A DNA stretch of 64,000 bases from a virus, in IMG/VR virus record IMGVR_UViG_3300022602_000037. One strand, written 5' to 3'. The notes below the pieces were generated by a model, which was given only the letters and a program-made list of their open reading frames with translations, ran no database searches and was not told the origin of the DNA. The translations under genes were made by a program, and so were the position numbers. Numbering within the stretch: the first letter of the stretch is position 1; each line of letters opens with the position of its first letter. This document shows, in pieces, positions 1 through 64,000 of this stretch.

Positions 1-56
1 CTTTACCCTTGATATGTAATCCGCTGGCTCGCTGGCTTAACATGAGAGAGAATCAT

Positions 57-341
57 ATGTTAGATAAATTATTTTTTAAGAAACCTAGTAACGTAGTTCC
101 ATTTCCTAAAGAGCCTGAACACGGTGGTGGAGATGGTGGCGGTTATATTCCAGAACCTAAAAAGCCTGCCGTAACATATTACACATTAGGAATGACTAGC
201 GAGAACAGACTAGAGTTCAAAATGGGGTATAGTGCTATCACTATGAACTATGGCGGTATTACTAATTTGATTGAGCAGTTAAAGACTTTTCAAAAACAAC
301 TTGCCGAATACGAAGGCATTGAGGAAGAAGAAAATGTTTGA
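57..341 (+). CDS. hypothetical phage protein
   Basis: ORF 9..341; ATG at 57 after a purine-rich stretch is the more likely start. No recognisable motif. Confidence 0.6.
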   Translation: MLDKLFFKKPSNVVPFPKEPEHGGGDGGGYIPEPKKPAVTYYTLGMTSENRLEFKMGYSAITMNYGGITNLIEQLKTFQKQLAEYEGIEEEENV

Positions 342-489
342 ATGGTTCCAACGTTGGCAATATGAAATTAATTTTTTCATCGCAGGCTGGTGTGCGTTAG
401 CCACTATTGATTGTTTTAGTCGAGGTGATTGGGTATGGGCACTACTCAATGCGTTTTTGGTTTGGTTTAACATTAGGATGGCAAGATGA
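334..489 (+). CDS. small membrane protein
   Basis: MFEWFQRW..., two hydrophobic stretches; overlaps both neighbours as in an operon. Confidence 0.6.
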   Translation: MFEWFQRWQYEINFFIAGWCALATIDCFSRGDWVWALLNAFLVWFNIRMAR

Positions 490-935
490 TTAAACAATTT
501 ATTAACATTGTAGAAGCAATGGAGGGCATCAATGATGCTTGGTTCAATCATGGCGGTTTTGAAACTTATAAAAAGCCAGCCAAAGAGAAATATGAAATCG
601 CTCATAGCGATGGCCAGATACAAACTTTAGAAGGTCCTGTAAATTATAAAAAAGGCTATTATATTCTTACAGGCCCCAAAGGTGAACAATATCCTATCCC
701 TCCACATAAGTTTCATGAACTCAAAGATGATCATGGACATGGCGTTTGTACTCCTAAAAAGATTATGAAAATTGCTAAACTTGCTGACCATGCCGGAAGC
801 GTTGACACCAGTTGGGGTGAGAAGTTACACTACAATCCTGGCGAAGATTATATTGTTCGTCACGGTCCTGGAGACTTTGGTGTAGTAAAGAAAGATATTT
901 TTGCTCAAACTTACGATATGTCAAATGCAGTATAA
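486..935 (+). CDS. PGDYG-like protein with two tandem repeats
   Basis: Repeated motifs KGYYILTGPKGEQYPI and GEDYIVRHGPGDFGVV..DIF..TY. Confidence 0.55.
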   Translation: MIKQFINIVEAMEGINDAWFNHGGFETYKKPAKEKYEIAHSDGQIQTLEGPVNYKKGYYILTGPKGEQYPIPPHKFHELKDDHGHGVCTPKKIMKIAKLADHAGSVDTSWGEKLHYNPGEDYIVRHGPGDFGVVKKDIFAQTYDMSNAV

Positions 936-1143
936 CGAAATTGAACTTATGGAAATGGCTCAAGACTATGAAGCCATGGAACGTCAAGCACTACAGGACA
1001 CAGAAGAATTACGACAACTTCGTAATGGTGAACGTATTATTGTTCCTGTAGATCTTGAACATGCTCGTACAATGTTCAAACTGGCTAGTTACTATCTTAG
1101 CCAACATGATAAAGAATTTAATTTAACAATGGAGATACAATGA
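925..1143 (+). CDS. hypothetical protein
   Basis: MQYNEIEL...; coupled to the next gene by an ATGA overlap. Confidence 0.6.
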   Translation: MQYNEIELMEMAQDYEAMERQALQDTEELRQLRNGERIIVPVDLEHARTMFKLASYYLSQHDKEFNLTMEIQ

Positions 1144-1511
1144 ATCCGTTTAGAGATCAAGAAAAGTTTATGAAGTCTTGCGATCAAACAACAGATGATT
1201 GGAATGTGGAACAATTCAATCTGTATGTTAATCTAATCGAAGAAGAATTTGGCGAACTTAAAGTCGCCATCAAAGATTGCGATCCAACAGAAATTGTAGA
1301 TGCACTTACTGACATATTAGTTGTTACTATCGGTGCCGCTCATAGTATGGGTTGTGATATAGAAGGTGCTTGGAAAGAAGTTATGAAAACTAACTTTGCC
1401 AAGATTGATAAAGAGACAGGCAAAGTTCGCAAACGTGAAGATGGCAAGGTCTTAAAACCAGTAGGATGGGTTCCGCCCGACCTAGCTCTATTTGTAAAGA
1501 AGAATGTATAA
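1140..1511 (+). CDS. MazG-like / all-alpha NTP pyrophosphohydrolase
   Basis: EEEFGEL...EIVDALTD acidic metal-binding pattern; C-terminal NFAK...REDGKVLKP. Confidence 0.8.
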   Translation: MNPFRDQEKFMKSCDQTTDDWNVEQFNLYVNLIEEEFGELKVAIKDCDPTEIVDALTDILVVTIGAAHSMGCDIEGAWKEVMKTNFAKIDKETGKVRKREDGKVLKPVGWVPPDLALFVKKNV

Positions 1512-1639
1512 GTTAAAATATTGGTTACTCAACTCGTTGCAAACAAAGATTTTTAATACACTGAGTGAAGCAATTAATTACTCGGTGTATAACACACCCT
1601 TTCAAAGTTTTCATTCATTAGATAAAATAGAGGAATAAG

Positions 1640-2230
1640 ATGCCAAATTTAGTGCCAATGGTTATTGAGCAGGAAGCTCGTGGAGAACGTAGTTATGACA
1701 TTTACAGTCGCTTGCTCAAGGACCGTATTGTTATGCTGGATACAGATGTAAACGAACATTCAGCTAGTTTGATTGTAGCACAGTTGTTATTTTTAGAAAG
1801 TCAGGGCAATGAAGACATTAACTTTTTTATCAATAGCCCGGGCGGAGTGGTTACAGCTGGTATGGCAATCCTAGACACCATGAATTTTATTAAACCAGAT
1901 GTATGTACTGTTGTTATGGGTCAGGCTTGCTCGATGGGGTCATTGTTAGCTCAAGCCGGTGCTCCTGGCAAGCGTAAAATGCTACCAAACGCTAGACACA
2001 TGATTCACCAACCAAGTGGCGGTGCCGGTGGACAAGCTACAGACATGGAAATCCAAGTAAAAGAGATCCTAAAAATGAAGCAAAATCTTACCCAGATTTA
2101 TGTAGACCATAATAGCAAGGGCAAAACTTTTGAAGAGTTTTACAATGCCATGGAACGGGATAACTTTATGAGTGCCCAAGAAGCATTAGATTTTGGCTTG
2201 GTTGACGAAATAGTTACCCGCAGAACTTAA
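1640..2230 (+). CDS. clpP: ATP-dependent Clp protease proteolytic subunit
   Basis: [21 protein letters not shown]; catalytic Ser in ACSMG, His in MIHQP, Asp in ERDNFM. Confidence 0.97.
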
Positions 2231-2275
2231 CAAAACGTCCGTAATATGCGTATATAATGGTAAGCCGTAGTACAC

Positions 2276-2283
2276 TATAAATA
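2276..2283 (+). promoter_or_regulatory. T4-type late promoter TATAAATA
   Basis: Exact T4 late consensus, followed by AGGAG and the ATG at 2304. Confidence 0.75.
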
Positions 2284-2303
2284 GCTATGTCTAGGAGTGT
2301 GCT

Positions 2304-3029
2304 ATGGCCCAACTACCATTCGATTGGTCAGAACTTACCCGCAGTAACCTGTACTCTATGTTCTATTCACTTAACGGTGAAATCGTAGGGAAAGAGTTAT
2401 CTCCAGGACAAATACAAAAGCGCATCAATAAGCATATTAAAGCTCACATGCCGCTTAAATTAAAAAAATGCCTGTACGGCCCTACTACGCCCGGTTATGT
2501 GTTTATGGGCGGTTGTTACTACAGTCATTTAGACAAGCAGAGCAAACCCAGTATAGAAGTTAATTTTAACTACAATCCTAAGGATTCAAAACTTAAATTA
2601 ACTGATTACCGTTTCAAACGTATGGCCACTAGATTTGCCGATGTTGTACTACACGAAATAGTACATATGAGACAATTCAGAGCCCGTAATTTTAAAAGTC
2701 TACCAGGCTATCAAAGCACGGCAGAATTAAGCAAAGAACGCAAACAACAAAACTATTATGGTGACACAGACGAAATGGGCGCACATTCGTTTAATGCCGC
2801 TTGTGAACTGTTAGACCGTTTTGGCTATGATCCAAACACTATTGGCAAATATTTAGATTCATTTGATTGCCGTAGACATAAAAATAGTACATGGTGCTAC
2901 TATTTGAAAACTTTCAACTGGAACCATAACCATCCAATCATACGCAGAATGAGAAATCTAATCATGCGTAATTTGGAAAATGCCTATGAAGGCAAACCAT
3001 TTAGAACTAACTACTACTTGACTTATTGA
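2304..3029 (+). CDS. putative zinc metallopeptidase-like protein
   Basis: VLHEIVHMRQ (HExxH) and a downstream DEMGAH. Confidence 0.6.
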   Translation: MAQLPFDWSELTRSNLYSMFYSLNGEIVGKELSPGQIQKRINKHIKAHMPLKLKKCLYGPTTPGYVFMGGCYYSHLDKQSKPSIEVNFNYNPKDSKLKLTDYRFKRMATRFADVVLHEIVHMRQFRARNFKSLPGYQSTAELSKERKQQNYYGDTDEMGAHSFNAACELLDRFGYDPNTIGKYLDSFDCRRHKNSTWCYYLKTFNWNHNHPIIRRMRNLIMRNLENAYEGKPFRTNYYLTY

Positions 3030-3046
3030 TAATTACTCTGTATAAT
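3018..3046 (+). promoter_or_regulatory. sigma70-type promoter
   Basis: TTGACT-17 bp-TATAAT upstream of the ligase gene. Confidence 0.8.
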
Positions 3047-3077
3047 ACACATTGTACAGTAAATTATTGGAGCTAAA

Positions 3078-4403
3078 ATGAGTCGTTGTGCTAGCCATAT
3101 TTGGGCATTAGAATCCCACCCAAGCCGTTTGAACAAAGAAGGTATTATTGAAGTCATTGCCCAAGATGGCGATGACGAATTCTTTGAAGGCTGTCGACTA
3201 GCACTAGATCCAATGATTACTTTTGGACTTAAACAAATACCGGAGAAGAATGATGAAGACGGCCCTGGTTTACCTTGGGATAGTTTTACTCTCGCTCTTA
3301 CTGGCTTTGTCACTCGCAATGTCACCGGTAATACAGCACGTGATATGATTCAGGCGATGATGAAAAGTGCCACTAAGGCAGAGTGGAATGGCTGGTATCG
3401 TAGAATTTTAATTAAAGACTTACGATGTGGTGTAAGCGAAAAGACTATTAATAAAGTAGTGGAGAAAAAATATGCTGATTACAGTATTCCTGTGTTTGGT
3501 TGCCAGCTTGCCCACGATAGTGCTAATCATGAAAATAAAGTCTCGGGCAAAAAACTTATTGAGGTTAAACTTGATGGGGTTCGTGTTATCACTATTGTTC
3601 GTGCAGATGGCCGTGTCGATATGTTTAGTCGTAACGGTAAGGAACTTGTTAACTTCCCTCACATAGCAGAACAGATTAGTTCAGTAATTAAACAAAAAGG
3701 TTCTAGCAAGAGCATGGACGTTGTATTGGATGGCGAAATTATGTCGTCTAGTTTCCAAGACTTAATGAAGCAGGTACACCGTAAGGACAATGTCAAAGCA
3801 GGTGATGCTGTACTACACTTGTTTGATGTATTACCTTTGGCGGACTTTGAAAAAGGCATCTACAACAAAGACCAAGAAACTCGTAGTGAGATGGTTAAGT
3901 TTTGGGTAGCAACAAATAAAGATCTATTGCCCAATGTAACAGCATTGGAAAATGAACTTGTTGATTTAGATACTGAAGAAGGCCAAAAGCGTTTCAAAGA
4001 AATCAACGCACAAGCCATTGCCGGTGGTTACGAAGGTATTATGATCAAAGACATTGATGCTCCGTACGAATGTAAACGTAGTGTGGCTTGGTTGAAGTTG
4101 AAACCATTTATCGAAGTTAGTCTTGCGGTAGTCGCAGTAGAAGAAGGCACTGGTAAGAACTTAGGCAAACTTGGTGCATTAGTGTGTGAAGGTGTTGATG
4201 ACGGTAAGGCTATTCGAGTAAATGTTGGTAGCGGACTTACAGATGAAGAACGTGTTACTTATTGGGACAATGCTGACACCCTTATTGGAGATATTGTTGA
4301 AGTACGTGCTGATGCTATTACACAAAATCAAGACGGAACATATAGTTTACGGTTTCCACGTTTCAAATCATTTAGAGGATTCCAAGCTGGTGAAAAAATT
4401 TAA
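3078..4403 (+). CDS. lig: ATP-dependent DNA ligase
   Basis: Motifs EVKLDGVR, VLDGEI, YEGIMIK, WLKLKP, SLRFPRF. Confidence 0.95.
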   Translation: MSRCASHIWALESHPSRLNKEGIIEVIAQDGDDEFFEGCRLALDPMITFGLKQIPEKNDEDGPGLPWDSFTLALTGFVTRNVTGNTARDMIQAMMKSATKAEWNGWYRRILIKDLRCGVSEKTINKVVEKKYADYSIPVFGCQLAHDSANHENKVSGKKLIEVKLDGVRVITIVRADGRVDMFSRNGKELVNFPHIAEQISSVIKQKGSSKSMDVVLDGEIMSSSFQDLMKQVHRKDNVKAGDAVLHLFDVLPLADFEKGIYNKDQETRSEMVKFWVATNKDLLPNVTALENELVDLDTEEGQKRFKEINAQAIAGGYEGIMIKDIDAPYECKRSVAWLKLKPFIEVSLAVVAVEEGTGKNLGKLGALVCEGVDDGKAIRVNVGSGLTDEERVTYWDNADTLIGDIVEVRADAITQNQDGTYSLRFPRFKSFRGFQAGEKI

Positions 4404-4662
4404 CTGGGATAAGTTTAGAAAGATATTTTGGTTCTTGGCAGCTATTATAGTAATATTTGCAGTATGGCCATTACAGGACACATTTAATCTAAGTGACGAT
4501 GTTCATACACGTAGGTTCTGTGCCTATGGGCAAGTATATGTAGAATTTCAACAAGGTAATAAAATTTGGGGGACTACATTCTTAGATGATAGAGGTAGAC
4601 CTGTCGGATGTACCGATGATGATAATAAAGAACAGACATCATTACACAAGGAAATAATATGA
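4390..4662 (+). CDS. hypothetical membrane-anchored protein
   Basis: GTG at 4390 is in frame with ORF 4222..4662; one TM segment IFWFLAAIIVIFAVW. Confidence 0.55.
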   Translation: MKKFNWDKFRKIFWFLAAIIVIFAVWPLQDTFNLSDDVHTRRFCAYGQVYVEFQQGNKIWGTTFLDDRGRPVGCTDDDNKEQTSLHKEII

Positions 4663-5489
4663 GAAGTAATTATTGGTCATGCTCAAAGTTTGCTGACTGG
4701 ATTCGCGGCACTACCAAGTTAAGTTCGGGCACAAGTGAAGAGTGGGATTCTTGGCGTACCACAGCCCAAATGAAGCACAACTTTCGTTACTGGCTAGCTG
4801 AAGAAGCGTTGGATGCTGTACAAAATTTTGTAAACTATCCTATGGACAAATTAAATGACATCAGATACTACATCAACAATCGTTGGGTTAGTAAGAGTCA
4901 CGCTCTTACTGCCGACCCTCGTGATATCCGCCCTGGCAGTTGGTGTGACGTTGGTAATCGGTTTCTCCCTTGTCTATTCAAAGAACTTGTGGACTTTGTT
5001 GAAATCGAACAAGCGTGGCATTACTGTATGTGGAATGAAGAGGAACGAGTAAAATACAATGTTCCTTGGTATCGTAGCGGATGGTTGCGTTGGCGTACCT
5101 GGCGTTGCCCAGAAGCCGGCTTGGCCTATTTGACATGGGCAAGCACTCTTACTAACGAAGAGTTTTTGGACGAAGGTGAAAAACATAAGGCAGAGCCAAC
5201 ATATCAAGCCACAGCCGCCAAAGAGATCATTGAGTTGTACACTTGGTGGACTACTACATATCGTAATCGTCCAGATCCATATGAAGCAAGTGGCTGGACT
5301 GCGGCCTGTGAAGCAAACCGTATTGCAAATGGTGGCCGTTTAAGTTTTGGTAATGAAAAAGATCCTGTGCTCAAAAAGGTCAGTGATAAGGCTCACAAGC
5401 TACTTCAAAAGATTGAAAAGGCTTACGAAGCAGAAGACGAGGCAATGATGATTCGCCTTATCAAGATTCGTCAAAGTCTTTGGACTTGA
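4659..5489 (+). CDS. hypothetical Trp-rich phage protein
   Basis: 276-aa ORF with RBS; codon usage like the other phage genes. Confidence 0.75.
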   Translation: MRSNYWSCSKFADWIRGTTKLSSGTSEEWDSWRTTAQMKHNFRYWLAEEALDAVQNFVNYPMDKLNDIRYYINNRWVSKSHALTADPRDIRPGSWCDVGNRFLPCLFKELVDFVEIEQAWHYCMWNEEERVKYNVPWYRSGWLRWRTWRCPEAGLAYLTWASTLTNEEFLDEGEKHKAEPTYQATAAKEIIELYTWWTTTYRNRPDPYEASGWTAACEANRIANGGRLSFGNEKDPVLKKVSDKAHKLLQKIEKAYEAEDEAMMIRLIKIRQSLWT

Positions 5490-6760
5490 TCAATAAGTAC
5501 ATGATGGATAATAAAGATACAATATGTGCAATCCCTTGGATGCACTTAAATTTTGAACCTAATGGCAAAGTGGTTCCTTGCTGTCTGACTAGTCATCATA
5601 ATGTATTTGCTGGAGATTTAACTACTCAGTCGATCGAAGAAATTTGGAATAGCGACAACATGAAACAACTCCGAAAGGATATGATTAATGGTGTTCGCCC
5701 AAAAATCTGTGATACCTGTTTTAATAAAGAAGACGTAACTGGTGTAAGTGGACGACACTATCACAATAGAGATTTCCCAGATGTCTTAAAAAAGATACCA
5801 GAAATAACATTAGAAGATGGTACTTGTACTGAGATGGATCTCAAATATTGGGATTTCCGTTTTAGTAATCTTTGCAATTATAAATGCCGTAGTTGCGGAC
5901 CACGTTACAGTAGTGCATGGGTTCCCGATGCTAAAAAATTAGGATTGACTGATCAAGAAAAAGTTTGGAACATTGAATCTGTTGAAGATAAAACTAATGT
6001 TGACTTCTTAGAAGATCAAATAGATAATGTTAAGAGGATCTATTTTGCCGGAGGAGAGCCATTGCTCATGCCCGAACATTGGCAAATATTAGACAAACTA
6101 GTAGAAAGAAAAAGATTCGATGTTAAATTAAGTTATAATACAAACTGCTCTACTCTAGAATATGGCAAAAAGAATGTCATCGACTATTGGAAGCAATGGG
6201 ATTTAGGCAAACTAGAAGTTTGGCCTAGCATTGACGAAATAGGTGAGCGTGCCGAACTGATCCGCAGTGGTACAGTATGGAGTAAAGTAGAAGCTAACTT
6301 AAAAGAACTGGCCAAATATGATAATATTATTTTGCGTCCTGGAATGACTATTGGTGCATGGAACGTTCGCAGACTTCCTGCTATGATTACATATCTAACA
6401 GACCTAGGAGTTATTAGACGTCATCCTGTTATACATAGATACATTAACTATAACAATTTCTTTATTAATCTACTCGATCATCCAAAACATTATCATGTTA
6501 GTATTTTACCAGATGACTATAGAAATGAAACAATTAAAGAATTAGAAGCATTTATTGAAGAATATAATGAAAAGTATTCTACCGATATTACCGAAATCTT
6601 TACGCACATTATACACGAGTTGAAACAACCGTTTAATCTCGAAGCCGCAAAACGTTTCATACATACATCTTCTAATGTTGATAGAATAAGAAATGAAAAT
6701 ATCTATGAAACAATTCCTGAAATGGAAATTGTAAGGGAAGCAGTAGATGGACAAACTTGA
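5480..6760 (+). CDS. radical SAM protein with N-terminal SPASM/twitch-like domain
   Basis: CNYKCRSC (CxxxCxxC), FAGGEP; N-terminal C..PW..NGKVVPCC..CDTC. Confidence 0.9.
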   Translation: MDLINKYMMDNKDTICAIPWMHLNFEPNGKVVPCCLTSHHNVFAGDLTTQSIEEIWNSDNMKQLRKDMINGVRPKICDTCFNKEDVTGVSGRHYHNRDFPDVLKKIPEITLEDGTCTEMDLKYWDFRFSNLCNYKCRSCGPRYSSAWVPDAKKLGLTDQEKVWNIESVEDKTNVDFLEDQIDNVKRIYFAGGEPLLMPEHWQILDKLVERKRFDVKLSYNTNCSTLEYGKKNVIDYWKQWDLGKLEVWPSIDEIGERAELIRSGTVWSKVEANLKELAKYDNIILRPGMTIGAWNVRRLPAMITYLTDLGVIRRHPVIHRYINYNNFFINLLDHPKHYHVSILPDDYRNETIKELEAFIEEYNEKYSTDITEIFTHIIHELKQPFNLEAAKRFIHTSSNVDRIRNENIYETIPEMEIVREAVDGQT

Positions 6761-8120
6761 TCAACTACGTAAAGAAATATTACATAGTAACACATTTTGT
6801 TTTTATCCCTATTTAGAAATTAGTACTCGTCCAAACGGCGTAGTATTACCTTGTTGCTATTGGACTGAAAATGATCATTTAGTTTTAGAAGAAAAGATTT
6901 CTCTAGAAAACCCTATTGATCATTTTTGGAATGGCAAAAAATTTATTTCCATTAGAAACGATCTCTATTCTGGTAAAAGCCTAAAAGGCTGTGATGTATG
7001 CACACGGGATAAAGAAGCTAGTATGCGAGTTAGAAGCATACGTGAACATATCAACAACAGAGAATATCTACAGCTAGTTCAAGACACTATCGATGCTAGC
7101 GGTGTTGCTCCGCATCTTCCTAAGAGATTAGAATTAAAACCTAGTAATTTATGTAACTTAAAATGCTTTATGTGCAATGCCTATGATTCAAGTCAGATTG
7201 AAAAAGAACTAAGAGATCTAGACCTAAAGTATGGGGGCATTAAATCAACTGGTGGCAGATTGAGAGAAGCTGGAGTAGGTGTGCCTGGCGTATGGGAAGG
7301 ACTTGTCAACGAATATACACTACCGCCTATGATCAATTTAGAATGGGCAGAGACTGGCGAATTTTGGAACGAGCTTACAAAGATCATACCCAATTTAGAT
7401 GTATTGAGCTTTGCTGGAGGCGAACCCACAGTCAATCCTATTGTACATAAAATTTTGCAATACTGCGTAGATCAAGGCTATGCTAAAAATATAAAAGTTT
7501 TTCTCAGCAGTAACTTTACCAATCTCAATAAGAAGTTTTTTGAATTGATGCCCGAATTCAAACAGTTTGAATTGATAGCCAGTATCGATGGCATTGGTGA
7601 AGTTCAAGAATATATTCGGTTTCCTAGTAAATGGGAAGTTATTAAAAAGAACTTCGAAATTGCTAGAAACTACATGAGTCATAAGAATATTAAGATTCTA
7701 GTGAATATAACTGTTAATATTCTAAATGTCTATTACATTACCGATTTATTAGAATATTTAGATAAACAGTTCTTCCAGTATCCCTACTATAACGAATGGC
7801 CTTACAATATTAATTTAATTAACTTTCCCGAGGAATTAAGAATCAATTGGATTCCAGAACAACTTAAATCAGAAGTAATTGAAAAAATTCAAGACTATCA
7901 AAAAAATGCCGAAACACTTAAATTTTTTCCAGACTTGAAAATCAAAACAGATTTGTTGATAAATGAACTATCTGCAGAAAGTAAATATTGGGATAGGATA
8001 CAGAATTTAGAAATTCTTAAACATACCATAACAGTTACAGATTCGCATAGAAATATTAGTTATAAAACTGCTATTCCTTTCTTGGATCGAATACTTACAA
8101 TAGGATTGAATAATGTCTAA
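6747..8120 (+). CDS. radical SAM protein with N-terminal SPASM/twitch-like domain (paralog)
   Basis: CNLKCFMC, FAGGEP, SIDG; N-terminal CFYP..NGVVLPCC..CDVC. Confidence 0.9.
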   Translation: MDKLDQLRKEILHSNTFCFYPYLEISTRPNGVVLPCCYWTENDHLVLEEKISLENPIDHFWNGKKFISIRNDLYSGKSLKGCDVCTRDKEASMRVRSIREHINNREYLQLVQDTIDASGVAPHLPKRLELKPSNLCNLKCFMCNAYDSSQIEKELRDLDLKYGGIKSTGGRLREAGVGVPGVWEGLVNEYTLPPMINLEWAETGEFWNELTKIIPNLDVLSFAGGEPTVNPIVHKILQYCVDQGYAKNIKVFLSSNFTNLNKKFFELMPEFKQFELIASIDGIGEVQEYIRFPSKWEVIKKNFEIARNYMSHKNIKILVNITVNILNVYYITDLLEYLDKQFFQYPYYNEWPYNINLINFPEELRINWIPEQLKSEVIEKIQDYQKNAETLKFFPDLKIKTDLLINELSAESKYWDRIQNLEILKHTITVTDSHRNISYKTAIPFLDRILTIGLNNV

Positions 8121-9099
8121 CCCAGTACTTTATAACGGCAAAAAGATTGTAGCAATTAAAAACCTTTCTAACACCTTGTTGCTAACTTGGGTTATTAACA
8201 ATATATGTACCAATCACTGTAGCTATTGTCCTAGCAATCTGCACACAGGAACTAATCACCACTATGAATGGGATCAGGCCAAAAAGTTCTTACAAGATTG
8301 TTTTAGCAAATATGGCCGTATACAATGTAATCTTTCCGGCGGCGAACCTACAGTAAGTCCTTTTTTCAAAGAATTAGTTAATTTAATTTACGATAACGGC
8401 GGAGTAACCAATCTTACAACAAATCTTGTTAGGAAAAAAGAATATTGGGCAGACATAGCAGACAAGTTATGTAGTATTGCTGTCAGTTACCATCCTGAGT
8501 TTATGGAGACAAAAGCCAAAGAAGATGAACTCATAGACAAGATATTGTATCTTAACGATTTAACAAGAGTAACTGCTCGAGTAATGATGCATCCAGACTA
8601 CTGGGATCAATGCTATAGTTTTTATAAAAGATTAGAAGCACTGAACACAGGCTTCTGCATGGAAATGGTACGTATATTGCCTAACTTTGGAGTGGGCGAA
8701 CCTTATTGTATAATTGACTATACGGAAGAACAGAATGATATATTGAACAACACACCCCCTGTGTTAAAATTTCACAACAATCTTCCACCTAGTTTTAGAC
8801 ACAACATGACCAAGTCTAATTTTGTCCATGACGATGGTAGTGAACAACATTTAGATTTCGGTGTTGCATCCACTTTGGAAAATAATAAACTAACAAATTT
8901 TCAAGGCTGGAGTTGTGATATAGGTCTAGAGAGCTTGTTTGTACACTATAATGGAAATGTACAGAAAGGTAACTGTTTTGAAGGCGGGTTTATTGGTAAT
9001 ATTACAACTGGTATCAATTGGCCTACAGAACCACAAATATGCGGCAAGGACATCTGCCATTGTATTGCTGATGTATTAATTTCAAAAAAAATGTCATGA
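8113..9099 (+). CDS. radical SAM protein with C-terminal Cys-rich domain
   Basis: CTNHCSYC, LSGGEP; C-terminal WSC..GNC..IC..ICHC. Confidence 0.88.
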   Translation: MSNPVLYNGKKIVAIKNLSNTLLLTWVINNICTNHCSYCPSNLHTGTNHHYEWDQAKKFLQDCFSKYGRIQCNLSGGEPTVSPFFKELVNLIYDNGGVTNLTTNLVRKKEYWADIADKLCSIAVSYHPEFMETKAKEDELIDKILYLNDLTRVTARVMMHPDYWDQCYSFYKRLEALNTGFCMEMVRILPNFGVGEPYCIIDYTEEQNDILNNTPPVLKFHNNLPPSFRHNMTKSNFVHDDGSEQHLDFGVASTLENNKLTNFQGWSCDIGLESLFVHYNGNVQKGNCFEGGFIGNITTGINWPTEPQICGKDICHCIADVLISKKMS

Positions 9100-9839
9100 A
9101 AAAAGTTTTGTATGTAAATGGATGTAGTCATAGTTGCGGTGCAGAGATAAGCTATCCAGGTAGCCATAGAACCCCCGAAGATCTAGCCGGATCATGGGGA
9201 GGGCAATTGGCCGACCGTTTTGGTCTTGTACATTACAATGATGCGATATCGGGTCAGGACAATCAGGCCATCGTGTCTACTACAATACATTCTATACTTA
9301 AATTATTAGATCAATATAAGCCAGAAGAAATTTTAATTGTAATCGGATGGACTGGATTGGAAAGAGATCACTATATTTACGAAAACACAAGATACAGATT
9401 TGTCCCTGGTTGCCAAAAATTACCATTTTTTAATAATTGGCCTGAACAAGTTAAAAATACATTTCATAATTGGGTGATGGGCGTAGATTTGAAAAATGGC
9501 ACTCATAATAAATTTGCTTTAATATATTTTTCATTGGTTAACTTTTTGAAACAATATGGAATTGATTACTATTGTTTTAATGCGTTACATGCAATTCAAT
9601 ATCCCGAACAAAATTTACTTCATGAATTAGATCATAATCGTCCTACAATAAAAATATTTGACCAGATCAAAAATGATATTAATTATTTTGAACCGCTAAC
9701 CTGGGAATATACATATTTCGAATACATGAAGGCTCGATATGATCCGCATATAGATGGTCGTAACTTTCATTTTGTCAAGTCCGCCCAAACTGATTGGGCA
9801 AATATTCTAGCATCCAAAATAGCTAGCAAAATTAGTTAA
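9096..9839 (+). CDS. SGNH/GDSL-fold hydrolase-like protein
   Basis: N-terminal LYVNGCSHSCG block; NDAISGQDN; C-terminal His in NFHF. Confidence 0.6.
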   Translation: MKKVLYVNGCSHSCGAEISYPGSHRTPEDLAGSWGGQLADRFGLVHYNDAISGQDNQAIVSTTIHSILKLLDQYKPEEILIVIGWTGLERDHYIYENTRYRFVPGCQKLPFFNNWPEQVKNTFHNWVMGVDLKNGTHNKFALIYFSLVNFLKQYGIDYYCFNALHAIQYPEQNLLHELDHNRPTIKIFDQIKNDINYFEPLTWEYTYFEYMKARYDPHIDGRNFHFVKSAQTDWANILASKIASKIS

Positions 9840-9848
9840 AAATACCCG

Positions 9849-9877
9849 TTGACAACTATATATTTTGGCATTATAAT
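9849..9877 (+). promoter_or_regulatory. sigma70 consensus promoter
   Basis: Perfect TTGACA-17 bp-TATAAT. Confidence 0.9.
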
Positions 9878-9902
9878 ATATACATGTTAAACAAAACAGG
9901 AG

Positions 9903-11099
9903 TTGAAATTGGCTAAAACAGCTACTAAAACTCGCATTACCAAAAAGCAGGTAATTGCGCATCGTACACGAGCAGTTAAAGATCACAGCCCAGTTTGGGA
10001 CAATGTGGAACAAATGGATGCTGAGCAATTTCTTCGTCATTGGCATACTGCCATGCAATACTACCGTTTGGAGTTTTCGGGCAAAGATTTGAAACCCGCA
10101 GTTCTAAAATGGATGGCAGAAGTTGGCTGTACCAAAACTGATATTGCGGCTTACAAGAAAACCAAAGATGGCCGTACTAATGTTACAATGGGTGCTATTG
10201 CGTCATGTTTGCTTCGTGGTATGCCAGCTATTCGAGCAGACTTCAATCAAGGTCGGGATACTGCCGCTTGGTTGCGTGAGCAGATTGTAGAAGTTATCGA
10301 AGCAGGTAAAAACGATATTGAAGAAACAGAAGCTAAGGAAACTAAACCCTTAGTAGTACAGCCTACTATTCAAGAGCGTTTGAAAGAAACTGCTTACAAA
10401 ATGACTGAAGAATTGGAAGATGCTATCGAAGGCTTCCAAACGGACCCAGAAAATTTTGATCCAAAAACGTTCAAAGTTTTGAACTTGCTCAAGGGTAAAG
10501 AAGTCAAAGCCGCACATGCTAGACTTATTAAAACCCTCTACAGCAGGGATTTAGCTGAACTTGAAGAGTTGGCTAGCGGACAAGCAGATGAACAGCTTAA
10601 AGAGGGCTATAGCCACCGTACAAAGAAGCAAATTCGTAATTTGATTGCTTTTTACCAAGAGATTATGAGTGCTTGTGATATGTTGGCCCAAGAAGCCAAA
10701 GTTAACCGTAAGCCACGTAAAACCAAAGTTGTACCTAAGGACAAATTGGTTGCAAAGCTCAAGTACATGAAATCGAACGAGCCTTTGAAGTTAGTATCCA
10801 TTAACCCTGCGGACATTATTGGCTCGAAGGAACTTTGGGTGTTCAATACTAAGACTCGTAAATTGGGCAAATACATTGCCGCCGAGTTTAACGACCTGGG
10901 TGTTAAGGGTACTACAATCACAGGATTTGACGAATTCAAAAGTGTTCAAAAGACTGTACGTAAGCCCGAAGACAAGCTCAAAGAGTTTAAGTCAGCAGGC
11001 AAAGTACAACTACGCAAGTTCTTGGAAGACATTAATGCTACAGACACTAAGATGAATGGACGCATTAACGAAGATACAGTACTACTAAAAGTACAATAA
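9903..11099 (+). CDS. hypothetical basic phage protein, probably early
   Basis: 398-aa ORF behind a perfect promoter; AGGAG at 9898 favours TTG at 9909 as the start. Confidence 0.75.
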   Translation: MKLAKTATKTRITKKQVIAHRTRAVKDHSPVWDNVEQMDAEQFLRHWHTAMQYYRLEFSGKDLKPAVLKWMAEVGCTKTDIAAYKKTKDGRTNVTMGAIASCLLRGMPAIRADFNQGRDTAAWLREQIVEVIEAGKNDIEETEAKETKPLVVQPTIQERLKETAYKMTEELEDAIEGFQTDPENFDPKTFKVLNLLKGKEVKAAHARLIKTLYSRDLAELEELASGQADEQLKEGYSHRTKKQIRNLIAFYQEIMSACDMLAQEAKVNRKPRKTKVVPKDKLVAKLKYMKSNEPLKLVSINPADIIGSKELWVFNTKTRKLGKYIAAEFNDLGVKGTTITGFDEFKSVQKTVRKPEDKLKEFKSAGKVQLRKFLEDINATDTKMNGRINEDTVLLKVQ

Positions 11100-11115
11100 T
11101 AGTTCAGCAAAGGTG

Positions 11116-11123
11116 GATAAATA
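11116..11123 (+). promoter_or_regulatory. late promoter GATAAATA
   Basis: TAAATA core upstream of a structural gene. Confidence 0.65.
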
Positions 11124-11144
11124 CTCCAAAGAGAGTGTTTATCC

Positions 11145-13112
11145 ATGGCTGACAATACAATTATCCCAGACGGTTCAATTAGCGGAAATAAGATTTCCGG
11201 CGGTGTTATTACCCGTTTCCAAAGTTCCGGTATACAAGATTTAGCTACTTCGCCTAGTCTAATTGTTACAAACGGTACTATTACTGTATCTGCAATTAAC
11301 GTACAACAACTATTAAACAATGTCGAAGTCACTGGAAATCTAACCGTAGACGGTACAATTACTATTGCTGAGAATGTAAATTTCAGCAAAGATTTGAATA
11401 TTGCCGGGAACATAATGGCTAATACCATTACTGTTAACGAAATAATAGCAGATATTAGACAAGAAACATTAAGTCCTTTAACTTTCAAAGGCATTATGTC
11501 TAGCGATCTAAATGGCAAAGGTCTACAATGGCAATTAGGCGGAGTTGTATCTAACTACTTAATCTATTCAAATGGACGTTTAAGTTCCAATATAGAAATA
11601 GATATACAATCAAACCAAAGTTATTATATTGGTGGCAATTCTGTTGTTAGTGCAAACAGTCTAGGTATAGGTGTTGTTAATAGTAATTTACGCACACTTG
11701 GTACACTACAGAGTTTATCAGTAAATGGCCCTAGTGAATTTGTAGGATCAGTAGTATTCCATGGTAATGTAACAGCTCAAACAATTACAGCTAGCCAAGT
11801 TATTACCAGCTCAGGCGCCGCTTATGAGTTAGGTACTTTTAGTGCCGACACCGAACAACAGCTAAACGGTCAAGGTGTACACTGGCGCACACATACCGCA
11901 GATAACATGTTAGTGTATCGCACAGGCGGACGTTTATGGACTAATGCTAACATAGATCTTGCACAAGGGTCAACATTCAAAATTAATAACAATGATGTAA
12001 TCTCTGAAAATGCTTTGGGTGGAGGTATTACAAAAAGTAATCTAACACAAATTGGCACTCTAAGCAATTTGACTGTAAGTGGTGATACATCAATTGGCGA
12101 CTTTGCGTTTTTTAACAGCACATTCAATCGATTAGGGATTGGCGTTGAAGAACCAGCTTCTGCTATTAATATTTTAGAAAACAGCATAAACATTGTACTA
12201 GGTAGTCCTACAACAAATTTAGCACATGTAGGAACATATAGTAGTCATGATTTTGCTATTATTACCGATAACTTATCTCGTATTACTATTAAGAATACTG
12301 GCGATGTTATTGTTCCTGGAAATCTAACTATTAACGGAACATTAACAGTTTCAAATATAGTATCTGATAGCAGAATTGATAGAACACAACCTTTACAATT
12401 TAATGCTACCCGTGATACTAGCATATATGGATTAGGTTTAGTTTGGGCAGGTACAGGATACAATCGCCAACTAATAATGATGGGCGCACCAGATAGATTG
12501 TTTAGTACTGAAAGTTTTGATTTAGCTGAAAATCAAAGTTACTATGTTAACAATAAACCAGTATTAAGTGAAACAGCACTAGGGCCTACTGTAGTAAATT
12601 CAAATTTAGTAACTGTAGGATCGTTGCAAAGTTTAACTGTGAGTGGCACAACAACACTACTAGGCGGAATAGATGCTAGCCAAAGCGATGTTACAGTTAA
12701 AACACTAACATTTAATGACGGTATTAATAGTCTAAATTTTGCTGGCAATGTTATTAATTCTAATTCGACAGTTACTATTAGTGTACAGAATTCCAATGCT
12801 TTTTACAGCGACAGTCAGCAGATTAGTATAGGTGATAAAACTTTACAAACCAAACCAATCAAATTATTTGGTAAATTAAGTGTCGGTATAAACAATCCAG
12901 ATCCAACAGTTAATTTTAGTGTCAATGGAGATGTTAGTATCGGCAATAAACGATTTACTAATGGTACACAAGCACCATCGGGCGGCAGTTATCAAATAGG
13001 GGATATTTGTTGGAATACTGCTCCACAATCAAATAGTTATATTGGTTGGGTGTGTGTGGTAGCTGGTAGTCCTGGTCAATGGCTAGGCTTTGGACAAATA
13101 GCTAGCCAATAA
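11145..13112 (+). CDS. virion structural / tail fibre-like protein
   Basis: Three repeats of LG.gV.NSNL..lG.LqsL.VsG; beta-rich; C-terminal GDICWN..GWVC..G.PG.W. Confidence 0.7.
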   Translation: MADNTIIPDGSISGNKISGGVITRFQSSGIQDLATSPSLIVTNGTITVSAINVQQLLNNVEVTGNLTVDGTITIAENVNFSKDLNIAGNIMANTITVNEIIADIRQETLSPLTFKGIMSSDLNGKGLQWQLGGVVSNYLIYSNGRLSSNIEIDIQSNQSYYIGGNSVVSANSLGIGVVNSNLRTLGTLQSLSVNGPSEFVGSVVFHGNVTAQTITASQVITSSGAAYELGTFSADTEQQLNGQGVHWRTHTADNMLVYRTGGRLWTNANIDLAQGSTFKINNNDVISENALGGGITKSNLTQIGTLSNLTVSGDTSIGDFAFFNSTFNRLGIGVEEPASAINILENSINIVLGSPTTNLAHVGTYSSHDFAIITDNLSRITIKNTGDVIVPGNLTINGTLTVSNIVSDSRIDRTQPLQFNATRDTSIYGLGLVWAGTGYNRQLIMMGAPDRLFSTESFDLAENQSYYVNNKPVLSETALGPTVVNSNLVTVGSLQSLTVSGTTTLLGGIDASQSDVTVKTLTFNDGINSLNFAGNVINSNSTVTISVQNSNAFYSDSQQISIGDKTLQTKPIKLFGKLSVGINNPDPTVNFSVNGDVSIGNKRFTNGTQAPSGGSYQIGDICWNTAPQSNSYIGWVCVVAGSPGQWLGFGQIASQ

Positions 13113-13114
13113 AG

Positions 13115-13142
13115 TTGACCTTACGCTGTAAAAGCGTATAAT
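13115..13142 (+). promoter_or_regulatory. sigma70-type promoter for queD
   Basis: TTGACC-16 bp-TATAAT; the inverted repeat TACGCT/AGCGTA overlaps the spacer. Confidence 0.65.
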
Positions 13143-13149
13143 TATATTA

Positions 13150-13195
13150 TGCGGCCTTAGGCATTCATCCCGCAATATAAATTCTGCATGTCATT
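13150..13195 (+). ncRNA. candidate cis-regulatory RNA (pseudoknot) in the queD 5' UTR
   Basis: UGCGG/CCGCA stem, 15-nt loop, A-rich tail; loop GGCAU is complementary to downstream AUGUC. Confidence 0.4.
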
Positions 13196-13215
13196 GTTAA
13201 CAAGGAGACATAACA

Positions 13216-13743
13216 ATGGCAAAATTTTATTCAACAAAAACATACGGAAACGACCGCGGACTTTCATGCTGTTTTAGACAATGGCGTGCCACACATAGTC
13301 ACTGCTCATTACTACATGGATACTCAATTGGTATCAAACTAATCTTTGAATGCGATACACTAGACGAAAAGAACTGGGGTATGGACTTTGGCGGACTCAA
13401 AGAATTTAAGGCGTGGGCAGACTGGATGTTTGATCATACCACTGTAATTGCTGAAGATGATCCACTACTAGATCGATTCAAACTAATGTCAGGCTGGAGC
13501 TCAAATCCAGAGCACGATGGTAACCCAGAACGTGTACAAACAGAACCCTATCGTAGATCAGGTGTATGCGATCTACGTATTGTACCTGGAGTAGGTTGCG
13601 AACTGTTTGCCAAAATGTGCTATGATAAAATGGCAGACTTGCTAGTAAATGGCAACCATCGTTATCCCTTAAACCCAACAGTAAGAATTAAATCAGTTGA
13701 AGTATTTGAACATGCTGGTAACTCGGCTACGTACGAAGGTTAA
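13216..13743 (+). CDS. queD: 6-carboxy-5,6,7,8-tetrahydropterin synthase / PTPS family
   Basis: HCSLLHGYS, MDFGGLK, FDH, VEVFE T-fold motifs. Confidence 0.88.
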   Translation: MAKFYSTKTYGNDRGLSCCFRQWRATHSHCSLLHGYSIGIKLIFECDTLDEKNWGMDFGGLKEFKAWADWMFDHTTVIAEDDPLLDRFKLMSGWSSNPEHDGNPERVQTEPYRRSGVCDLRIVPGVGCELFAKMCYDKMADLLVNGNHRYPLNPTVRIKSVEVFEHAGNSATYEG

Positions 13744-13897
13744 GTATTTTTGGCGCCTTTGGGCCAAAGCATTAGGTGAAAAAGCAGGCAATACGGACAA
13801 AGAATCGGACCGAATTGCTTGCGTTCGTACCTTAATTGTGTTATCATATGTTATTACAAACATTTTTATAATCTTAGGCGTGATTCGTCACTGGTAA
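13697..13897 (+). CDS. small membrane protein
   Basis: WRLWAKALGEK.. followed by a C-terminal TM segment; exact start uncertain. Confidence 0.55.
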   Translation: MKYLNMLVTRLRTKVKYFWRLWAKALGEKAGNTDKESDRIACVRTLIVLSYVITNIFIILGVIRHW

Positions 13898-13905
13898 AGG
13901 CACAC

Positions 13906-14931
13906 ATGAAACGTATAGGCTTCGCATGTAAATGGATTGACCATCCTCATCAGGTCGACGGTATTGGCAAAGATGACGATGCTAAACAGTACAACACAGG
14001 CACAACAACCATTTCTTGGTTAAATAGACAATCAAGAGATGTCGCGGAGCAGAAACTATGGGACCTAATGGTAGGCAATATCGAAGCAACAAGGCAGTTA
14101 GTTGAACGTGTCAGCCAACTTGATGCTCCTCTTCGGATGGTTAGGATTAGCAGTGACATTCTCCCTGCTTATACTCACGCTGACTGTGCTGATTATTGGC
14201 GTAAACCTGACGTTGTATCATACTGCGAAACCCACTTCAAAAGAGTGGGCGATATTGCTAGGAATAACAATGTTCGGTTGTCTATGCACCCTGGGCAGTT
14301 TACTGTCTTGGCAAGTGATAACCCAGGCATTGTCGAGCGTTCGATAGCGGAGTTTGAGTATCATGCAGATATGGCACGTTACATGGGCTACGGTAAATCC
14401 TTCCAGGATTTTAAGATCAATGTACACATCTCGGGTAAACAAGGTCCCGAAGGTATCAGACGTGCCTACGGAAAACTATCGCCAGAGGCCCGCAACTGTA
14501 TTACAATTGAAAACGAAGAAAACGCATGGGGGTTAGATGACTGTCTTACTATTACTGATTTGGTGCCTATCGTTCTTGATATACATCACCATTGGATTCG
14601 CGAAGGCGAATATATTGACGCCAACGATGACCGTGTTAAAAGGGTTGTTGATAGCTGGCGTGGTATGCGGCCTACTTGTCACTATTCAGTTAGTCGTGAG
14701 GATTATCTTATCGACCATGACCGGACTACCGCACCTGTTCATGCCCAACTCCTTCTAGACGGATACAAAAAGCAAAAGCTCAGAGCACATTCGGACTTTT
14801 ACTGGAATACAGCAACGAATGAATGGGCTTTGAGCTTTTTAGAAACACACGATATCATGGCGGAGAGTAAAGGCAAAAACTTAGCTAGTTTTGCTCTATA
14901 CGAGCAGGCTAAGTCTCTTACTCTGCTTTAG
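13906..14931 (+). CDS. uvsE: UV damage endonuclease
   Basis: RIGFAC, RISSDILP, RLSMHPGQFTVL, ITIEN, VLDIHHH, RAHSD. Confidence 0.93.
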   Translation: MKRIGFACKWIDHPHQVDGIGKDDDAKQYNTGTTTISWLNRQSRDVAEQKLWDLMVGNIEATRQLVERVSQLDAPLRMVRISSDILPAYTHADCADYWRKPDVVSYCETHFKRVGDIARNNNVRLSMHPGQFTVLASDNPGIVERSIAEFEYHADMARYMGYGKSFQDFKINVHISGKQGPEGIRRAYGKLSPEARNCITIENEENAWGLDDCLTITDLVPIVLDIHHHWIREGEYIDANDDRVKRVVDSWRGMRPTCHYSVSREDYLIDHDRTTAPVHAQLLLDGYKKQKLRAHSDFYWNTATNEWALSFLETHDIMAESKGKNLASFALYEQAKSLTLL

Positions 14932-15193
14932 GCTTACGAGGAGCACGTGGCTTTTTAGCTGGTGCAGGAATAGATTCTACCATAGCTTTAGTAGCTTTCT
15001 CTGTTTTTGGCTTACGTGGATTACGTGGCTTTTTAGCTGGTGCTGTCTCTGCAACTGGCGCTATATCAACTAGACCTACACCTTCGACTACGATAGTAGC
15101 TGGTGGCTCGCCTACAGCCACAGGTGTCTCTACTTTATAAGGAGCAACTGCTTCTTCTTTTTTCTTAAAAAAACTTTTGATAAATTTAATCAT
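14918..15193 (-). CDS. small Lys/Pro-rich protein
   Basis: Repeated PAKKPR.PRKPK; GGAGG RBS and a late-type promoter on the minus strand. Confidence 0.7.
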   Translation of the reverse strand: MIKFIKSFFKKKEEAVAPYKVETPVAVGEPPATIVVEGVGLVDIAPVAETAPAKKPRNPRKPKTEKATKAMVESIPAPAKKPRAPRKPKAE

Positions 15194-15212
15194 AGTGTTT
15201 TATCCTCCATCG

Positions 15213-15230
15213 TATTTATTCCGATAAATA
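15213..15230. promoter_or_regulatory. back-to-back late promoters
   Basis: AATAAATA on minus (15213-15220) and GATAAATA on plus (15223-15230). Confidence 0.65.
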
Positions 15231-15235
15231 TTATT

Positions 15236-15796
15236 ATGTACAACTTTATTAAACATATTACGCTAAATGAAGGGCATATCCCAAAGACACTAGAACAGTT
15301 TCCGTTGCCCTATAAGCATGATGACTTAGAGCCAAGTATTAGCGAAAATACTATAGATTATCATTACGGAAAGTTGTACAAGACGTATGTAGAACGTTAT
15401 AACAAAGGTGAGGGCGACCCCGACTTCAATGAAGCAGGAGCATTTTTACATGATATATTATTCAGACAGTATCAAAAACCTTCAGGATCTAACGAACCCG
15501 AACACATTTCGTTGAACTTTATTAACAAGCATTTTAAGAGTTTTGATAGATTCAAAGATGAATTTGAAAAAACGGCGATGAAAGTACAAGGATCCGGATG
15601 GGTATATCTAGCTCGTAACGGTGAAATAAAAACTATTAAAAATCACGAAATCAAGATGGATATTGTTCTGTTAGTTGATTGGTGGGAACATGCCTGGGCA
15701 TTAGATTATCAAGCAGATAAGAAAAAATATCTAGCAAATCAATGGAAAATCATAAACTGGAATTTAATCAGTTCTAGAATTGGTCGAGTGTCTTGA
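15236..15796 (+). CDS. sod: Fe/Mn superoxide dismutase
   Basis: LPY..DDLEP.IS..TIDYHYGK, FLHD, QGSGW, DWWEHAW. Confidence 0.9.
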   Translation: MYNFIKHITLNEGHIPKTLEQFPLPYKHDDLEPSISENTIDYHYGKLYKTYVERYNKGEGDPDFNEAGAFLHDILFRQYQKPSGSNEPEHISLNFINKHFKSFDRFKDEFEKTAMKVQGSGWVYLARNGEIKTIKNHEIKMDIVLLVDWWEHAWALDYQADKKKYLANQWKIINWNLISSRIGRVS

Positions 15797-16061
15797 GACT
15801 ACTCACAGGCATATCCCAAACTCGTCTTGCTTCTACACCCTTACTCTGAGCAAACTTCTTAGCATCGCAGTCTCCGCATACATGATAAAAATTATTGTTT
15901 AATCGTTTAGAATCCATATTTCCTTTATCGCGCTTAAAAATACCCTGACAACTATCACATCTAAATATTAATACACACCTTTTGCGACTATAAGTGTGAT
16001 GTGTACCGTACTTACTAGTGCGTACATGCTGAGTTTGTTGATATTCTTGCCCTATATACAT
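15774..16061 (-). CDS. zinc-ribbon hypothetical protein
   Basis: CDSC...CGDC; TAAATA on the minus strand just upstream. Confidence 0.65.
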   Translation of the reverse strand: MYIGQEYQQTQHVRTSKYGTHHTYSRKRCVLIFRCDSCQGIFKRDKGNMDSKRLNNNFYHVCGDCDAKKFAQSKGVEARRVWDMPVSSLKTLDQF

Positions 16062-16123
16062 ACTAGTATTTACATTAAGGTTATAAAAAGCCTTTGATAA
16101 ATATCATATCGAGGGCCCTTAAA

Positions 16124-16447
16124 GTGATTACAATTACAGAATCAGCAAAAGAAAAAATCAAAGATATCCTTTATCAAGAAGGAAACCCTAATCTAGCACT
16201 AAGAACATTTGTCCAAGGAGGAGGCTGTAGCGGTTTTAGCTATGGTTTTACAATGGACGAGGTGCAAAATGAAGACGATTTCGAATTACCCTTAGACGAA
16301 TTCCGAGTACTTGTAGACAGCATGAGTATGACTTATCTCACAGGTGCTACTATAGATTATAAAGAAGATTTAATGGGCAGTAGTTTTACTATAAAGAATC
16401 CAAATGCAACAACCACATGCGGCTGCGGTAGCAGTTTCGGAGTTTAA
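16124..16447 (+). CDS. iscA: HesB/IscA/ErpA Fe-S cluster carrier
   Basis: [28 protein letters not shown]; GTG start at 16124; GATAAATA at 16096. Confidence 0.93.
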
Positions 16448-16450
16448 TAA

Positions 16451-19400
16451 ATGACACAACAAATAATTGATATTGGTATACAAGGTAACGACGGCACCGG
16501 TGATAGTATTCGCGAATCGTTCAATAAAGTTAATGCTAACTTTACAGAAATTTATGCTATTTTTGGTGCTGGCGGTAGTATTAAATTTGGAAACCTTGCA
16601 GATGCTCCAGGTAATAGTACATTCAGTGTAGTAAGTGCAACTGGCAATGGATCTATTGCAACTATCAACTTTACCAATCCTAACCCAGGGCTAGGGCTTC
16701 CATTTAGTATTGGACAAAATATTATTGTTACTGGCAATATTCCTACTTCGTATAATGGAAATTATATTGTAACTAATGCAACTACAACTAGTGTTACATT
16801 CACTAGTTCGGGTAGTGGTGCGCTAACACAAACAGGTAAAATTGCTGGCAGTAGTTATAGTGCTAATCAGATTATTATGGCCAGCACCACTGGCAGTAGT
16901 TTAACAGCTAGAAATGTTGTAGGCGGTAATGGCATAACTATTGATGCATCAAATAATCAACAATTGGTAATTAACTCAAATAGCGGAGGGTTAATTACTG
17001 ATCCGCAACCAACTCTAGGCACTCATATGAATGCCGACGCATTTATTATAGGTAATCTAGCAGATCCAGATCCAAGTTTAGTCAGTCAATTTAATGCAGT
17101 TTTTGCCAGTAAGGGATATACAACCACACTAGGGCAAATGGCTGTTACTGTAAATTACGCTAACAACCATTATCTGCAAGTCACTAATGGACAAATTGTT
17201 GGACCGTTACGTGTTAGAGCAATGCCGAGTGTGGCTCAAACAACCGATCCAGACTATAATGCAAGTTTGACAGGAAACTATGTAGCTACTGAAGCTATAC
17301 AACGTCAACACGCAGTATTGCGAGATGGCGATACTATGACAGGATTGTTAGAATTAAGTGATCATCCTGGCAGTATGGCAGGGTATGGTATTAGAAATGG
17401 TAATGACGATCTGCAAGCGGCTACCAAATTTTATGTAGATAATAATACACATTACAGTAATGTAAATTTATATGTTAGCACAGGTGGCGATGATACACAA
17501 CGTAACACTCCTCCTGGACGAGAAGGCCGTGCGCCGCAGTATGCCTACAAATCAGTTGGTGCTGCCTTACTACAAGCACAAAATTTAATCAATTTAGCGT
17601 TTTCTGAACCCGGACCATATCGTCAGACTATTGCTTATACCATTGGACCAACTCTATATACAAGTAGTATTACCGGTGTTACCTTTAGCGGTGGCAATAG
17701 TGCAGTACAAGGTTATTTGGATGCCGCTAGTTTACTAGAAGCTAACAAATCTTTCATCCAAGCAGAAACTATAGCTTACTTAAACAACAAATATGTAAAT
17801 GCATTTACATTTGATAAAACTCGTTATGCCAATATTATGTCTAATATTGTTAATGGCATAGCATATGACTTAGCATTAGGTACAACATTTAATTCTACTA
17901 CTCAAGCCAGTATATTATTCGATGGCTATAATGCAGATGTGAGCGGTAACTTAACAACAATACTTGCGGCTATTAAAAATGCATCTCAACAGATAACAAA
18001 TTATTCTTATAGTTCAACAAATTTACAAAATTACCTTACTAGTGTAATAAATGCTGTGTGTTATGATTTAGAATTCAATTCTAATTATCAAAGTATTCAG
18101 GTTGCATTAGGATTTAATTATGCAAATACTGGAATAGAAACAACACCATCTATTATCAATACACCTGCAACAGCAACTAGTGGCACGGCAACTGGATCTA
18201 GTTGTACTATATCTGGAACTACTATGATTGTGGGCGGAACTGTGGTAGGTTATTTTGCAGTAGGCATGACATTAAGCGGTGCAGGTATTCTTAACGGAAC
18301 TACTATTATTGCATTAGGTACTGGAACCGGCGGTGCTGGATCATATACTATTAGTTCTAGTTATGGTACTGCTTTAAGTGATATTAAAGTAACTGGAGTT
18401 AATAATACAGTTACCGTTGGAAGCACACAAGGTATGGTGGTGAATGCCGCTATTGTCTTTACTGGAACTAGTTTTGGCAATATTGTACCAGGAAACACTT
18501 ATTATATTACTAGTATTGTAGATAGCACTCATATTACTATTAGTTCTAGTTACGGTGGTTCTAATTATTCCCTAACTACAGCAACTGGTTCTTTGGAAGC
18601 CAATACAACTGCTCCAAGTGAAATAGTTGGTATCCTTACAAATTTAGGAACACAAATTTCAGCACTATCGGCTGTGGCTACCAGTAGCACTATTTCCAGT
18701 TCGATTGAGACTATTCTTGCCAACATAGGCAATATCATTGTAACTGGTAGTGTACCAAACCCAACCTTTCCTCCTGTTGTTTCAAATACTGGATTAACCA
18801 GCGCAGTAAATTTATTATTGAATAACATTTCATTTATTCAAGCAGAAGTAATTGCCTACTTGTTGGCAAACTATCCAACAGTTACATATAATAAAACCAC
18901 GTGCCAACGAGATGTAAAATATATTGTATGGGCATTGTGTTATGATTTAACATATGGCGGTAACAGTCAGAGTATACATGCTGGATTGCAATATTGGATT
19001 AATGCTGTACTACAAATTGCTAGTTACGAACAAGCGGCCACAGTTTCAGCTATTGGTTATATTGGTGTTATTGCACAAAATATCGTACAGAATCAAACAC
19101 CAGTTAAACTATATCAAACTGGTGTTATTCAGTATGAAAATTCAACTTTAAGCGGAGGTAGTGTAGCAACATCTTCAATAGCCGCAAACATTACTACTAT
19201 TCAATCGATTGTTGGAAGTAGTAGTCAGCTAAGTCCTACTGTAGTTGCTCCAACAACATCATCAGTATCGACTACACTAGCTACAGCAGTTTCGGCTATT
19301 AAAGCAAATACAACCACTTTAGAATCAAACGCTATTAGTTTTGTAAACAATAACTTCCCTATAATTAACAATACACTTCAACAAACTACTATTAATACAT

Positions 19401-22400
19401 TATTTGGAATAATAACTTCAATATTATCTAATGGTATTAATAGTCGAACAACTCCTACATACTCAACAACAGGGCTGGGAGCCAGTATTGTACAAGCACA
19501 AGCGGCTATTTTAGCTAATATACCTTTCATCACAGCAGAAACTAATGCTTGGATAAATGTTCAATATCCAGCTGTTAGCTACAGTGCAACAAGTAGTACA
19601 AGAGATTTAACATACGTTTTAGAAGCAGTTGTTTATGATATCACTTATGGCGGTAATGCGGCTACTACACAAGCGGCTAATCTATATTATGCAAATGGCA
19701 CGAACCAATTAACTACAGGTCTACCTGCTGTTTGTTCGGCTGCTCTGAATCACGCATTAAATGTAACACAAACTGTAATAGCAAATAGTGTTGTAACTCC
19801 AAGTGTAGGTAATTATATTACTACAACAGGTGTAAGTGTAACTGGCGGTTATGCTACTGTTACATTTGCTAATCAAGGCAGTGTGCCATATACTATAAAT
19901 CAAGTAATAACCATACAAGGTATGACGCCTGGTAATTATAACGGTTATTGGACTGTAACTGGTTGTACTGCAACTAGCGTAACATTCGCCATAAGTAGCA
20001 ATTATGGATCACAAACTGTTGCCGGTAAAATTACTACCCAAGTTCAAAATGCTAGTTGGACACTCAGTTCTGGACAAAGTTCAACTGTCAACACATTGTT
20101 TAATATTGTAACCGGTGTTATTAATTCTGGCACATTGGTTACACCTACTTATCCAAGTATTTCTAGCGCCAGCTCATCATTGCAAACAACATTTGGTATC
20201 ATTCAAAATAATGCATATACCATTTCACAAAATGTAGTAAGTTATTTGAGTACAACCTTTGCTGGCGGATTTAGTTATAACCAAGCTACCTGTTATAGAG
20301 ATATTGGATATATTATTGATGCACAAGCTATCGATTTATTAACAGATGGTACATATCAAAGTATCACTGCCGGTAAAAGTTATTACAAGAATGTAAGTGC
20401 CAAATCTATTGCTATTGGAACACAATTAACCGAGACAATAGATGGTATACAGTTTGCTCAACAACTAGCAGTCCAGGTGTTGAATCAAACCACACAGTCT
20501 CGTTATCAATCATTAGTAACACAACAAGTCAATTCAACAATCGTAATTGGAACTAATACTATTACTGGCACAGCTGGTACTACAGTAACACTAGGTACTC
20601 AAATAAGTTTGGCGGAAGGCCAGGCTATTATAACAGGATCCAGTATTAGTACCAGTGGTGGACTTGGACAAAGCACAACATATTATGTGGCAGCGGCTGT
20701 AACAAATTCATTTACTGTAACTTTAGCATCTAGTTATGCAAATGCTATTGCTGGAATTCCTTTAACTTTTAGTACTCTTGCATATAGCACAAATAATGTA
20801 ATCAGTATCACTGCTGTATATAATGCTACAGTAGGTACAAACGTAGCTACTGGATCATATGTAAGCAATACTACAACACAATTGACTTTGACCAGTGTAA
20901 GTGGAACAATAGTACCCGGCATGGTTATTACTGGAGCTGGTTGGACCAACAGCACTCCTGTTACTGTAGTTAGTATAGTCAGCCCAAGTATAGTAATTAT
21001 TAGCGCGGCTCCTGCTGGCACACCTAGCGGAACTGTAACATTAACTGCAACTCCAGTTACAACACTTAACGCCAACATGAATACTATTATTAGTATTATC
21101 AATGGCGGAGTCGGTGCGGCACCAACACCAAGTTTTGGTAGTGGTTACTATACTGTTACATTTAGTAACGGAGGTAATGGATATGTTGACCAAGGCCAAA
21201 GTGGTGACAATCACATTATTCCTGGTAAAATAATAGTTGGCGATAATAGTAGCACCTATGGCCAAATCATTAGTTACACTCCTGGAGTTAGTTCAGCTAA
21301 TGATACTGTTACATTAAATCTAACTCGTCCGGGATTCTTTACATATATTCCAACTACAGCTTCTGGCTCAAGTGGAAGCTCAAATATAACAGTAGCGTCT
21401 ACAACTTATACCAGTCAGTTCAATAGTACCTCAACTATTGTTGTTGGTTTAGGTGTAACAGGAACAAATATACCGTTAGGAGCAACAGTAACGGCTATAA
21501 ATGGAAATGTCATAACACTGAGTTCTCCATTATCTGCAAACATTACTTCGGGCTCTGTAATATTTGGAGAATTGTTAGACTTTGGAGAAACAGTAGCGGA
21601 TCAGAATATTACTGTGTTTGTTGAAAGTGGTATCTATTATGAAGACTATCCATTAAAACTTTCAGCTAACGTAACTATTCGTGGCGATGACTTCCGTCGT
21701 ACAATTATTCGTCCATTGAATCGTATTAGTCAATCACCATGGCGCAATACTTTCTTCTACAGAGATAGTATTATTGACGGTATGCAAATTGGTTTAATTA
21801 ATTTTTCTGGAACTGATTATGCGGCGGCCACAAATTCAACTGCTTCCGTTAGCGGTACTACCGGTAATATACAAATTACACTAGGCACTGGACAAGCAAG
21901 TCCAACTTGGATCGGATATGTAATCTGTGATGCAACTAGCGAAACTGGTACTGCCGGCAAAGCAGTTATTAACACCGTTAGCGGTAATGTCATGAATTGT
22001 ACTGTAGTCTATCCATTTGCCGCGGTTAAAACTTATGCTGCCGGAACATGGCACATGTACAATACATTGAACTATGGACGTCACTATTTGTCTAATCCAT
22101 TGGATATTAACAGTACTCCATTGAATAATAAAAATATTGACGTATTTTTAGTTAACGATGCTACTCGTATCAAATTAATCACTTGTCAAGGACACGGCGG
22201 ATTTATGATGGTACTTGACCCAGAAGGTCAGATCAAGACTAAGTCACCATATGGTCAAGAATCAGCCAGCTTCTCAGGCAGTATTAATCGTCAACGTTTT
22301 GCTGGTGGTCAATTGATTGATGGATTTGCTGGACGCTTATTTGGTACTATCACCGGAGTATCAAACAATGGGTATTCTATAACTGTTACTGGAAGTTTGA

Positions 22401-25400
22401 ATAGCGGTCTAGATGTACGTGCTCCGCAGACTCCTTGCGCATTTTATATACAAGGTAATCGTTATCAGATCAATAATGTTTTAAGCTATAATAGTTCAAC
22501 CTATACTGTGGTATTAGGACTAGACACTAGCACACCGTTCTATCCTAGTGCTGTTTATAGCAATAGCACACTAACAAGTAATATTGCAAGTGCAGTAGAT
22601 GCGGCTGCTTATGACATGGCATTTGGTAGTAACTATCAAAGTATTAAAACTGGTATTACTTTCCTACAACCGGCAAACTCTGTAGTAGGTTTATCATCAT
22701 CGATTGTTACACAAAGTTTCAGTTATATTAATCAGCAAATAGCGGCACTTGGCAATGTTGATAGTGCAGGTCAAACTGCTATCTCTAACAATTTGACAAT
22801 TATTAATAACATTATTATTAATGGTGTTTATGGAAGTACAAGTGGTATTCCGACTGTTGTATTGCCTAATCCCGCCAATGTAACTACCAATGTGGCTAAT
22901 GCTAAATTGTTATTACAGGCAAACAAAGCATTTATACAAGCTGAAGTAGTTGCTCGCGTATCAGCCAACTACAACGTTGCAAGTTATTCTGGATACAGTG
23001 CCTTAACACTATCTAATAATATGGGGTTTGTTATTGATGCAATAACATATGATTTATTATATGGTGGTAATAGTAGTGTATACGATGTAGTGCAGTGGTT
23101 ATACAATTCAACACTTAATACATTGTATACTGCCGCAGTTGGATATGTTAATACCGTGGCCGGACAAGTAATACAAAAAACAACTGTAACACGCAGTAAC
23201 GGCAATACACAACAACAAGTAACCACAGGATACACAGCGGCTACTAGTACAGAGGCAAGCACAATCACTACACTTGTTGCAGTATTGACAGATTATTTCA
23301 GTCACTCTGGTTCATTTAATAGTTCGACTAGAACATTGCCAACTGTTTCAAGTACAACAACTACTAGTTCATTGTCTACCGATTGGACTAATATTGAAGC
23401 GGCAAAAACAAGTATCCAAAGCAATACAATAACCTATGCTAATAATGGTGCAGGCATTGCTATTAACATTGAAATGGGCGGTAACAAGTCAATGTTGGCC
23501 AATGACTTTACACAAATCAACGATTTGGGTTATGGTATTTTGTGTACTAATGCTGGTTTAACTGAACAAGTTTCAACATTTACTTACTATTGCTATACTG
23601 CTTACTGGGCGTTGAACGGCGGACAGATTCGTTCTGTTGCTGGTTCAAACTCAAACGGTGTTTATGGATTACGTGGTACAGGTTCAGACGTTACTGAATT
23701 ACCGAACGCTGTTAATTTATCAAATAACATGCCGCAAAGTGCTCGTGTTTATAAGCAAGGTACATACGCCACTGCTATGACTCCTACAACAACAACGCAG
23801 GCACTTAATGTTTATATCACCAACTGGGAATATGTCCCATACGGTACAAGTGAATTAGAAATTGATCATACACTTGCTGGTGGCGGTATTACTCGTTATG
23901 AAGTTAGCACAGTAAGTCATACAGCAGTTAATGTTAACGGACAAAACGTTCTTAGCTTGACATTAAGTACTAGTGGCGATAATCAAACTAGTACAAACGG
24001 TCTAGCATACGCATTGTATGACGGACAAATTGTAACTATAAGAAACTTAACCAATATTAAATTTTATAATATTAGTAACGTAAAACCAGTACGTCCAAGT
24101 ACTGCTTTACAATATACTAACAATCTTGCTAGTATCTATCGTATTATTAGTTATGGTTTAACAGAAGCCACCGGTGAATCGTTACCGGCTCACCAATCAG
24201 TGTTAACCATGGATAGTTCATTTGCATATTATAAGTTTGTTGTTGATACTTCAAACATGTTTAATGCCGATCCAACTGTTTATGTAACATCAGGTACTGT
24301 TGCATTAAGCCCAGCAAGTTCAATCAGCACAACACTTTATGTTGTAACTAGTTCATTGACTGGTGGTGCTCCAAGCATTGGACAATATGTCGGCGGTTAT
24401 GGATTTATAAACACAACTGTAACTAATGTTACTACTAGCGGTGCCAATACTGTTATCACACTCAGTGTTGCACCAACTATTGCTCCTATTGGAACTGTTT
24501 GGTTCTCTACTTCTACCATGGGCGGATTAGTTGGCGATAATAAAATTGCTGTTCTAACTATCAGCGATAGCGCAACAATAAGTCAATTAAATTTAGGTAG
24601 TTATATTTTCAGTTGGAATGGACGTACACATCGTATTATCAAATATGTAACTCCGTCTTCTATTGCCAGCGGAACATATAGTCCAACAAGTGGTCCAATA
24701 TTTAATATAACATCAGGCACTAGTATTAGTTCTGCCGCTAGTTATACAGGAGTTGCTCAAACATCAACATCTGGTTCAGGCACTGGCGCAGTATTCACAA
24801 TAACTAAAACAGGAAATGGAACTAGCTATTCTGGTGCAACTACTATAACTGCAACCACATTAGGTTCAGGGTACGCAATAGGCGATACTATTACAATAGC
24901 AGGTGCTAATCTAGGAGGTTCGACTCCTGCTAACAATCTTGTATTCACTATCACCGGATACACATTAGTAGTTACAGGACTAGCAGGAACTATCACAGCT
25001 AACGAGCCAGTTACTGGTACTGGTTTTAACGGCACTCAATTAATTTCTGGAACTCCTGTTCTTACTACCTCTCCTGGTTCAAGTAGCATCACAGCTACAG
25101 TATCATTGAGCATATATCCAGTAAGTCAGCCTAGTGGAACTATAACATTTGGTGGTGCGGCAGTTAACGGTTATTTACAGATAGATCCAAATCCAGTAAT
25201 GAACATAAGTTCAGTAGGTGTAGGTACAAATGCCATGACTTATCAAAGCAATGTTTTGGTAACTGGCAGCAATACACAAAAGGTTATTACATTTAATATA
25301 CCTTATAATACTTTATATTCATACCCTCCAGTTGATAGTACATTATCTGTAAGCGGAAATAGCAACAGCAAATATAACGGCAATTTCCAAGTAGCTAGTG

Positions 25401-28400
25401 TGGTTAATACTAGCCAATTAACTGTTGCTTCAACAGCATTACTACAAGTTGGCATGATTATTAGTACTAGCACAACAGGTTCGTTTGTTGAAACAACTAG
25501 TACTAATCCAACTGGTACGACGATTATTCAAAGTATTGATAGTACGACACAATTTACAGTATCACCTGCTGTTTGGGCTCCTGCTGGGACTAGTATTTCA
25601 GCTATCTTAGTAGCGGTGGTATCTAGTATTACTATCACAAATGCTGGTAGCAATTATACTTCTGCTCCTATACTTACATTCAGTGGTGGCGGTGCAACTA
25701 GTCAAGCATTGGCTACCTGTACTATTTCTAATGGTAGTATTAGTACTGTTACACTTGTAAGTCCAGGTTATGGTTATACTAGCACTCCGACTATCACTAT
25801 TAGTGGTAATAGCGGAAGTGCATATAATACTACTACTGGTACTAACATTATTACATTAAATTCTAGTGCTAATCTACAGGTTAATCAAATTATCATATTT
25901 GGTGGATCAGTATTTGGTAATATTCAAGCTGGTGTACAATATTATATTGCAACTATTAATGGTAATCAAATTACAATCAGTGCAAGTTCAGGTGGCGTTG
26001 GTCTAATATCTTTGACCACTGCTAGCGGTCCTAGCATGACTTGGTATACACCTGGAAATGCTATATTAACTCCAGTGCTAACCAATAGTCCAACAGTAGT
26101 TACTACAGTTGTTTCGGGCGTCGACAATCTACAATTAGGTTTAGTATATCCAACCGATCCTGGAACAAGCGGTAGTGTTACTACAACTACTAATGCTACT
26201 GCATCAATTACATCTAGCACAATTAGTAGTGGCGGTGTATTAACTGTTGGTACTGTCGGTAGCGGTACTGTTGCAGTTGGTATGATATTAACTGGTGGAC
26301 CTTCGAGTGGATCTGGTATTGCTCAGATTAGTTCTTATGCTACAACAGCAACTAGTGGTAACGGAACTACTGCAACTATTACATTTGCGGCGCAGTCCTT
26401 TGTGCCTTATGCAGTAGGTCAGACAATTTTTGTATCAGGTGTAACTCCAACAGGCTATAATGGAACTTATGTAGTCACTGCGGCAACAACAAGTTCTGTA
26501 AGTTATTCTAACACAACAACTGGCAGTCAAACTATTGCTGGTACGGTTGCAAGTACTGTTTACACTTATATTACTTCTAATATTAGTGGTAGCGGCAACG
26601 GCTCTACCTGGCAAACTGCAACAAGCCAAGGTAATAATTTTGCTGTTACTTCTTCTTCGATAACAGGTACTAATAATTTATTAGCACTAAGTACTGTTTC
26701 AAATATATCTGTTGGTAATACAATTACATTTGCTGGCACTACATTTGGTGGAGTTAGTGTAACCACTGTGACTGCTGGTAGTTTTGTTGTAGGTCAAACA
26801 TATACTATAACAAGCGTAGGTACTGCTTCAAGTACTACAACTGTTACAAACTTTACATCAATTGGTGCTGCCAACAACAACGTTGGTACAGTATTTACAG
26901 CAACAGGTGCTGGTAGCGGAAGCGGTCAAGCACTAGTGACATATTATATTACTGAAGTAGTCGGTAGTTCTGTAGCTATTGCTCCGGCTAAAGGTAGTGC
27001 TAATACAACATTAACAACAGCATCTGGTGCTACCTTAACATTCTATACTCCAAGTTATGGTTTTGGTACTAGCTATACAGCAACTACATTTAGTAGTGTA
27101 AGCGGTACTGGACCATACCTAGTAACCTTGAATATTCCTACTACTACTGCTCCGTCGACTAGTGTTTACTACTATGTCAGCGGTAATAGTAATGCTTTAT
27201 ACAATGGTTATTGGCAAGCTACTACTAGTTCGACAACCAGTATTACATTAAGTTATCCATATAACCCAGGTACTTATGGAGTTGGTTCTATAACAACAAT
27301 AACTAGAGAATCAACAAGTAGCACAAGTTCAAGCCTAGGTATTAGTAAACCATTTAACCCTAGCACAAGCACAACATTACGTATAGGATATCCTGCCACT
27401 GGCGGTGCTCAGATTACTGTTCGTATTAGTACTTGCCGTGCTACAGGACATGACTTCTTAGATATCGGTACTGGTGGATTTATTACTAGTAACTATCCAA
27501 ATCAAATTTATGGTAATGCGGCTATAGCTTCTAATGACGCTAATGATGTTGTTGAAGAAACTACAGGTCGTGTGTTCCATGTGTCTACAGACCAAAACGG
27601 TATCTTCCGTGTAGGTCGTTTCTTCAAAGTTGACCAAGGTACTGGTACTGTTACATTCTCAGCGTCTATTGCGTTAAGTAACCTAGACGGTCTAGGATTT
27701 AAGCGTGGTGTTGTTGTAAGTGAATTCTCAACAGATCCTTACATGACAGGCAATGCGGCAGATAGTGTTCCAGTTCAATCTGCTGTTAGAAGCTTTATTG
27801 ATTATCGTTTAGGATTAGACTACGGTGGTAATCCAGTTGCTACAAGTAGTTTAATTGGTCCAGGATACTTGGCACTAAATGGTGTCTTAGGTATGAAAGG
27901 CAACTTGAATATGGCAAGTTATCAAATTGGTAACTTGACTATGCCTAATAGTGCTATTACACCTTATGATGCGGCTAATAGAGGTTATGTAGATGTAAAC
28001 GCAAGTGCGCTGAATAATTTATTCAAACTAAATGACCAAGCTATTGGTGCAGTTGCAACATTTGTAAGTTTCAGTAGTACAGGTAATACTGTTACATTGT
28101 CGGGTGTTTTTGGTACTATACTAGTTGGTATGGTTATCAATGGCACTGGATTTACAGGTGGACAGATTGTAACTAGTGTTAATATTACAGCAGGTGCTAC
28201 ACAGTCGGTGGGCGGTAGCGGTACTGTTACTCTAAACAACACCTATAATACAAGCCCAAGTGGCACAATGACATTTAATAACCTAAATAATGGTAATTTA
28301 CATGTATACGATGGTGTTTATGGACAATGGACTAATGTTCCTTTACCAACTACAACTGCTAATGGCAATCAAATTGGTATCACATATACACATGGCACTC

Positions 28401-30250
28401 CTGGATATTTTACAGCAACTATTTTATCTGGAGTTGTAGTTAACTCTGCCGTAAGTGCCAGTGCAGGTATTGCACAAAGTAAATTAGCATTACAAGCGGC
28501 AACTGCCCAACCGTCAGGTCAAAGCTCGTATCAACAAAGTACACTTGGTTTGAGTAGTTTCAATAATCAAGTGTTTACTTCGACTAATGGTTGGATTAAC
28601 CTAGCTCAATCCGCTAGTGTGCAAACAGGGTATGTATCTGGAGGAACTTCAGGAACAAGTACAACAATGGTTGTTGTTAGTACAAATAACATTGTGCCTG
28701 GAATGGTAGTATCTGGTATTGGATTTACCAGTAGTACTCAAGTTGTTCTAAGTGTAACTAACTCAACCACTCTTGTTTTAAGTGCAGTAGCTGACGGAAT
28801 TCCAAGCGGTACATTAACATTCGCCAATAGCGGTATAGGTCTTCCATACTTGCAACAAATTGGCACTGGTTATGTATTAGGTAATTTGAGCGGATCTAGT
28901 TCAAGCCCAACAACGATTACTCCAGGAGCTGTAGTAAGTGCTGGAGATGGTTTGAAGAATGCCTTGTTTAGTGTTACAAATTCAGTAACAAGCAATGTCA
29001 ATTCTGCGGCAATGTTGGTGTTGTATGACGGTATTACTACAGCCGATAATACGTATGGCGTTATCGGTATAACAACAAGTGGGTCGGCTAATAAATTAGT
29101 TAAAACTGGTTCAGACGGATCTTTAAGTGCGGCATTATTAAACATTGGTGGCTATAAGGCTATTAGCTCGGCTGGTAGTACAATTAGTTACTTTACTCCT
29201 GGTCAATTTACATTTATGACCAGTCAGGACGTTAGCGGTAGTGCAACAACTACTATCAGCGGTGTGTTAAATGCGTCTGGGACTTTAATATCAACTACAC
29301 TTGAAACAGGTGCTAGTGTAAGCACTCCGGGTACTATGACTGGACAATGGAGTTTAGGTGCGTTAAGTTCATTTAACTTTAGTGCTGGTACTTTACAAAG
29401 TAATAATTTAACTGCTGGTAGTTCCAGCACAGCTGGTACATTTACTGGTGCATGGACATTCAGTCAGGCGTTGACTACAAATGGTATAACCAATACTGGA
29501 AATATTACTAGCAACGGAACAAATAGTGCTACTTTCTACGGTAGTGGAAGTGTTGGGGGAAGTAGCGGAGTAGGGCCATATGTTTACACTCCTAGCGGTT
29601 CTGGTACTGGTGCTATTATGGCATTCCATAGAGCAGGATCTTATGCAATCAACATGGGTCTTGATTCAGATAATGTATTACGCATAGGTGGCTGGAGTGA
29701 TGGTGCTAATACTTATCGATTGCAATTAGATGCATCGGGCAACTTGACTACTCGAGGAACCCACTACACTGGTGGGGTACAAACTACAGTTATTACTACT
29801 GGTGATCCTTATACAGCTGGTACTATAACTGGTGCTTGGACATTAACCGCAAATAGCACACTAAATGCTACATGGGCTGACTTGGCAGAGTACTATGAAG
29901 GCGATCAAGACTACGAACCAGGAACTGTATTGGTGTTTGGTGGAGATAAAGAAGTTACTACAACTACCGTTATCAATGATACTCGCAGTGCCGGTGTAGT
30001 AACAACTAATCCAGCGTATGTAATGAACGCAGAACAAACTGGTATTAAAGTTTGTATTGCACTGGCGGGACGAGTTCCAGTTAAGGTAGTGGGTCGGGTT
30101 AAGAAGGGAGACATGTTAACAACAAGTGCAACTCCTGGATATGCTGTTAAAGCATTGACACCAACACTTGGTGCTGTAATTGGTAAAGCATTAGAAGATA
30201 AAGACTACGGCGAAGCCGGAGTTATCCAAGTAGCCGTAGGGAGAGTATAA
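16451..30250 (+). CDS. giant (4599 aa) tail fibre / baseplate-anchored virion protein
   Basis: N-terminal IG..NDGTGD.IR..F.KVNANF motif like T4 gp9/gp10; Thr/Ser/Gly-rich beta repeats; helical repeats; C-terminal ADLAEYY..D..YEPGTV chaperone/peptidase-like domain. Confidence 0.85.
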   Translation: MTQQIIDIGIQGNDGTGDSIRESFNKVNANFTEIYAIFGAGGSIKFGNLADAPGNSTFSVVSATGNGSIATINFTNPNPGLGLPFSIGQNIIVTGNIPTSYNGNYIVTNATTTSVTFTSSGSGALTQTGKIAGSSYSANQIIMASTTGSSLTARNVVGGNGITIDASNNQQLVINSNSGGLITDPQPTLGTHMNADAFIIGNLADPDPSLVSQFNAVFASKGYTTTLGQMAVTVNYANNHYLQVTNGQIVGPLRVRAMPSVAQTTDPDYNASLTGNYVATEAIQRQHAVLRDGDTMTGLLELSDHPGSMAGYGIRNGNDDLQAATKFYVDNNTHYSNVNLYVSTGGDDTQRNTPPGREGRAPQYAYKSVGAALLQAQNLINLAFSEPGPYRQTIAYTIGPTLYTSSITGVTFSGGNSAVQGYLDAASLLEANKSFIQAETIAYLNNKYVNAFTFDKTRYANIMSNIVNGIAYDLALGTTFNSTTQASILFDGYNADVSGNLTTILAAIKNASQQITNYSYSSTNLQNYLTSVINAVCYDLEFNSNYQSIQVALGFNYANTGIETTPSIINTPATATSGTATGSSCTISGTTMIVGGTVVGYFAVGMTLSGAGILNGTTIIALGTGTGGAGSYTISSSYGTALSDIKVTGVNNTVTVGSTQGMVVNAAIVFTGTSFGNIVPGNTYYITSIVDSTHITISSSYGGSNYSLTTATGSLEANTTAPSEIVGILTNLGTQISALSAVATSSTISSSIETILANIGNIIVTGSVPNPTFPPVVSNTGLTSAVNLLLNNISFIQAEVIAYLLANYPTVTYNKTTCQRDVKYIVWALCYDLTYGGNSQSIHAGLQYWINAVLQIASYEQAATVSAIGYIGVIAQNIVQNQTPVKLYQTGVIQYENSTLSGGSVATSSIAANITTIQSIVGSSSQLSPTVVAPTTSSVSTTLATAVSAIKANTTTLESNAISFVNNNFPIINNTLQQTTINTLFGIITSILSNGINSRTTPTYSTTGLGASIVQAQAAILANIPFITAETNAWINVQYPAVSYSATSSTRDLTYVLEAVVYDITYGGNAATTQAANLYYANGTNQLTTGLPAVCSAALNHALNVTQTVIANSVVTPSVGNYITTTGVSVTGGYATVTFANQGSVPYTINQVITIQGMTPGNYNGYWTVTGCTATSVTFAISSNYGSQTVAGKITTQVQNASWTLSSGQSSTVNTLFNIVTGVINSGTLVTPTYPSISSASSSLQTTFGIIQNNAYTISQNVVSYLSTTFAGGFSYNQATCYRDIGYIIDAQAIDLLTDGTYQSITAGKSYYKNVSAKSIAIGTQLTETIDGIQFAQQLAVQVLNQTTQSRYQSLVTQQVNSTIVIGTNTITGTAGTTVTLGTQISLAEGQAIITGSSISTSGGLGQSTTYYVAAAVTNSFTVTLASSYANAIAGIPLTFSTLAYSTNNVISITAVYNATVGTNVATGSYVSNTTTQLTLTSVSGTIVPGMVITGAGWTNSTPVTVVSIVSPSIVIISAAPAGTPSGTVTLTATPVTTLNANMNTIISIINGGVGAAPTPSFGSGYYTVTFSNGGNGYVDQGQSGDNHIIPGKIIVGDNSSTYGQIISYTPGVSSANDTVTLNLTRPGFFTYIPTTASGSSGSSNITVASTTYTSQFNSTSTIVVGLGVTGTNIPLGATVTAINGNVITLSSPLSANITSGSVIFGELLDFGETVADQNITVFVESGIYYEDYPLKLSANVTIRGDDFRRTIIRPLNRISQSPWRNTFFYRDSIIDGMQIGLINFSGTDYAAATNSTASVSGTTGNIQITLGTGQASPTWIGYVICDATSETGTAGKAVINTVSGNVMNCTVVYPFAAVKTYAAGTWHMYNTLNYGRHYLSNPLDINSTPLNNKNIDVFLVNDATRIKLITCQGHGGFMMVLDPEGQIKTKSPYGQESASFSGSINRQRFAGGQLIDGFAGRLFGTITGVSNNGYSITVTGSLNSGLDVRAPQTPCAFYIQGNRYQINNVLSYNSSTYTVVLGLDTSTPFYPSAVYSNSTLTSNIASAVDAAAYDMAFGSNYQSIKTGITFLQPANSVVGLSSSIVTQSFSYINQQIAALGNVDSAGQTAISNNLTIINNIIINGVYGSTSGIPTVVLPNPANVTTNVANAKLLLQANKAFIQAEVVARVSANYNVASYSGYSALTLSNNMGFVIDAITYDLLYGGNSSVYDVVQWLYNSTLNTLYTAAVGYVNTVAGQVIQKTTVTRSNGNTQQQVTTGYTAATSTEASTITTLVAVLTDYFSHSGSFNSSTRTLPTVSSTTTTSSLSTDWTNIEAAKTSIQSNTITYANNGAGIAINIEMGGNKSMLANDFTQINDLGYGILCTNAGLTEQVSTFTYYCYTAYWALNGGQIRSVAGSNSNGVYGLRGTGSDVTELPNAVNLSNNMPQSARVYKQGTYATAMTPTTTTQALNVYITNWEYVPYGTSELEIDHTLAGGGITRYEVSTVSHTAVNVNGQNVLSLTLSTSGDNQTSTNGLAYALYDGQIVTIRNLTNIKFYNISNVKPVRPSTALQYTNNLASIYRIISYGLTEATGESLPAHQSVLTMDSSFAYYKFVVDTSNMFNADPTVYVTSGTVALSPASSISTTLYVVTSSLTGGAPSIGQYVGGYGFINTTVTNVTTSGANTVITLSVAPTIAPIGTVWFSTSTMGGLVGDNKIAVLTISDSATISQLNLGSYIFSWNGRTHRIIKYVTPSSIASGTYSPTSGPIFNITSGTSISSAASYTGVAQTSTSGSGTGAVFTITKTGNGTSYSGATTITATTLGSGYAIGDTITIAGANLGGSTPANNLVFTITGYTLVVTGLAGTITANEPVTGTGFNGTQLISGTPVLTTSPGSSSITATVSLSIYPVSQPSGTITFGGAAVNGYLQIDPNPVMNISSVGVGTNAMTYQSNVLVTGSNTQKVITFNIPYNTLYSYPPVDSTLSVSGNSNSKYNGNFQVASVVNTSQLTVASTALLQVGMIISTSTTGSFVETTSTNPTGTTIIQSIDSTTQFTVSPAVWAPAGTSISAILVAVVSSITITNAGSNYTSAPILTFSGGGATSQALATCTISNGSISTVTLVSPGYGYTSTPTITISGNSGSAYNTTTGTNIITLNSSANLQVNQIIIFGGSVFGNIQAGVQYYIATINGNQITISASSGGVGLISLTTASGPSMTWYTPGNAILTPVLTNSPTVVTTVVSGVDNLQLGLVYPTDPGTSGSVTTTTNATASITSSTISSGGVLTVGTVGSGTVAVGMILTGGPSSGSGIAQISSYATTATSGNGTTATITFAAQSFVPYAVGQTIFVSGVTPTGYNGTYVVTAATTSSVSYSNTTTGSQTIAGTVASTVYTYITSNISGSGNGSTWQTATSQGNNFAVTSSSITGTNNLLALSTVSNISVGNTITFAGTTFGGVSVTTVTAGSFVVGQTYTITSVGTASSTTTVTNFTSIGAANNNVGTVFTATGAGSGSGQALVTYYITEVVGSSVAIAPAKGSANTTLTTASGATLTFYTPSYGFGTSYTATTFSSVSGTGPYLVTLNIPTTTAPSTSVYYYVSGNSNALYNGYWQATTSSTTSITLSYPYNPGTYGVGSITTITRESTSSTSSSLGISKPFNPSTSTTLRIGYPATGGAQITVRISTCRATGHDFLDIGTGGFITSNYPNQIYGNAAIASNDANDVVEETTGRVFHVSTDQNGIFRVGRFFKVDQGTGTVTFSASIALSNLDGLGFKRGVVVSEFSTDPYMTGNAADSVPVQSAVRSFIDYRLGLDYGGNPVATSSLIGPGYLALNGVLGMKGNLNMASYQIGNLTMPNSAITPYDAANRGYVDVNASALNNLFKLNDQAIGAVATFVSFSSTGNTVTLSGVFGTILVGMVINGTGFTGGQIVTSVNITAGATQSVGGSGTVTLNNTYNTSPSGTMTFNNLNNGNLHVYDGVYGQWTNVPLPTTTANGNQIGITYTHGTPGYFTATILSGVVVNSAVSASAGIAQSKLALQAATAQPSGQSSYQQSTLGLSSFNNQVFTSTNGWINLAQSASVQTGYVSGGTSGTSTTMVVVSTNNIVPGMVVSGIGFTSSTQVVLSVTNSTTLVLSAVADGIPSGTLTFANSGIGLPYLQQIGTGYVLGNLSGSSSSPTTITPGAVVSAGDGLKNALFSVTNSVTSNVNSAAMLVLYDGITTADNTYGVIGITTSGSANKLVKTGSDGSLSAALLNIGGYKAISSAGSTISYFTPGQFTFMTSQDVSGSATTTISGVLNASGTLISTTLETGASVSTPGTMTGQWSLGALSSFNFSAGTLQSNNLTAGSSSTAGTFTGAWTFSQALTTNGITNTGNITSNGTNSATFYGSGSVGGSSGVGPYVYTPSGSGTGAIMAFHRAGSYAINMGLDSDNVLRIGGWSDGANTYRLQLDASGNLTTRGTHYTGGVQTTVITTGDPYTAGTITGAWTLTANSTLNATWADLAEYYEGDQDYEPGTVLVFGGDKEVTTTTVINDTRSAGVVTTNPAYVMNAEQTGIKVCIALAGRVPVKVVGRVKKGDMLTTSATPGYAVKALTPTLGAVIGKALEDKDYGEAGVIQVAVGRV

Positions 30251-30450
30251 TGACTCAACAAACTATCAACGTAGGTGCAACTGCAAACGATGCGACTGGG
30301 GATCCTATTCGCACCGCATTTACAAAAGTAAATGCAAACTTTACAGAATTGTACGCCAATCCAGATTATATCAGTAAAGCTAGTCTACAAGCCATTGTTG
30401 CGGCAAGTTCTAGCTTTTCGGACTTCCAATCAAGGATAGCCGCGCTATAA
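30250..30450 (+). CDS. short protein, mainly the gp9/gp10-like anchor motif
   Basis: [29 protein letters not shown]. Confidence 0.75.
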   Translation: MTQQTINVGATANDATGDPIRTAFTKVNANFTELYANPDYISKASLQAIVAASSSFSDFQSRIAAL

Positions 30451-30456
30451 CGGTAA

Positions 30457-30960
<504 letters not shown>

Positions 30961-30976
30961 GGTAGGAGAATATTAA

Positions 30977-33900
30977 ATGGCATTACAATTAAGAAGAGGA
31001 TTGGCGGCAAGTAGAACTTCAATCATTCCTGCACAAGGTGAACTATTATATACTACTGATACCAAGCTAGTGTATGTGGGCGATGGAGTAGTAGCTGGTG
31101 GTAATCCCATTTCAGTAATAACATCCGTTAACGGTCAGACTGGGGCTGTTGCCTTAACCACAGACAATATTTCAGAAGGTGTAACTGCCGGCAAACAATA
31201 TTTCACGGCTACAAGAGCTGCCGATGCCGCTGGAGCAATGCTGGCCGCAGGCACATTAAGCGGGCTAACTGTCAGCTATAATAGCACTACACATATTATT
31301 ACCATTACTAACTCAAATGTAATCCAATCAGGTACTACAAACAGTTTAGCTTATTGGGCCAGTAACGGAACAACACTAAGTCCAAGTTCAAGTATGACTT
31401 GGAATGAATCTAGCAACATATTACAAAACATTAACGGTACAATACAAGTTATTGCTAACAATTCCGGACGTGCTTTGGTTACATTGGATAGCTACAATAA
31501 TATAGGAACTTCGCCAAACCTTTTAGCATTTAGAAAAGCTAGAGGAACAAACGTAGCTCCAACAGCACTAGTTCAAGGCGATACCATTCACTCATTAGTA
31601 TGGTCAGGTTATGATGGCACTAATTACATACAATCAGGCGCTATCACAGTGTCAGTTTCCGAGACAGTTGCTAGCAATAGTGTTGCTGGCAGTATGATAT
31701 TTTATGTTACCGACGCCAACAATAACACAAATCCTATTGCACGTTTTCAAGATATTGGACAAGTAACGTTTGGTCCAGTTTATACTACTGATACTGGAAC
31801 AGCTCGTTTAGTGGTTCGCCAAACTGGTGTTACGACTTATAATAATCCTGTGGGAAGATTTGACAACTTCTACAGTGATGCTAACGGACCAACAATCAGT
31901 TTCAACAAAGCCAGAGGCTCTTATGCCAGCCCTGTAGCTGTACAATCACAAGACGAACTAATGACCTTAGTTGCTCGCGGATATTACAACACTACTACAG
32001 CATCACCAGCAGGTGCCATTGACATTTATGTAGATGGAGCACCTGGCAGCAACTATGTACCAGGCGCTGTTAGAATTAAAACTACAAACAGTAAAGGTGT
32101 ATTAACTTCCGCTTTAGTAATCGATAGTACACAAACTGCAACATACAGCGGCAACGTTGTGGTAAATGGCACATTAGTAGTTAATGGTCCTACTGTTACT
32201 ACAAATGCCAGCACTATAAATGTAGAAGATAAACTAATGAAGTTGGGCTATCTAACTGGTTCAACTGTAAGTCCTACTGGCTATATTTCTTCTGTTACTA
32301 GCGGTACAGCTGGAATGACATTTATATCTAGCGGAACTAGTGTTAGTGCGGCATCTACTTACACCAATGTAAGTCCTATAGCTACAAGTGGAACTGGTAT
32401 TGGAGCAGTATTTACAGTTGCTAAAACAGGCAGTGCCACATATTACAATGTTTCAAATGTCACAATAGCTTCAGGTATTGTTGGCAACATTAAAGGTGCT
32501 TTACTATCTCCTACATTAACTGCATCGGCAAATGCCGCTTCAGTAGGTGGAACTCAGACAATAGCCTATGCCTCAGGCGAGACTCTAACAGTGTCTAGCG
32601 GTAGTCCATCTGGTACTTCAACATTTAGCCCAGTATTAACAACTTATGGTTCTTTCAATGCAAGTGCAATTTCATCCAGTGGTCTTATAACCCTAAATAG
32701 TGGAACAATTACAGCTATTAAAGGCACTAGCATTACATTTGCCGCAGGGTTGACTGGAGTAACTGGAATAACCCCTGGCGGAACTTATTATGTATTGAAT
32801 AGTGTAACATCAAGTACAAGTGTACAGATTACCAATTCCTATGCCAATGCTGTTTCAGGTACAAGCATGAGCGGTATAACTGGTACACCTGGAGGCGTGA
32901 CTAGTCTCACTGTTGGTACAACCTACGCATCGGTTGCCAGTGTAACACTAGTTACTGGAGGAACATATACTGGCACTTATAGTACATCTGCACAAGTTCC
33001 TTCAACAAGTGTATCTAGTGGATCTGGATTGTTATTAACGCTAACTTATACTACAACACCAAGTGGTGGTACAACTTATAGCGTATCTGCAGGTGTAAGT
33101 ATTGCTAGCGCAGGTACATATACAGGTGTGACTCAAAGCACAACAACTGGAACAGGTACAGGTGCGGCATTTACTGTGGTTAAAACTGGAACAAGTACTA
33201 GTTATTATAGTAATGTTACTATAACTGTAACAAGTTTTGGTACTGGTTATGCCATAGGAGATACTATTGTATTGCCTGGTAGTTTGCTAGGCGGTGTAAA
33301 CATAGCTAACGATTTATCAATCATAGTACAAAGTGCGCTAGGGAGCCCATGGACTGGAACCTTAAGCTCAATGCCAAACACTACAGGTTTAATTGCTGGA
33401 GCAACAGTTACAGCAACCAATGGAGGATCTGGCGGAACACTAGGAAGTGGTACTACAGTTATCAATACTGTTGCAAGTTCTACCAGCATAACATTTACCA
33501 GCACAGGAGGAACAACTCCAGTCAATGGTAATATTATTAATCTAACACAAAGCGGAATTATCAATACTACTATAACAGTTACCACATCGGGATCAGGTTA
33601 TAGTTTAGGAGATACTGTTACATTGCCAGGAGCAAGTTTAGGCGGAACAACTCCTGCTAACAACTTAGTTCTAACTTTATTCAATAATTCTACAAGTCCA
33701 TGGACAGCTACCGTGATAGCTATGAGCGATACAGTAGATTTAATTCCTGGAAGTGTTATCACAGCGACCACTCCAGCAACAAGCACAGGAGTTATAACTG
33801 CAACAGCAACTACTCACTCTACTGCTAATAATACTAGTGCTACATTCCAAGGAACAACATTGACTCTTAGTGGAACAACTACTGGAACTTTTGTGCCTGG

Positions 33901-35656
33901 TATGTATTTAACTGGTGGTGTTGGTGTTCTAGCTGGCACATATATCGTGAGCGGTGGTGGAAATACTTGGATAGTCAGTCAATCAGGTAATACTTTAAGT
34001 AGTGGTACTGTATATGGTACCTTAAATGCTATAACAGTTTCTAGCACTAGCAACTTGATCGTAGGAACGGTTATCAATCCTCAAACATCGATTGGTGGAT
34101 TAAATGGTGGTGGATTCTACTATGTAGATAATATTATAAGTGGCACACAGTTTTCAGTAACCTACACACAGTTTGGAACAGGTGATCAAGCACTAACAAC
34201 CACAACCAACCAAACTGTACTATTAAACTTCCTAAATGGTAACCTAGGAGCAGGAGGCACTTACACAGTTGCAAGTATTCTAAGTGCAACCAGTATGACT
34301 GTTTACTCTACTGGTGGTACCGTTCCATTGATTGGTCCTATAACAAACATTGCCACAAACGGTTCTACAGATGCAACTGCTAATGGTGGCGGTATACAAG
34401 TATATGGTGGTACAAATAAAACTTTTACTTGGTCTAATATAACAGCGGCATGGACATCTAGTGAAAATATCAGTTTGGCTAACACAAAAGCATACGAAAT
34501 AAATGGTGTTAGTGTACTTAATTCAACTTCGCTAGGAGCCACAGTAGTAAATTCTAGTTTGACCAGTGTTGGCACATTGACTAGTTTAAGTGTAACTGGT
34601 ACTATAACTAACGGTGGTACGCTATCAACCGCCGCAACTACTGCTACTTTGTACAATACAGCGGCATTAACAGTAAATGCATTTGGTGCGGCAACTACTG
34701 TTAATCTAGCATCGGGTTCGGCTTCGGCTACTACATTGTATTTGGGTGCAAATACAAACAATAACCTTTTAAGTATTTTAGGAAATGGTACAAGTGGTAC
34801 AGCAACCATAACATCAAATGTAACTACCGGCACTGCTAACTTGTTTGCAGGTGTAACTGGTTCTATAAACTTTGGAGGAATTACCTGGGCAGGTGCTAAT
34901 AATAGTGCATTAATAGTTAATAATGGCGGACTACAATTTAGTAGTGCAAGTGCAGTAGCGGCTGCTGGTACAAATCAAGGTACTGCTACACAATTATATG
35001 CTGACAACAACTTTATAACCAGTGGTACTGGTGGTGTTATATTGCCTGCGGCTACTACAGGTCGTGAAGTTTCAGTTACTAACAATACTGGCGCATCAAT
35101 TAATGTATATCCACAAGGCACACATACTATTGAAAGTGGATCAGCTGGTGTACCTACCGTGTTGCCTAACTTGGCTACAATTAGTTTAATGGCTAAATCA
35201 GGTAACAACTGGTGGACTATTCAACCAGTTTATAATGGTGGAACTGGTGTTTCTATTACTCAAAGTGCTAACGGTACTGTTACTTGGAATATTGGACAAG
35301 CAGTTAGTACAACCAGTAACGTAACATTTGCCAATGTACAGACAACCGGATTGACACTACGTAACGTGAACTTTATTGCAGTTGCTAGTACAGCAACTTA
35401 TGCCTTAAGTACTACAACAAGCTACAACGTACTAGTAGTAAGTAATACAGGTTTAACTGTAACTGTAACAATGCCTCCGAGCCCAGTTGATCAACAGCTA
35501 TGTAGTTTTACTATTGCATCTAATACTGTATCAACACTTAACATGACTGCTGGACCAACAGTTATACCTCCATTTACAGGCACTAGCAACGTAACATCAG
35601 GAACAGTATATCAATATGTATATCGTGCAAGCACAACCACTTGGTATAGAAATTAA
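30977..35656 (+). CDS. long tail fibre protein (Mtd_N-like N-terminus)
   Basis: LQLRRG..GELLYTTDT..VYVGDG, VTSVNGQTG, KARG..PT repeats; Thr/Gly-rich. Confidence 0.85.
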   Translation: MALQLRRGLAASRTSIIPAQGELLYTTDTKLVYVGDGVVAGGNPISVITSVNGQTGAVALTTDNISEGVTAGKQYFTATRAADAAGAMLAAGTLSGLTVSYNSTTHIITITNSNVIQSGTTNSLAYWASNGTTLSPSSSMTWNESSNILQNINGTIQVIANNSGRALVTLDSYNNIGTSPNLLAFRKARGTNVAPTALVQGDTIHSLVWSGYDGTNYIQSGAITVSVSETVASNSVAGSMIFYVTDANNNTNPIARFQDIGQVTFGPVYTTDTGTARLVVRQTGVTTYNNPVGRFDNFYSDANGPTISFNKARGSYASPVAVQSQDELMTLVARGYYNTTTASPAGAIDIYVDGAPGSNYVPGAVRIKTTNSKGVLTSALVIDSTQTATYSGNVVVNGTLVVNGPTVTTNASTINVEDKLMKLGYLTGSTVSPTGYISSVTSGTAGMTFISSGTSVSAASTYTNVSPIATSGTGIGAVFTVAKTGSATYYNVSNVTIASGIVGNIKGALLSPTLTASANAASVGGTQTIAYASGETLTVSSGSPSGTSTFSPVLTTYGSFNASAISSSGLITLNSGTITAIKGTSITFAAGLTGVTGITPGGTYYVLNSVTSSTSVQITNSYANAVSGTSMSGITGTPGGVTSLTVGTTYASVASVTLVTGGTYTGTYSTSAQVPSTSVSSGSGLLLTLTYTTTPSGGTTYSVSAGVSIASAGTYTGVTQSTTTGTGTGAAFTVVKTGTSTSYYSNVTITVTSFGTGYAIGDTIVLPGSLLGGVNIANDLSIIVQSALGSPWTGTLSSMPNTTGLIAGATVTATNGGSGGTLGSGTTVINTVASSTSITFTSTGGTTPVNGNIINLTQSGIINTTITVTTSGSGYSLGDTVTLPGASLGGTTPANNLVLTLFNNSTSPWTATVIAMSDTVDLIPGSVITATTPATSTGVITATATTHSTANNTSATFQGTTLTLSGTTTGTFVPGMYLTGGVGVLAGTYIVSGGGNTWIVSQSGNTLSSGTVYGTLNAITVSSTSNLIVGTVINPQTSIGGLNGGGFYYVDNIISGTQFSVTYTQFGTGDQALTTTTNQTVLLNFLNGNLGAGGTYTVASILSATSMTVYSTGGTVPLIGPITNIATNGSTDATANGGGIQVYGGTNKTFTWSNITAAWTSSENISLANTKAYEINGVSVLNSTSLGATVVNSSLTSVGTLTSLSVTGTITNGGTLSTAATTATLYNTAALTVNAFGAATTVNLASGSASATTLYLGANTNNNLLSILGNGTSGTATITSNVTTGTANLFAGVTGSINFGGITWAGANNSALIVNNGGLQFSSASAVAAAGTNQGTATQLYADNNFITSGTGGVILPAATTGREVSVTNNTGASINVYPQGTHTIESGSAGVPTVLPNLATISLMAKSGNNWWTIQPVYNGGTGVSITQSANGTVTWNIGQAVSTTSNVTFANVQTTGLTLRNVNFIAVASTATYALSTTTSYNVLVVSNTGLTVTVTMPPSPVDQQLCSFTIASNTVSTLNMTAGPTVIPPFTGTSNVTSGTVYQYVYRASTTTWYRN

Positions 35657-35675
35657 TCCTAATGGAGAATAGTCG

Positions 35676-38468
35676 ATGGCACTAAATGTCTGGACACAAA
35701 ACAGCGGATATAGTTTTGGTAGCTTTCCAGAAAGCATTGCTATCAATCAACAACTGCCTGTACAAAATGATACAAACGTTACTTACTCAGTAATCAGTGG
35801 TAGCTTGCCGGGTGGGTTGATCATCGAAGGCAATCATATTGTAGGCAATCCCTATATTGTTGCTAATAATACAACTTATAGCTTTTGTATCCGTGCTAGC
35901 CTAAACGGTCAAATAAGTGATAGAGCGTTTTTTATTACAATTACAGGCAATAATCAACCAACTTTTGTAGATTTGCCTGGATCTTTACCAGTAGGTCCTG
36001 CCAAACAATTTTATGTATTAGACAGCACCCATATTAACTATCAGATAGAAGCATTTGATCTAAATGTGGAGGCCGGACAAACTCTTACATATTTTATCGC
36101 ATCAGACGACGGTGCATTGCCAAAAGGTGTTACACTTAGCCCTAGCGGATTATTAAGCGGTTTTATTGAACCCACTATTAAACTTACACCTGCAGATGGT
36201 GACGGCACATATGATGCTACATTTTATGATAAAGTAGTTTACGATTTTGCCAAATTACCTACAGACGGTTTTGATAGTTATCAATATGATGACGTATTCT
36301 ATGACTTTAATTTAGCAACTGCACCTCCTACCAGCTTAAATGTTAACTATCAATTTAGAGTTACATTAACAGACGGTGTTAATTATGCACAGCAAATTTT
36401 CAAAATATTTGTTGTTGGTACAGATCAATTCCGTGCAGACAATACAGCATTTAATGGAGTAGCTGACGGTTTTAGTAGTGATGCTACCTATTTGCGAGCT
36501 CCTGTATGGATTACTAATTCAAATTTAGGGACTTACAGAGCAAATAATTATCTTACAGTTCCAATTGCTTTATACGATAATTTAGATGTAATTTTTAGAT
36601 TAGAAACAACTAACGAAGAAGTATATGCTGTTACATATCAAGTTTCCAATTCAGACAATAATCCAGGTTTTACTTTCTTTGGTACACTAACACAAGGTAG
36701 TGCTATTGTTACAAATGTTACAAATGTCACAAGTCTAATTGTAGGTCAACTAGTATCTGGTCGTAATATTGCCAGCGGAACTGTTATTAGTAGTATTAAC
36801 AGTATTAATTCTATTACATTATCTATACCTGCTGTGGGAAATAGTGTATCAGAAACACTAACTGCCGGCGGTAATCAACTTACTGTAACAAATGTTAATG
36901 GAACTATTCAAGTTGGGCATTTTTTAACTTTTGATAATTATTATCCTACTGCAACAGGAACTGTGTACGAAGTTGCAAGTGTAACACCTTTAGTTAATGG
37001 CAACTATAGAATAGGTCTTTATAATTTATTAGATAGCATTATTCCAAATGGAGTTCCATTTTATATTGGTACTCTTAGCAAATTGCCTACAGGAATAAAT
37101 TTTGACATAGCAACTGGGGATATTTACGGTTTATTACCTTATCAGCCAGCAATCACCAGCACTTATGAATTTACAATTACTGCCACCCGACTAGGTGATA
37201 ATATAAATGAAACCTTAAATGCTAGTAAAAAATTTACTATCAGTATTTTAGGAAATGTTGATAGTGTTATTAGTTGGAATACTCCAAGTAATTTAGGTTC
37301 TATACCAGCTAACTATATCAGCACGTTAGCTGTTAATGCTACGACAACTGTGCCAAATGCTGTAGTAATATACCAACTAGTAGGAGGAAAATTGCCTCCC
37401 GGATTAACACTACAATTGGATGGAGAAATTACTGGAACCACTAATCAGTATTACAATACATTTACAGGTGCATTAGGGTTAACTGTGTTTGATCATGGAA
37501 ATTTAACATTTGATAAAAATACCACTACTACTGACCGAGTATTTGTTGCCGAGATTGAAGCTAGAGATCAATTTAATTATAGTGCTATTACTCAAAATTT
37601 TACAATAACAGTAACTACACCTAATTCTGTATCATACAGTAATATTGTTACTAGACCTTATTTGAAATCTAATCAAAGAACTATATGGAAATCTTTTATA
37701 AACGATAGTAGTATCTTTACTCCTAGCAGTATCTACAGAACGAATGATAAAAACTTTGGAGTACAAACAGATTTAACTATGCTTGTTTATGCTGGAATAC
37801 AAACACAGGTCGCGGCAGCTTATGTTGGAGCAATGGGGTTAAATTTCAAACGCAAACGTTTTCAATTTGGTAGTGTACAAAAAGCGGTAGCTATAGATCC
37901 TAATACTTATGCTAGCGTATACGAAGTAGTTTATGTACAGATGATAGATCCGAGAGAATTCAACGGACAGCATTTGCCTCTTAAAATATTAGATAAATTA
38001 GGTACAGAGTCAGATACTATTACTGCTGATAACAGCACAGGATTTTTCCAACAAACCTTATCAGCTCTTAGTGCTAATGCACCATTTGGTGGTCCAGATA
38101 TCCCTAATGTAACAGTCGACAGTACCGGGTATGAAGTTAGTAATCCCAATCCTGATACTTTTTTCCCAAACAGTATCAGTAATTGGCAAGCTAGGCTGTC
38201 AGGTGTTGGACTGAGCGAAAGGAACTATCTACCATTATGGATGCGTAGCGTACCTGCCGGACAAAAGCAACAGTTAGGCTATACTCTTAGTGTTCCGTTG
38301 TGTTTTTGTAAACCAGGAACAGCAGACACCATTATTACCAATATAGAATTTAGTGGATTTGATTTTAAGGTAATTGATTACGAAATAGACAGATTCATAA
38401 TAGATATGATCACCGGATATCAAGGCGATAAATACCTTGTATTCAGAAACGATAGGATAACTGTATGA
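35676..38468 (+). CDS. baseplate wedge-like structural protein with Ig-like repeats
   Basis: Repeated G.LP.GL.L...G.I.G modules; located in the tail block. Confidence 0.7.
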   Translation: MALNVWTQNSGYSFGSFPESIAINQQLPVQNDTNVTYSVISGSLPGGLIIEGNHIVGNPYIVANNTTYSFCIRASLNGQISDRAFFITITGNNQPTFVDLPGSLPVGPAKQFYVLDSTHINYQIEAFDLNVEAGQTLTYFIASDDGALPKGVTLSPSGLLSGFIEPTIKLTPADGDGTYDATFYDKVVYDFAKLPTDGFDSYQYDDVFYDFNLATAPPTSLNVNYQFRVTLTDGVNYAQQIFKIFVVGTDQFRADNTAFNGVADGFSSDATYLRAPVWITNSNLGTYRANNYLTVPIALYDNLDVIFRLETTNEEVYAVTYQVSNSDNNPGFTFFGTLTQGSAIVTNVTNVTSLIVGQLVSGRNIASGTVISSINSINSITLSIPAVGNSVSETLTAGGNQLTVTNVNGTIQVGHFLTFDNYYPTATGTVYEVASVTPLVNGNYRIGLYNLLDSIIPNGVPFYIGTLSKLPTGINFDIATGDIYGLLPYQPAITSTYEFTITATRLGDNINETLNASKKFTISILGNVDSVISWNTPSNLGSIPANYISTLAVNATTTVPNAVVIYQLVGGKLPPGLTLQLDGEITGTTNQYYNTFTGALGLTVFDHGNLTFDKNTTTTDRVFVAEIEARDQFNYSAITQNFTITVTTPNSVSYSNIVTRPYLKSNQRTIWKSFINDSSIFTPSSIYRTNDKNFGVQTDLTMLVYAGIQTQVAAAYVGAMGLNFKRKRFQFGSVQKAVAIDPNTYASVYEVVYVQMIDPREFNGQHLPLKILDKLGTESDTITADNSTGFFQQTLSALSANAPFGGPDIPNVTVDSTGYEVSNPNPDTFFPNSISNWQARLSGVGLSERNYLPLWMRSVPAGQKQQLGYTLSVPLCFCKPGTADTIITNIEFSGFDFKVIDYEIDRFIIDMITGYQGDKYLVFRNDRITV

Positions 38469-39061
38469 GTAATATAAACTATGCCGCAATTAGCACCACT
38501 TACCCTGTAGCAGGGCAAGATAACGATAGCCAAGGATTCCGTGACAATTTCACAGCAATTTCGGCGGGACTTGCCACAGCTGAAACAGAAATAACAGCAT
38601 TGCAAACTAATTCATTATTAGCTGTCGACCTAGCTACTAGTTCTACTCCTGTAGTAAACAACATGTTAGGTAGCACTCTTACAAATGGTTTATATTTGCA
38701 ATTCAATGGTGTATTTTTCAATGGAGGAACTGTTAGTACAAGTGCTCCAGTTAATATCAATAATGGCCCTATTCAACAATTTACTGCTAGCGGAAATATT
38801 ACATTAACATTTACTAACTGGCCGGTAAATGGTCAATATAGCGTGGTACGTCTTATGTTAATTGGCGATCAACAAAGTACACGAACAGTTACATTATCGA
38901 CTAGCAATGCTGGATTGATAAAACTAGCCACCGGCTGGGCAAATGGAACAAGTTTACCTGCTACAGTTACACTTGGCACTACTGGAAAATACGAAGTTAT
39001 CGAAGCATGGACAGTTGATGCCGGAGCTCATGTATTTGTTAAAGCAACAGGTGAATACTAA
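38465..39061 (+). CDS. virion structural protein
   Basis: YPVAGQDNDSQGFRDNF and a coiled coil, then a beta domain. Confidence 0.65.
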   Translation: MSNINYAAISTTYPVAGQDNDSQGFRDNFTAISAGLATAETEITALQTNSLLAVDLATSSTPVVNNMLGSTLTNGLYLQFNGVFFNGGTVSTSAPVNINNGPIQQFTASGNITLTFTNWPVNGQYSVVRLMLIGDQQSTRTVTLSTSNAGLIKLATGWANGTSLPATVTLGTTGKYEVIEAWTVDAGAHVFVKATGEY

Positions 39062-39291
39062 TGCATCCATTATCAGGTGAATTGTACACACTTAAAGATT
39101 CTGAGATAGAAGAAAAAATTCAAAGTCTCACTAAAAAATATTTCATGACACCTAATATTGATTTGAAAACTCAAATTTCTGCGTTATTAGATGATTATAA
39201 TCAAGAATTGAACAAACGTAGGCAGGAATCATTGAAAAAATTGATGGATAGTCGAGATAAAAGGCTTGACAATCTAGTTAAAGTCAACTAA
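39061..39291 (+). CDS. hypothetical protein
   Basis: 76-aa helical ORF with a TAATG overlap. Confidence 0.65.
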   Translation: MHPLSGELYTLKDSEIEEKIQSLTKKYFMTPNIDLKTQISALLDDYNQELNKRRQESLKKLMDSRDKRLDNLVKVN

Positions 39292-39294
39292 ACT
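39266..39294 (+). promoter_or_regulatory. sigma70-type promoter, probably giving a leaderless mRNA
   Basis: TTGACA-17 bp-TAAACT; ATG 7 nt downstream with no SD. Confidence 0.65.
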
Positions 39295-39301
39295 ATAGGC
39301 T

Positions 39302-39811
39302 ATGCGCCTAGATAAATTCGGTAATCCCATTTTTAATACACAAGATATATTCAAATTCCTTTATCAAGGAAAACTTACCAACCTCAAAGATCTTACAGTA
39401 GATTATACCGAAGATATTGAACAGTTGGAGCAAACTGCTGGATTTACATTCCAAAGATTCAACGAACAGTTGGATCAATTAAGCATCGAAGACTTTGATT
39501 CAGCATTACAATCTGATTGGTTCATGCCAGAAGAGTATAAAGAATTTGATGTAGCAAAATGGTGTTTAAGTCGATGTACCACTAGCGAACAAGAAAAACG
39601 TGTAATTGCAGAACTACAAGCATATGAAGAACGTGGAATGATTCCACTATTGCAATGGACTAAACATTTTGTAGATACATGCCACGAAAACGGTATTGTT
39701 TGGGGAGTAGGACGTGGATCGAGTGTGGCTAGTTTTGTATTATATTTGTTAGGAGTTCATCAAATAGATTCAGTCAAATATAATTTAGACTGGCAGGAAT
39801 TCCTGAGATAA
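39302..39811 (+). CDS. DNA polymerase III alpha (DnaE)-like fragment
   Basis: GIVWGVGRGSSVASFVLYLLGVHQID..KYNL...FL; only 169 aa. Confidence 0.85.
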   Translation: MRLDKFGNPIFNTQDIFKFLYQGKLTNLKDLTVDYTEDIEQLEQTAGFTFQRFNEQLDQLSIEDFDSALQSDWFMPEEYKEFDVAKWCLSRCTTSEQEKRVIAELQAYEERGMIPLLQWTKHFVDTCHENGIVWGVGRGSSVASFVLYLLGVHQIDSVKYNLDWQEFLR

Positions 39812-39838
39812 GTAATAATATAATTAAGGAGAGTTAAT

Positions 39839-40090
39839 ATGGCTCAAAAAGAAATACAACGTGCGGTTTATCGAAGTGCTAAAGGCAAAGAAATCGATTT
39901 GAATAAATTGGTTGCTAAAAACGAACTCACTATTGCTGTAGGCAATATGAAAGTTAATGCCCGAGGTGATAAACTAGGCCCAGGCGGACAAATTATTGCT
40001 AAAAAAGAACAGATACAGGCTAGTCCACAACCTGTTCCTAACCAATCAGCTAAAAATATAGATGGAATGGATCCGGAAGGAAACGAATGA
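39839..40090 (+). CDS. hypothetical protein
   Basis: AGGAG RBS; AVGNMKVNARGD motif. Confidence 0.7.
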   Translation: MAQKEIQRAVYRSAKGKEIDLNKLVAKNELTIAVGNMKVNARGDKLGPGGQIIAKKEQIQASPQPVPNQSAKNIDGMDPEGNE

Positions 40091-40464
40091 GTAAAGTAGC
40101 ATTAAGTAAACTAAGACCAATCCGCGACAATATTGTTATCGTAGATATGGAATTTGGCGAAACTGTTACCAAAGGCGGCCTTGTCCTACCAAGTGATGAT
40201 GGCAAGGCAGAAGGTGTAAAAAGTCGTTGGGGTCGGGTATATGCTGTGGGGCCAGAACAACAGGATGTAAAACCTGGAGAATGGGTATTATTTGAACATG
40301 GTCGTTGGAGTCGAGGGTTTACTGTCCTAGACGACAATGGTAATGACATTGTCATTCGTCGAGGAGATCCTAAAGGTATTTTAGCTGTAGCAGATGAAAA
40401 GCCAAACGAAACTATCTACGGTGCTCATACAACTGTAACACACCCAACATTCAATTTTGGTTAA
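40087..40464 (+). CDS. groES: co-chaperonin GroES (Cpn10)-like
   Basis: LRPIRDNIVI, TKGGLVLP, GRVYAVGP, VKPGEWVLF, ILAV. Confidence 0.85.
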   Translation: MSKVALSKLRPIRDNIVIVDMEFGETVTKGGLVLPSDDGKAEGVKSRWGRVYAVGPEQQDVKPGEWVLFEHGRWSRGFTVLDDNGNDIVIRRGDPKGILAVADEKPNETIYGAHTTVTHPTFNFG

Positions 40465-40479
40465 TATTTTCTTGTTATG

Positions 40480-40510
40480 AAAAACAGGCCTCTTGACTAG
40501 GCCTGTTTTT
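40480..40510 (+). terminator. intrinsic terminator overlapping a sigma70 promoter
   Basis: AAAAACAGGCCT-loop-AGGCCTGTTTTT; the loop holds TTGACT, with TACAAT 17 bp later (40516-40521). Confidence 0.75.
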
Positions 40511-40539
40511 ACCTGTACAATTTACAAAAGGAGATAATC

Positions 40540-40728
40540 ATGTACGATTGCAAATTAGTTAAAGAAGAAACAAATGAAATAGTTTTTTTTAGATTGTTAG
40601 AAAATTCTGCCATACTAGTAGAACATTTTGTAAGTAATGCAGTAGCAGAAACAACTGCTACAGATGACCACGAATGGGCTGATAATCGAAAACAAGAATT
40701 GCTAGCTAATGGATTTAAGGAAATATAA
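40540..40728 (+). CDS. hypothetical protein
   Basis: AGGAG RBS, 62 aa. Confidence 0.65.
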   Translation: MYDCKLVKEETNEIVFFRLLENSAILVEHFVSNAVAETTATDDHEWADNRKQELLANGFKEI

Positions 40729-41642
40729 TGAAAGAATTATGGGTAGAAAAATACAGACCAGCTGAGTTAGATGGGTATGTATTCAAAGACGACCAACAGA
40801 AAAGTCAAATTGAAAATTGGATTAAGGACGGTATAATTCCTCATCTATTATTCAGTGGCAATGCCGGCGTAGGTAAGACTACCTTAGCAAAGATCCTAAT
40901 TAATAAATTAGGTGTACAAGACACAGATGTAATGTATGCAAACGGATCTAAGGAAGCTCGCAGAGTTGAATGGGTTGACAAGTTGATTGGTTTTTGTCAA
41001 ACTATGCCTTTTGGCGATTTTAAGGTAGTGTTGATTGATGAAGCAGATTATATGAATGTGAATTCGGTTCAACCTGCGCTTCGTAACCTAATGGAAGAAT
41101 ATAGCAATAGTGTTAGATTTATTTTAACTTGTAACTATCCCAACAAACTAATTCCAGCTATTCATAGTCGTTGCCAACGTCTGCACATCGAAAAAACTGA
41201 TTTTACAGAATTTACTGCTCGTGCGGCTACAGTTTTAGTCAGCGAGAATATTGAATTTGAACTAGAAACATTGGATACTTATGTCAAAGACACTTATCCA
41301 GACTTGCGTAAATGTCTTAATAACTTACAAATGAATAGCATCGACGGCAAATTAACTAATCCTGAAACTACAGATTCTAGCTCGGATTATCGTATAGATA
41401 TGATAGAGTTATTCAAGAAAGGCGAAATCAGCAAGGCACGTAAGCTGGTATGCAGTCAGGCACTTCCAGAAGAAATGGAGGAAATCTATCGTTGGTTATA
41501 TGACAATATTGAAATATTTGGCAACGAAGAAAAACAAGATAAGGCTATACTAATTATCAAAGCTGGTCTAGTTGATCATACACTAGTAAGCGATCCAGAA
41601 ATTAATCTAGCCGCAACATTAATTAGATTATCGCATCTCTAA
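40728..41642 (+). CDS. clamp loader AAA+ subunit (T4 gp44/RFC-like)
   Basis: LWVEKYRP, GNAGVGKT, LIDEAD, FILTCN, SRC, DLRKCLN. Confidence 0.93.
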   Translation: MKELWVEKYRPAELDGYVFKDDQQKSQIENWIKDGIIPHLLFSGNAGVGKTTLAKILINKLGVQDTDVMYANGSKEARRVEWVDKLIGFCQTMPFGDFKVVLIDEADYMNVNSVQPALRNLMEEYSNSVRFILTCNYPNKLIPAIHSRCQRLHIEKTDFTEFTARAATVLVSENIEFELETLDTYVKDTYPDLRKCLNNLQMNSIDGKLTNPETTDSSSDYRIDMIELFKKGEISKARKLVCSQALPEEMEEIYRWLYDNIEIFGNEEKQDKAILIIKAGLVDHTLVSDPEINLAATLIRLSHL

Positions 41643-42242
41643 ATGATACTGCCTCCTTTTGAATTTCCATTGGTAATTGTTTCTTCGCCACGTTGTGGAA
41701 GCGGAGCCTTAGGATTCCACATACAAAAATTATATGATCGGAATTTTTTTAATGAGCCAGATGCAAATCCAGATAAATTAAAGAAATTTTTAGATTTTAC
41801 AAAAACTAGCAACGAATATATTGTAAAATTTTTAGGTAATTCAATAAAAAATTATCCTGGGGGTTTTCAAGAAAAGTTGTTCAGTGGAAAATTCAATACT
41901 ATTAAGTTGAGGAGAGAAAATGTTGTCGAACAAATAGCTAGTTATTATGTTGCATGGATTCGAGATAAATGGGCTTATAGAGCAGATGAACTAGACAATT
42001 ATGACCCTACTGCTCCTATTCAAATAGATAAACAAATTATAGACCTTGCAATCAATCATATACGATTTGAAAATAATATTGTAAAAAATTTTAAGGCAGA
42101 TATCTCTCTAACTTACGAACAAATAACAGAAAATATAGATGCAGGTATTATTGTAAAAACACCAATACCTGCAAACTACGATGAAGTAATAGACTTAGTT
42201 CTTAAAAGGTACGATTTATGGAAAAGCCGATACGCATCTTAA
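41643..42242 (+). CDS. sulfotransferase-like protein (Stf0-type)
   Basis: SSPRCGS 5'-PSB-like loop, FNEP, LRRENVVEQIAS, LTYE. Confidence 0.65.
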   Translation: MILPPFEFPLVIVSSPRCGSGALGFHIQKLYDRNFFNEPDANPDKLKKFLDFTKTSNEYIVKFLGNSIKNYPGGFQEKLFSGKFNTIKLRRENVVEQIASYYVAWIRDKWAYRADELDNYDPTAPIQIDKQIIDLAINHIRFENNIVKNFKADISLTYEQITENIDAGIIVKTPIPANYDEVIDLVLKRYDLWKSRYAS

Positions 42243-43000
42243 TAATGGGTTTACCTGGTTCAGGTAAGACTACACTAGCAAAAGCCCTGGCCTCTCGAAT
42301 AACTGCTTCTTGGTTTAATGCTGACGAAGTACGTAAACAATATAACGACTGGGACTTTAGTCACGAAGGACGCATCCGACAAAGCCATCGTATGCGAGAA
42401 CTAGCAGATGACAGCCATGCTAAATTTGTTATCTGCGATTTTGTAGCACCGCTGGTTGAAATGCGTAATAACTTCAAAGCAGATTGGACCATCTGGATAG
42501 ACACCATTCGAGAAGGACGTTATGCAGATACTAATGCAATGTTCCAAGAACCAGAATATTATGATTTTCGTATCACGGAACAGGATGCTGAAAAATGGGC
42601 AGACTTTATAGCTGATCACATCTTAGACAATCGCAGACGACCTACATTTGATTGGAAAAAAGAAACTGTGCAAATGTTAGGACGTTGGCAACCCTGGCAC
42701 GATGGTCATAGAGCTTTATTTGAAAGATTACTCGCCCGCACAGGACAAGTTGTTATTCAAGTGCGCGATGTACAAGGGTGGCAAGGATCTAATCCATTTG
42801 CCATAGACCAAGTTAAAAGTTTTATTTGTCGAGATTTAGATCCGCTGTATCAAGGACAATACGAAATACAAGTAGTACCCAATATCGTACATATCGGTTG
42901 GGGCCGAGGAGTAGGGTATACTAGCGGTGAAGAAGTATTCGATGATACGGTAACTGATATTAGTGCTACAAAAATTCGTAAAGAATTAGGATTAAAGTGA
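42218..43000 (+). CDS. cysC: adenylylsulfate kinase-like domain fused to an HxGH nucleotidyltransferase domain
   Basis: GLPGSGKT, NADEVR, DFS.EGR; then MLGRWQPWHDGH ... ISATKIR. Confidence 0.75.
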   Translation: MEKPIRILIMGLPGSGKTTLAKALASRITASWFNADEVRKQYNDWDFSHEGRIRQSHRMRELADDSHAKFVICDFVAPLVEMRNNFKADWTIWIDTIREGRYADTNAMFQEPEYYDFRITEQDAEKWADFIADHILDNRRRPTFDWKKETVQMLGRWQPWHDGHRALFERLLARTGQVVIQVRDVQGWQGSNPFAIDQVKSFICRDLDPLYQGQYEIQVVPNIVHIGWGRGVGYTSGEEVFDDTVTDISATKIRKELGLK

Positions 43001-43182
43001 TTGTAATATTGAAAACGTTAACTTGGAGAATTATTGGCTCCACTTCGACGTTTCTAATAAGTTATATAATAACAGGTCAAGCATTTATTGCCACTAGTAT
43101 TGCAATTATGCAGATGGTAGTAAATACTATACTATATTACATACACGAACTAGTTTGGAACAAAGTAAAAAAGGGCCTATGA
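42997..43182 (+). CDS. DUF2061-like small membrane protein
   Basis: KTLTWRIIG...LYYIHE.VW. Confidence 0.75.
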   Translation: MIVILKTLTWRIIGSTSTFLISYIITGQAFIATSIAIMQMVVNTILYYIHELVWNKVKKGL

Positions 43183-43193
43183 AGGCCCTTTTT
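43168..43193. terminator. bidirectional intrinsic terminator
   Basis: AAAAAGGGCCT-ATGA-AGGCCCTTTTT between convergent genes. Confidence 0.85.
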
Positions 43194-43221
43194 AATGACA
43201 ATCTAAAATAGCTAGGCTATT

Positions 43222-43941
43222 TTATTCTCCATAAACCGCTAACACCTCCTTCACGGCATTATGGCGTTCGATGTCCTTGGCTTCAAATCGAATGATATCG
43301 ATATGTTCCAAATATTCCTTTTGTTCTAGTAGATTGCAAAAATCAATCAAACCGTTATCGCTCAAACGGTCTGCTTGTGCCAAGTCTCCTGTAACAACCA
43401 TCTTACTGCCCTCTCCTAGACGAGTCAGTAACATCTTCATTTGATTAATTGTGGCATTTTGCATTTCGTCTGCTACTATATATGCATTTTTGAATGTGCG
43501 GCCTCGCATATAGGCCAACGGACTTATTTCAATAACACCTTCCTCTAGCATTTTTGCTATTTCTTTAGTTTGATAATATTCGCCCAAGACGTCAAATATA
43601 GGACGAGTCCATGGTGCCATTTTTTCATTTAAGTCACCTGGCAAAAATCCTAAATCTTCATCTACGGACACGGCGGGTCTTGTTACCACGATCTTGTCAA
43701 CCTTGCCTTCCTGGAATAACTTAATCCCGTATTGTACGGCTAGCATGGTTTTACCCGTGCCAGCAGGGCCAATAGCAAGTACTATGCTAGTGGATTCTGC
43801 GTACAGTTTGCTGAGATAAAGTTTTTGATTAGAGTTTCGTGCGTTGATACTGACACGAGTTTTCTTCTGAGGAAGATATGGTTGGAAATCAATGATATTA
43901 ACTTCTGATGTAAAACGCTTTTTCACTCGTTGTTTACTCAT
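43222..43941 (-). CDS. phoH: PhoH-like ATPase
   Basis: GPAGTGKT, TRPAV, LGFLPG, YMRGRT, DEMQN, LTRLG, TGD..Q.D. Confidence 0.95.
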   Translation of the reverse strand: MSKQRVKKRFTSEVNIIDFQPYLPQKKTRVSINARNSNQKLYLSKLYAESTSIVLAIGPAGTGKTMLAVQYGIKLFQEGKVDKIVVTRPAVSVDEDLGFLPGDLNEKMAPWTRPIFDVLGEYYQTKEIAKMLEEGVIEISPLAYMRGRTFKNAYIVADEMQNATINQMKMLLTRLGEGSKMVVTGDLAQADRLSDNGLIDFCNLLEQKEYLEHIDIIRFEAKDIERHNAVKEVLAVYGE

Positions 43942-44101
43942 TAAAGTTGCTCCTACTTTATTGTTAAAGTAAGACTTGTAGTGACCGCCCTGATAACTAC
44001 AGAGGTCCTACACTATTATTTAACGAATACTACAAATAATAAACTGTTATGTTATGATTTGAAACCAGCTAAATAAGTATAGAGGAACCTGGGATAACAA
44101 T

Positions 44102-44665
44102 ATGCATCATGACATTTTAGACGTTATTAAAAATATAGAAGATCTTTATGAAAATAACAGCAGTTTAGCTGTTCTTAAAGACTTTGAACGTGTTCTAGAC
44201 GAAATGGACATGTATGTGTACGAAAACTGGGAAGACGGTGAGTTAGCCTACGGTCCTAAAGTAGATCGTCACTGGATCACAGCAGGTTTCATGTGGGATA
44301 AAGATAAAATGCCTAATCCTGTGGCAGCCAAACGATTAACAGAATTAGGCTGTAAAGTTACATATCAGAAGAGCCATTTGCTAGAACCACGCAAGATACG
44401 CACTCCAGAAGATATTAGACCGAATAGTAAAAAAGGTCGGTTAGATCGTAAACCCATTTGGATTGTAGAAATTACAATGCCTAAAAAAGTAGCCTTTGAT
44501 ATGTATAAGGGCTATATGGACAAGATGAAAAATGAAAACAGACAGCCTGGATCAGGTCCTGGAGAAGCACAAGCGCCGGGAGCCGCACCTGCACCGGCAG
44601 CGCCAGCGGCACCAGGAGGAGCGCCAGCAGGTGGTGGAGCAAATCCAGCAGCCGCACCAGCATAA
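44102..44665 (+). CDS. hypothetical phage protein with Pro/Ala-rich tail
   Basis: 187-aa ORF; CTAAATA late-type motif at 44069. Confidence 0.75.
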   Translation: MHHDILDVIKNIEDLYENNSSLAVLKDFERVLDEMDMYVYENWEDGELAYGPKVDRHWITAGFMWDKDKMPNPVAAKRLTELGCKVTYQKSHLLEPRKIRTPEDIRPNSKKGRLDRKPIWIVEITMPKKVAFDMYKGYMDKMKNENRQPGSGPGEAQAPGAAPAPAAPAAPGGAPAGGGANPAAAPA

Positions 44666-44675
44666 GGAATATAGC

Positions 44676-45407
44676 ATGAGCTTAAATGAAAGTTTACGTG
44701 CGGATGATTTAAGAGATCTTGTTAAAAAAGTTTTCGAGATCGATAGTTTCAAAAGTAAATTAGGAAACGATGAGGATGTTTGTGTACTAAGTTTTACTGT
44801 GGAACATGAAGATCCTGCTAAAGATTTAGAAAATTTTATTGAGATGGGCTACGATTTTGTATTAGATGCAGATTGTACACCCGGCGAACTAGACAGTGGA
44901 AAATATCGTGTATATGTAGAGTTAGAACGTACACGCAATGTTGCAGATCAGATATTTGAAATTATCGAAGGTATTAAAAAATTAACTGGATTATCTGAAA
45001 TGAGATTTCGTTATTTCAAAAGTTTCAAGAGTATGACTGCTACTGAAGAAAATCTAAAACTACTAGTACCAAAAGATAAAAACGAATACAGAACTGTTAC
45101 AGAAAAAAATAAATTAGATAATTTTAGTAATTTCTTTAGTAATAGTTACGCAGATAGTTTAGATGTAATGGAAGAAAGCATTACTTTCAAAAGACCTTTT
45201 AGCGGAAATGTAACATTTAATATATTAAATAGTGGTAGTAAACAAGAAATATATGAAAGTATCAAAGGACCAATTGTATTACAAACAAAAGATATGTCAG
45301 AAGTCATGTTCTTAACTAAAGTAATAGGAAATTATAATATTACTAAAATTGGTACTACCTTTATATTTGAAAATAAAAACTGGGCTGTTGCCCTTGAAAG
45401 GAAATAA
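44676..45407 (+). CDS. hypothetical phage protein
   Basis: MSLNESLR.. start after AAGGA; the longer start in the ORF track overlaps the upstream gene. Confidence 0.7.
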   Translation: MSLNESLRADDLRDLVKKVFEIDSFKSKLGNDEDVCVLSFTVEHEDPAKDLENFIEMGYDFVLDADCTPGELDSGKYRVYVELERTRNVADQIFEIIEGIKKLTGLSEMRFRYFKSFKSMTATEENLKLLVPKDKNEYRTVTEKNKLDNFSNFFSNSYADSLDVMEESITFKRPFSGNVTFNILNSGSKQEIYESIKGPIVLQTKDMSEVMFLTKVIGNYNITKIGTTFIFENKNWAVALERK

Positions 45408-45409
45408 TA

Positions 45410-46039
45410 ATGGCAGATTTTACGTTTGATTTTAGTTTAGATAAGTGTAGAGCAATTCTACAAAATAATCAATATAGCGAACACTGGCACGAAGCATTGT
45501 GTAAAATTCTACCCGACTACGATATTAATACACCAGAACGTGTGGCTTGTTTCTTAGGTCAAACCATGGTAGAATCAGCTGGTTATACAGCTATTATTGA
45601 AAATCTAAACTATCGTCCAGAAACCCTTATGAAGGTATGGCCACACTATTTTCCAACAATGGAAATAGCACAGCAATATGGTCATCATCCAGAACAAATT
45701 GCTAACCGTGCTTATGCTAATCGTATGGGAAACGGTCCGGAAGAATCTGGAGATGGTTGGAAATTCTGCGGTCGTGGATTGATTCAAATTACAGGTAAAG
45801 ACAATTATAGCCGTTTTGCCGAAAGTATAGACACTCCATTAGAAGATATTCCAGAATTCCTAACAACATTTGAAGGTTGTGTACAATCGGCTTGCTGGTT
45901 CTGGGAAGCTAATAATCTAAATGATCTAGCAGACAAAGGCGATGTACTAGGACTTACTAAGAAAATCAATGGCGGTACCTTAGGACTGGCCGAACGTCAA
46001 CAACATACAGCTAATGCACATCAAGTGCTACAAGGTTAA
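45410..46039 (+). CDS. endolysin, glycoside hydrolase family 19
   Basis: FLGQ..ES, ENLNY, ANRAYANRMGN, GRGLIQITG..NY, KINGG..GL.ER. Confidence 0.92.
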   Translation: MADFTFDFSLDKCRAILQNNQYSEHWHEALCKILPDYDINTPERVACFLGQTMVESAGYTAIIENLNYRPETLMKVWPHYFPTMEIAQQYGHHPEQIANRAYANRMGNGPEESGDGWKFCGRGLIQITGKDNYSRFAESIDTPLEDIPEFLTTFEGCVQSACWFWEANNLNDLADKGDVLGLTKKINGGTLGLAERQQHTANAHQVLQG

Positions 46040-46041
46040 TT

Positions 46042-46500
46042 ATGTTTAGTTGGCTAATAGAACAAGCATTAGGTCATTTGCCAGTATGGCTATGGCCAGC
46101 TGTAGCAGGTGCAGGAACTGCTGTTTATTTTCTTGCTCATTTGTTATCAAATTTTCCTAATTTCAAACCTTATGCGTTGTTTATTAAACCTGTAGCATTT
46201 ATAATAATACTTGTAGGTGTTTTTATGTACGGGGGTGCTGGTGTTACAGAAATACTGCAAGCACAGATTAAAGAACAAGAAGCTAAGATAGCAGTTGCTC
46301 AACAAGCTAGTTCGGATGCCAACACAGCAGTACAAACAAAAATTGTAACACATACTAAAGTTATACATGATACACAAGTAGTTTATCAAGAAAAAATTAA
46401 AGAAGTTGAAAAGAAAATAGATGCAGATTGCAAAATAGATACAGAAGCTATAAGCATTCTAAATGGTGCCGCTAAAAATCCATTAGGAGCAACAAAATGA
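46042..46500 (+). CDS. putative inner-membrane spanin (Rz-like)
   Basis: TM segments plus a coiled coil; directly after the endolysin. Confidence 0.65.
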   Translation: MFSWLIEQALGHLPVWLWPAVAGAGTAVYFLAHLLSNFPNFKPYALFIKPVAFIIILVGVFMYGGAGVTEILQAQIKEQEAKIAVAQQASSDANTAVQTKIVTHTKVIHDTQVVYQEKIKEVEKKIDADCKIDTEAISILNGAAKNPLGATK

Positions 46501-46772
46501 AACAATTAATAGTTGCCTCCCTAATTGTATTATTAACCGGTTGTTCAAGTGTAACTGGGCCTAAAATGTCAATGACTTGGCCAGATACGCCTCCAGATCT
46601 TAAAACTTCATGTGCAGATCTAGCACAGGTTGATCCTAACACAACTAAATTGAGCGATGCATTAAATGTAATTACTTCAAATTATAGCCAATACTATCTT
46701 TGTAAAGACAAAGTAGATAACTGGTTAGATTGGTATAGTACACAGCAGAAAATATATAATAGTATTAAATAA
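46497..46772 (+). CDS. putative outer-membrane spanin lipoprotein (Rz1-like)
   Basis: Signal peptide with lipobox LTGC; Pro-rich segment. Confidence 0.7.
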   Translation: MKQLIVASLIVLLTGCSSVTGPKMSMTWPDTPPDLKTSCADLAQVDPNTTKLSDALNVITSNYSQYYLCKDKVDNWLDWYSTQQKIYNSIK

Positions 46773-46801
46773 ATACGTATATAAAGACAAAGGAGCGAGC
46801 A

Positions 46802-47467
46802 ATGTCAGAAAAAAGAGATAACGCAGAATGGATGCAAAGATTGTGGCGTCCGGCAATGGGGTGGATGTATATGCTAATCTGTTTATTAGATATGGCAGTA
46901 TTTCCAGTTCTTTGGGCCTTATGGCAAGGTATTAATCATACACCAATCACACAGTGGAATCCTCTAACACTACAAGGTGCTGGCTTATTCCATATTGCTA
47001 TGGGTGCCGTTTTAGGTATCAGTGCATTTGGTCGTACACAAGAAAAACTAGCAGGTACAGCCGCAAATCCAACTGCTACAAGTCAAACTATCACTAACAA
47101 TCAAAATATGTCAGGCAATGTCGCTGGAGGGTTTGGAAGTGGCCAAGGTAGTATGGGCGGAGGATTTGGCGGATCATCAGGAGGATTTGGCGGTGGAAAC
47201 TCATCATTTGGCGGGGCTCCAGCATTTGGCGCACCTGCGGCAGGAGGATTCGGTTCCTCAACCGGTGGCTTTGGTTCATCAACACCAAACAGTAGCTTCG
47301 GCGGAGGCGGCTTTGGAAGCACACCTTCAACAACAACACCCCCAGCATCAACAGGAGGTTTTGGATCGGGTTTTAACAGCGGGTCAGGAGCAACACCCGC
47401 TACAACGCCAGCAGTAACAGCTAGCGGTAAGAAAGTTGTTCCAACAGCAGATCAACCTGCTTTATAA
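46802..47467 (+). CDS. 3TM-type (GTA-like) holin with FG-repeat C-terminal tail
   Basis: WRPAMGW...GAVLG...FGRT.EK; AATAAATA promoter at 46768. Confidence 0.75.
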   Translation: MSEKRDNAEWMQRLWRPAMGWMYMLICLLDMAVFPVLWALWQGINHTPITQWNPLTLQGAGLFHIAMGAVLGISAFGRTQEKLAGTAANPTATSQTITNNQNMSGNVAGGFGSGQGSMGGGFGGSSGGFGGGNSSFGGAPAFGAPAAGGFGSSTGGFGSSTPNSSFGGGGFGSTPSTTTPPASTGGFGSGFNSGSGATPATTPAVTASGKKVVPTADQPAL

Positions 47468-47477
47468 GGAAAATATT

Positions 47478-47645
47478 ATGAAAAAATTATTAGCATTTTT
47501 AATAGCTAGTTGTGTATTAGCTAGTCCAGTATTAGCAACTGAAAAAGCTAAGGCTCCTGTAAAAAAAGAAGTTAAGCACCACAAAAAAGCAGAAGGCACA
47601 GAAATTGCTGGTACAAAACCAGATACAGCAAAAAAGAAAAAGTAA
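47478..47645 (+). CDS. small secreted basic protein
   Basis: Signal peptide MKKLLAFLIASCVLASPVLA; Lys-rich mature part. Confidence 0.65.
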   Translation: MKKLLAFLIASCVLASPVLATEKAKAPVKKEVKHHKKAEGTEIAGTKPDTAKKKK

Positions 47646-47654
47646 ACCAAAAAC

Positions 47655-47707
47655 TTGACAGGCTCCATTAATGATAGTATAATTACTGTTATTAATGGAG
47701 TTTTTTT
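47655..47707 (+). promoter_or_regulatory. sigma70 promoter nested in a terminator-like hairpin
   Basis: TTGACA-17-TATAAT; 17-bp stem 47663-47700 followed by T7. Confidence 0.8.
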
Positions 47708-47713
47708 ACGACT

Positions 47714-48598
47714 ATGACTGATTATTACCAAACATTAGGTGTTAGCGAAAATGCTAGCCCGGAAGAAATAAAAAAAGCATACCGAACTTTGGCTAATAAA
47801 CACCACCCAGACAAGGGCGGAGATCAAGCCAAATTCAAAGATATTAGTGTTGCCTACGATAATCTAGGCGATCCACAAAAACGTGCAGAATACGACCAAC
47901 AACGACAATTTGGTCATGGGCAACAATTCCATTTCCATACAGGCAATCCTTTTGGCGGTGCAGATCCTTTTGGAGCTATGTTCGGAGCTGGCGGTAGTCC
48001 GTTTCCACAAGGTCATCCATTTAATGATTTATTTGGCAGAGCACGTGGTGGCGGTACAATGCGTAAGAACAGAGATCTAAATATACAATGTACTGTTAGT
48101 TTTGTAGATTCTTATCTAGGAAAACAATTAGAAGCAAACTATAGATTGCCTAGTGGTAAAAATCAAAATGTGGTAATTAATGTTCCGGCCGGTATCACTC
48201 ATGGGGACACTATACGATACCAAGGCCTAGGTGATGATAGTATTCCTAATATCCAGCGAGGGGATTTGAATGTAACTATTTTGGTGCAACCCGATCCTAT
48301 GTTTAGTCGAAATGGGGATGACCTATATACCACATTGTTTATAAATCCTATCGAAGCTATGATTGGTTGTAAGAAATCAATTACCACTATTTCTGGAGGA
48401 TCGATGGATTTAGAAATTCGGCCAGGTGTTGAACATGGTACAGAATTTGCCGCTGGAGGCAATGGATTTACCAATGTAAATACCGGAAGAAAAGGCAGAT
48501 TTGTCACCGTGATCAATATTAGAACACCAGCTATTATCGATCCAGCACTAGTAGCAAGATTGCGAGACATTAATGCTGACATTAATAACATCTCCTAA
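47714..48598 (+). CDS. dnaJ: DnaJ-class chaperone (type II, no zinc finger)
   Basis: DYYQTLGV, HHPDKGG, G/F region, C-terminal domain. Confidence 0.93.
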   Translation: MTDYYQTLGVSENASPEEIKKAYRTLANKHHPDKGGDQAKFKDISVAYDNLGDPQKRAEYDQQRQFGHGQQFHFHTGNPFGGADPFGAMFGAGGSPFPQGHPFNDLFGRARGGGTMRKNRDLNIQCTVSFVDSYLGKQLEANYRLPSGKNQNVVINVPAGITHGDTIRYQGLGDDSIPNIQRGDLNVTILVQPDPMFSRNGDDLYTTLFINPIEAMIGCKKSITTISGGSMDLEIRPGVEHGTEFAAGGNGFTNVNTGRKGRFVTVINIRTPAIIDPALVARLRDINADINNIS

Positions 48599-49070
48599 TC
48601 CAATATTAAAAACTCCTGCTGTTGATTGGGACTTCAGTCAACTGAACGATGCGGCATGGGTTGAAAAAGAAATGATCGAAATTATGAAGAAGTCAAACGG
48701 TCGCGGACTTGCGGCTAATCAAGTTGGACTACTTAAACGTGTATTCATAATTCAGTTAGAAGGGCATCCTACTCCTACTGCCATGTTTAATCCTGTTGTT
48801 AAATTTTCAAGTGAAGTTACAGAGAAGGGAGAGGAAGGGTGTTTAAGTTTTCCCGATCTTTGGTTAAATATTGAACGTCCTGTAGCACTTGATGCCGAAT
48901 ACCTTGACAACACTGGAAAAAAGTGTACAATATCACTTGTAGGCATTGATGCTAGATGTTTTTTACACGAATTAGATCACTTAAATGGAGTTTGTTTTAC
49001 AGATAAAATGAGTCCATTAAAATTAGCATTAGCAATTAAAAAACAAAAGAAAAGGAAACGTAATGGTTGA
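48573..49070 (+). CDS. def: peptide deformylase
   Basis: GRGLAANQVG, EGCLS, HELDHLNG. Confidence 0.95.
   Translation: MLTLITSPNPILKTPAVDWDFSQLNDAAWVEKEMIEIMKKSNGRGLAANQVGLLKRVFIIQLEGHPTPTAMFNPVVKFSSEVTEKGEEGCLSFPDLWLNIERPVALDAEYLDNTGKKCTISLVGIDARCFLHELDHLNGVCFTDKMSPLKLALAIKKQKKRKRNG
48904..48931 (+). promoter_or_regulatory. internal sigma70-type promoter upstream of clpA
   Basis: TTGACA-16 bp-TACAAT inside def. Confidence 0.5.
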
Positions 49071-51342
49071 ACCAAGCGATAATTTACAAGCAGTATTTGA
49101 ACAAGCAATAGATACTGCTAAAAAATTACATCATGAATATTTAACAATAGAGCATCTTTTATTTGCCATGTTAAATGACAGCGATTTCACATCTACTGTT
49201 TCTAAATTTGGCGGGAACCCCGACGAACTAAAAAAGGATTTAACAGATTATTTGCAAAATAAATGTGCAGAAATAACTATTACTGATGTTGTAATAAAAC
49301 CTAAAAAAACACAAGCAGTAGAACGTGTGCTCAATAGAGCGTTTACTCAGACATTGTTTAACGGTCGTCAGCGCATCGAACCCACAGATATTTTTATGGC
49401 TATGATGGTGGAAAAACGTAGCTGGGCACAATATTATATTAACAAAGCACAAATTGATAAAGATAAATTTGCCGATTATTTGAATAATAGTGTCGAAGAA
49501 CAGGAAGAAGAAGGACCCGGGGATCAGCAAGGAGAACGTGCATTAAAAGCATTTACTACTGATCTCAATGATATGGTTACCAAGAAAAAGGTTGATCCAG
49601 TTATCGGTCGTGTGGATGAACTTGAAAATATTGCATTAGCTCTCGGCCGACGTAGTAAAAACAATGTAATCCTTGTGGGCGATCCAGGCGTAGGAAAAAC
49701 TGCCATAGCAGAAGGTCTTGCGTTTAATATAGTTAATGGTGCGGTTCCAGATTTCCTTAAGGATTATAAAGTCTACAGTTTAGATATTTCAGCTATGCTG
49801 GCCGGTAGTAAGTATCGCGGTGACTTTGAAGAACGATTCAAGCATGTTATCAAAGCATTGCAAAAGAAAGGCAAAACTGTCTTGTTTATCGATGAAGCAC
49901 ACATGATTTCAGGTGCAGGATCTGCCAGCAACTCTGCTAACGATCTTGCCAACATGATGAAACCTGCGCTGAGTAAAGGTAATATTAAAGTTGTAGCATC
50001 GACTACTTGGGAAGAATATCGTAAACACTTTGAAAAGGATCGTGCGTTAATGCGTCGTTTCCAACGTATTACTGTCGACGAGCCTACTCAAGAAATGACT
50101 TATAGCATATTACAGGGTATTAAAAAGTATTACGAAGGTTTTCATAACGTTAAAATTCGTAATGATGCTATCCATGCGGCCATCAAGTTAAGCGTCAAAT
50201 ATCAAGCAGATAAAAAATTACCAGATAAGGCTATCGATTTGATTGATGTAGCTTGCAGTCGTTTTAATTTGAAACTTGCTGACGAACGTGTTATTGGTGA
50301 ACACGAAATTCAATATGAACTTGCTAAAATGATTCAAATGCCTGAAGAAAAAATTATGGAAACCGAATCAAGCAATCTTGCTAGCCTACAGGATAATTTA
50401 CAATCCGAAGTTTATGGACAAGATATTGCAATTACAGAAATTGTAGATAAGATCATGGTGGCACAAGCTGGCCTTAAATCCGAAAACAAACCAATCGGTA
50501 GTTTTGTATTCATGGGCCCAACTGGCACTGGTAAAACTGAAACAGCTAAATCTTTAGCTAAGAATTTAGGTGTTAAGTTGTTGCGATATGATATGAGTGA
50601 ATATCAAGAAAAGCACAGCATCAGTAAGTTGATTGGTAGTCCTCCAGGTTATGTTGGCTTTGAAGAGAACGCTGGCCTATTGATAACTCAAATTCAAGAA
50701 TCTCCTAATGCTGTTTTATTACTTGATGAAATTGAAAAAGCACATCCCGATGTTATGACTGTGCTATTACAAGTTATGGATAACGGTTTCATCACTGGGT
50801 CAAACGGCAAACAAGCTGATTGTCGTAATTTGATTCTTATCCTAACTACTAATGCTGGTGCTCAAGATGCTGAAAAGAATGCCATTGGGTTTGGCGGACA
50901 AGAAAAAACCTACAGCGATGCCGATTTGAAGAAATTCTTGACTCCTGAATTCCGTAATCGTTTAGATGGTATTGTTACATTTAGCAAACTAACTAAAGAT
51001 ACAATGATTCGTATTGTTATTAAATTTATTGACGAATTACGTGCTCAAGTTAAAGAAAAAGGTATTAAAGTCAAGATAGATAAGGAAAGTACTAATTGGC
51101 TTATTACCAAAGGGTTTGATAGCAAGATGGGTGCTCGTCCGTTACAACGTGTTATTGATAAAGAAATCAAACGTCCGTTGGCAAAACTTATGTTGTTTGG
51201 CGAGCTAAAGAATGGCGGAGTATTATCTATTAACGTTAACAATGATCAATTAGTGTTAGTACCAACTCCTAAAGAAAATAAAATAGCACTACTTACTGTT
51301 GACTCTACTAATGTTATTACAGAAGGCCAGGATGTTTTATAA
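49063..51342 (+). CDS. clpA: ATP-dependent Clp protease ATPase subunit ClpA
   Basis: Clp N-domain; two AAA+ modules (GDPGVGKT, GPTGTGKT); no ClpB middle domain; IGF loop (AIGFG). Confidence 0.93.
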   Translation: MVEPSDNLQAVFEQAIDTAKKLHHEYLTIEHLLFAMLNDSDFTSTVSKFGGNPDELKKDLTDYLQNKCAEITITDVVIKPKKTQAVERVLNRAFTQTLFNGRQRIEPTDIFMAMMVEKRSWAQYYINKAQIDKDKFADYLNNSVEEQEEEGPGDQQGERALKAFTTDLNDMVTKKKVDPVIGRVDELENIALALGRRSKNNVILVGDPGVGKTAIAEGLAFNIVNGAVPDFLKDYKVYSLDISAMLAGSKYRGDFEERFKHVIKALQKKGKTVLFIDEAHMISGAGSASNSANDLANMMKPALSKGNIKVVASTTWEEYRKHFEKDRALMRRFQRITVDEPTQEMTYSILQGIKKYYEGFHNVKIRNDAIHAAIKLSVKYQADKKLPDKAIDLIDVACSRFNLKLADERVIGEHEIQYELAKMIQMPEEKIMETESSNLASLQDNLQSEVYGQDIAITEIVDKIMVAQAGLKSENKPIGSFVFMGPTGTGKTETAKSLAKNLGVKLLRYDMSEYQEKHSISKLIGSPPGYVGFEENAGLLITQIQESPNAVLLLDEIEKAHPDVMTVLLQVMDNGFITGSNGKQADCRNLILILTTNAGAQDAEKNAIGFGGQEKTYSDADLKKFLTPEFRNRLDGIVTFSKLTKDTMIRIVIKFIDELRAQVKEKGIKVKIDKESTNWLITKGFDSKMGARPLQRVIDKEIKRPLAKLMLFGELKNGGVLSINVNNDQLVLVPTPKENKIALLTVDSTNVITEGQDVL

Positions 51343-51955
51343 GACTACAAGACGTTTATTCTTAGGCACATATCAGTACAAAATTGTGCTGACATGTGCT
51401 GGATCGTCTTCTTTTCGTAGCGGAGACATCACTAAAACTCTAGAAGAACTTAAAAAAATTGACTTAAAAAGCCATTCTAAATATCATACTACCGTTATCA
51501 AATCTCAAGAAGATTTAGATTATGCTTTTCAATTAGCCAATACTTTGATGCAATTTGACAAATATGATGTGCGTGTAGAAGCTCCATGGATCAGTTTGTA
51601 TACTAACAGTAAAAATCATATCGATACTCTAGTCAAACTTGATAAAGATAGGGTAAAATACATTAGTCAACCTGATCCTAATTCTTGTCTATCCACCGGT
51701 ACTATCATTATGCCCAAGATGGATTTTGATTATCGCATTACGCTAGGTAAAACAATTCAAGAACATAGTGCCTTTATTTCATGGGCAGATTCAAATAAAA
51801 AGTGTAAATTAACTAAAAGCTGTATTAGAGACTTAGGAAAATCACGCAGTTGGGGCGGTACACACTTTTATATCTCCGGCGATAACAATTTACTGCTGGC
51901 AAAAATGCATCTTGGCGGGTCTATAGCCAAGGTCGAGCGCATAGTTAAAAACTAA
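51332..51955 (+). CDS. hypothetical protein
   Basis: MFYKTTRR..; overlaps the clpA stop. Confidence 0.65.
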   Translation: MFYKTTRRLFLGTYQYKIVLTCAGSSSFRSGDITKTLEELKKIDLKSHSKYHTTVIKSQEDLDYAFQLANTLMQFDKYDVRVEAPWISLYTNSKNHIDTLVKLDKDRVKYISQPDPNSCLSTGTIIMPKMDFDYRITLGKTIQEHSAFISWADSNKKCKLTKSCIRDLGKSRSWGGTHFYISGDNNLLLAKMHLGGSIAKVERIVKN

Positions 51956-51969
51956 AGACTGTTAAAAGC

Positions 51970-51977
51970 GATAAATA
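51970..51977 (+). promoter_or_regulatory. late promoter GATAAATA
   Basis: At the head of the putative internal-protein cluster. Confidence 0.65.
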
Positions 51978-52023
51978 CTCTAACCGCAGAGTTTTCTGCT
52001 GAACTATTAAAACGGGCTTAAAA

Positions 52024-52395
52024 ATGCGCATACATGAACTATTAGAAGGTAAAGATTTCGATGACGAAAAGTTTGTCAAAAAAACCGGTGACAAACGAGA
52101 AATCGATTTTGATTTACCCGACGATCTTATACATTTTATGCATAACGATGACGATGTATATCGACGTCATCTTTATCCTAGTATAGCAGATTGTATTGAT
52201 CGATATAAAGATAAAAAACCCACTCATCTTAAAATTTTCAAACCTGCTGTAGAACGCAGTTATGAAGTATATGTCAAGAAGTTCCCAATAAGAGAATTAT
52301 CTGACAAATTAGATGAAAAAATGCTTGAACGTATCTGTAACAAACTTCATTCTGACACAATTCAAGATATCAAAGATGGTGCTTACAAGGATTAA
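52024..52395 (+). CDS. hypothetical protein, putative capsid-internal
   Basis: N-terminal MRIHELLE tag. Confidence 0.7.
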   Translation: MRIHELLEGKDFDDEKFVKKTGDKREIDFDLPDDLIHFMHNDDDVYRRHLYPSIADCIDRYKDKKPTHLKIFKPAVERSYEVYVKKFPIRELSDKLDEKMLERICNKLHSDTIQDIKDGAYKD

Positions 52396-52397
52396 TT

Positions 52398-53639
52398 GTG
52401 TTATTAAGAGAATTGTTTATCCGTGAAACTACTAAACCTGCTGAAACAAAAAAGAAACAAGTAGGCAGAGCTTTCAATCATCCTGAAGATTTAACTTTTA
52501 TGAATGGAAGTAAAGGTGCAATAACCGCGCTTGAACATATTAAAAAAATTGCCAATGATTCCGGAGCAGTTAGATTAAAATGGGACGGTGCTCCTCAGGT
52601 ATACTGGGGGTGGCATTGGAATGACCAAACTGGGCAACATGAATTTGTAACTGCTAATCACAACGGTTGGTTGCGCGGCGGCGGCGGCACTAGTGATGTA
52701 AGTGAATTCACTAATCAACACGGTATCTATAATTTTATTGCTAATCGCAGTGGCAATGCAAAAACTCCAGAAGAACAACAACAAAGAGAAATATTTGCCA
52801 AAGAATTTAGTTTTTTACATCCTGTATTAGAAAAAGCAACTAAAAGGCCTAAAAAAGGCAAAAGTTTATTTTTCTATGCCGACGGATTATTTTTACAACC
52901 TCCAAGAGTAGATACCAACGGTGTTTATAATCTGCATCCTAATCCAAAAGGCAATACAGTTTATCATATAGCACAAGATACCGAACTAGGACAACGTATA
53001 AGTCGCGCAAGAGCTATGATGGTTGGACACGGAATGTTTACACAGTTTGGTGCGCCAGATGAGGCACAACAGGCCGTAGAAGATTTTAGTCCTTATATAG
53101 ACGATTCAATTACTGATATAATTATTCTTGGACCATATTATACACAAATACAACCACAGGTAGATACCGACGCTATTGATCAAGTTGAACAAAGTATTAA
53201 AGCTCATGGTCACGAAATCGATAGCTTCTTAGCACCAATATCCGGTGTAAGTGGATTTAAGAATATAGTATATCGTTATGTAAACACCATGGCCAAAGAA
53301 GGAAATTTAGCAAACGTAGCAAATAATTTTATGTCGTGGGCACAAACAAATACTAATGTAGTAAGTGCTAATCAATATGAAAAAATTGCAGAGCGTCTAA
53401 AACAATTCCCTGGCGGATTAACTGCTATGTTTAATTTGTTTTCAGATATTATGCAATTAAAAAATCAGATACTTGCACAGTTAGATGCAGATCCTGGAGA
53501 AATAAAAGTAAGTAATCCAGAAGGATGGGTACACTATGACAAAAAAGGTGACGACCATATTAAGCTGGTGCCACGTCATGCTATCGAAACACCTCACGGA
53601 ACAACTATTCCAGCATGGGTGCCTGGGGGCGCAAAATGA
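52398..53639 (+). CDS. RNA/DNA ligase-like nucleotidyltransferase (DUF6267-like)
   Basis: LKWDGAP (motif I), YADGLF (III), PEGWV (IV), IKLVPR (V). Confidence 0.6.
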   Translation: MLLRELFIRETTKPAETKKKQVGRAFNHPEDLTFMNGSKGAITALEHIKKIANDSGAVRLKWDGAPQVYWGWHWNDQTGQHEFVTANHNGWLRGGGGTSDVSEFTNQHGIYNFIANRSGNAKTPEEQQQREIFAKEFSFLHPVLEKATKRPKKGKSLFFYADGLFLQPPRVDTNGVYNLHPNPKGNTVYHIAQDTELGQRISRARAMMVGHGMFTQFGAPDEAQQAVEDFSPYIDDSITDIIILGPYYTQIQPQVDTDAIDQVEQSIKAHGHEIDSFLAPISGVSGFKNIVYRYVNTMAKEGNLANVANNFMSWAQTNTNVVSANQYEKIAERLKQFPGGLTAMFNLFSDIMQLKNQILAQLDADPGEIKVSNPEGWVHYDKKGDDHIKLVPRHAIETPHGTTIPAWVPGGAK

Positions 53640-54694
53640 GATTAAGACAGATATTTGAAACTCAGAATCGTAAAGTTGACGCGGCATTTTGTTTTGGACG
53701 TTTTAATCCAGCACATCAAGGTCATATGAAAGTATGGGAAGCTGTTAAGCATGCTGGACGTCATTGGTATATTGGAACCAATCCAACTACTATAGGGCCT
53801 AACGATCCATTACCTTTTGATATTAAAACAGCATGGATGACCGCTATTGATCCTAGTATTAAGGGTCACGTACTAGGAGAACAAAGTATTGTAACACTTG
53901 CTTCTAAAATTTATCAAGATGTAGGCGAAGGTGCCGTTATAGCCTATGTAACAGATAGTCAAGATTGGGCGTGGAGTGGAAAACTATTACATCAGTATAA
54001 TGGCAAAGAAAGTAATCATGGCTATTACAATTTTTCAAATATAATTCATATAGAAAGTCCTCGTGTAACAAGTGCTACAGAATTACGAAATGCCGCCCGA
54101 TCAGGCAATGAAGATTTATTTTATCAACTGGCCGGAGTTGATCCTAGTTTAACTATTGCTGGAAAAACTTATTTTGAAACTGTAGTAGAGGCATTAGGAC
54201 AACATCCTGAAAAGGTTAAACGTGCCAAGAAAGCAAAAGCTGTAGCAGAAGAATCAAATTCAATTAAATATGCTAATAAGGTAATAAGAGAGATGAGAGC
54301 ACAAGAATTTATGCGCAAGCAACTAGCAGAAGGCGATGTTCCGTATGCTGGTAAGGGTTCTGAAAAATTGCACCATGTTCATATTCAAGCACTTAAAAAT
54401 GCTATGAGTATTCCTAATATTAGCATGAACAAAGCTAATGGAAGTCCATATATGCAATATCGTTTTGGTATTGCATTAGCAAATCCTACACAAACTCCAA
54501 GAGCTGGGGCTATGAGTGGTGATCCTTTAATTACTGCATATACAGAAGAAGAATTAGAAAAAGTAAAACTTACAGCTAAAATGATGGGTGCAGGTTCTAT
54601 TACACATTTAAGCGATGGCCGTAGTAATGAAGCAGAAGGCGGTAACAAAGTTAGCCCTGTAAGAAAACAAAAGAAAAACAAGTACGGTATATAA
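53636..54694 (+). CDS. cytidylyltransferase-like (HxGH) protein fused to a KKNKYGI-family domain
   Basis: FGRFNPAHQGH, NDPLPF, SATELR; internal MRAQEF module. Confidence 0.75.
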   Translation: MRLRQIFETQNRKVDAAFCFGRFNPAHQGHMKVWEAVKHAGRHWYIGTNPTTIGPNDPLPFDIKTAWMTAIDPSIKGHVLGEQSIVTLASKIYQDVGEGAVIAYVTDSQDWAWSGKLLHQYNGKESNHGYYNFSNIIHIESPRVTSATELRNAARSGNEDLFYQLAGVDPSLTIAGKTYFETVVEALGQHPEKVKRAKKAKAVAEESNSIKYANKVIREMRAQEFMRKQLAEGDVPYAGKGSEKLHHVHIQALKNAMSIPNISMNKANGSPYMQYRFGIALANPTQTPRAGAMSGDPLITAYTEEELEKVKLTAKMMGAGSITHLSDGRSNEAEGGNKVSPVRKQKKNKYGI

Positions 54695-55074
54695 TGCGAG
54701 CAAAAGAATTTATCACTGAACATACTGGCAAACATCACGAGCACCATGCGACGGCGGCGCAGGGTACACGCAAGGCAAGAGATCCAGGAGGATTTTATCC
54801 TAGCTATCATCAGATGCGTACAGGTATAGTGCTCGGTATGATGGACGGATCTGGTAAAACACCTAAACCACAACCTCCGCATGAAAGCTGGATGGGACCG
54901 TTTTGGACACAGCATCCTTATACTGAAGTAGAACATAATATGTTTAGAGATGCTCGTAAAATTATTCCTACAGATGATCACGAAGTTTTACCTTGGCATA
55001 AAAGCAAAGAACCAGATGATACGCATAAAGTAAGTCCAGTAGCAGGCAAAAAGAAAAACAAGTACGGTATATAA
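54669..55074 (+). repeat. identical 26-bp direct repeat at gene ends
   Basis: AAAAGAAAAACAAGTACGGTATATAA at 54669-54694 and 55049-55074; degenerate copy at 55581-55603. Confidence 0.85.
54694..55074 (+). CDS. KKNKYGI-family paralog
   Basis: MRAKEFITE ... SPVAGKKKNKYGI. Confidence 0.75.
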   Translation: MRAKEFITEHTGKHHEHHATAAQGTRKARDPGGFYPSYHQMRTGIVLGMMDGSGKTPKPQPPHESWMGPFWTQHPYTEVEHNMFRDARKIIPTDDHEVLPWHKSKEPDDTHKVSPVAGKKKNKYGI

Positions 55075-55075
55075 C

Positions 55076-55603
55076 ATGCGAGCCAAAGAATTTTTATCCG
55101 AACAACACAGAGTAGAAGTTAACCCACGTTCTAAATCTGATGTTAGACAGTTGGGTCAAAAACAGTTATCTAAGGAATATCATCCTAAAAAATTTAAGTA
55201 CGGCGAACGAGGTGTTCCTATAGGCGTTGATCCTCACGATCCGCATAATCAAACTTTAAGCAATACAGAATACGGTAGCAAGCGTGGAGATATGGCTGTA
55301 GAATTCCAAGCTAGTTTGCCAGGAGCATTCAGTGTTGAAAATTTAGCTAGTGATTTCTACGGAGTATACAGATTAGGCATGGGGTTAGCTGCCGGCGATC
55401 GTAATATTGCCGCTGCCGATAATATAGGCAAGCATCCATTTTTTGTGCCTTTTGCTCCTGAAGAGCATGATAAGTTTGACAAAGAAATCAAACGTCAAGG
55501 TCATAAAACTAAATTAAGAACAACTCAACAGAGTTTGGAAATATCAACAGTGAATACAGTAACACCTGTAGCAAAAATTAAAAAGAACAAATACGGTATC
55601 TAA
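55076..55603 (+). CDS. KKNKYGI-family paralog
   Basis: MRAKEFLSE ... TPVAKIKKNKYGI. Confidence 0.75.
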   Translation: MRAKEFLSEQHRVEVNPRSKSDVRQLGQKQLSKEYHPKKFKYGERGVPIGVDPHDPHNQTLSNTEYGSKRGDMAVEFQASLPGAFSVENLASDFYGVYRLGMGLAAGDRNIAAADNIGKHPFFVPFAPEEHDKFDKEIKRQGHKTKLRTTQQSLEISTVNTVTPVAKIKKNKYGI

Positions 55604-56044
55604 ATGGAACACAATAAATATCATCTAGCATTAAAGACAGCATTTGCATCGGAGTTCAGCTTTTATCTTAAAAGTCATAACTTCCATTGGAATGTTGAAG
55701 GACCATTATTTGGTCAACTACATGAATTATTTGAGCGTATCTATACCGAAGTCTATGGTAGTATAGATACATTTGCCGAACATTTACGTGCTTTACAAAT
55801 ATATACACCAGCTAGTTTGCACAAATTCAGTATGCTTACCGCAGTAAGTGATGAAGATAGTGTTCCCCAATGGAGTGAAATGTTACAAGAATTACTAGCA
55901 GACAGCGATAAAATGGCCGAGATATTTCGTATTACATTTGATATGGCCGAACATCATGGAGATCACGGTCTAAGTAACTTCCTAGCAGATCGTCAAGATG
56001 CACATAAAAAGCATAGTTGGATGTTAAGAGCGAGTTTGAAATAA
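55604..56044 (+). CDS. dps: Dps / mini-ferritin
   Basis: HNFHWNVEG..F..LHELFE..Y, D..AE.LR, K..WML. Confidence 0.92.
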   Translation: MEHNKYHLALKTAFASEFSFYLKSHNFHWNVEGPLFGQLHELFERIYTEVYGSIDTFAEHLRALQIYTPASLHKFSMLTAVSDEDSVPQWSEMLQELLADSDKMAEIFRITFDMAEHHGDHGLSNFLADRQDAHKKHSWMLRASLK

Positions 56045-56274
56045 TGGATGAACTAGCACGTCTTAAGAAGTTAGCAGGCATTAATGAGTTTAAGGGCCTA
56101 CAACCTTATGGCGGAAGCAATATCAGTATAACTGGTACAGAGAAAGCAAAGATTATGCGTGAACAAAACATACAACCAGGAACTGAAGAATGGTTTAAGT
56201 TATGGTTTAGCTTACCTAAATTTATGAATGGCGAACGTGCTGTAGGCACTGGATACAGAGGAATTAAAAAATGA
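56044..56274 (+). CDS. hypothetical protein
   Basis: MDELARLKKLAGINE; TAATG overlap with dps. Confidence 0.7.
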   Translation: MDELARLKKLAGINEFKGLQPYGGSNISITGTEKAKIMREQNIQPGTEEWFKLWFSLPKFMNGERAVGTGYRGIKK

Positions 56275-57242
56275 AAATTAATGATCTTTTAACTGAAGAA
56301 GAATACGACTATTACAGAGATTACAAAAACGGACTTATTTCTTATGAAGAGTATCAAGATCTTGTTAAACAGTTCAAAGAAAGAGAACGAGCTCACCACC
56401 ATGCATCTGCTAATCACGACCGCGGTCCTTGGTACATCCGTGTAGATGGTAAAATTTACAAACAAAAAGGTCAAGCCAAAGTATTTGATTGGAAAAAAGG
56501 TGCTAATAATTACGCTCTTGCTATGATTAAAAATAGACCCGATCTAGATGGCAAAATTAAACTTACTAAAAATCCTGTAGACAATCAAGAACAAATAACA
56601 CCTCCTAACACACTAGAAGAAAAATGGAGTCAAAAATACAAGAGTAGTATCAATTGTAGTCACCCTAAAGGTTTCAGTCAACGAGCTCACTGTGCAGGCA
56701 AGAAAAAACATAACGAAAGTATGCAGGTAATAGAAATGACCTGCCCAGATTGCGGTATGTGCGAAGCACACAGTAATATGACACTTCAAGAAATTAAAAA
56801 AGGTCAAAAGGATAGCAATGGGTTTACCAAGTGCTGGCCAGGACATCATGCGGCTGGTACTAAGAAGGGTAAGAACGGAGGCATAGTTCGTAACTGTGTA
56901 CCTAACGAAAATGTGGCGGAAGGCGGTGGAGCTCAACAGGCAGCGATTGCGATTGCTAAGAAAAAATCCGGAAAATATGACAAAGAAGGAAAACGCATTA
57001 AGGAATCGGCCACAGTAGGTGCTACAAGCAGTGCCAATATAGGTACAGTAGTAAGCCCTCATTTAGCTATAGGAAAGAAAAAGGGCAAAAAATCCTATAC
57101 AGGAACACCCGGACATAGTGGAACAACAGCACCTAAACCCCCTAAAATTATCCAGAAAAAGAAAAAAGACGGCACTGCTGTCAACGCATTAGATATGAAA
57201 GGCACCAGTTTATTTGGTGGGCCTAGTATTAAAAGACGCTAA
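56271..57242 (+). CDS. modular putative capsid-internal protein
   Basis: MKINDLLTEE; short Cys-containing and basic modules separated by xxE sites. Confidence 0.7.
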   Translation: MKINDLLTEEEYDYYRDYKNGLISYEEYQDLVKQFKERERAHHHASANHDRGPWYIRVDGKIYKQKGQAKVFDWKKGANNYALAMIKNRPDLDGKIKLTKNPVDNQEQITPPNTLEEKWSQKYKSSINCSHPKGFSQRAHCAGKKKHNESMQVIEMTCPDCGMCEAHSNMTLQEIKKGQKDSNGFTKCWPGHHAAGTKKGKNGGIVRNCVPNENVAEGGGAQQAAIAIAKKKSGKYDKEGKRIKESATVGATSSANIGTVVSPHLAIGKKKGKKSYTGTPGHSGTTAPKPPKIIQKKKKDGTAVNALDMKGTSLFGGPSIKRR

Positions 57243-57268
57243 ATACATAAAGACAACGGAGTATACTC

Positions 57269-58804
57269 ATGCCAGCAGAATTAGACAATCAAGAACCAGA
57301 ATTAGATGCACAATCACCTGAAATGAATGAACCAGAAATGGATCAAGACATGGGTCCAGAACCAATGGACAATGATAATGCAGTTATTGGTTTACACGGT
57401 GACGAGGGTGATCGTGAAGGTGCTATGGCCAAAGCTGATTTATTCAAATTAGCAAACTATTCACACAAATTATATCAACAATTGAACGACGAAGATCAGT
57501 TAGAATCATGGGTTCAAGCAAAGATTACCAAAGCCGCAGACTATATTGCTAGCGTATATCACTATTTAGAATATGAAATGAAGTTCAGTGAGTATGGCCA
57601 TCATTTAGACAACAGCGACACATTAAGCGAAGGACAAAAAATGCGATTAAAAGAAATGTTAGCTGAAGCTAAAGATAAGATGAAAGATTTGAAAAAATCA
57701 CAAGCCGAAAAGATGAAAGAAAAGAAAGTATCAGAAGGTATTATGAGTGGCGGTGAACACGAATGTGCTGAATGTGGCGGAACTGGTGTTGTTTATCATC
57801 CAGGTGTTCAGCCTAGTGAACGTGCAAAAAAATTAGCCGCTAAACACAATCGAGAAACTCGTGCGCATTATGCCGCTCACAAGCGTTTGCAAGCTGAAGA
57901 AGGTGCAGTAGACGAAAACTTTGATGGCGAGCGTGGTGCAGATCAAGATACACCAAGTAAGTTTAACAAACAAAAAACTTCAACTGGTACACGTTATACA
58001 CGTAAGTCTAGTACATTCAGCGATGAGCATGATGGCGGATCTGGTATTAAGAGCCATGCCAAAGCTAAATCAAGCGATGAAAAGAAAGCTGACAAATCAA
58101 ACGATATCAAACTACCTAAGCACAGTGGAAACACATGGGGCATGAAAGGTGGCGAGAAGTTTGGTAAGAAAATGGAAGAAGGTAAGAAAGCTGATAAAGA
58201 TTATGACGGCGACGGCAAAATCGAATCAGGCAAAGATGAATATTTAGGTAGCAAAATCCGTGCCGCTAAGAAAGCTGGCAAACTAAAAGAAGCACAAAAA
58301 TGTAACGAATGTGGTTATATTATGGAAAAGTGCAAATGCGATCAATTAGATGAAGCTAAACCAAGTGCAGGTCTAAGCAAGGCTAAAAAGTCTGCTGTAG
58401 TTAAAGATGCTAAAGCAGGCAAAGACATTGGTAAGCCAGGTAAGAGCTTTGACAAAGTAGCTAAGGCTGCTGGTGGTGGTAAGAAAGGCGAGAAGATTGC
58501 CGCTGCCGCTATGTGGAAGAACATCAAAGAAACTACTGCATATCTAGCTGAAAAGAAAAAGAAAGAAAAAATGACTGATGAGAATTTGACAGTTGTTCCA
58601 AATCCATCAGGTGCTAAGGATGCTGAAGAAGCTAAAAAGTTAGGTGCCGCAATGCCAGCACCAGCAGGTAAAAAAGATCCAATTAGTGAATCAGCACGTT
58701 TACGTGAAATAACAGGTCGTTTATTGCAAAATGAAAAACCAGTAGTTGCTGAATCACGTGAAGTTGATCAAATCCGTGCATTGACAAAACGCCTATTGGG
58801 ATAA
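57269..58804 (+). CDS. charged putative capsid-internal / scaffold-like protein
   Basis: CTAAATA at 57239; WVQAKITKAADYI, CAECGGTG, DxDxDG; many L/V-x-E sites. Confidence 0.7.
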   Translation: MPAELDNQEPELDAQSPEMNEPEMDQDMGPEPMDNDNAVIGLHGDEGDREGAMAKADLFKLANYSHKLYQQLNDEDQLESWVQAKITKAADYIASVYHYLEYEMKFSEYGHHLDNSDTLSEGQKMRLKEMLAEAKDKMKDLKKSQAEKMKEKKVSEGIMSGGEHECAECGGTGVVYHPGVQPSERAKKLAAKHNRETRAHYAAHKRLQAEEGAVDENFDGERGADQDTPSKFNKQKTSTGTRYTRKSSTFSDEHDGGSGIKSHAKAKSSDEKKADKSNDIKLPKHSGNTWGMKGGEKFGKKMEEGKKADKDYDGDGKIESGKDEYLGSKIRAAKKAGKLKEAQKCNECGYIMEKCKCDQLDEAKPSAGLSKAKKSAVVKDAKAGKDIGKPGKSFDKVAKAAGGGKKGEKIAAAAMWKNIKETTAYLAEKKKKEKMTDENLTVVPNPSGAKDAEEAKKLGAAMPAPAGKKDPISESARLREITGRLLQNEKPVVAESREVDQIRALTKRLLG

Positions 58805-58808
58805 TCCA

Positions 58809-59687
58809 ATGGACATGAAGCGCATACTACAGGCGATAGACGGTGTTGCTACAAAGCCTGTAGCAGGTGCTAATGACATGGCTAAATTTTTATCTATAGT
58901 AGATAAAAATGCCAGCATACAGTTATTACAAGAAGCTAAAAGTCCACACAAAGTAACATTGCCAGTACAAATGGCAATGCAACACTATCAAAAAGAAGAA
59001 ACTATTCAAAAACCAGTAGGGCGTGATAGCGTTATTAAAAAATACTTTCACGAAGCTGAACAAGAACTCCAAGAGTATCAAGTAGAACGTAAGCAATTAA
59101 TGAACCAATATGCATCAATTATTGCCGAACGTGTATTAATGAAAGAATCTGTTACTACTAACGAAAATGAAATACCCGGACATAGTATGGGATTCACTGG
59201 CGGAGTAGGACCAGGCATGGGAGATTATGAAGTGGATGAAATGTCTGTAATATTAGACAAAGACAATCCTATCAAGAGTAAAATAAATCACAAGAGCAAT
59301 CCAGGAAGTATAGAATATCGCATTATGCGAGCACGTGGGCAATTAAAAGATCTTGCGCAACAAGCAGAAAGCAATGAATTAATTGTATGGGAAAGTATTG
59401 CTAGACATTTTCCCGAATTAGCTATGAATATCGAGGAAATTAGACACGGCATCGAAGAACTAGCTAAGATACGCAAAGGCGGTGGACGTAGAGTTCACAA
59501 TATTCCAAAAGAGATAGGCGAAAATGCGATAAACACAGTCAAACAAGCCAATGCTCAAAAACGTGCAATCAAGCCAAAAAAAACAACAACAGCCTGTAAA
59601 AGTAATCAAAGACAAGTTGGAGTGCAAAATAAAAACGGCCAAGTAGTACCTAAATGTGCTGTGGTTAAAGGACCCATAGGAAAATAA
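58809..59687 (+). CDS. putative capsid-internal protein
   Basis: MDMKRILQAID; repeated xxE sites; C-terminal Cys pair. Confidence 0.65.
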   Translation: MDMKRILQAIDGVATKPVAGANDMAKFLSIVDKNASIQLLQEAKSPHKVTLPVQMAMQHYQKEETIQKPVGRDSVIKKYFHEAEQELQEYQVERKQLMNQYASIIAERVLMKESVTTNENEIPGHSMGFTGGVGPGMGDYEVDEMSVILDKDNPIKSKINHKSNPGSIEYRIMRARGQLKDLAQQAESNELIVWESIARHFPELAMNIEEIRHGIEELAKIRKGGGRRVHNIPKEIGENAINTVKQANAQKRAIKPKKTTTACKSNQRQVGVQNKNGQVVPKCAVVKGPIGK

Positions 59688-59688
59688 T

Positions 59689-62184
59689 ATGAACTTAAGA
59701 GACTTAATGAACAAACTGGATACTATTGCAGAAGCAGATGATGCTAGAGCACAGTATGATAAATTCAAAGCAGATGATGCTAAGGCAGGAGCCATTGCAC
59801 AAGTTAAAAAAATGCTGTCACCTAACGGTATGCAAAACTTCATCGATCCTAAAGATGGTATTGTTAAATGGCAGGAACAAATGAACGGAGAATCCGGAGG
59901 TCCTGGTAGTATTAGAGAATTTCCATTTGACTGGTATAAGAAAGGACAAAATGCTGATTTTTTCAATATTCTAAAAACAGCAGGGTTGGAACTAGTTCCG
60001 GTTGATAGAAAAAATTTGTTTGGTACAAGTCAAGTAGTAGGTATTAAAGGTGGTCCACAAGCATTAGCTGATTTAGGTAAACCAAAACCACCAACAGACG
60101 GCGGTGGCGGTAAACCTACAGCAGGTGCATCTACACTTACCGCAGATGCCGCGGCACTAGAAGCATTGACAAATCAATTAGATGCATTGCTAGGCGCAGG
60201 GGGCGGTGGTAAACCAGACGTTAAACCTCCTGTAACACATTTACCTCCAAATCCTCCACCAAATTGGAATCCTCCAATCAATCCTAAAACTAAAAAGCCG
60301 TTCAGTTGGGGTGAGTTTGCGGCCGCAGTAGCTGCCGGAGCTATGCCAGGTGCAATGGTAGGTGGACTACCAGGTGCTGCCATAACCGGTACTGCCGGTG
60401 GAGCAGTTGATGCATATCATCAGCTACATAACGAAAGTATTGCTAAGACACTAGCAGAGAGTTTTGGGTATCAACTAGACGACAAACAATTGAATGAAGC
60501 AGACATTAACCCATTCAATGGATTGAGTGGAATAGGAGGCCTAGGAGGTTCTCGTCCTACATCAACCATGCGAGTAGGAGGAACAAACTGGACTGCTACA
60601 GCTCATGATCCTAACTTATTCAGCAACGGACAAGGCGCTACCAAGACCTATCAAGATCTAGCTAAAGGCGGAGATGTCGCAACCCATACAGCAGGCGATG
60701 TAGAAAAAATTGCCGCTAAAACAGCAATACCAATTGAAAAAGATATCGGAACAGCTACAGCTAAAACTGTTGCTAAAACAGGCGCTAAAGATGTTATTAA
60801 GAAATTAATCCCCGGTGTTGGTCTAGTAGTTGGTACTATCGATGCTATCAAACGTGCTCAAGAAGGTGACTGGAAAGGTGCCGCAATGGCTGGTGCAAGT
60901 GGTCTATTAAGTTTAGTACCCGGTGTTGGAACAGCCGCTAGTTTAGGACTAGATGCCGCTAACATATATCGTGACTACAAAGCTGGAAAGTTTGGTGGTG
61001 GCGATGCCGGTGGATCTGGTGGTGCTCCTGGAGGTACAACCGGCGGTGATCAAAAGCTACAACAGCTACAAAAAATTATCGGTGCTAAACCAGATGGCCT
61101 AATGGGCCCAGAAACTAAAGCCAAGTTACAAGCATGGCAACAAAAGAATGGTCTAACACCAGATGGAATGCCTGGTCCACAAACTTATGGCAAAGCTGGA
61201 ATCAAAGAGACAACACAAACAGTTGCAGAAGGTATTCGCAATTTACAAGAACGTTTAGCATTAATTGAAACTAAAGCTACAATCAAAGAAAGTATTGCTG
61301 GTCGCCGTTATTTCCTAGATGAAAATTGTTTTATGTTTGACGAAAATGGTGAACAGGTTACAGATCTAGTTACTATTGCCGCTATTAACGAAGCCTACGT
61401 AAACGGTGAGGTTGAAGTAGACGAAGGTATTTGGAGTGACATAGCTTCAGGTGCCGCAAAATACGGCAAAGGTGCATATGATGCCGCTAAAGATTTTGGC
61501 GGTGCATTATTAAAGGGCGGTCGTAATCCAGAAGCGGCTGAACGTTTGGCCAAGTGGTCTGGAGTATCCGGTGCTAAGAAAGCAGGATTAAAAACTGCGG
61601 CAACTATTGCTAAAAATCCAATTAAGTCAGCGGCAGCCGCTACAGCATTAGGTGTAGGCGGTGCGGCCGCATTGGGTGGTAACAGTGGCAATACTCCAGA
61701 TACAACTAATACAGGCAATGGTGGCGGTGGTGTCGGTGGTGGCGGTGGCGGTGGTTCACCAGCCGATGCAACAGATGCAGTAACTCCAAATGCAGGTGCT
61801 GTAGATCCAAAAATTGCAGATTTAGAAAAACAAATCAAAGCATTGATGGCAAAACATGGCGATGACGATCAAGAAGCGCAAAACAGCCCTATTTGGCAAC
61901 AAGCAACATCTCATGCACAAGCTGTAATAGACAAAGCCGATAAAGTTAATCCAGCTCAAACTACAGCAGATCAACAGGCAGCTCAAACAGTTAAACCTGG
62001 ATCAGAAACACCAACAGCATCTACTACAACAGGCGCTGGAGGTGCTGGTAGTCCATCCGGTACTACTGGAGTAGTTCCTAAAAAAGGACCACCAGATTTA
62101 GATGGTAAATCACAGATTCCCGGTGTCAAAAACGAAGACTCTAGTGCAGAATTAGCTCGTTGGTTACAAATCGCTCGCGGTTAA
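59689..62184 (+). CDS. large Gly/Ala-rich protein with a peptidoglycan-binding domain, putative ejection protein
   Basis: LQ..IGAKPDGLMGPET...WQQKNGLTPDG.PGPQT (PG_binding_1-like, ~61050-61200); glycine-zipper hydrophobic segments. Confidence 0.7.
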   Translation: MNLRDLMNKLDTIAEADDARAQYDKFKADDAKAGAIAQVKKMLSPNGMQNFIDPKDGIVKWQEQMNGESGGPGSIREFPFDWYKKGQNADFFNILKTAGLELVPVDRKNLFGTSQVVGIKGGPQALADLGKPKPPTDGGGGKPTAGASTLTADAAALEALTNQLDALLGAGGGGKPDVKPPVTHLPPNPPPNWNPPINPKTKKPFSWGEFAAAVAAGAMPGAMVGGLPGAAITGTAGGAVDAYHQLHNESIAKTLAESFGYQLDDKQLNEADINPFNGLSGIGGLGGSRPTSTMRVGGTNWTATAHDPNLFSNGQGATKTYQDLAKGGDVATHTAGDVEKIAAKTAIPIEKDIGTATAKTVAKTGAKDVIKKLIPGVGLVVGTIDAIKRAQEGDWKGAAMAGASGLLSLVPGVGTAASLGLDAANIYRDYKAGKFGGGDAGGSGGAPGGTTGGDQKLQQLQKIIGAKPDGLMGPETKAKLQAWQQKNGLTPDGMPGPQTYGKAGIKETTQTVAEGIRNLQERLALIETKATIKESIAGRRYFLDENCFMFDENGEQVTDLVTIAAINEAYVNGEVEVDEGIWSDIASGAAKYGKGAYDAAKDFGGALLKGGRNPEAAERLAKWSGVSGAKKAGLKTAATIAKNPIKSAAAATALGVGGAAALGGNSGNTPDTTNTGNGGGGVGGGGGGGSPADATDAVTPNAGAVDPKIADLEKQIKALMAKHGDDDQEAQNSPIWQQATSHAQAVIDKADKVNPAQTTADQQAAQTVKPGSETPTASTTTGAGGAGSPSGTTGVVPKKGPPDLDGKSQIPGVKNEDSSAELARWLQIARG

Positions 62185-62187
62185 TTA

Positions 62188-62213
62188 AAATGGCAGATTT
62201 ATTTCTGCCATTT
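62188..62213 (+). terminator. intrinsic terminator-like hairpin
   Basis: AAATGGCAGA-TTTATT-TCTGCCATTT after the stop codon. Confidence 0.7.
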
Positions 62214-62226
62214 CCACCTCTAAGTG

Positions 62227-62255
62227 TTGCATTTATACGATAAGTAATATATAAT
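62227..62255 (+). promoter_or_regulatory. sigma70-type promoter
   Basis: TTGCAT-17 bp-TATAAT. Confidence 0.7.
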
Positions 62256-62279
62256 AGGCATATACATTAGGAGATTTAC

Positions 62280-62537
62280 ATGAGCGGTCGTTCATATGGT
62301 GCAGAAGAAAAGGCAAAATTAGAAAGATTAATCAGCGAAGGCTCTACAGTACTTCGTGAAATTGAAGATTTACAAGAAGGCTTAAAAGAAACTGTTAAAG
62401 CAGTTGCAGAAGAATTACAAGTAAAACCAAGCGTTATTAACAAAGCAATTAAAATCGCACACAAAGGCGATTGGCAGGCTTATAACGAAGATTGGGAAGA
62501 AATTGAAGCAATTTTGGATATTACAAAACGTATCTAA
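62280..62537 (+). CDS. small coiled-coil DNA-binding protein (T4 DsbA/GapR-like)
   Basis: Helical pattern EIEDLQEGLKETVKAVAEEL..KP..INKAIKIAHK; next to the DNA polymerase gene. Confidence 0.55.
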   Translation: MSGRSYGAEEKAKLERLISEGSTVLREIEDLQEGLKETVKAVAEELQVKPSVINKAIKIAHKGDWQAYNEDWEEIEAILDITKRI

Positions 62538-62549
62538 AGATAGTATAAT

Positions 62550-62609
62550 AGAAAGGTTCGCGAGCCATAAATCGCAGAAAGGTATTTGCAAGCCCTAAAT
62601 TGCATGGAG
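62550..62609 (+). ncRNA. tandem hairpin element in the DNA polymerase leader
   Basis: Two AGAAAGGT..stem-GCC(A/C)TAAA-stem units directly before the SD. Confidence 0.55.
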
Positions 62610-62619
62610 AAAAAAATTT

Positions 62620-64000
62620 ATGTCTTATATAGACGCATGGTTTGACCGCGAGAACGATATCGTTCGAGTAGTTGAACGCAATAAAAAAGGTGATCGCGAA
62701 TTTCGCGATATACCAGTTAAGCACACATTCTATGTAAAAGACCCAAGAGGGAAATTTACGTCAATTTACGGTGATCCACTCACACGTATCGTTTGTAAAA
62801 ACACAAAAGAACTACGCAAAGAACAAGCCATTAACAGTGGCAAAGAAATGTTCGAATCAGACATTAATCCAATCTTTGTAACACTAAGCGAAAACTATCT
62901 AAATCAAGATGCTCCTAAACTAAATGTAGCATTTTTCGATATTGAGGTAGACTTTGATCCAGAGCGTGGTTATGCAAGTCCAGACGATGCGTTTATGCCA
63001 ATTACTGCGATTGCTGTTTACCTACAATGGTTGGAAACTATGGTATGTTTGGCTATTCCTCCTAAAAAACTAAAGATGGCAGAAGCTAAGGAAATGGTCA
63101 AAGACTTTCCTAATACATACTTGTTTGACAATGAAGCCGATTTACTAAACATGTTTTTGGATCTCATACAAGATGCAGATATATTAAGTGGCTGGAATTC
63201 AGAAGGCTTTGATATTCCTTACACTACAAATCGTGTTACAAAAGCATTATCAAAAGAAGATACTAGACGTTTCTGTTTATTTGATCAACTGCCAAAGAAA
63301 CGTGAATACGAAAAATATGGTCGTACTAGTACAACATATGATTATATTGGTCGTGTACACTTAGACTATCTCGAGCTGTATCGCAAATACACATACGAAG
63401 AACGTCACAGTTATCGACTGGATGCTATTGCCGAATATGAATTAGGCAAACGTAAAACACAATACGAAGGTACACTTGACCAGTTATACAACAACGACTT
63501 TAAGACATTTGTTGAATATAACATCAATGACTGCAAACTACTCGACGACCTAGATAAGAAGTTAAAGTTCATGGACTTGACCAATACGTTGGCACATGAA
63601 AACACAGTATTGCTACAGACCACAATGGGTGCTGTAGCTGTAACAGAACAAGCTATTATTAACGAAGCACATCGTAGAGGTTTCCAAGTTCCTAATCGTA
63701 CTAAGATGAGTGAACGTGAAGACAATGAAGGTGCTGCCGGTGCTTATGTTGCATATCCTAAAGAAGGTATTCAAGACTGGGTCGGGTCATTAGATATTAA
63801 TAGTCTATATCCTAGTGCAATTAGAGCACTTAACATGGGTCCAGAAACTATTGTTGGTCAGCTACGTCAAACAATGACTGAAGAATATATCGAACTACAA
63901 ATAGCCAAAGGCAAGAGCTTTGCGGCCGCTTGGGAAGGTAAGTTTGGTACTGATGAATACGAAGCAGTAATGGCACAAGAGATTGGCACAGACATTACTA
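62620..64000 (+). CDS. polB: family B DNA polymerase (5' part; runs off the window; absent from the ORF track)
   Basis: Manual reading from ATG 62620 (MSYIDAWF..): FFDIEV (ExoI), SGWNSEGFDIPY (ExoII), YNINDC (ExoIII), SLDINSLYPS (motif A). Confidence 0.95.
   Translation, partial: MSYIDAWFDRENDIVRVVERNKKGDREFRDIPVKHTFYVKDPRGKFTSIYGDPLTRIVCKNTKELRKEQAINSGKEMFESDINPIFVTLSENYLNQDAPKLNVAFFDIEVDFDPERGYASPDDAFMPITAIAVYLQWLETMVCLAIPPKKLKMAEAKEMVKDFPNTYLFDNEADLLNMFLDLIQDADILSGWNSEGFDIPYTTNRVTKALSKEDTRRFCLFDQLPKKREYEKYGRTSTTYDYIGRVHLDYLELYRKYTYEERHSYRLDAIAEYELGKRKTQYEGTLDQLYNNDFKTFVEYNINDCKLLDDLDKKLKFMDLTNTLAHENTVLLQTTMGAVAVTEQAIINEAHRRGFQVPNRTKMSEREDNEGAAGAYVAYPKEGIQDWVGSLDINSLYPSAIRALNMGPETIVGQLRQTMTEEYIELQIAKGKSFAAAWEGKFGTDEYEAVMAQEIGTDIT

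Follow-up and report, generated by a model that had tools for sequence, protein, structure and literature searches.

Why should a membrane protein encoded at the end of a phage lysis cassette carry a long, uncharged tail dotted with FG motifs, and what could such a tail do? The question is raised by a gene in IMG/VR virus record IMGVR_UViG_3300022602_000037, from which we analysed a stretch of 64,000 nucleotides (the window); its source is an uncultured freshwater jumbo phage (giant phage). A sequence-only reading had described the product as a holin-like membrane protein with a nucleoporin-like FG-repeat tail, and had proposed that this tail drives holin clustering as a lysis timer or forms a selective mesh in the pore. 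How holins time their triggering is a classic puzzle that is still unsolved: harmless accumulation is followed by all-at-once coalescence at an allele-specific critical concentration.

Gene neighbourhood and promoter

The ORF reported in the sequence-only reading is present and encodes 221 aa (Table 1). It is the last member of a GH19 endolysin/i-spanin/o-spanin cassette, and beside the spanins its product is the sole candidate membrane protein encoded there. The endolysin has neither a signal peptide nor a TM segment and is therefore predicted to be cytoplasmic and to need a hole-forming holin; its solubility (no SAR) points to a large-hole holin and away from a pinholin. Downstream, a perfect sigma-70 promoter opens the DnaJ/PDF/ClpA unit, so that the lysis unit ends before it. 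A gene for a small Lys-rich protein lies in between, and such a neighbour is found downstream of the holin-like gene in 29 of 71 loci (tblastn); a functional tie between the two is putative. No match to cultured phages was returned by megablast of the cassette. Two ORFs overlapping the tail (47101-47322 on the minus strand and 47118-47417 on the plus strand) were rejected as low-complexity artefacts on account of the dN/dS below 1 and the in-frame conservation of the holin frame.

The gene had also been credited with its own late-type promoter. A TAAATAC motif does stand 32 nt upstream and is promoter-like by its position: 8 of the 24 plus-strand copies of TAAATA in the window sit 24-36 nt upstream of listed gene starts, where 0.55 would be expected, and the TAAATAC-type motif is common to the starts of the holin-family gene and of structural genes. 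The lateness comes by analogy, likeness to the T4 TATAAATA suggesting that the motif may be active late.

Table 1. Features of the lysis cassette, the holin-family gene and its flanks (positions in the window)
Feature	Position	Strand	Basis
GH19-type endolysin, 209 aa	45410..46039	+	PF00182 27.5 bits; phrog_181 endolysin 5.8e-75
i-spanin candidate (Rz-like), extra N-terminal hydrophobic segment	46042..46500	+	phrog_1152/2536 Rz-like spanin matches from residue ~47
o-spanin candidate (Rz1/LysC-like lipoprotein, lipobox LLTGC)	46497..46772	+	PF23793 LysC 3.2e-4; phrog_456 Rz-like spanin 6.3e-6
TAAATAC promoter-like motif, overlaps o-spanin stop codon	46770..46776	+	32 nt before holin-family ATG
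Shine-Dalgarno AAGGAG, 6 nt before ATG	46790..46795	+	direct sequence reading
Holin-family 2-TM gene with FG-repeat tail, 221 aa + stop	46802..47467	+	ORF, PF11351, phrog_3427
Predicted N-terminal cytoplasmic flank, residues 1-16; K4, R5, R13, invariant W15-R16	46802..46849	+	family charge averages, invariant columns
Predicted TM helix 1, residues ~17-44; invariant P17, Y23, C27, D30, P35	46850..46933	+	hydropathy, AF2, columns
Predicted short uncharged periplasmic loop, residues 45-54; W52, P54 invariant	46934..46963	+	hydropathy, columns, charge
Predicted TM helix 2, residues 55-77; invariant G61, H64, G72	46964..47032	+	hydropathy, AF2, columns
Basic juxtamembrane stop-transfer segment RTQEK; R78, E81, K82 invariant	47033..47047	+	columns, charge
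Uncharged, predicted disordered low-complexity tail, residues 83-206 (G/S/A/T/P/F/N)	47048..47419	+	composition, AF2, conservation
Conserved C-terminal tip ASGKKVVPTADQPAL-COOH; G209, P214, P219, terminal L/I nearly invariant	47420..47464	+	column conservation
Small secreted Lys-rich protein, signal peptide, motif K(I/V)HKK.EGT	47478..47645	+	translations of the window and of loci L004, L007, L009, L011
Perfect sigma-70 consensus promoter TTGACA-17-TATAAT	47655..47683	+	start of DnaJ, PDF, ClpA unit

A two-helix core of the holin type

Hydropathy marks two membrane segments, at about residues 17-44 and 55-77, and AlphaFold2 with a 57-sequence alignment places helices at 6-45 and 55-76; FGRTQEK, given earlier as the end of the holin-like core, occupies residues 76-82, where the second hydrophobic helix ends. 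Averaged over 133 family members, K+R amount to 3.5 in the N-flank, 0.42 in the loop and 2.67 in the C-flank, and a hairpin with both ends in the cytoplasm (N-in/C-in) is predicted. N-terminal extensions of 110-150 aa in relatives, which have no signal peptide and would hardly be exportable, also argue for two cytoplasmic termini. A periplasmic tail was set aside in view of the charge distribution and of these long signal-less variants. By prediction, the protein has the two TMDs and the N-in and C-in ends of a class II holin.

The assignment of the core to a holin family is borne out by profile searches. PF11351 (GTA_holin_3TM) is matched at 26.1 bits, just above the gathering cut-off of 24.8 (E 1.4e-5), over profile positions 61-122 of 123 only; all 57 aligned relatives match it at E <= 0.01 (best 2e-8), and phrog_3427 (holin) is matched at 3e-7. 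Instead of the three TM helices of PF11351 there are two hydrophobic helices here, and the N-terminal extensions of relatives are low-complexity sequence with no third TM. Typical holins are small, with a short, hydrophilic and highly charged C-terminus, whereas this product has 221 aa and, near its C-terminus, charges only at K210, K211 and D217 in the tip, after 127 residues (83-209) devoid of D, E, K and R.

Gene order points in the same direction. RcGTA rcc00556, the founding PF11351 member, adjoins the endolysin rcc00555 (PMC5026251) and is needed for release (PMC5026251, PMC3423380). Linkage to an endolysin is likewise seen in the window. Of the 64 related IMG/VR loci whose upstream DNA is long enough, 53 have an endolysin homologue on that side of the gene and 51 a spanin, and in two more the genes run spanin-endolysin-holin. 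A sister clade with N-terminal extensions (N-type, below) has no adjacent endolysin. From these sequence matches and this gene order, we suggest that the gene product is a probable holin, that is, the inner-membrane protein of the lysis cassette.

An FG-rich tail with conserved F and G

Exactly 10 FG were counted in the tail, in the contexts GGFG (six), SSFG (two), PAFG (one) and GGGGFG, so that the earlier count of about ten in such contexts was accurate. They fall in a dense part at residues 108-192 (47123-47377), at spacings of 4-16 and mostly 6-9 residues; Gly follows 10 of the 11 Phe of the tail, and Tyr and Trp are absent from it. Only 1 of 100,000 composition-preserving shuffles contains 10 FG. 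The AlphaFold2 pLDDT is below 50 across almost all of residues 79-203, in agreement with the disorder that had been proposed. Tandem Repeats Finder detected no DNA tandem repeat in the gene, which argues that the FG tail is not a recent slippage array.

Part of what would have refuted the sequence-only reading was a lack of FG conservation in homologues, but FG is kept in two independent homologue sets. Close homologues retain 7-13 FG in 120 of 120 cases, with mean column identities in the tail of 0.81 for F and 0.83 for G as against 0.56 for S, 0.50 for T and 0.39 for N. In the independent set of 48 IMG/VR genes the values are 0.84 for F and 0.85 for G, the conserved F columns switch between TTT and TTC, and Met is the commonest replacement. 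No tail residue is better kept than F and G in either set. Median dN/dS is 0.48 in the tail, 0.42 in the tip and 0.09 in the core, the alignment of the low-complexity tail being uncertain and its dN therefore inflated. These substitution patterns indicate that the tail is under purifying selection. The tail is retained in hundreds of related phages, at the other terminus of the protein in some of them, and for this reason it is probably functional, with a role that is itself putative.

Extensions at one end or the other

The FG-rich tail is one state of a variable low-complexity extension, a point that the sequence-only reading had missed. Among 130 diverged representatives, 66 have a C-terminal extension only, 36 an N-terminal one only, 28 neither and none both; N- and C-terminal extensions are mutually exclusive in the family, an observation made here for the first time. 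Most extensions are rich in S/T/P/A/N with few FG, and FG-rich ones (at least 4 FG) occur in both layouts, with at least 12 state changes on a core tree that has few columns and is weakly resolved. In the N-extensions, 42 of 96 F precede a Gly, against a shuffle mean of 9.7 and a maximum of 22; for the C-extensions the figures are 55 of 142, 19.5 and 34. Given that both hairpin ends are predicted to be cytoplasmic, an FG-rich cytoplasmic appendage appears to have been favoured repeatedly.

The N-terminal FG variant, also overlooked before, characterizes a second large clade, from phages of 335-524 kb; its 39 distinct genes have a median of 5 FG, and 179 of their 295 F are part of an FG. None of 78 N-type loci has an endolysin or spanin within 4 kb, and in the complete N-type genomes a GH19 endolysin lies about 10 kb away in three of four and about 42 kb away in the fourth. 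Clustering at 50% identity gives at least 906 clusters for the family as a whole; among IMG/VR viral contigs, 485 relatives were confirmed with the C-type query and 360 with the N-type query.

Among cultured phages, PA5oct, Phosso and Atu_ph07 are the closest relatives. Their proteins (PA5oct gp306, Atu_ph07 gp285 and Phosso gp208) have the 2-TM core in common at 28-33% identity, and the phages have the same jumbo-phage backbone (clamp loader 45-52% identical, DnaJ, ClpA), whereas the tails differ: PA5oct has none, that of Atu_ph07 is short and charged, and that of Phosso is Q/Y/P-rich. The distant PA5oct gp306 (30% identity) carries the annotation 'structural protein' of the virion, based on mass spectrometry, and its gene lies apart from that of the putative endolysin gp368. 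No homologue of the GH19 endolysin was found in the three phages, and gene order there consequently neither supports nor refutes a holin role. A co-occurrence of DnaJ and ClpA with the tail was considered and rejected: both genes are present in all three cultured relatives including the tail-less PA5oct, so that their adjacency reflects inherited gene order and no link to the tail.

A conserved peptide at the tip

A docking-like C-terminal peptide, which had escaped the sequence-only reading, is conserved beyond the tail. Its pattern is GKKVVPxxDQPAL-COOH (also given as GKKVVPxFDQPAL-COOH), and the motif G(K/R)(K/P)xxPxxxx(Q/E)Px(L/I)-COOH occurs, as judged by eye, in roughly half (~30) of 65 diverged C-type tails. 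A complex prediction for the GH19 endolysin with tail residues 176-221, each with an alignment, gave a score of 0.15 against a mark of 0.32 and says nothing either way about this pair. The idea that the N-type N-terminal tip carries the same motif was dropped, as only one representative (P0150) resembles it.

Discussion

Combining these data, we tentatively favor a model in which the protein is a holin, its cytoplasmic FG tail adjusts how holins cluster and when lysis occurs, and a docking peptide sits at the tip of that tail; we regard this model as plausible, somewhat short of probable. We infer the topology and the late expression on which it builds, and likewise the entire functional role of the tail. 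In this model, (i) holin molecules would accumulate in the membrane late in infection, (ii) their TM hairpins would suddenly coalesce into rafts and holes and in that way release the cytoplasmic GH19 endolysin, (iii) the FG tail would act as the cytoplasmic regulatory domain in place of the usual short charged holin C-terminus, and (iv) a putative partner would dock at, or regulate the protein through, the distal peptide. Ten FG 'stickers' in G/S/T/A/P spacers could make many weak Phe-mediated contacts that provide avidity between membrane-tethered neighbours, and the critical concentration, and with it the time of lysis, would be set by this avidity. With 10 FG and no Leu, compared with the at least 26 repeats required of engineered Nup98-type domains for phase separation at 300 uM or below (PMC9579204), the free tail should not condense alone, bulk phase separation being expected at millimolar concentrations only, and any effect must therefore rely on membrane tethering and oligomer valency. 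A more far-reaching version, in which jumbo phages repeatedly evolved a charge-free FG domain on the cytoplasmic face of the holin, at either terminus, that drives two-dimensional condensation as a lysis clock and is a convergent membrane-bound analogue of cohesive FG nucleoporin domains, strikes us as doubtful.

Instead of self-cohesive stickers, the FG motifs could be binding sites or secondary features in a low-complexity region that serves as a flexible cytoplasmic leash or handle, an unlikely reading but one to be taken seriously. The leash could present a distal peptide (the C-type tip or a conserved ~40-aa N-terminal segment of the N-type) to a putative partner, or a chaperone or AAA+ protease (DnaK/DnaJ, FtsH, ClpA) could start on it and so control the level or activity of the holin. 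More family members have the tip than are rich in FG, and G209, P214 and P219 within it are nearly invariant, N-type proteins have their own conserved distal segment, and an extension at one end and never at both fits a single handle. FtsH is able to start on cytoplasmic tails at either terminus, the basic-plus-hydrophobic tip presumably resembles DnaK-type binding motifs, DnaJ and ClpA are encoded directly downstream in the phage, and one relative encodes a Bax-inhibitor/YccA-like protein. DnaJ and ClpA are, however, core genes of the whole lineage that accompany even the tail-less homologue in PA5oct, and a pure leash leaves unexplained both the standing of F and G as the best-conserved tail residues and the 3-4 fold enrichment of FG over shuffles in both layouts. 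The selective conservation of F and G columns through synonymous codon switches, together with the excess of FG over composition-matched shuffles at either terminus, also makes it very improbable that the FG arose neutrally, through repeat expansion and biased mutation, in a linker that is dispensable. Such neutrality would accord with the wide variation in tail length and composition, with the tail-less members of the family and with a dN/dS five-fold higher in tail than in core, but that ratio is still below 1, a DNA tandem repeat is absent and charged residues are wholly excluded over 127 residues.

The holin assignment itself can be questioned. The protein could be a jumbo-phage inner-membrane or virion-associated protein involved in ejection, superinfection exclusion or assembly, with an incidental adjacency to lysis genes; PA5oct gp306 was detected in virion preparations (PMC7318152). 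What the clades share around the gene is not lysis genes but DnaJ and genes for virion structure (phrog_12928, phrog_13138), and the Pfam score barely exceeds its cut-off. Against this, the holin family is matched by 57/57 relatives with an independent PHROG holin call, the C-type clade ties the gene tightly to endolysin and spanins in two gene orders, and the cassette has no other holin candidate. Virion preparations are commonly contaminated by abundant late membrane proteins, and such contamination could account for the detection of gp306; on balance we hold a non-holin role to be rather improbable. Least credible of all is a selective mesh, in which FG tails fill the lesion after hole formation and filter passage like the nuclear-pore barrier. 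It has in its favor a compositional likeness to cohesive FG domains only (PMC9918544), whereas canonical holin holes are micron-scale and the life of the cell is over within seconds (PMC6116005), so that a filter would have no obvious use; moreover, each chain has ten motifs, the tails are predicted on the cytoplasmic face and an analogue of transport receptors is absent.

The family includes holin-like proteins with no appendage, with S/T/P-rich or Q/Y-rich ones and with dense FG, at either hairpin end; in this natural series the effect of weak multivalent interactions on two-dimensional membrane clustering would be directly testable by simple lysis-time assays. The family also provides an example of FG-type low-complexity domains outside eukaryotes that is widespread and abundant in the environment, and flags the conserved terminal peptide as a putative partner-binding site.

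Comparison with known systems

The two membrane helices are homologous to the two C-terminal ones of PF11351, RcGTA rcc00556 and phrog_3427 (TCDB-type 'GTA holin' family), and the adjacency to an endolysin is like that of rcc00555/rcc00556 (PMC5026251). Of the three helices in the Pfam model the protein lacks the first, which leaves it with 2 TM, and its 140-aa FG tail and tip lie outside that model; in contrast to the alphaproteobacterial GTAs, its sources are phages of 335-524 kb. Compared by architecture, the predicted two-TMD N-in/C-in topology resembles that of class II holins (such as S21 68 of phage 21), and holin triggering as described by a critical-concentration and raft model (PMC6116005) would apply. 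As in lambda S105, a cytoplasmic C-terminal regulatory segment would follow the last TMD, and as in classical holin cassettes endolysin and spanins are alongside, but in place of the short, highly charged tails of classical holins there are ~140 aa here with no charge for 127 residues, on a product larger than typical holins. A literature search for FG-repeat, glycine-rich or disordered holin tails returned no relevant paper.

The C-terminal region of E. coli SSB, a Gly/Gln/Pro-rich disordered linker with a conserved acidic tip, is analogous in architecture only, and protein, tip sequence and cellular place are unrelated. The SSB linker contributes to condensation. Its part in cooperativity has been described (10.1101/2022.01.17.476650).

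The nucleoporin-like pattern noted at the outset stands as to composition and falls as to homology. Pfam searches with the tail (residues 84-221) and with two N-type FG regions returned no family, and hence no nucleoporin FG family, at E <= 10; an Atlas search with the tail gave no usable feature match, its structural rows being meaningless for a disordered region. Judged by sequence, the likeness is compositional only and convergent at most. In engineered Nup98-type repeats, 26 repeats phase-separate at ~300 uM and 37 at ~50 uM, Csat dropping exponentially with repeat number (PMC9579204). Cohesive nucleoporin FG domains have ~40-50 motifs, against only ~10 here, mostly GGFG/SSFG without Leu, and the phage tail is anchored by a TM hairpin in the bacterial inner membrane with no known transport receptors. 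In composition, the tail is like cohesive FG domains (Nup98/Nup100/Nup116 GLFG; Nup62/Nsp1 N-terminal FG): it is predicted to be disordered and is charge-depleted, with Phe as nearly the sole hydrophobic residue and FG motifs set apart by short G/S/T/A/P/N spacers. Cohesion of such domains is favored by uncharged spacers and short FG spacing (PMC9918544).

A charge-free FG tail on a two-helix core

The gene at 46802-47467 (+) is a real ORF of 221 residues, and the FG-rich tail described in the sequence-only reading is confirmed, with ten FG motifs in a disordered, charge-free tail that follows a two-helix core. Hydropathy places two membrane segments at residues ~17-44 and 55-77, and an AlphaFold2 model built with 57 homologues has helices at 6-45 and 55-76; in the same model pLDDT is below 50 nearly throughout residues 79-203, so that this stretch is predicted to be disordered. 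Residues 83-209 contain no D, E, K or R and consist of 27% Gly, 15% Ser, 12% Ala, 12% Thr, 7% Pro and 7% Phe, with neither Tyr nor Trp. Gly follows 10 of the 11 tail Phe, a count reached by one in 100,000 composition-preserving shuffles. Tandem Repeats Finder detected no DNA repeat in the gene, so that a fresh slippage array does not account for the FG motifs. The C-terminal end of the protein reads ASGKKVVPTADQPAL.

The sequence-only reading counted a lack of FG conservation in homologues among the points against itself, and the motifs are kept: each of the best 120 homologues (59-91% identical by best local alignment, most aligned at full length) has 7-13 FG, and tail Phe is nearly always followed by Gly. 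Mean tail-column identity in a 111-sequence alignment is 0.81 for F and 0.83 for G compared to 0.66 for A, 0.56 for S, 0.50 for T and 0.39 for N, and an independent set of 48 distinct IMG/VR genes taken as DNA gives 0.84 for F and 0.85 for G. At conserved Phe columns of the latter set both TTT and TTC are present, and Met is the commonest replacement. Thus, the FG motifs are conserved within a large clade. Pairwise dN/dS has a median of 0.09 in the core, compared to 0.48 in the FG part and 0.42 in the tip, with dN inflated by alignment error in low-complexity sequence; the tail is under real constraint, though less than the core.

Extensions at either end of the family core

An exhaustive core-only search gave 906 cluster representatives at 50% identity, and core boundaries were parsed for 130 of the 150 representatives listed. 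With a threshold of at least 25 residues, 66 of these 130 have a C-terminal extension only (C-type), 36 an N-terminal extension only (N-type), 28 neither and none both. The extensions are low-complexity, rich in A/T/S/P/G/N/Q and highly variable, and FG-rich ones (at least four FG) occur among both C-type and N-type proteins. With the query's own cluster excluded, FG accounts for 42 of 96 Phe in N-extensions (mean 9.7 and maximum 22 in 2000 shuffles) and for 55 of 142 in C-extensions (shuffle mean 19.5, maximum 34). The FG-rich state is scattered on the core tree, with at least 12 state changes, and well-supported branches of this poorly resolved 84-column tree force at least four in each layout. 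FG richness is one among the states of an extension that evolves fast: the homologue in Sinorhizobium phage Phosso (L002:3477-4001) has the same core with a different type of low-complexity tail, prion-like and Q/Y/P-rich, in place of FG, that of Atu_ph07 has a short charged tail and that of PA5oct has no tail. The tip motif G(K/R)(K/P)xxPxxxx(Q/E)Px(L/I)-COOH, judged by eye in roughly half (~30) of 65 diverged C-tails, is more widely spread than FG richness, and G209, P214 and P219 are nearly invariant in the close clade.

For the N-type sister clade, 360 relatives were confirmed among the viral contigs of IMG/VR. In the 39 distinct genes analysed, a conserved N-terminal segment of ~40 residues is followed by an uncharged FG region (median five FG; 179 of 295 Phe in FG), the hairpin and just 4-5 residues after TM2. 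The conserved segment reads M-A-T-L-L-A-K-K ... I-A-T-D-D-E-H-H ... F-P-Q-G-S-x-F-G (L105-L184, from phages of 335-524 kb; e.g. L105:4001-4681).

Among 133 family members, K+R averages 3.5 in the 14 residues before TM1, 0.42 in the loop (median 11 residues) and 2.67 in the 12 residues after TM2, and W15-R16 and R78/K82 are invariant. This pattern is the positive-inside signature of a predicted N-in/C-in hairpin. Together with the 110-150-residue N-terminal extensions of relatives, which have no signal peptide, it suggests that the tail is most probably cytoplasmic. With both hairpin ends predicted on one side of the membrane, an FG region at either end would face the same compartment; of the arguments that the FG appendage is a product of selection and no accident, this is the strongest.

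Lysis genes and genomic context

The window belongs to the genome of an uncultured jumbo phage. Its large ORFs are nearly all on one strand, and its clamp loader shares 52% identity with that of Pseudomonas phage PA5oct and 45% with that of Phosso. Close DNA relatives come from freshwater and lake metagenomes of several studies, and related IMG/VR genomes that are complete or nearly so measure 335-524 kb. A Bax-inhibitor-1/YccA-like membrane protein (PF01027; L013:2-700) is encoded just before the clamp loader in the related locus L013; YccA of E. coli is a modulator of FtsH.

Features of the window around the holin-family gene
Feature	Coordinates	Remarks
Single 4599-aa ORF	16451-30250	Probably giant virion or fibre protein
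Virion-protein gene	44102-44665	Ends in A/P/G-rich low-complexity tail; overlapped by listed start of next ORF
ORF	44532-45407	True start near 44678 suggested by relatives (244 aa in locus L004)
GH19-type endolysin lacking an export signal	45410-46039	Directly upstream group
Rz-like i-spanin	46042-46500	Directly upstream group
Rz1/LysC-like lipoprotein o-spanin	46497-46772	Directly upstream group
Small secreted Lys-rich protein	47478-47645	Downstream of holin-family gene
Perfect sigma-70 consensus promoter TTGACA-17-TATAAT	47655-47683	Opens DnaJ, peptide deformylase, ClpA unit
Phage DnaJ	47714-48598	Behind sigma-70 promoter
Peptide deformylase	from 48573	Behind sigma-70 promoter
ClpA-like ATPase	from 49063	Behind sigma-70 promoter

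The holin-like core named in the sequence-only reading is borne out by profile matches and by linkage to endolysin and spanin genes. Residues 6-78 score 26.1 bits with PF11351 (GTA_holin_3TM), whose cut-off is 24.8, phrog_3427 (holin) is matched at 3e-7, and PF11351 is also hit by 57 of 57 aligned relatives (best E 2e-8). The founding member of PF11351, RcGTA rcc00556, adjoins the endolysin rcc00555 in a locus needed for lysis and particle release (PMC5026251; PMC3423380). Among 64 IMG/VR relatives with upstream DNA exceeding 1.5 kb, an endolysin homologue lies upstream in 53 and a spanin in 51; some loci have the order spanins-endolysin-holin, showing that the linkage to lysis genes survives rearrangement. 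The lysis cassette contains no further membrane-protein candidate. Counting against a holin, the protein has just the last two of the three helices of the PF11351 model, it exceeds textbook holin size and its tail is uncharged. The remote PA5oct homologue (30% identity) is annotated as virion-associated based on mass spectrometry and is encoded far from the putative endolysin gp368. In the sister clade, the gene lies between virion genes and DnaJ, and the GH19 endolysin is not adjacent, lying ~10 kb upstream in three of four complete genomes and ~42 kb away in the fourth. On balance, we consider it likely that the protein is a holin or a holin-class lysis protein.

The i-spanin candidate has an extra hydrophobic N-terminal segment (residues ~14-35) before the usual single Rz-type TM (residues ~44-66); PHROG spanin matches start only at residue ~47, and a two-TM i-spanin would be unusual. 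The Lys-rich protein has a cleavable signal peptide and a conserved K(I/V)HKK.EGT, with two Cys in more distant relatives. It is also encoded at the related loci L004:6674-6850, L007:4689-4892, L009:876-1088 and L011 ~701-890, lies immediately 3' of the C-type holin-like gene in all close loci read and is missing downstream of the N-type gene in L013; it may serve as a periplasmic lysis accessory or as an antiholin-like factor. DnaJ is the window's sole other FG-dense protein (five FG in 80 aa of its G/F region), a normal DnaJ feature yet a curious neighbour to an FG-tailed membrane protein.

A TAAATAC motif lies 32 nt 5' of the ATG of the holin-family gene. The window has 24 plus-strand TAAATA copies, eight of which precede a listed gene start by 24-36 nt (0.55 expected), so that the gene has its own promoter-like element, of a type common to structural genes. 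Of the late-type promoter proposed earlier, the promoter-like element thus stands, and it may act late, by analogy with the T4 TATAAATA precedent.

A possible role for the tail

In lambda, the short charged cytoplasmic holin C-terminus modulates lysis timing, and the charge-free FG domain would occupy this regulatory position. Holins build up in the membrane to an allele-specific critical concentration and then nucleate rafts that give rise to holes (PMC6116005). In Nup98-type domains, cohesion is favoured by uncharged spacers and short inter-FG distances (PMC9918544), and the saturation concentration drops exponentially with repeat number, from ~300 uM for 26 GLFG repeats to ~50 uM for 37 (PMC9579204). 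By rough extrapolation, a free 10-motif chain would saturate in the millimolar range, which makes true condensation, the first idea of the sequence-only reading, unlikely for the tail alone. Tethering to a membrane would keep a few thousand chains within a thin layer, TM-driven oligomers would multiply the valency of the tails, and weak FG-FG contacts, if tethered and oligomeric, could still shift the nucleation threshold. We tentatively favour, short of even confidence in the whole, that the tail is an avidity modulator of raft nucleation carrying a distal docking peptide.

The main rival, in which a partner, chaperone or protease uses the extension as a leash or handle, appears rather unlikely to us. 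The adjacent DnaJ and ClpA genes are unusable as support for it, being lineage core genes that are found even in PA5oct with its tail-less homologue; the DnaJ, peptide deformylase and ClpA-like genes are all present in PA5oct, Phosso and Atu_ph07. Modelling the endolysin in complex with the tail tip yielded no call either way. An FG mesh inside the lesion, the second idea of the sequence-only reading, finds no support beyond composition and has little rationale given that the holes are micron-scale and terminal.

Comparison with known systems

The feature is real and conserved. Full-text literature searches turned up no account of a holin whose tail is made of FG repeats, is glycine-rich or is long and disordered. 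The protein shares sequence membership with PF11351; of the family's 3-TM model only the last two helices are present here and the first TM helix is missing. Class II holins are alike by predicted topology and gene context. The likeness to FG nucleoporins holds for composition and is convergent, whereas homology does not hold, there being no family match and far fewer motifs here. We would class the protein as a member of the holin family that bears an unprecedented, predicted cytoplasmic FG low-complexity domain and a terminal peptide, attachable at either end.

Follow-up and report, generated by a model that had tools for sequence, protein, structure and literature searches.

Among the internal proteins of phage T4, IPI acts against GmrSD, and Mullaney and Black are said to have described, in 1996, the capsid targeting sequence (CTS) of such proteins and its removal by gp21. 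In phiKZ and SPN3US, propeptides are long and follow an S/A/G-x-E rule. Encapsulins use cargo-loading peptides, and P22-type scaffolds use C-terminal coat-binding helices. The CTS of T4 IPI, IPII, IPIII and Alt is removed by the prohead protease gp21 (PMC9026906, PMC3012670), whose cleavage rule is L/I-x-E (PMC9026906), and the inner-body and ejection proteins of phiKZ and SPN3US are processed by gp175/gp245 (PMC5694885, PMC7411985, PMC13282480).

Here, we analyzed a cluster of 11 genes (P1 to P11) within a 64-kb stretch of DNA, referred to below as the window, from an uncultured freshwater giant phage of ~370 kb. The phage is T4-related and belongs with the PA5oct/Atu_ph07 group of PolB jumbo phages, not with the T-even phages. 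We consider it probable that the cluster encodes head-internal proteins of the T4 type in a fast-evolving late locus, and that two of them are nucleotidyltransferases, one with a ligase fold and one with an HxGH motif. Like the T4 internal proteins, six of its products carry a short N-terminal tag, ending in (L/I)-x-E, on otherwise unrelated, fast-evolving bodies, and the lineage likewise features a gp21-family protease, an (L/I)xE-rich scaffold and a late-type promoter box. The locus differs from that of T4 in its jumbo-phage setting and its single coupled 11-gene operon, in the predicted enzymes among its putative cargo, in the fixed C-termini of several members, and in a second motif that copies the scaffold C-terminus. 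The phiKZ and SPN3US systems are comparable as jumbo phages that package many proteins, from partly clustered genes, with cutting after Glu by a distant gp21 relative; they are, however, of another lineage, and the tags described here are only ~8-10 residues long and follow the T4 rule.

Locus organization and promoter boxes

The eleven genes are tightly coupled on the + strand from 52024 to 62184, adjoining a DNA polymerase gene and far from any head module. When compared with relatives, they diverge faster than their flanking genes, and T-even internal-protein loci likewise diverge fast (PMC3012670). The features of the locus are as follows.

51971..51979, +: late-promoter-like box GATAAATAC, 53 nt 5' of P1
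52024..52395, +: P1, 123 aa; tag MRIHELLE, followed by G; helical protein
52398..53639, +: P2, 413 aa; GTG start; tag MLLRELFIRE; DUF6267, predicted ligase-type nucleotidyltransferase fold
53636..54694, +: P3, 352 aa; tag MRLRQIFE; candidate HxGH nucleotidyltransferase plus an internal P4/P5-like unit
54694..55074, +: P4, 126 aa; tag MRAKEFITE; C-terminus KKNKYGI
55076..55603, +: P5, 175 aa; tag MRAKEFLSE; C-terminus KKNKYGI
55604..56044, +: P6, 146 aa; Dps/ferritin-like; no tag
56044..56274, +: P7, 76 aa; N-terminus MDELARLKKLAGINEF, a motif resembling the scaffold C-terminus
56271..57242, +: P8, 323 aa; tag MKINDLLTE; mosaic basic Cys-module protein; conserved C-terminus ...GGPSIKRR
57240..57246, +: second late-type box TAAATAC, 29 nt 5' of P9
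57269..58804, +: P9, 511 aa; acidic N-terminus, Lys-rich; C-terminus IRALTKRLLG
58809..59687, +: P10, 292 aa; N-terminus MDMKRILQAIDGV, a type-2-like helix
59689..62184, +: P11, 831 aa; N-terminus MNLRDLMNKLDTIAE; PG_binding_1; Gly-rich; C-terminus ELARWLQIARG

The initial annotation placed these genes behind late-type TAAATA promoters, which applies to the operon heads only. Just two TAAATAC boxes were found at the locus, at 51972 (5' of P1) and 57240 (5' of P9), and the remaining genes are translationally coupled; the locus therefore comprises one or two late operons rather than one promoter per gene. The box upstream of P1 resembles the T4 late TATAAATA box. Genes 11145 and 30478 (both fibre-like), 38465 and 46802 (a membrane protein) likewise have a [G/A/C]TAAATAC box 24-53 nt 5' of them, and the box shared with the fibre-like genes suggests that P1 to P11 may be expressed late.

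A conserved N-terminal tag

All seven N-termini quoted in the initial annotation were recovered, at 52024 (P1), 52398 (P2), 53636 (P3), 54694 (P4), 55076 (P5), 56271 (P8) and 59689 (P11), and they contain the (L/I)-x-E triplets LLE, IRE, IFE, ITE, LSE, LTE and IAE, respectively. Six of these proteins (P1 to P5 and P8) conform to the consensus M-[KRL]-[ILA]-x-[EQD]-[LIF]-[LIF]-x(0-2)-E. When written as the strict pattern ^M[KRL][ILA]x[EQD][LIF][LIF]x{0,2}E, which was built post hoc on the tags themselves, it occurs in 6/11 cluster genes and 0/49 other genes of the window (Fisher 9e-6), against a background of 0 to 1.3e-4 per residue position. A looser a-priori rule, requiring (L/I)xE to end at residue 8-10, gives 6/11 versus 2/49 (p 2e-4). 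The strict tag is not present on P6, P7 or P9, and P10 (MDMKRILQAIDG) and P11 feature a different, longer N-terminal helix motif in its place. The description of mostly unrelated genes sharing one tag stands for most of the tagged bodies (remaining pairs E >= 0.03), but not for the C-terminal part of P3, P4 and P5, which are related to one another (E 3e-6 to 2e-4). The tag MKTYQEFIAE, quoted in the initial annotation, was confirmed in the T4 genome on IPII and IPIII; its QEFIAE resembles KEFITE of P4, with a common core EFI(T/A)E.

Homologues of the tagged proteins retain the peptide extensively. In the P2 family (37-89% identity), 117/120 homologue clusters begin with a start of the MLLRELF, MRLRELF or MRAxEF type, and in the other three the ORF was called too long, so that the tag lies internally, giving 120/120 overall; the P3 family likewise has the tag in 120/120 clusters, at the extreme N-terminus even where ~50 aa are inserted ahead of the fold. 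For P1, 78 distinct homologues carry MRIxELLE, with position 4 free, down to 40% identity, and the most distant instead carry MLLRELDE or MKIRELFE; tag variants are exchanged for one another between lineages. Although (L/I)xE occurs within 11 residues in 115/120 P2 clusters, the position three residues ahead of E10 is frequently occupied by F or Y instead of L or I, and so the true P2 cut site is uncertain. Synonymous codons vary freely at invariant tag residues (P2 Leu6 is encoded by six codons), and P1, P2, the N-terminal part of P3 and P8 use the same residue classes with different codons. Invariant residues combined with synonymous variation across >100 orthologues show selection on the tag peptide. 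Within the AF2 model of P2, residues 3-8 form a helix, followed by a disordered linker at 9-23 (pLDDT < 50) and then a confident fold. The tag thus behaves as a peptide signal that is conserved, exchangeable and codon-independent, and the model of P2 gives it a short helical form, joined to the fold by a disordered linker.

Predicted functions of the tagged proteins

P2 matches Pfam DUF6267 (E 3.7e-18) and has a motif I, K61-x-D63-G64, with K61 as the predicted catalytic lysine; K61, D63 and G64 do not vary across 36 sequences (41-89% identity). Its AF2 model (pLDDT 88.8) matches mostly RNA/DNA ligase adenylyltransferase domains among the top VIA hits, with Z of only 5.3-6.8 over 170-200 residues; Foldseek matches are weak (E >= 0.03), and a sequence search of the PDB gave no match. 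P2 is therefore described here as a candidate ligase-fold nucleotidyltransferase with the K-x-D-G motif of the ATP-dependent ligase superfamily. The N-terminal domain of P3 features FGRFNPAHQGH and SATELR motifs and matches a PHROG cytidyltransferase family (E 1.4e-13); the Pfam CTP_transf_like (PF01467) score of 20.3 bits falls under the cut-off of 21, and NMNAT model matches are weak (E about 7e-4). These motifs make it a candidate HxGH nucleotidyltransferase of cytidylyltransferase-like/NMNAT type. The internal P4/P5-like unit of P3 starts at 54293 (MRAQEF, after V-I-R-E) and, like P4 and P5, ends in KKNKYGI.

The AF2 model of P1 has a pLDDT of 78.8, with the tag portion at low confidence; P1 had no match in the PDB. 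The modules of P8 are common to proteins from the head/packaging modules of T4-like cyanophages, and these proteins begin MKTLKQFLKE, MKSFKQFQE or MMKSFIDFSE. None of the cluster proteins showed homology to a known anti-defence protein.

Protease, scaffold and virion proteins in relatives

The protease and head genes of the source phage would lie outside the 64-kb window, so the protease evidence is that of its relatives. A Peptidase_S77 gene (gp21 family, E about 1e-27) was identified in PA5oct and in four relatives with an orthologous cluster (G001, G002, G004 and G005); L003, the relative contig nearest to the window (104 kb, 28% complete), gave no S77 hit. The G001 scaffold contains 19 (L/I)xE sites in 367 aa, or 5.18 per 100 aa, which ranks 1/202 among ORFs with a median of 0.69; that of PA5oct contains 19 in 368 aa (5.16 per 100 aa, the second highest there), and T4 gp22 contains 16 in 269 aa (5.95 per 100 aa, top of ten T4 genes counted). 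The proteases themselves are also high in (L/I)xE density. We read this (L/I)xE-packed scaffold as a T4-like signature, suggesting that protease specificity has been retained.

The single strict tag match among 386 PA5oct ORFs is gp150 (MKINDIITE), encoded between portal and protease, annotated as a structural protein and positive in virion ESI-MS/MS; the published PA5oct study contains no discussion of N-terminal processing. In G001, the sole strict match outside the cluster is a few kilobases away from the portal gene, and genes that bear either a less strict form of the tag or the second motif match PHROG 'virion structural protein' families. In PA5oct, the P3-enzyme homologue has no tag and is absent from the virion, and cargo identity is therefore not transferable between phages. 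The initial annotation's view of the N-termini as T4-like propeptides cleaved by a gp21-type protease finds partial support in the conserved, exchangeable tag, the S77 protease of relatives, the scaffold signature and the presence of gp150 in virions.

A second terminal motif

A second terminal motif, ...RLAG-(I/L), is found on P7, P9, P10 and P11; it occurs at either protein end and is the same as the scaffold C-terminus (ELRRLAGIK in PA5oct, IRKLAGLKF in G001); its statistics are post hoc and, in PA5oct, not significant. The RLAG-bearing gp203 of PA5oct is also MS-positive. T4 gp22, ending VYAKVASRF, offers the corresponding T4 scaffold terminus. By analogy with encapsulin cargo and P22-type scaffolds, this short terminal helix on cargo might contact the inside of an HK97-fold shell, though it differs from both in its occurrence at either end.

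Residues 48-117 of P9 match S-SM2 SSM2_109, a gene between gp16 and gp17, and gene 191 of Flavobacterium phage immuto, near terminase and portal. P9 holds 10 (L/I)xE sites versus 4.6 expected, and P9, P10 and P11 together range from 2 to 2.7 times the expected count. P10 is poorly structured (Atlas pLDDT 0.51) and has no homologue among phage isolates. These low-complexity proteins, P9 and P10, look more like core- or scaffold-type material than effectors. P11 matches Pfam PG_binding_1 (E 5.6e-10) and PHROG peptidase/endolysin families, and its residues 368-429 match a protein adjoining the gp26-like baseplate-hub gene of phage ACP17; P11 may thus be tail- or baseplate-associated. The proposal that the whole cluster is payload may hold for the six tagged proteins, and fits less well for untagged P6, core-like P9 and P10, and P11. 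A 'greatly expanded' arsenal was an overstatement: there are six clear tags, and up to ten when the second motif is counted.

Proposed mechanism and alternative explanations

A T4-like tag on at least six largely unrelated proteins suggests that ready-made proteins are probably carried in the capsid. On P1 to P5 and P8 the tag, M-(K/R/L)-h-x-(E/Q/D)-h-h-x-E, would form a short amphipathic helix at the N-terminus and act as a T4-type capsid-targeting propeptide. This helix would dock each protein onto the scaffolding core during prohead assembly; a gp21-family prohead protease would then remove it by cutting after (L/I)-x-E, and the mature protein would stay confined in the head alongside the DNA. 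The cargo would include the putative enzymes P2 and P3. We infer packaging, cleavage, ejection and function in the source phage; delivery along with its DNA, like any role against host defences, would be pure conjecture.

The tagged proteins could instead enter the prohead mainly as core material or scaffold accessories, in the manner of T4 gp67 and gp68, to be chopped and expelled at maturation without delivering a payload. The excess of cleavage motifs in P9, P10 and P11, the poor structure of P10, the mimicry of the scaffold C-terminus by P7, P9, P10 and P11, and the location of tagged PA5oct gp150 at the exact gp67/gp68 position between portal and protease all favor such an origin, and P9 and P10 share low complexity and richness in cleavage motifs with gp67, gp68 and gp22. 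Unlike the T4 core genes, however, the cluster is remote from the head module, beside the DNA polymerase gene, and encodes predicted folded enzymes; gp150 is, moreover, still detected in mature virions. Internal (L/I)xE sites in P2 and P3 are near background and the P2 catalytic motif is invariant, and these proteins therefore appear to fit intact, active cargo. We regard the core-material explanation as unlikely. The tag might also be a recognition signal for the phage's own ClpA/ClpP or DnaJ, for timed degradation or unfolding, since ClpA can read N-terminal signals, the DnaJ, peptide deformylase and ClpA (E 2e-262) genes directly precede the cluster, with ClpA and DnaJ so placed in 5/5 relatives compared, and ClpP is encoded in the window at 1640-2230. 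This adjacency is the sole Clp link, whereas the tags end in a prohead-protease motif and the same tag class occurs on the MS-proven virion protein of the PA5oct head module and in T4-like cyanophage head/packaging modules, making a Clp or DnaJ role very improbable.

Gene duplication and cassette recombination through repeated junction DNA could leave common ends of functionless peptide. The P3/P4 and P4/P5 junctions do share a near-identical DNA stretch, and the three units of the array begin ATG(A/C)GAGC(A/C)(C/A)AAGAATTT, but this covers only the C-terminal part of P3, P4 and P5; the differing codons of P1, P2, the N-terminal part of P3 and P8, and the selection on the peptide across orthologues, render the idea extremely improbable as an account of the tag. 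Scarcely credible is a leader recognized by a radical-SAM/SPASM modifying enzyme: three radical-SAM genes, two with SPASM domains, occur in the window at 5480-9099, yet they lie ~43-47 kb upstream of the cluster, and no SPASM domain was found in the complete genomes of PA5oct, S-SM2 and Bellamy or in G001 and G005, each with tagged proteins of its own.

Under the head-internal reading, P7, P9, P10 and P11 would each bear a terminal copy of the scaffold C-terminal ...R-L-A-G-(I/L) helix, which probably provides a second route into the prohead. In its fullest and rather doubtful form, a two-address system of CTS and scaffold-helix copy would load 10/11 operon proteins, including the DUF6267 and NMNAT-like enzyme pair, which would arrive ready-made with the DNA. 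If so, the pair could repair or re-synthesize host-attacked nucleic acid or a nucleotide cofactor at infection, and sequence alone could serve to predict which proteins uncultured T4-related phages package.

A Dps-like protein within the operon

P6 matches Pfam Ferritin (E 4e-22) and NCBIfam Dps families. Its presence within the operon, though untagged, is an observation that counts against a head-cargo reading. P6 is also the most conserved member of the cluster, at 81-86% in three closer relatives and 63% in the relative L146.

Genomic setting of the cluster

The window is part of the genome of a large tailed phage: the product of its family-B DNA polymerase gene shares 42-50% identity with those of the jumbo phages PA5oct, Phosso, Vibrio 2.275.O and Atu_ph07. 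The features central to this analysis are:

1640-2230: genuine ClpP
3078-4403: canonical ATP-dependent DNA ligase with OB domain
47714-51342: DnaJ, peptide deformylase and full-length ClpA (NCBIfam E 2e-262), immediately preceding the cluster
52024-62184, plus strand: cluster of eleven genes, P1 to P11, whose stops and starts overlap or abut
54293-55603, plus strand: three tandem units within P3 to P5
55604-56044, plus strand: P6
56271-57242, plus strand: P8
62620 onward: family-B DNA polymerase (PolB)

The initial annotation placed the cluster behind late-type TAAATA promoters. Boxes of this type are present, and [G/A/C]TAAATAC also lies 24-53 nt upstream of the fibre-like genes at 11145 and 30478 and of the genes at 38465 and 46802, but just two TAAATAC boxes serve the cluster, at 51972 and 57240. 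Given these two boxes, and a box type common to fibre-like genes, the cluster appears to be a single late operon or two of them. A scan for sigma-70 promoters and terminators gave matches no commoner than in shuffled sequence.

The gene order is common to uncultured IMG/VR relatives, in which P2 is 89% (L003), 77% (L013 and L005) or 66% (L009 to L012) identical to that of the window. The last group includes G001, a 223-kb contig of an estimated 60% completeness, from which a full genome of about 370 kb can be calculated. Divergence within the cluster far outpaces that of ClpA and PolB on either side of it, a behaviour also known from T-even internal-protein loci. ClpA and DnaJ are kept upstream of the cluster in all five relatives compared and, with its own ClpP, the phage encodes its own proteostasis set, which includes the peptide deformylase. 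When 50,697 phage records were searched with the cluster at nucleotide level, none matched, and tblastn with P2 or with P10 likewise gave no match; with no cultured phage carrying the cluster, virion proteomics is not directly transferable.

A conserved N-terminal tag

All seven N-termini quoted in the initial annotation were confirmed. The pattern ^M[KRL][ILA]x[EQD][LIF][LIF]x{0,2}E, which was derived from these data, matches P1, P2, P3, P4, P5 and P8 (6/11) and none of the 49 other window genes (Fisher 9e-6), with a background elsewhere of 0 to 1.3e-4 per residue position. A less stringent rule set a priori, which requires an (L/I)xE whose end falls at residue 8-10, is satisfied by 6/11 cluster genes vs 2/49 others (p 2e-4), with a background of 2-4% at internal Met positions; a strict regex in the style of the initial annotation (rxA) proved too narrow. 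The tagged genes had also been described as mostly unrelated. When the first 15 residues are removed, this holds for most pairs (E at least 0.03), but the C-terminal part of P3 (P3-C), P4 and P5 are related to one another (E 3e-6 to 2e-4). Single-linkage clustering of all locus proteins fused mosaic, low-complexity families, and was unusable for counting tagged families.

The tag is extensively conserved within each family. The P2 family (Pfam DUF6267) comprises 231 homologue clusters at E <= 1e-5; the 120 that were listed span 37-89% identity, of which 92 open with [M/V](L/F)LRE(L/I)F, 7 with MRLRELF, and 18 with the MRAxEF type seen in P4 and P5 of the window, while in the remaining 3 the ORF was called too long and the tag lies internally. 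The stretch behind the tag is variable. In the P3 family, M-x-L-(R/N)-x-(L/I/M)-(F/L/I)-E is found in 120/120 clusters, and remains at the extreme N-terminus even in members with an insertion of about 50 residues ahead of the HxGH fold. P1 keeps MRIxELLE, with position 4 free, down to 40% identity, and its most distant members feature MLLRELDE or MKIRELFE instead. Across 36-43 distinct orthologous starts, many synonymous codons are used at the conserved residues (six at P2 Leu6; a 19 to 17 split at P2 Phe7). This variation points to selection on the peptide, and rules out an RNA- or DNA-level cause of the conserved starts. On these data, the tag is a selected, exchangeable peptide. The P2 start codon is GTG in 36/36 distinct orthologous start sequences examined. 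In the AF2 model of P2 (pLDDT 88.8), a helix (residues 3-8) and a disordered linker (9-23) precede the confidently modelled fold.

Link to a T4-type protease and scaffold

The prohead protease of T4, gp21 (Peptidase_S77 family), cleaves behind L/I-x-E, and for T4 IPIII the 10 N-terminal residues suffice for encapsidation (PMC9026906, sections 2.5-2.6; PMC3012670). The T4 capsid-targeting sequence (CTS), MKTYQEFIAE, was found at two T4 genes by back-translated search, and has the EFI-x-E core in common with MRAKEFITE of P4. Peptidase_S77 was detected (E about 1e-27) in G001, G002, G004 and G005, each with an orthologous cluster, and also in PA5oct; the G001 protease gene lies at 94110-94736; the other relative contigs are 18-55% complete, so its absence there carries no weight. 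The G001 scaffold has the highest (L/I)xE density of 202 ORFs, with 19 sites in 367 aa (5.18 per 100 aa vs a median of 0.69). The PA5oct scaffold, at 5.16, ranks second in its genome, T4 gp22 reaches 5.95, and the proteases themselves also score highly. This measure is independent of the tags, and is a sign that the lineage has retained the T4 cleavage rule.

In the major capsid proteins of G001 (91805-92980, equivalent to L019 7806-8981, minus strand) and PA5oct (85850-87037), residues 15-20 have ...A-L-(L/T)-E|G-L in common, which is a candidate for the maturation site and reads ...SALTE|G in PA5oct; the T4 gp23 sequence PLLEG is similarly placed.

Tagged proteins in other phages

Among the 386 ORFs of PA5oct, the strict pattern matches one gene:

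EST35_0150 (PA5oct): 73 aa, starting MKINDIITE, between the gp20-like portal and the protease, annotated 'structural protein, ESI-MS/MS'

T4 gp67 and gp68 occupy the same position. PA5oct gp205, also MS-positive, has the N-terminus MKLFEVFTLYE. The PA5oct paper reports 93 virion-linked products, with no discussion of propeptides. Being cultured, with a protease and a tagged virion protein, PA5oct is a direct test case. Outside the cluster, G001 has a single strict match, within a few kb of the portal gene; a looser tag in the same genome, MKSFKQYLTE, begins a protein assigned to a PHROG 'virion structural protein' family. The T4-like cyanophages S-SM2, Bellamy and P-TIM68 encode, in head/packaging modules, small basic proteins with modules common to P8 and P9 and the N-termini MKTLKQFLKE, MKSFKQFQE or MMKSFIDFSE.

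Putative cargo proteins and other cluster members

P2 features an invariant K61-x-D63-G64, and its model best matches ligase adenylyltransferase domains (NgrRnl, REL1, T4 Rnl2, T7 ligase), at Z scores of only 5.3-6.8; P2 is best called ligase-like, its membership not being proven. The canonical ligase in the window makes P2 a second, atypical ligase-like gene. P3 looks like an HxGH nucleotidyltransferase to which, at residue 220, a unit resembling P4 and P5 is joined; this unit has a MRAQEF start of its own, immediately behind V-I-R-E. The PA5oct homologue of P3 is untagged and absent from the virion. Each of the three tandem units starts with MRA(Q/K)EF and ends with V(S/T)PVxxxKKNKYGI, the first being fused in frame to the P3 enzyme; the DNA at their stop/start junctions is near-identical, and the C-terminal motif recurs in 65/120 P3-family clusters.

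P6, a Dps/ferritin-like protein without the tag, is the most conserved cluster member (81-86% in three closer relatives). P8 (L050, L159, L160) is built as a mosaic of small basic modules that contain Cys, e.g. SINCSHPKGFSQRAHCAG and CWPGxxxxGTKK, and that are common to T4-like cyanophage proteins; the ends of the family are fixed (the tag and ...GGPxIKRR) and its middle is hypervariable (158-323 aa). P11 has a peptidoglycan-binding domain and may be tail-associated, as one of its segments also occurs in a protein encoded next to the ACP17 phage gene for the baseplate hub. PDB sequence searches with P2, P3 and P11 gave no informative match, the P1 model matched uncharacterised viral proteins but nothing in the PDB, and Protein Atlas searches with P10 and P5 returned nothing usable.

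A second motif resembles the scaffold C-terminus, which reads ELRRLAGIK in PA5oct, IRKLAGLKF in G001 and VYAKVASRF in T4 gp22.

Scaffold-like helices in cluster proteins
P7, N-terminus: ELARLKKLAGI
P9, C-terminus: IRALTKRLLG
P11, C-terminus: ELARWLQIARG
P10 and P11, N-termini: relaxed form

The relaxed pattern occurs at 3 N-termini in the window vs 0.12 expected, all three in the cluster, although these statistics are post hoc and not significant in PA5oct. The motif ends two further G001 proteins, one in a virion-structural PHROG family, and heads the MS-positive PA5oct gp203. We hypothesize that it is a second, scaffold-mimicking address.

Interpretation

Overall, the cluster probably represents T4-style capsid-targeting tags in a jumbo-phage lineage, placed on new candidate cargo. 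A reading as core or scaffold material instead of payload suits P9 and P10, but not the enzymes. Duplication could have produced shared ends, yet it explains only the P3-C/P4/P5 array. A recognition signal for Clp or DnaJ is an unlikely alternative, whose only evidence is the conserved adjacency of DnaJ and ClpA to the cluster. A role as a leader for radical-SAM/SPASM enzymes is rejected on co-occurrence, since no SPASM domain was found in PA5oct, S-SM2, Bellamy, G001 or G005, which all have tagged proteins.

In the literature searched, we found no description of the T4 CTS outside T4 and its close relatives and no mention of DUF6267, and a 2026 jumbo-phage review discusses co-injected proteins for phiKZ only. 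Should the tags function as they do in T4, the genome of an uncultured giant phage would reveal which proteins it delivers to its host cell, and DUF6267, a large uncharacterised family, could be given a place in infection as a ligase-like enzyme carried in the capsid. Foreign proteins might then also be loaded into other phage heads by means of these tags, as has been done with T4.

Elsewhere in the window are:

5480-9099: three adjacent radical-SAM genes, two with the SPASM domain N-terminal to the radical-SAM core, an unusual order; then a DUF6071 gene
13216-13743: QueD/PTPS-like gene
13819-14931: UvdE UV-endonuclease
16451-30250: one ORF of 4599 aa whose N-terminus is fibre-like; genes of 1559 aa and 930 aa come next

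What the first reader, a model, noticed from the sequence alone, without database searches (positions are those of the whole stretch)
52398..54290. Tagged enzyme pair: ligase-like nucleotidyltransferase plus HxGH nucleotidyltransferase
The first ORF has covalent-nucleotidyltransferase motifs in the right order (KWDG at 52578, YADGLF, EGWV, KLV) but no obvious DNA-ligase OB domain. The phage already has a normal ligase at 3078. The overlapping ORF has an NMNAT/PPAT-type FGRFNP.HxGH..SAT.LR core. Both carry the packaging-like tag. Inference: a two-enzyme module acting immediately after injection, for example RNA/tRNA repair, NAD or signal-nucleotide manipulation, or protein nucleotidylation against host defence.
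Basis: partly seen in the sequence, partly recalled or inferred. Interest (0 to 1): 0.7.

Follow-up and report, generated by a model that had tools for sequence, protein, structure and literature searches.

The report
Head-tagged ligase-like and nucleotidyltransferase enzyme pair
An uncultured giant T4-related phage has two coupled genes, an unrecognised ligase-shaped enzyme (DUF6267) and an NMNAT/PPAT-like nucleotidyltransferase, that form a widespread, often fused phage module; here both carry the short leader T4 uses to load proteins into its head, so they are probably injected with the DNA to mend broken nucleic acid.

Summary
ORF1 (52398-53639) belongs to Pfam DUF6267. Its model folds like the nucleotidyltransferase domain of ATP-dependent RNA/DNA ligases and has no OB domain. 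K-x-D-G is invariant in 139 of 139 family representatives. ORF2 starts at 53636 (ATGA overlap) and has an HxGH nucleotidyltransferase domain with an NMNAT/PPAT fold. That domain is fused in frame to a small basic module.

The two enzymes are linked. They are adjacent in 58 of 74 evaluable related loci and fused in one polypeptide in 30 of 148 representatives. A Pol-beta-type transferase, kinase, HAD or 2H domains often join them, so a nucleic-acid end-repair kit, probably for RNA, is the best reading.

The shared leader is conserved as peptide, not as DNA, and ends in a T4 protease-type L/I-x-E site. It is restricted to a cluster at 52-60 kb. Relatives encode a gp21-type prohead protease. Published virion proteomes of two cyanophages contain the tagged transferase homologue. 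Packaging is therefore plausible but indirect, and unshown for the ligase-like protein.

The biochemistry is untested. This scan already found the same module on other DNA (24 notes in at least 24 genomes).

The parts
52024..52395 (+). 123-aa tagged protein (MRIHELLE...), conserved immediately upstream of the pair; function unknown
   Evidence: Tag match. A homologue lies upstream of DUF6267 in most related loci. No Pfam, PHROG or Atlas lead.
52398..53639 (+). DUF6267 protein with the fold of a ligase nucleotidyltransferase domain, 413 aa
   Evidence: PF19782 E 3.7e-18. AF2 mean pLDDT 88.3. The top 20 of 48,161 chains by VIA-align are all ligases, Z 5.1-6.9. 231 close and 339 distant relatives.
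52398..52427 (+). N-terminal leader MLLRELFIRE (CTS-like, contains L-R-E and I-R-E)
   Evidence: Residues 1-23 are disordered in the model (pLDDT below 50). E5, F7 and E10 are nearly invariant. 108 of 120 near homologues carry the strict tag.
52578..52589 (+). Motif I K61-W-D-G (predicted nucleotidyl-lysine)
   Evidence: K, D and G are each present in 139 of 139 aligned 50%-identity representatives. hhalign's only alignment, which is not significant, puts it on KLDG of the window's canonical ligase.
52875..52892 (+). Motif III-like Y-A-D-G-L-F (Asp in place of the usual Glu)
   Evidence: D162 in 118 of 142 representatives, L164 in 114 of 141.
53166..53489 (+). Helical insertion of about 110 aa (aa 257-364) between the strands bearing motifs IIIa and IV; candidate substrate-binding module replacing an OB domain
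   Evidence: Secondary structure of the model: helices 257-278, 287-300, 311-317, 324-336 and 340-364. K355 is invariant in 144 of 144. The role is inferred.
53520..53573 (+). Motif IV E375-G-W-V and motif V K389-L-V-P
   Evidence: G376 in 107 of 110, K389 in 106 of 106. Invariant in A1.
53636..54220 (+). HxGH (HIGH-superfamily) nucleotidyltransferase domain with leader MRLRQIFE
   Evidence: PF01467 E 6.7e-4, phrog_3041 E 1.3e-13. Blocks of 10 residues from aa 11 to 190 average pLDDT 83-96. Foldseek hits NadM at 3e-6 and PPAT/NadD at probability 1.0. H27, G29, H30, S146, A147, T148, L150 and R151 are invariant.
53693..53725 (+). FGRFNPAHQGH nucleotide-binding motif
   Evidence: Invariant columns F20 G21 R22 F23 N24 P25 H27 G29 H30.
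54221..54292 (+). Basic linker with two predicted protease sites (V-A-E at aa 203-205, I-R-E at aa 217-219)
   Evidence: pLDDT below 50 at aa 199-211. The x-A-E boundary and the IKYANKV(I/L)RE-M junction are conserved in homologues and in L001 and L002. Cleavage is inferred.
54293..54694 (+). C-terminal cargo module with its own internal tag (MRAQEF...) and the shared ...KKNKYGI end; paralogue of the next two genes
   Evidence: One search finds the internal tag. The in-frame fusion is kept in the two closest relatives. Low-confidence fold.
54694..55603 (+). Two further tagged small proteins (MRAKEFITE..., MRAKEFLSE...) with the same KKNKYGI end; context for the tag

Best explanation
The two genes encode a coupled enzyme pair. 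ORF1 is a divergent covalent nucleotidyltransferase of the ATP-dependent ligase fold (family DUF6267). It has a motif-I lysine, no OB domain and a helical insertion. It most likely forms a lysyl-NMP intermediate and seals 5'-phosphate/3'-OH ends. ORF2 is an HxGH nucleotidyltransferase that transfers an NMP onto a phosphate acceptor; its exact substrate is unknown. Together they form the core of a phage nucleic-acid end-repair kit, with RNA/tRNA favoured over DNA. In many phages a Pol-beta-type end-filling transferase joins the kit, and sometimes kinase, phosphatase or 2H domains do too. In this jumbo-phage lineage both proteins carry a T4-type capsid-targeting leader that ends in an L/I-x-E prohead-protease site. 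They are therefore probably loaded into the prohead core, trimmed, and ejected with the DNA, so that they act before any phage gene is expressed. The transferase also drags in a C-terminal basic cargo module that the protease would release. Shown here: the folds, motifs, linkage, fusions and tag distribution. Inferred: the catalysis, the substrate, the packaging and the cleavage.
For: Ligase fold: the AF2 model has mean pLDDT 88.3. The 20 best of 48,161 PDB representatives are all RNA/DNA ligase nucleotidyltransferase domains (NgrRnl Z 6.9, T4 Rnl2 6.5 and 6.3, REL1 6.4, T7 ligase 6.2), with about 180 residues aligned. Active site: K61, D63 and G64 are each present in 139 of 139 representatives, K389 in 106 of 106 and K355 in 144 of 144. 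Transferase: HxGH and S-A-T-x-L-R are invariant, and the fold matches NadM/PPAT/NadD. Coupling: the genes share an ATGA overlap. They are adjacent in 58 of 74 evaluable IMG/VR loci and 3 more have the transferase within the flank. 30 of 148 representatives fuse both domains. phrog_455 itself spans both domains. 509 cultured phage records match a fused DUF6267-transferase protein (P0382), and the listed rows carry the pair or its fusion. Repair context: a Pol-beta-type transferase gene lies directly upstream in 32 of 80 loci and is fused in about 40 proteins. P0318 adds a PNK/HAD domain and P0382 adds a domain that PHROGs labels 'RNA ligase' (phrog_755); its likely 2H-phosphoesterase nature is my reading. 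HTVC008M places a P-loop kinase between the two genes. The association of an RNA ligase with a Pol-beta transferase (RlaP) is an established RNA-repair theme (PMC7824862, PMC12776372). Packaging: the tag occurs only at the starts of clustered genes, is conserved at peptide level, and always sits at the extreme N-terminus whatever the architecture. It resembles the 10-residue T4 CTS described in PMC9026906. A gp21-family protease is present in 4 of 5 related contigs. The protein at the gp67 position in the head module of G002 bears the same tag. Tagged transferase homologues were detected by mass spectrometry in S-SZBM1 virions (gp140, MRFRQFIIE) and S-CREM2 virions (gp154, MKNFSSFLTE), while S-SZBM1's untagged DUF6267 (gp141) does not occur in that paper's text or table and no ORF at the S-CREM2 DUF6267 position appeared in the part of its table I read.
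Against: No biochemistry exists for any member. The structural Z scores (5-7) are in the range the tool warns can be a common arrangement. Foldseek found nothing at E <= 0.001, and hhalign against the window's own ligase is not significant. Motif III has Asp instead of Glu. The role of an HxGH enzyme in end repair has no precedent that I could find. The Pol-beta partner is absent from this window, and no tRNA or tmRNA gene lies nearby. This phage has a canonical DNA ligase, so a sealing role is not needed for replication. Packaging evidence for DUF6267 itself is only the tag. The authors of the S-CREM2 paper caution that abundant enzymes may co-purify with virions. In cyanophages the genes sit among replication genes.
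Confidence: 0.5

Rival explanations
1. Same enzymes, DNA target. The pair, with PolX-like partners elsewhere, fills and seals nicks or gaps in the phage's own DNA, for example nicks in the incoming genome or damage from host nucleases. If packaged, it does this at the moment of entry.
For: DNA ligases score within 1 Z of the RNA ligases. One fused partner domain hits DNA_pol_B_palm weakly (P0355, E 0.004). S-PM2 and HTVC008M have no PF01068 ligase, so DUF6267 could be their sealing enzyme. The cyanophage genes sit beside UvsX, gp41 and MazG.
Against: There is no OB domain, which DNA ligases use to encircle duplex DNA. The top structural hits and the accessory domains (a phrog_755 'RNA ligase' domain, probably 2H; PNK/HAD; a Pol-beta transferase as in RlaP cassettes) are those of RNA repair. 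The window, G002 and DLP6 already encode a canonical DNA ligase.
Confidence: 0.2
2. Cofactor or nucleotide metabolism. The HxGH enzyme is an NMN adenylyltransferase (or makes another dinucleotide) that restores NAD+ against NAD-depleting defences. The ligase-fold enzyme uses or makes the same nucleotide conjugate, for example through an AMP-lysine intermediate with NMN.
For: The best fold and profile matches of ORF2 are NMNAT-type (NadM 3e-6; weak NCBIfam hits). P-loop kinase plus HIGH transferase is the NadR-type NAD salvage architecture (PMC7824862; HTVC008M gp129). Authors of the cyanophage papers speculate on NAD+.
Against: NCBIfam NMNAT equivalog scores are 13-20 bits against cut-offs of 112-449. 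PPAT matches equally well. This reading does not explain the obligate ligase-fold partner or the Pol-beta transferase, PNK/HAD and phrog_755 fusions. No Nampt or Nudix partner was seen in the domain scans of the ORFs flanking the pair (51299-58804).
Confidence: 0.15
3. The enzymes are not packaged. The shared leader has another role (assembly chaperone binding, regulated proteolysis, localisation), and the enzymes work in the cytoplasm during infection as their untagged cyanophage relatives presumably do.
For: Untagged orthologues exist in replication modules (S-PM2, S-SZBM1 gp141). The T4 late promoter TATAAATA is depleted in the window (1 found against 10.8 expected), and promoter and terminator scans are at chance level. 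Virion mass-spectrometry hits are few peptides and could be carry-over.
Against: The tag resembles the T4 CTS and ends in the protease motif. It marks the gp67-position head-core protein of a relative and an 831-aa peptidoglycan-binding protein. Tag presence tracks virion detection in two cultured phages.
Confidence: 0.3
4. A capping-like or protein-nucleotidylating enzyme. The lysyl-NMP is transferred to a 5'-diphosphate RNA end or to a host protein rather than used for ligation.
For: Capping enzymes share the fold and the KxDG motif (vaccinia and human capping enzymes score Z 4.1-4.5).
Against: Capping enzymes rank below about 30 ligases and need an OB domain that is absent. Nothing in the fusions points to protein substrates.
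Confidence: 0.05

Closest known systems
ATP-dependent RNA ligases without an OB domain (Naegleria NgrRnl/Rnl5 5cot, T4 Rnl2 1s68/2hvq, T. brucei REL1 1xdn; also Trl1-LIG, T4 Rnl1)
   Same: The nucleotidyltransferase fold, motif I KxDG, motif IV EGxV and the motif V lysine occur in the same order. There is no OB domain. The enzyme associates with end-healing and end-filling enzymes.
   Different: No sequence-level relation is detectable: only DUF6267 hits in Pfam and nothing in the PDB by sequence. Motif III has Asp in place of Glu. A helical bundle of about 110 aa is inserted before motif IV. It has an invariant N-H-x-E box before motif I. Its obligate partner is an HxGH transferase.
Cyanomyovirus core gene pair 'hypothetical protein (T4-GC 71) + cytidyltransferase' (S-PM2d138 fusion, S-SZBM1 gp141/gp140, HTVC008M gp127/gp130)
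   Same: These are homologous proteins with the same order or fused. The transferase carries a CTS-like leader and is found in virions.
   Different: There the ligase-like protein is untagged and lies among replication genes. Here both are tagged and lie in a cluster of tagged genes, and the transferase carries a different C-terminal cargo. Identity is too low for tblastn to link ORF1 to any cultured phage.
RlaP (Pol-beta transferase) plus RNA ligase repair cassettes of bacteria and jumbo phages (PMC7824862, PMC12776372)
   Same: A ligase-fold enzyme is paired or fused with a Pol-beta-superfamily transferase that would restore lost 3' nucleotides before sealing.
   Different: The Pol-beta domain here is not PF10127; the only Pfam hit is a weak one to PF14792. 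It is absent from this window. The HxGH enzyme has no counterpart in those cassettes.
T4 internal proteins IPI-III and Alt (capsid-targeting sequence, gp21 processing, ejection)
   Same: A short N-terminal leader with E-F/L-I-x-E ends in L/I-x-E. Unrelated cargo proteins share it. A gp21-family protease is present in relatives. The precedent of an injected enzyme (Alt) applies.
   Different: The cargo enzymes are of different kinds. The leader consensus is M-(R/K/L)-(L/A)-(R/K)-(E/Q/D)-(L/I/F)-(F/L/I)..E. An internal second leader sits inside a fusion protein. No proteomic proof exists for this phage.

Membership tests
Covalent nucleotidyltransferase superfamily (ATP/NAD ligases, capping enzymes) | Motif I KxDG with the nucleophilic lysine | tested here: met
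   K61-W-D-G. K, D and G are each present in 139 of 139 representatives and invariant in A1.
Covalent nucleotidyltransferase superfamily (ATP/NAD ligases, capping enzymes) | Motifs III, IV and V in order after motif I | tested here: inconclusive
   Motif IV (E375-G-x-V) and motif V (K389-x-V) are conserved. The motif III position has Y-A-D-x-L-F with Asp, not the canonical Glu. The assignment rests on order and on the model, not on a residue-level superposition.
Covalent nucleotidyltransferase superfamily (ATP/NAD ligases, capping enzymes) | Nucleotidyltransferase-domain fold | tested here: met
   The 20 best of 48,161 chains are ligases, Z 5.1-6.9, 144-198 residues aligned. Caveats: Z is below 8 and Foldseek's best E is 0.07.
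Covalent nucleotidyltransferase superfamily (ATP/NAD ligases, capping enzymes) | Formation of a covalent enzyme-NMP adduct | not testable with these tools
   Needs a labelled-nucleotide assay with a K61A control.
ATP-dependent DNA ligases / mRNA capping enzymes | C-terminal OB-fold domain after motif V | tested here: not met
   Only about 20 residues follow K389. The model shows no OB barrel. There is no PF01068/PF04679 hit.
Named RNA ligase families (Rnl1, Rnl2, Rnl3, Rnl5) | Sequence membership (profile match) | tested here: not met
   Pfam at E <= 0.1 gives only DUF6267. NCBIfam gives nothing. PDB phmmer gives nothing relevant.
HxGH (HIGH) nucleotidylyltransferase superfamily | HxGH motif, second S-x-T-x-x-R motif, Rossmann-like fold | tested here: met
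   H27-Q-G-H30 and S146-A-T-E-L-R151 are invariant. Foldseek gives probability 1.0 to NadM, PPAT and NadD. PF01467 scores 20.3 bits against a cut-off of 21.
NMN/NaMN adenylyltransferases (NadM, NadR, NadD equivalogs) | Score above the curated equivalog cut-off | tested here: not met
   13-20 bits against cut-offs of 112-449.
T4-type capsid-targeted internal proteins | Short N-terminal leader ending in an L/I-x-E protease site | tested here: met
   ORF1 has L-R-E and I-R-E within residues 3-10. ORF2 has I-F-E at residues 6-8. The same holds for six other clustered genes.
T4-type capsid-targeted internal proteins | gp21-family prohead protease in the genome | tested here: inconclusive
   PF03420 is over its cut-off in 4 of 5 related contigs that carry the pair. 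The window's own genome is not held.
T4-type capsid-targeted internal proteins | Physical presence in virions with a trimmed N-terminus | not testable with these tools
   Only published mass spectrometry for tagged transferase homologues in S-SZBM1 and S-CREM2 is available. There is nothing for DUF6267.
RlaP-type RNA-ligase/Pol-beta repair cassette | Pol-beta transferase gene adjacent to the ligase | tested here: not met
   The profile of the partner domain finds nothing in the window at E <= 10. It is present upstream in 32 of 80 related loci.

The most novel reading that the evidence does not exclude
A giant phage pre-loads its capsid with a ready-made nucleic-acid repair kit: a new family of RNA-ligase-like enzyme plus an HxGH transferase that activates or tags RNA ends. 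It injects the kit with its genome, so that tRNA- or RNA-cleaving abortive-infection defences are undone before the first phage gene is read. The HxGH enzyme would then perform a chemistry on polynucleotide phosphate ends not known for this superfamily.
Probability: 0.2. Interest if true: 0.85.

Novelty: new variant of a known kind. Interest (0 to 1): 0.6.

Why it matters
DUF6267 plus the 'cytidyltransferase' is among the most widespread unexplained gene pairs of T4-like phages. A fused family member matched 509 cultured phage records, mostly marine cyanophages. Hundreds of metagenomic relatives exist.

Recognising it as a ligase-fold enzyme tied to two other nucleotidyltransferase folds gives these genes a testable function. 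It may also supply the sealing enzyme that S-PM2 and HTVC008M appear to lack.

If the tagged forms really travel in the head, they would add enzymatic repair to the short list of activities phages inject, alongside Alt and IPI. They would also show that the T4 targeting leader is a portable address label used far beyond coliphages, which matters for phage-defence biology and for protein delivery by engineered phages.

Tried and rejected
- **The look-up of encoding contigs:** Context came from IMG/VR loci instead.
- **ORF1 against cultured phages:** tblastn gave no match. The link to cultured phages appeared only through a fused family member.
- **PDB by sequence:** searches for both proteins gave nothing relevant.
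- **Foldseek on ORF1:** no hit at E <= 0.001.
- **hhalign, DUF6267 against the window's ligase:** not significant.
- **Own genome:** not held.
- **Expression signals:** the T4 late promoter motif is depleted, and generic promoter and terminator scans are at chance. I make no claim about timing.
- **RNA genes:** no tRNA or tmRNA and no Rfam family in the window. The tRNA/tmRNA adjacency reported elsewhere does not hold here.
- **The 123-aa upstream protein:** the Atlas search gave nothing usable.
- **NCBIfam:** no family-level name for either enzyme.
- **Burroughs and Aravind 2016 (RNA repair systems):** not held, so I could not check whether it describes this family.
- **Literature search for DUF6267:** no paper found.
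Full report
**What is there.** The region holds a tight run of plus-strand genes. ORF1 (52398-53639, 413 aa) starts with GTG two bases after the stop of a 123-aa gene. ORF2 is listed from 53615. The ATG at 53636 overlaps ORF1's TGA as ATGA and gives the N-terminus MRLRQIFE that all homologues share, so 53636 is the likely start. A canonical ATP-dependent DNA ligase lies at 3078-4403 (phrog_114, E 1.7e-95).

**ORF1 is a ligase-fold enzyme of an uncharacterised family.** Its only profile match is Pfam DUF6267 (E 3.7e-18). A full-text search found no paper that names this family. The word-index search found 231 relatives, and the 120 listed all carry PF19782. The exhaustive search found 339 cluster representatives.

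An AlphaFold model built on 34 sequences is confident (mean pLDDT 88.3), with residues 1-23 disordered. Foldseek found nothing at E <= 0.001, but its best hits were RNA editing ligase 1 and DNA ligases IV and III. The exhaustive VIA-align search of 48,161 chains returned ligases in all 20 top places: NgrRnl Z 6.9, T4 Rnl2 6.5 and 6.3, REL1 6.4, T7 ligase 6.2, and Trl1, LigIII, LigIV and T4 ligase at 5.1-5.6. About 180 residues aligned in each case. These Z values are modest, and the tool warns about values under 8.

The uniform list and the motifs carry the argument together. K61, D63 and G64 are each present in 139 of 139 aligned representatives, K389 in 106 of 106, K355 in 144 of 144 and G376 in 107 of 110. 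Motif III has Asp where ligases have Glu. There is no OB domain. Instead, five helices (aa 257-364) are inserted before motif IV. By sequence the protein belongs to no named ligase family.

**ORF2 is an HxGH nucleotidyltransferase fused to cargo.** In the model, blocks of 10 residues from aa 11 to 190 average pLDDT 83-96. Foldseek matches NadM, PPAT and NadD with probability 1.0, the best E being 3e-6. FGRFNPxHxGH and S-A-T-x-L-R are invariant. NCBIfam equivalogs for NMNAT score 13-20 bits against cut-offs of 112-449. The superfamily is therefore certain and the substrate is open.

After HPEKVKK the homologues diverge completely. Lengths run from 201 to 589 aa, and some carry sigma-70 region 4 domains. 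In the window the extension is a linker (…AVAEE…IKYANKVIRE) followed by an internal copy of the tag (MRAQEF, at 54293) and a module ending KKNKYGI. That module is paralogous to the next two genes. The same in-frame junction is kept in the two closest relatives, so it is not an assembly error.

**The two enzymes belong together.** I scored 80 IMG/VR loci that encode a DUF6267 relative with profiles for both domains.
- 74 loci were evaluable.
- In 58 the transferase starts within 400 bases downstream.
- In 3 it lies further along the flank.
- In 13 it is absent.

Among 148 representatives at 50% identity, an iterated profile finds both domains in one polypeptide in 30 (Pfam and PHROGs confirm examples). 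phrog_455 itself spans both domains. A fused member (P0382) matches 509 cultured phage records, mostly cyanomyoviruses, and also HTVC008M, Melnitz and Stenotrophomonas phage DLP6. The listed rows show the pair annotated as 'hypothetical protein | cytidyltransferase' or, in S-PM2, as one fused 591-aa protein.

**What the partners say about function.** A third domain of about 240 aa recurs, with the Pol-beta-superfamily signature G-S-T-G…S-G-D-L-D-x-A-V-D … Q-x-D-x-M-F.
- It is fused to DUF6267 in about 40 proteins.
- It is a separate gene directly upstream in 32 of 80 loci.
- One copy hits DNA_pol_B_palm weakly (E 0.004), and the Atlas points to NTP_transf_2 as a lead only.
- It is not in this window.

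Other fusions add a polynucleotide-kinase/HAD segment (P0318) and a domain that PHROGs labels 'RNA ligase' (phrog_755, P0382), which is probably of the 2H type. HTVC008M places a P-loop kinase (Zeta_toxin/AAA_33) between the two genes.

Ligase plus Pol-beta transferase plus kinase, phosphatase and 2H is the known grammar of RNA heal-and-seal systems, including the RlaP cassettes of jumbo phages (PMC7824862, PMC12776372). I therefore favour nucleic-acid end repair, with RNA ahead of DNA. The DNA reading keeps weight for two reasons: S-PM2 and HTVC008M lack any PF01068 ligase, and DNA ligases score nearly as well structurally. What an HxGH enzyme does in such a kit is unexplained. The NAD-salvage rival rests on this gap.

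**The tag.** A strict pattern for the leader matches true ORF starts only at 52024, 52398, 53636, 54694, 55076, 56271 and 59689, plus the internal copy at 54293. The copies use different codons, so the signal is a peptide. Each ends with L/I-x-E within 8-15 residues.

The tag is present in 108 of 120 near homologues of ORF1 and in 116 of 120 of ORF2. Among distant DUF6267 proteins it is present in 28 of 148, always at the extreme N-terminus, even when another domain comes first.

This behaviour matches the T4 capsid-targeting sequence as reviewed in PMC9026906: a ten-residue propeptide that suffices for head loading, is removed by gp21, and is shared by unrelated cargo.

Four of five related contigs that carry the pair encode a gp21-family protease (PF03420). 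In the near-complete 356-kb relative, the head module reads portal, a 79-aa protein starting MILRELFY in the gp67 position, an acidic protein, protease, scaffold, then capsid protein.

Published mass spectrometry adds the only experimental support. S-SZBM1 virions contain gp140, the transferase, whose N-terminus is MRFRQFIIE. S-CREM2 virions contain gp154, which starts MKNFSSFLTE and is homologous to ORF2 (E 4e-6). S-SZBM1's untagged DUF6267 (gp141) does not occur in that paper's text or table. No ORF at the position of S-CREM2's untagged DUF6267 appeared in the part of its virion table that I read. The S-CREM2 authors themselves warn of possible co-purification. DLP6 and Melnitz have tagged DUF6267 proteins and would be the right phages for a test.

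**Verdict.** Head packaging is plausible at about 0.6. The substrate is not settled: RNA about 0.45, DNA about 0.2, a cofactor about 0.15.

The same module has been reported by this scan in 24 earlier notes from at least 24 other genomes. My independent tests agree with those reports. New for this window:
- both partners are tagged;
- the Pol-beta partner is missing;
- a canonical ligase coexists with the pair;
- the transferase is a conserved fusion with a second, internally tagged cargo module.

Noticed in passing
window 16451-30250: A single 4599-aa ORF with no Pfam match at E <= 0.001. It lies upstream of a 1559-aa protein with an Mtd_N (tropism determinant) N-terminus and a 930-aa protein with an Ig-like He_PIG domain. 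It is probably a giant fibre or adhesin but remains unexplained.
   Followed up: partly
window 5480-9099: Three consecutive genes all match radical-SAM PHROGs (phrog_14086, phrog_21308, phrog_13987). This is an unusual triple for a phage.
   Followed up: no
window 48573-51342: A peptide-deformylase-like gene and a 759-aa ClpA/ClpB-like double AAA+ protein. I identified them from the translations only (EGCLS…HELDH; two GxxGxGKT boxes). The Clp-like gene is conserved upstream of the tagged trio in most related loci.
   Followed up: partly
window 55604-56044: An untagged Dps/ferritin-like gene (PF00210, E 4e-22) sits in the middle of the tagged-gene cluster. It keeps that position in many relatives.
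   Followed up: partly
window 59689-62184: An 831-aa protein with the same leader (MNLRDLMNKLDTIAE), a peptidoglycan-binding domain, and peptidase and endolysin PHROG matches. It looks like an ejected cell-wall-cutting head or tail protein.
   Followed up: partly
P0212, P0216, P0229 (homologues of ORF2): Some transferase homologues carry sigma-70 region 4 domains (PF04545, PF08281) as C-terminal cargo after the conserved x-A-E boundary. If packaged, this would be an injected sigma-like module.
   Followed up: no
L091 667-1767 (G002 scaffold gene) and window 56044: The scaffold-like protein of the 356-kb relative ends in …RRLAGLKI. This resembles the E-L-A-R-L-K-K-L-A-G helix that starts the window gene at 56044, and may be a second head-docking motif.
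   Followed up: no
window, whole: The T4 late-promoter octamer TATAAATA occurs once against 10.8 expected from shuffles. If this phage has T4-like late transcription, it uses another motif.
   Followed up: no
L049, L056, L058, L060-L065, L067-L069, L075, L080: A subgroup of DUF6267 loci has no HxGH transferase within the flank (L062's flank was too short to judge). Apart from L060, where a Pol-beta gene lies further upstream, all have the Pol-beta-type transferase gene directly upstream. The ligase-like enzyme can therefore pair with either partner alone.
   Followed up: partly
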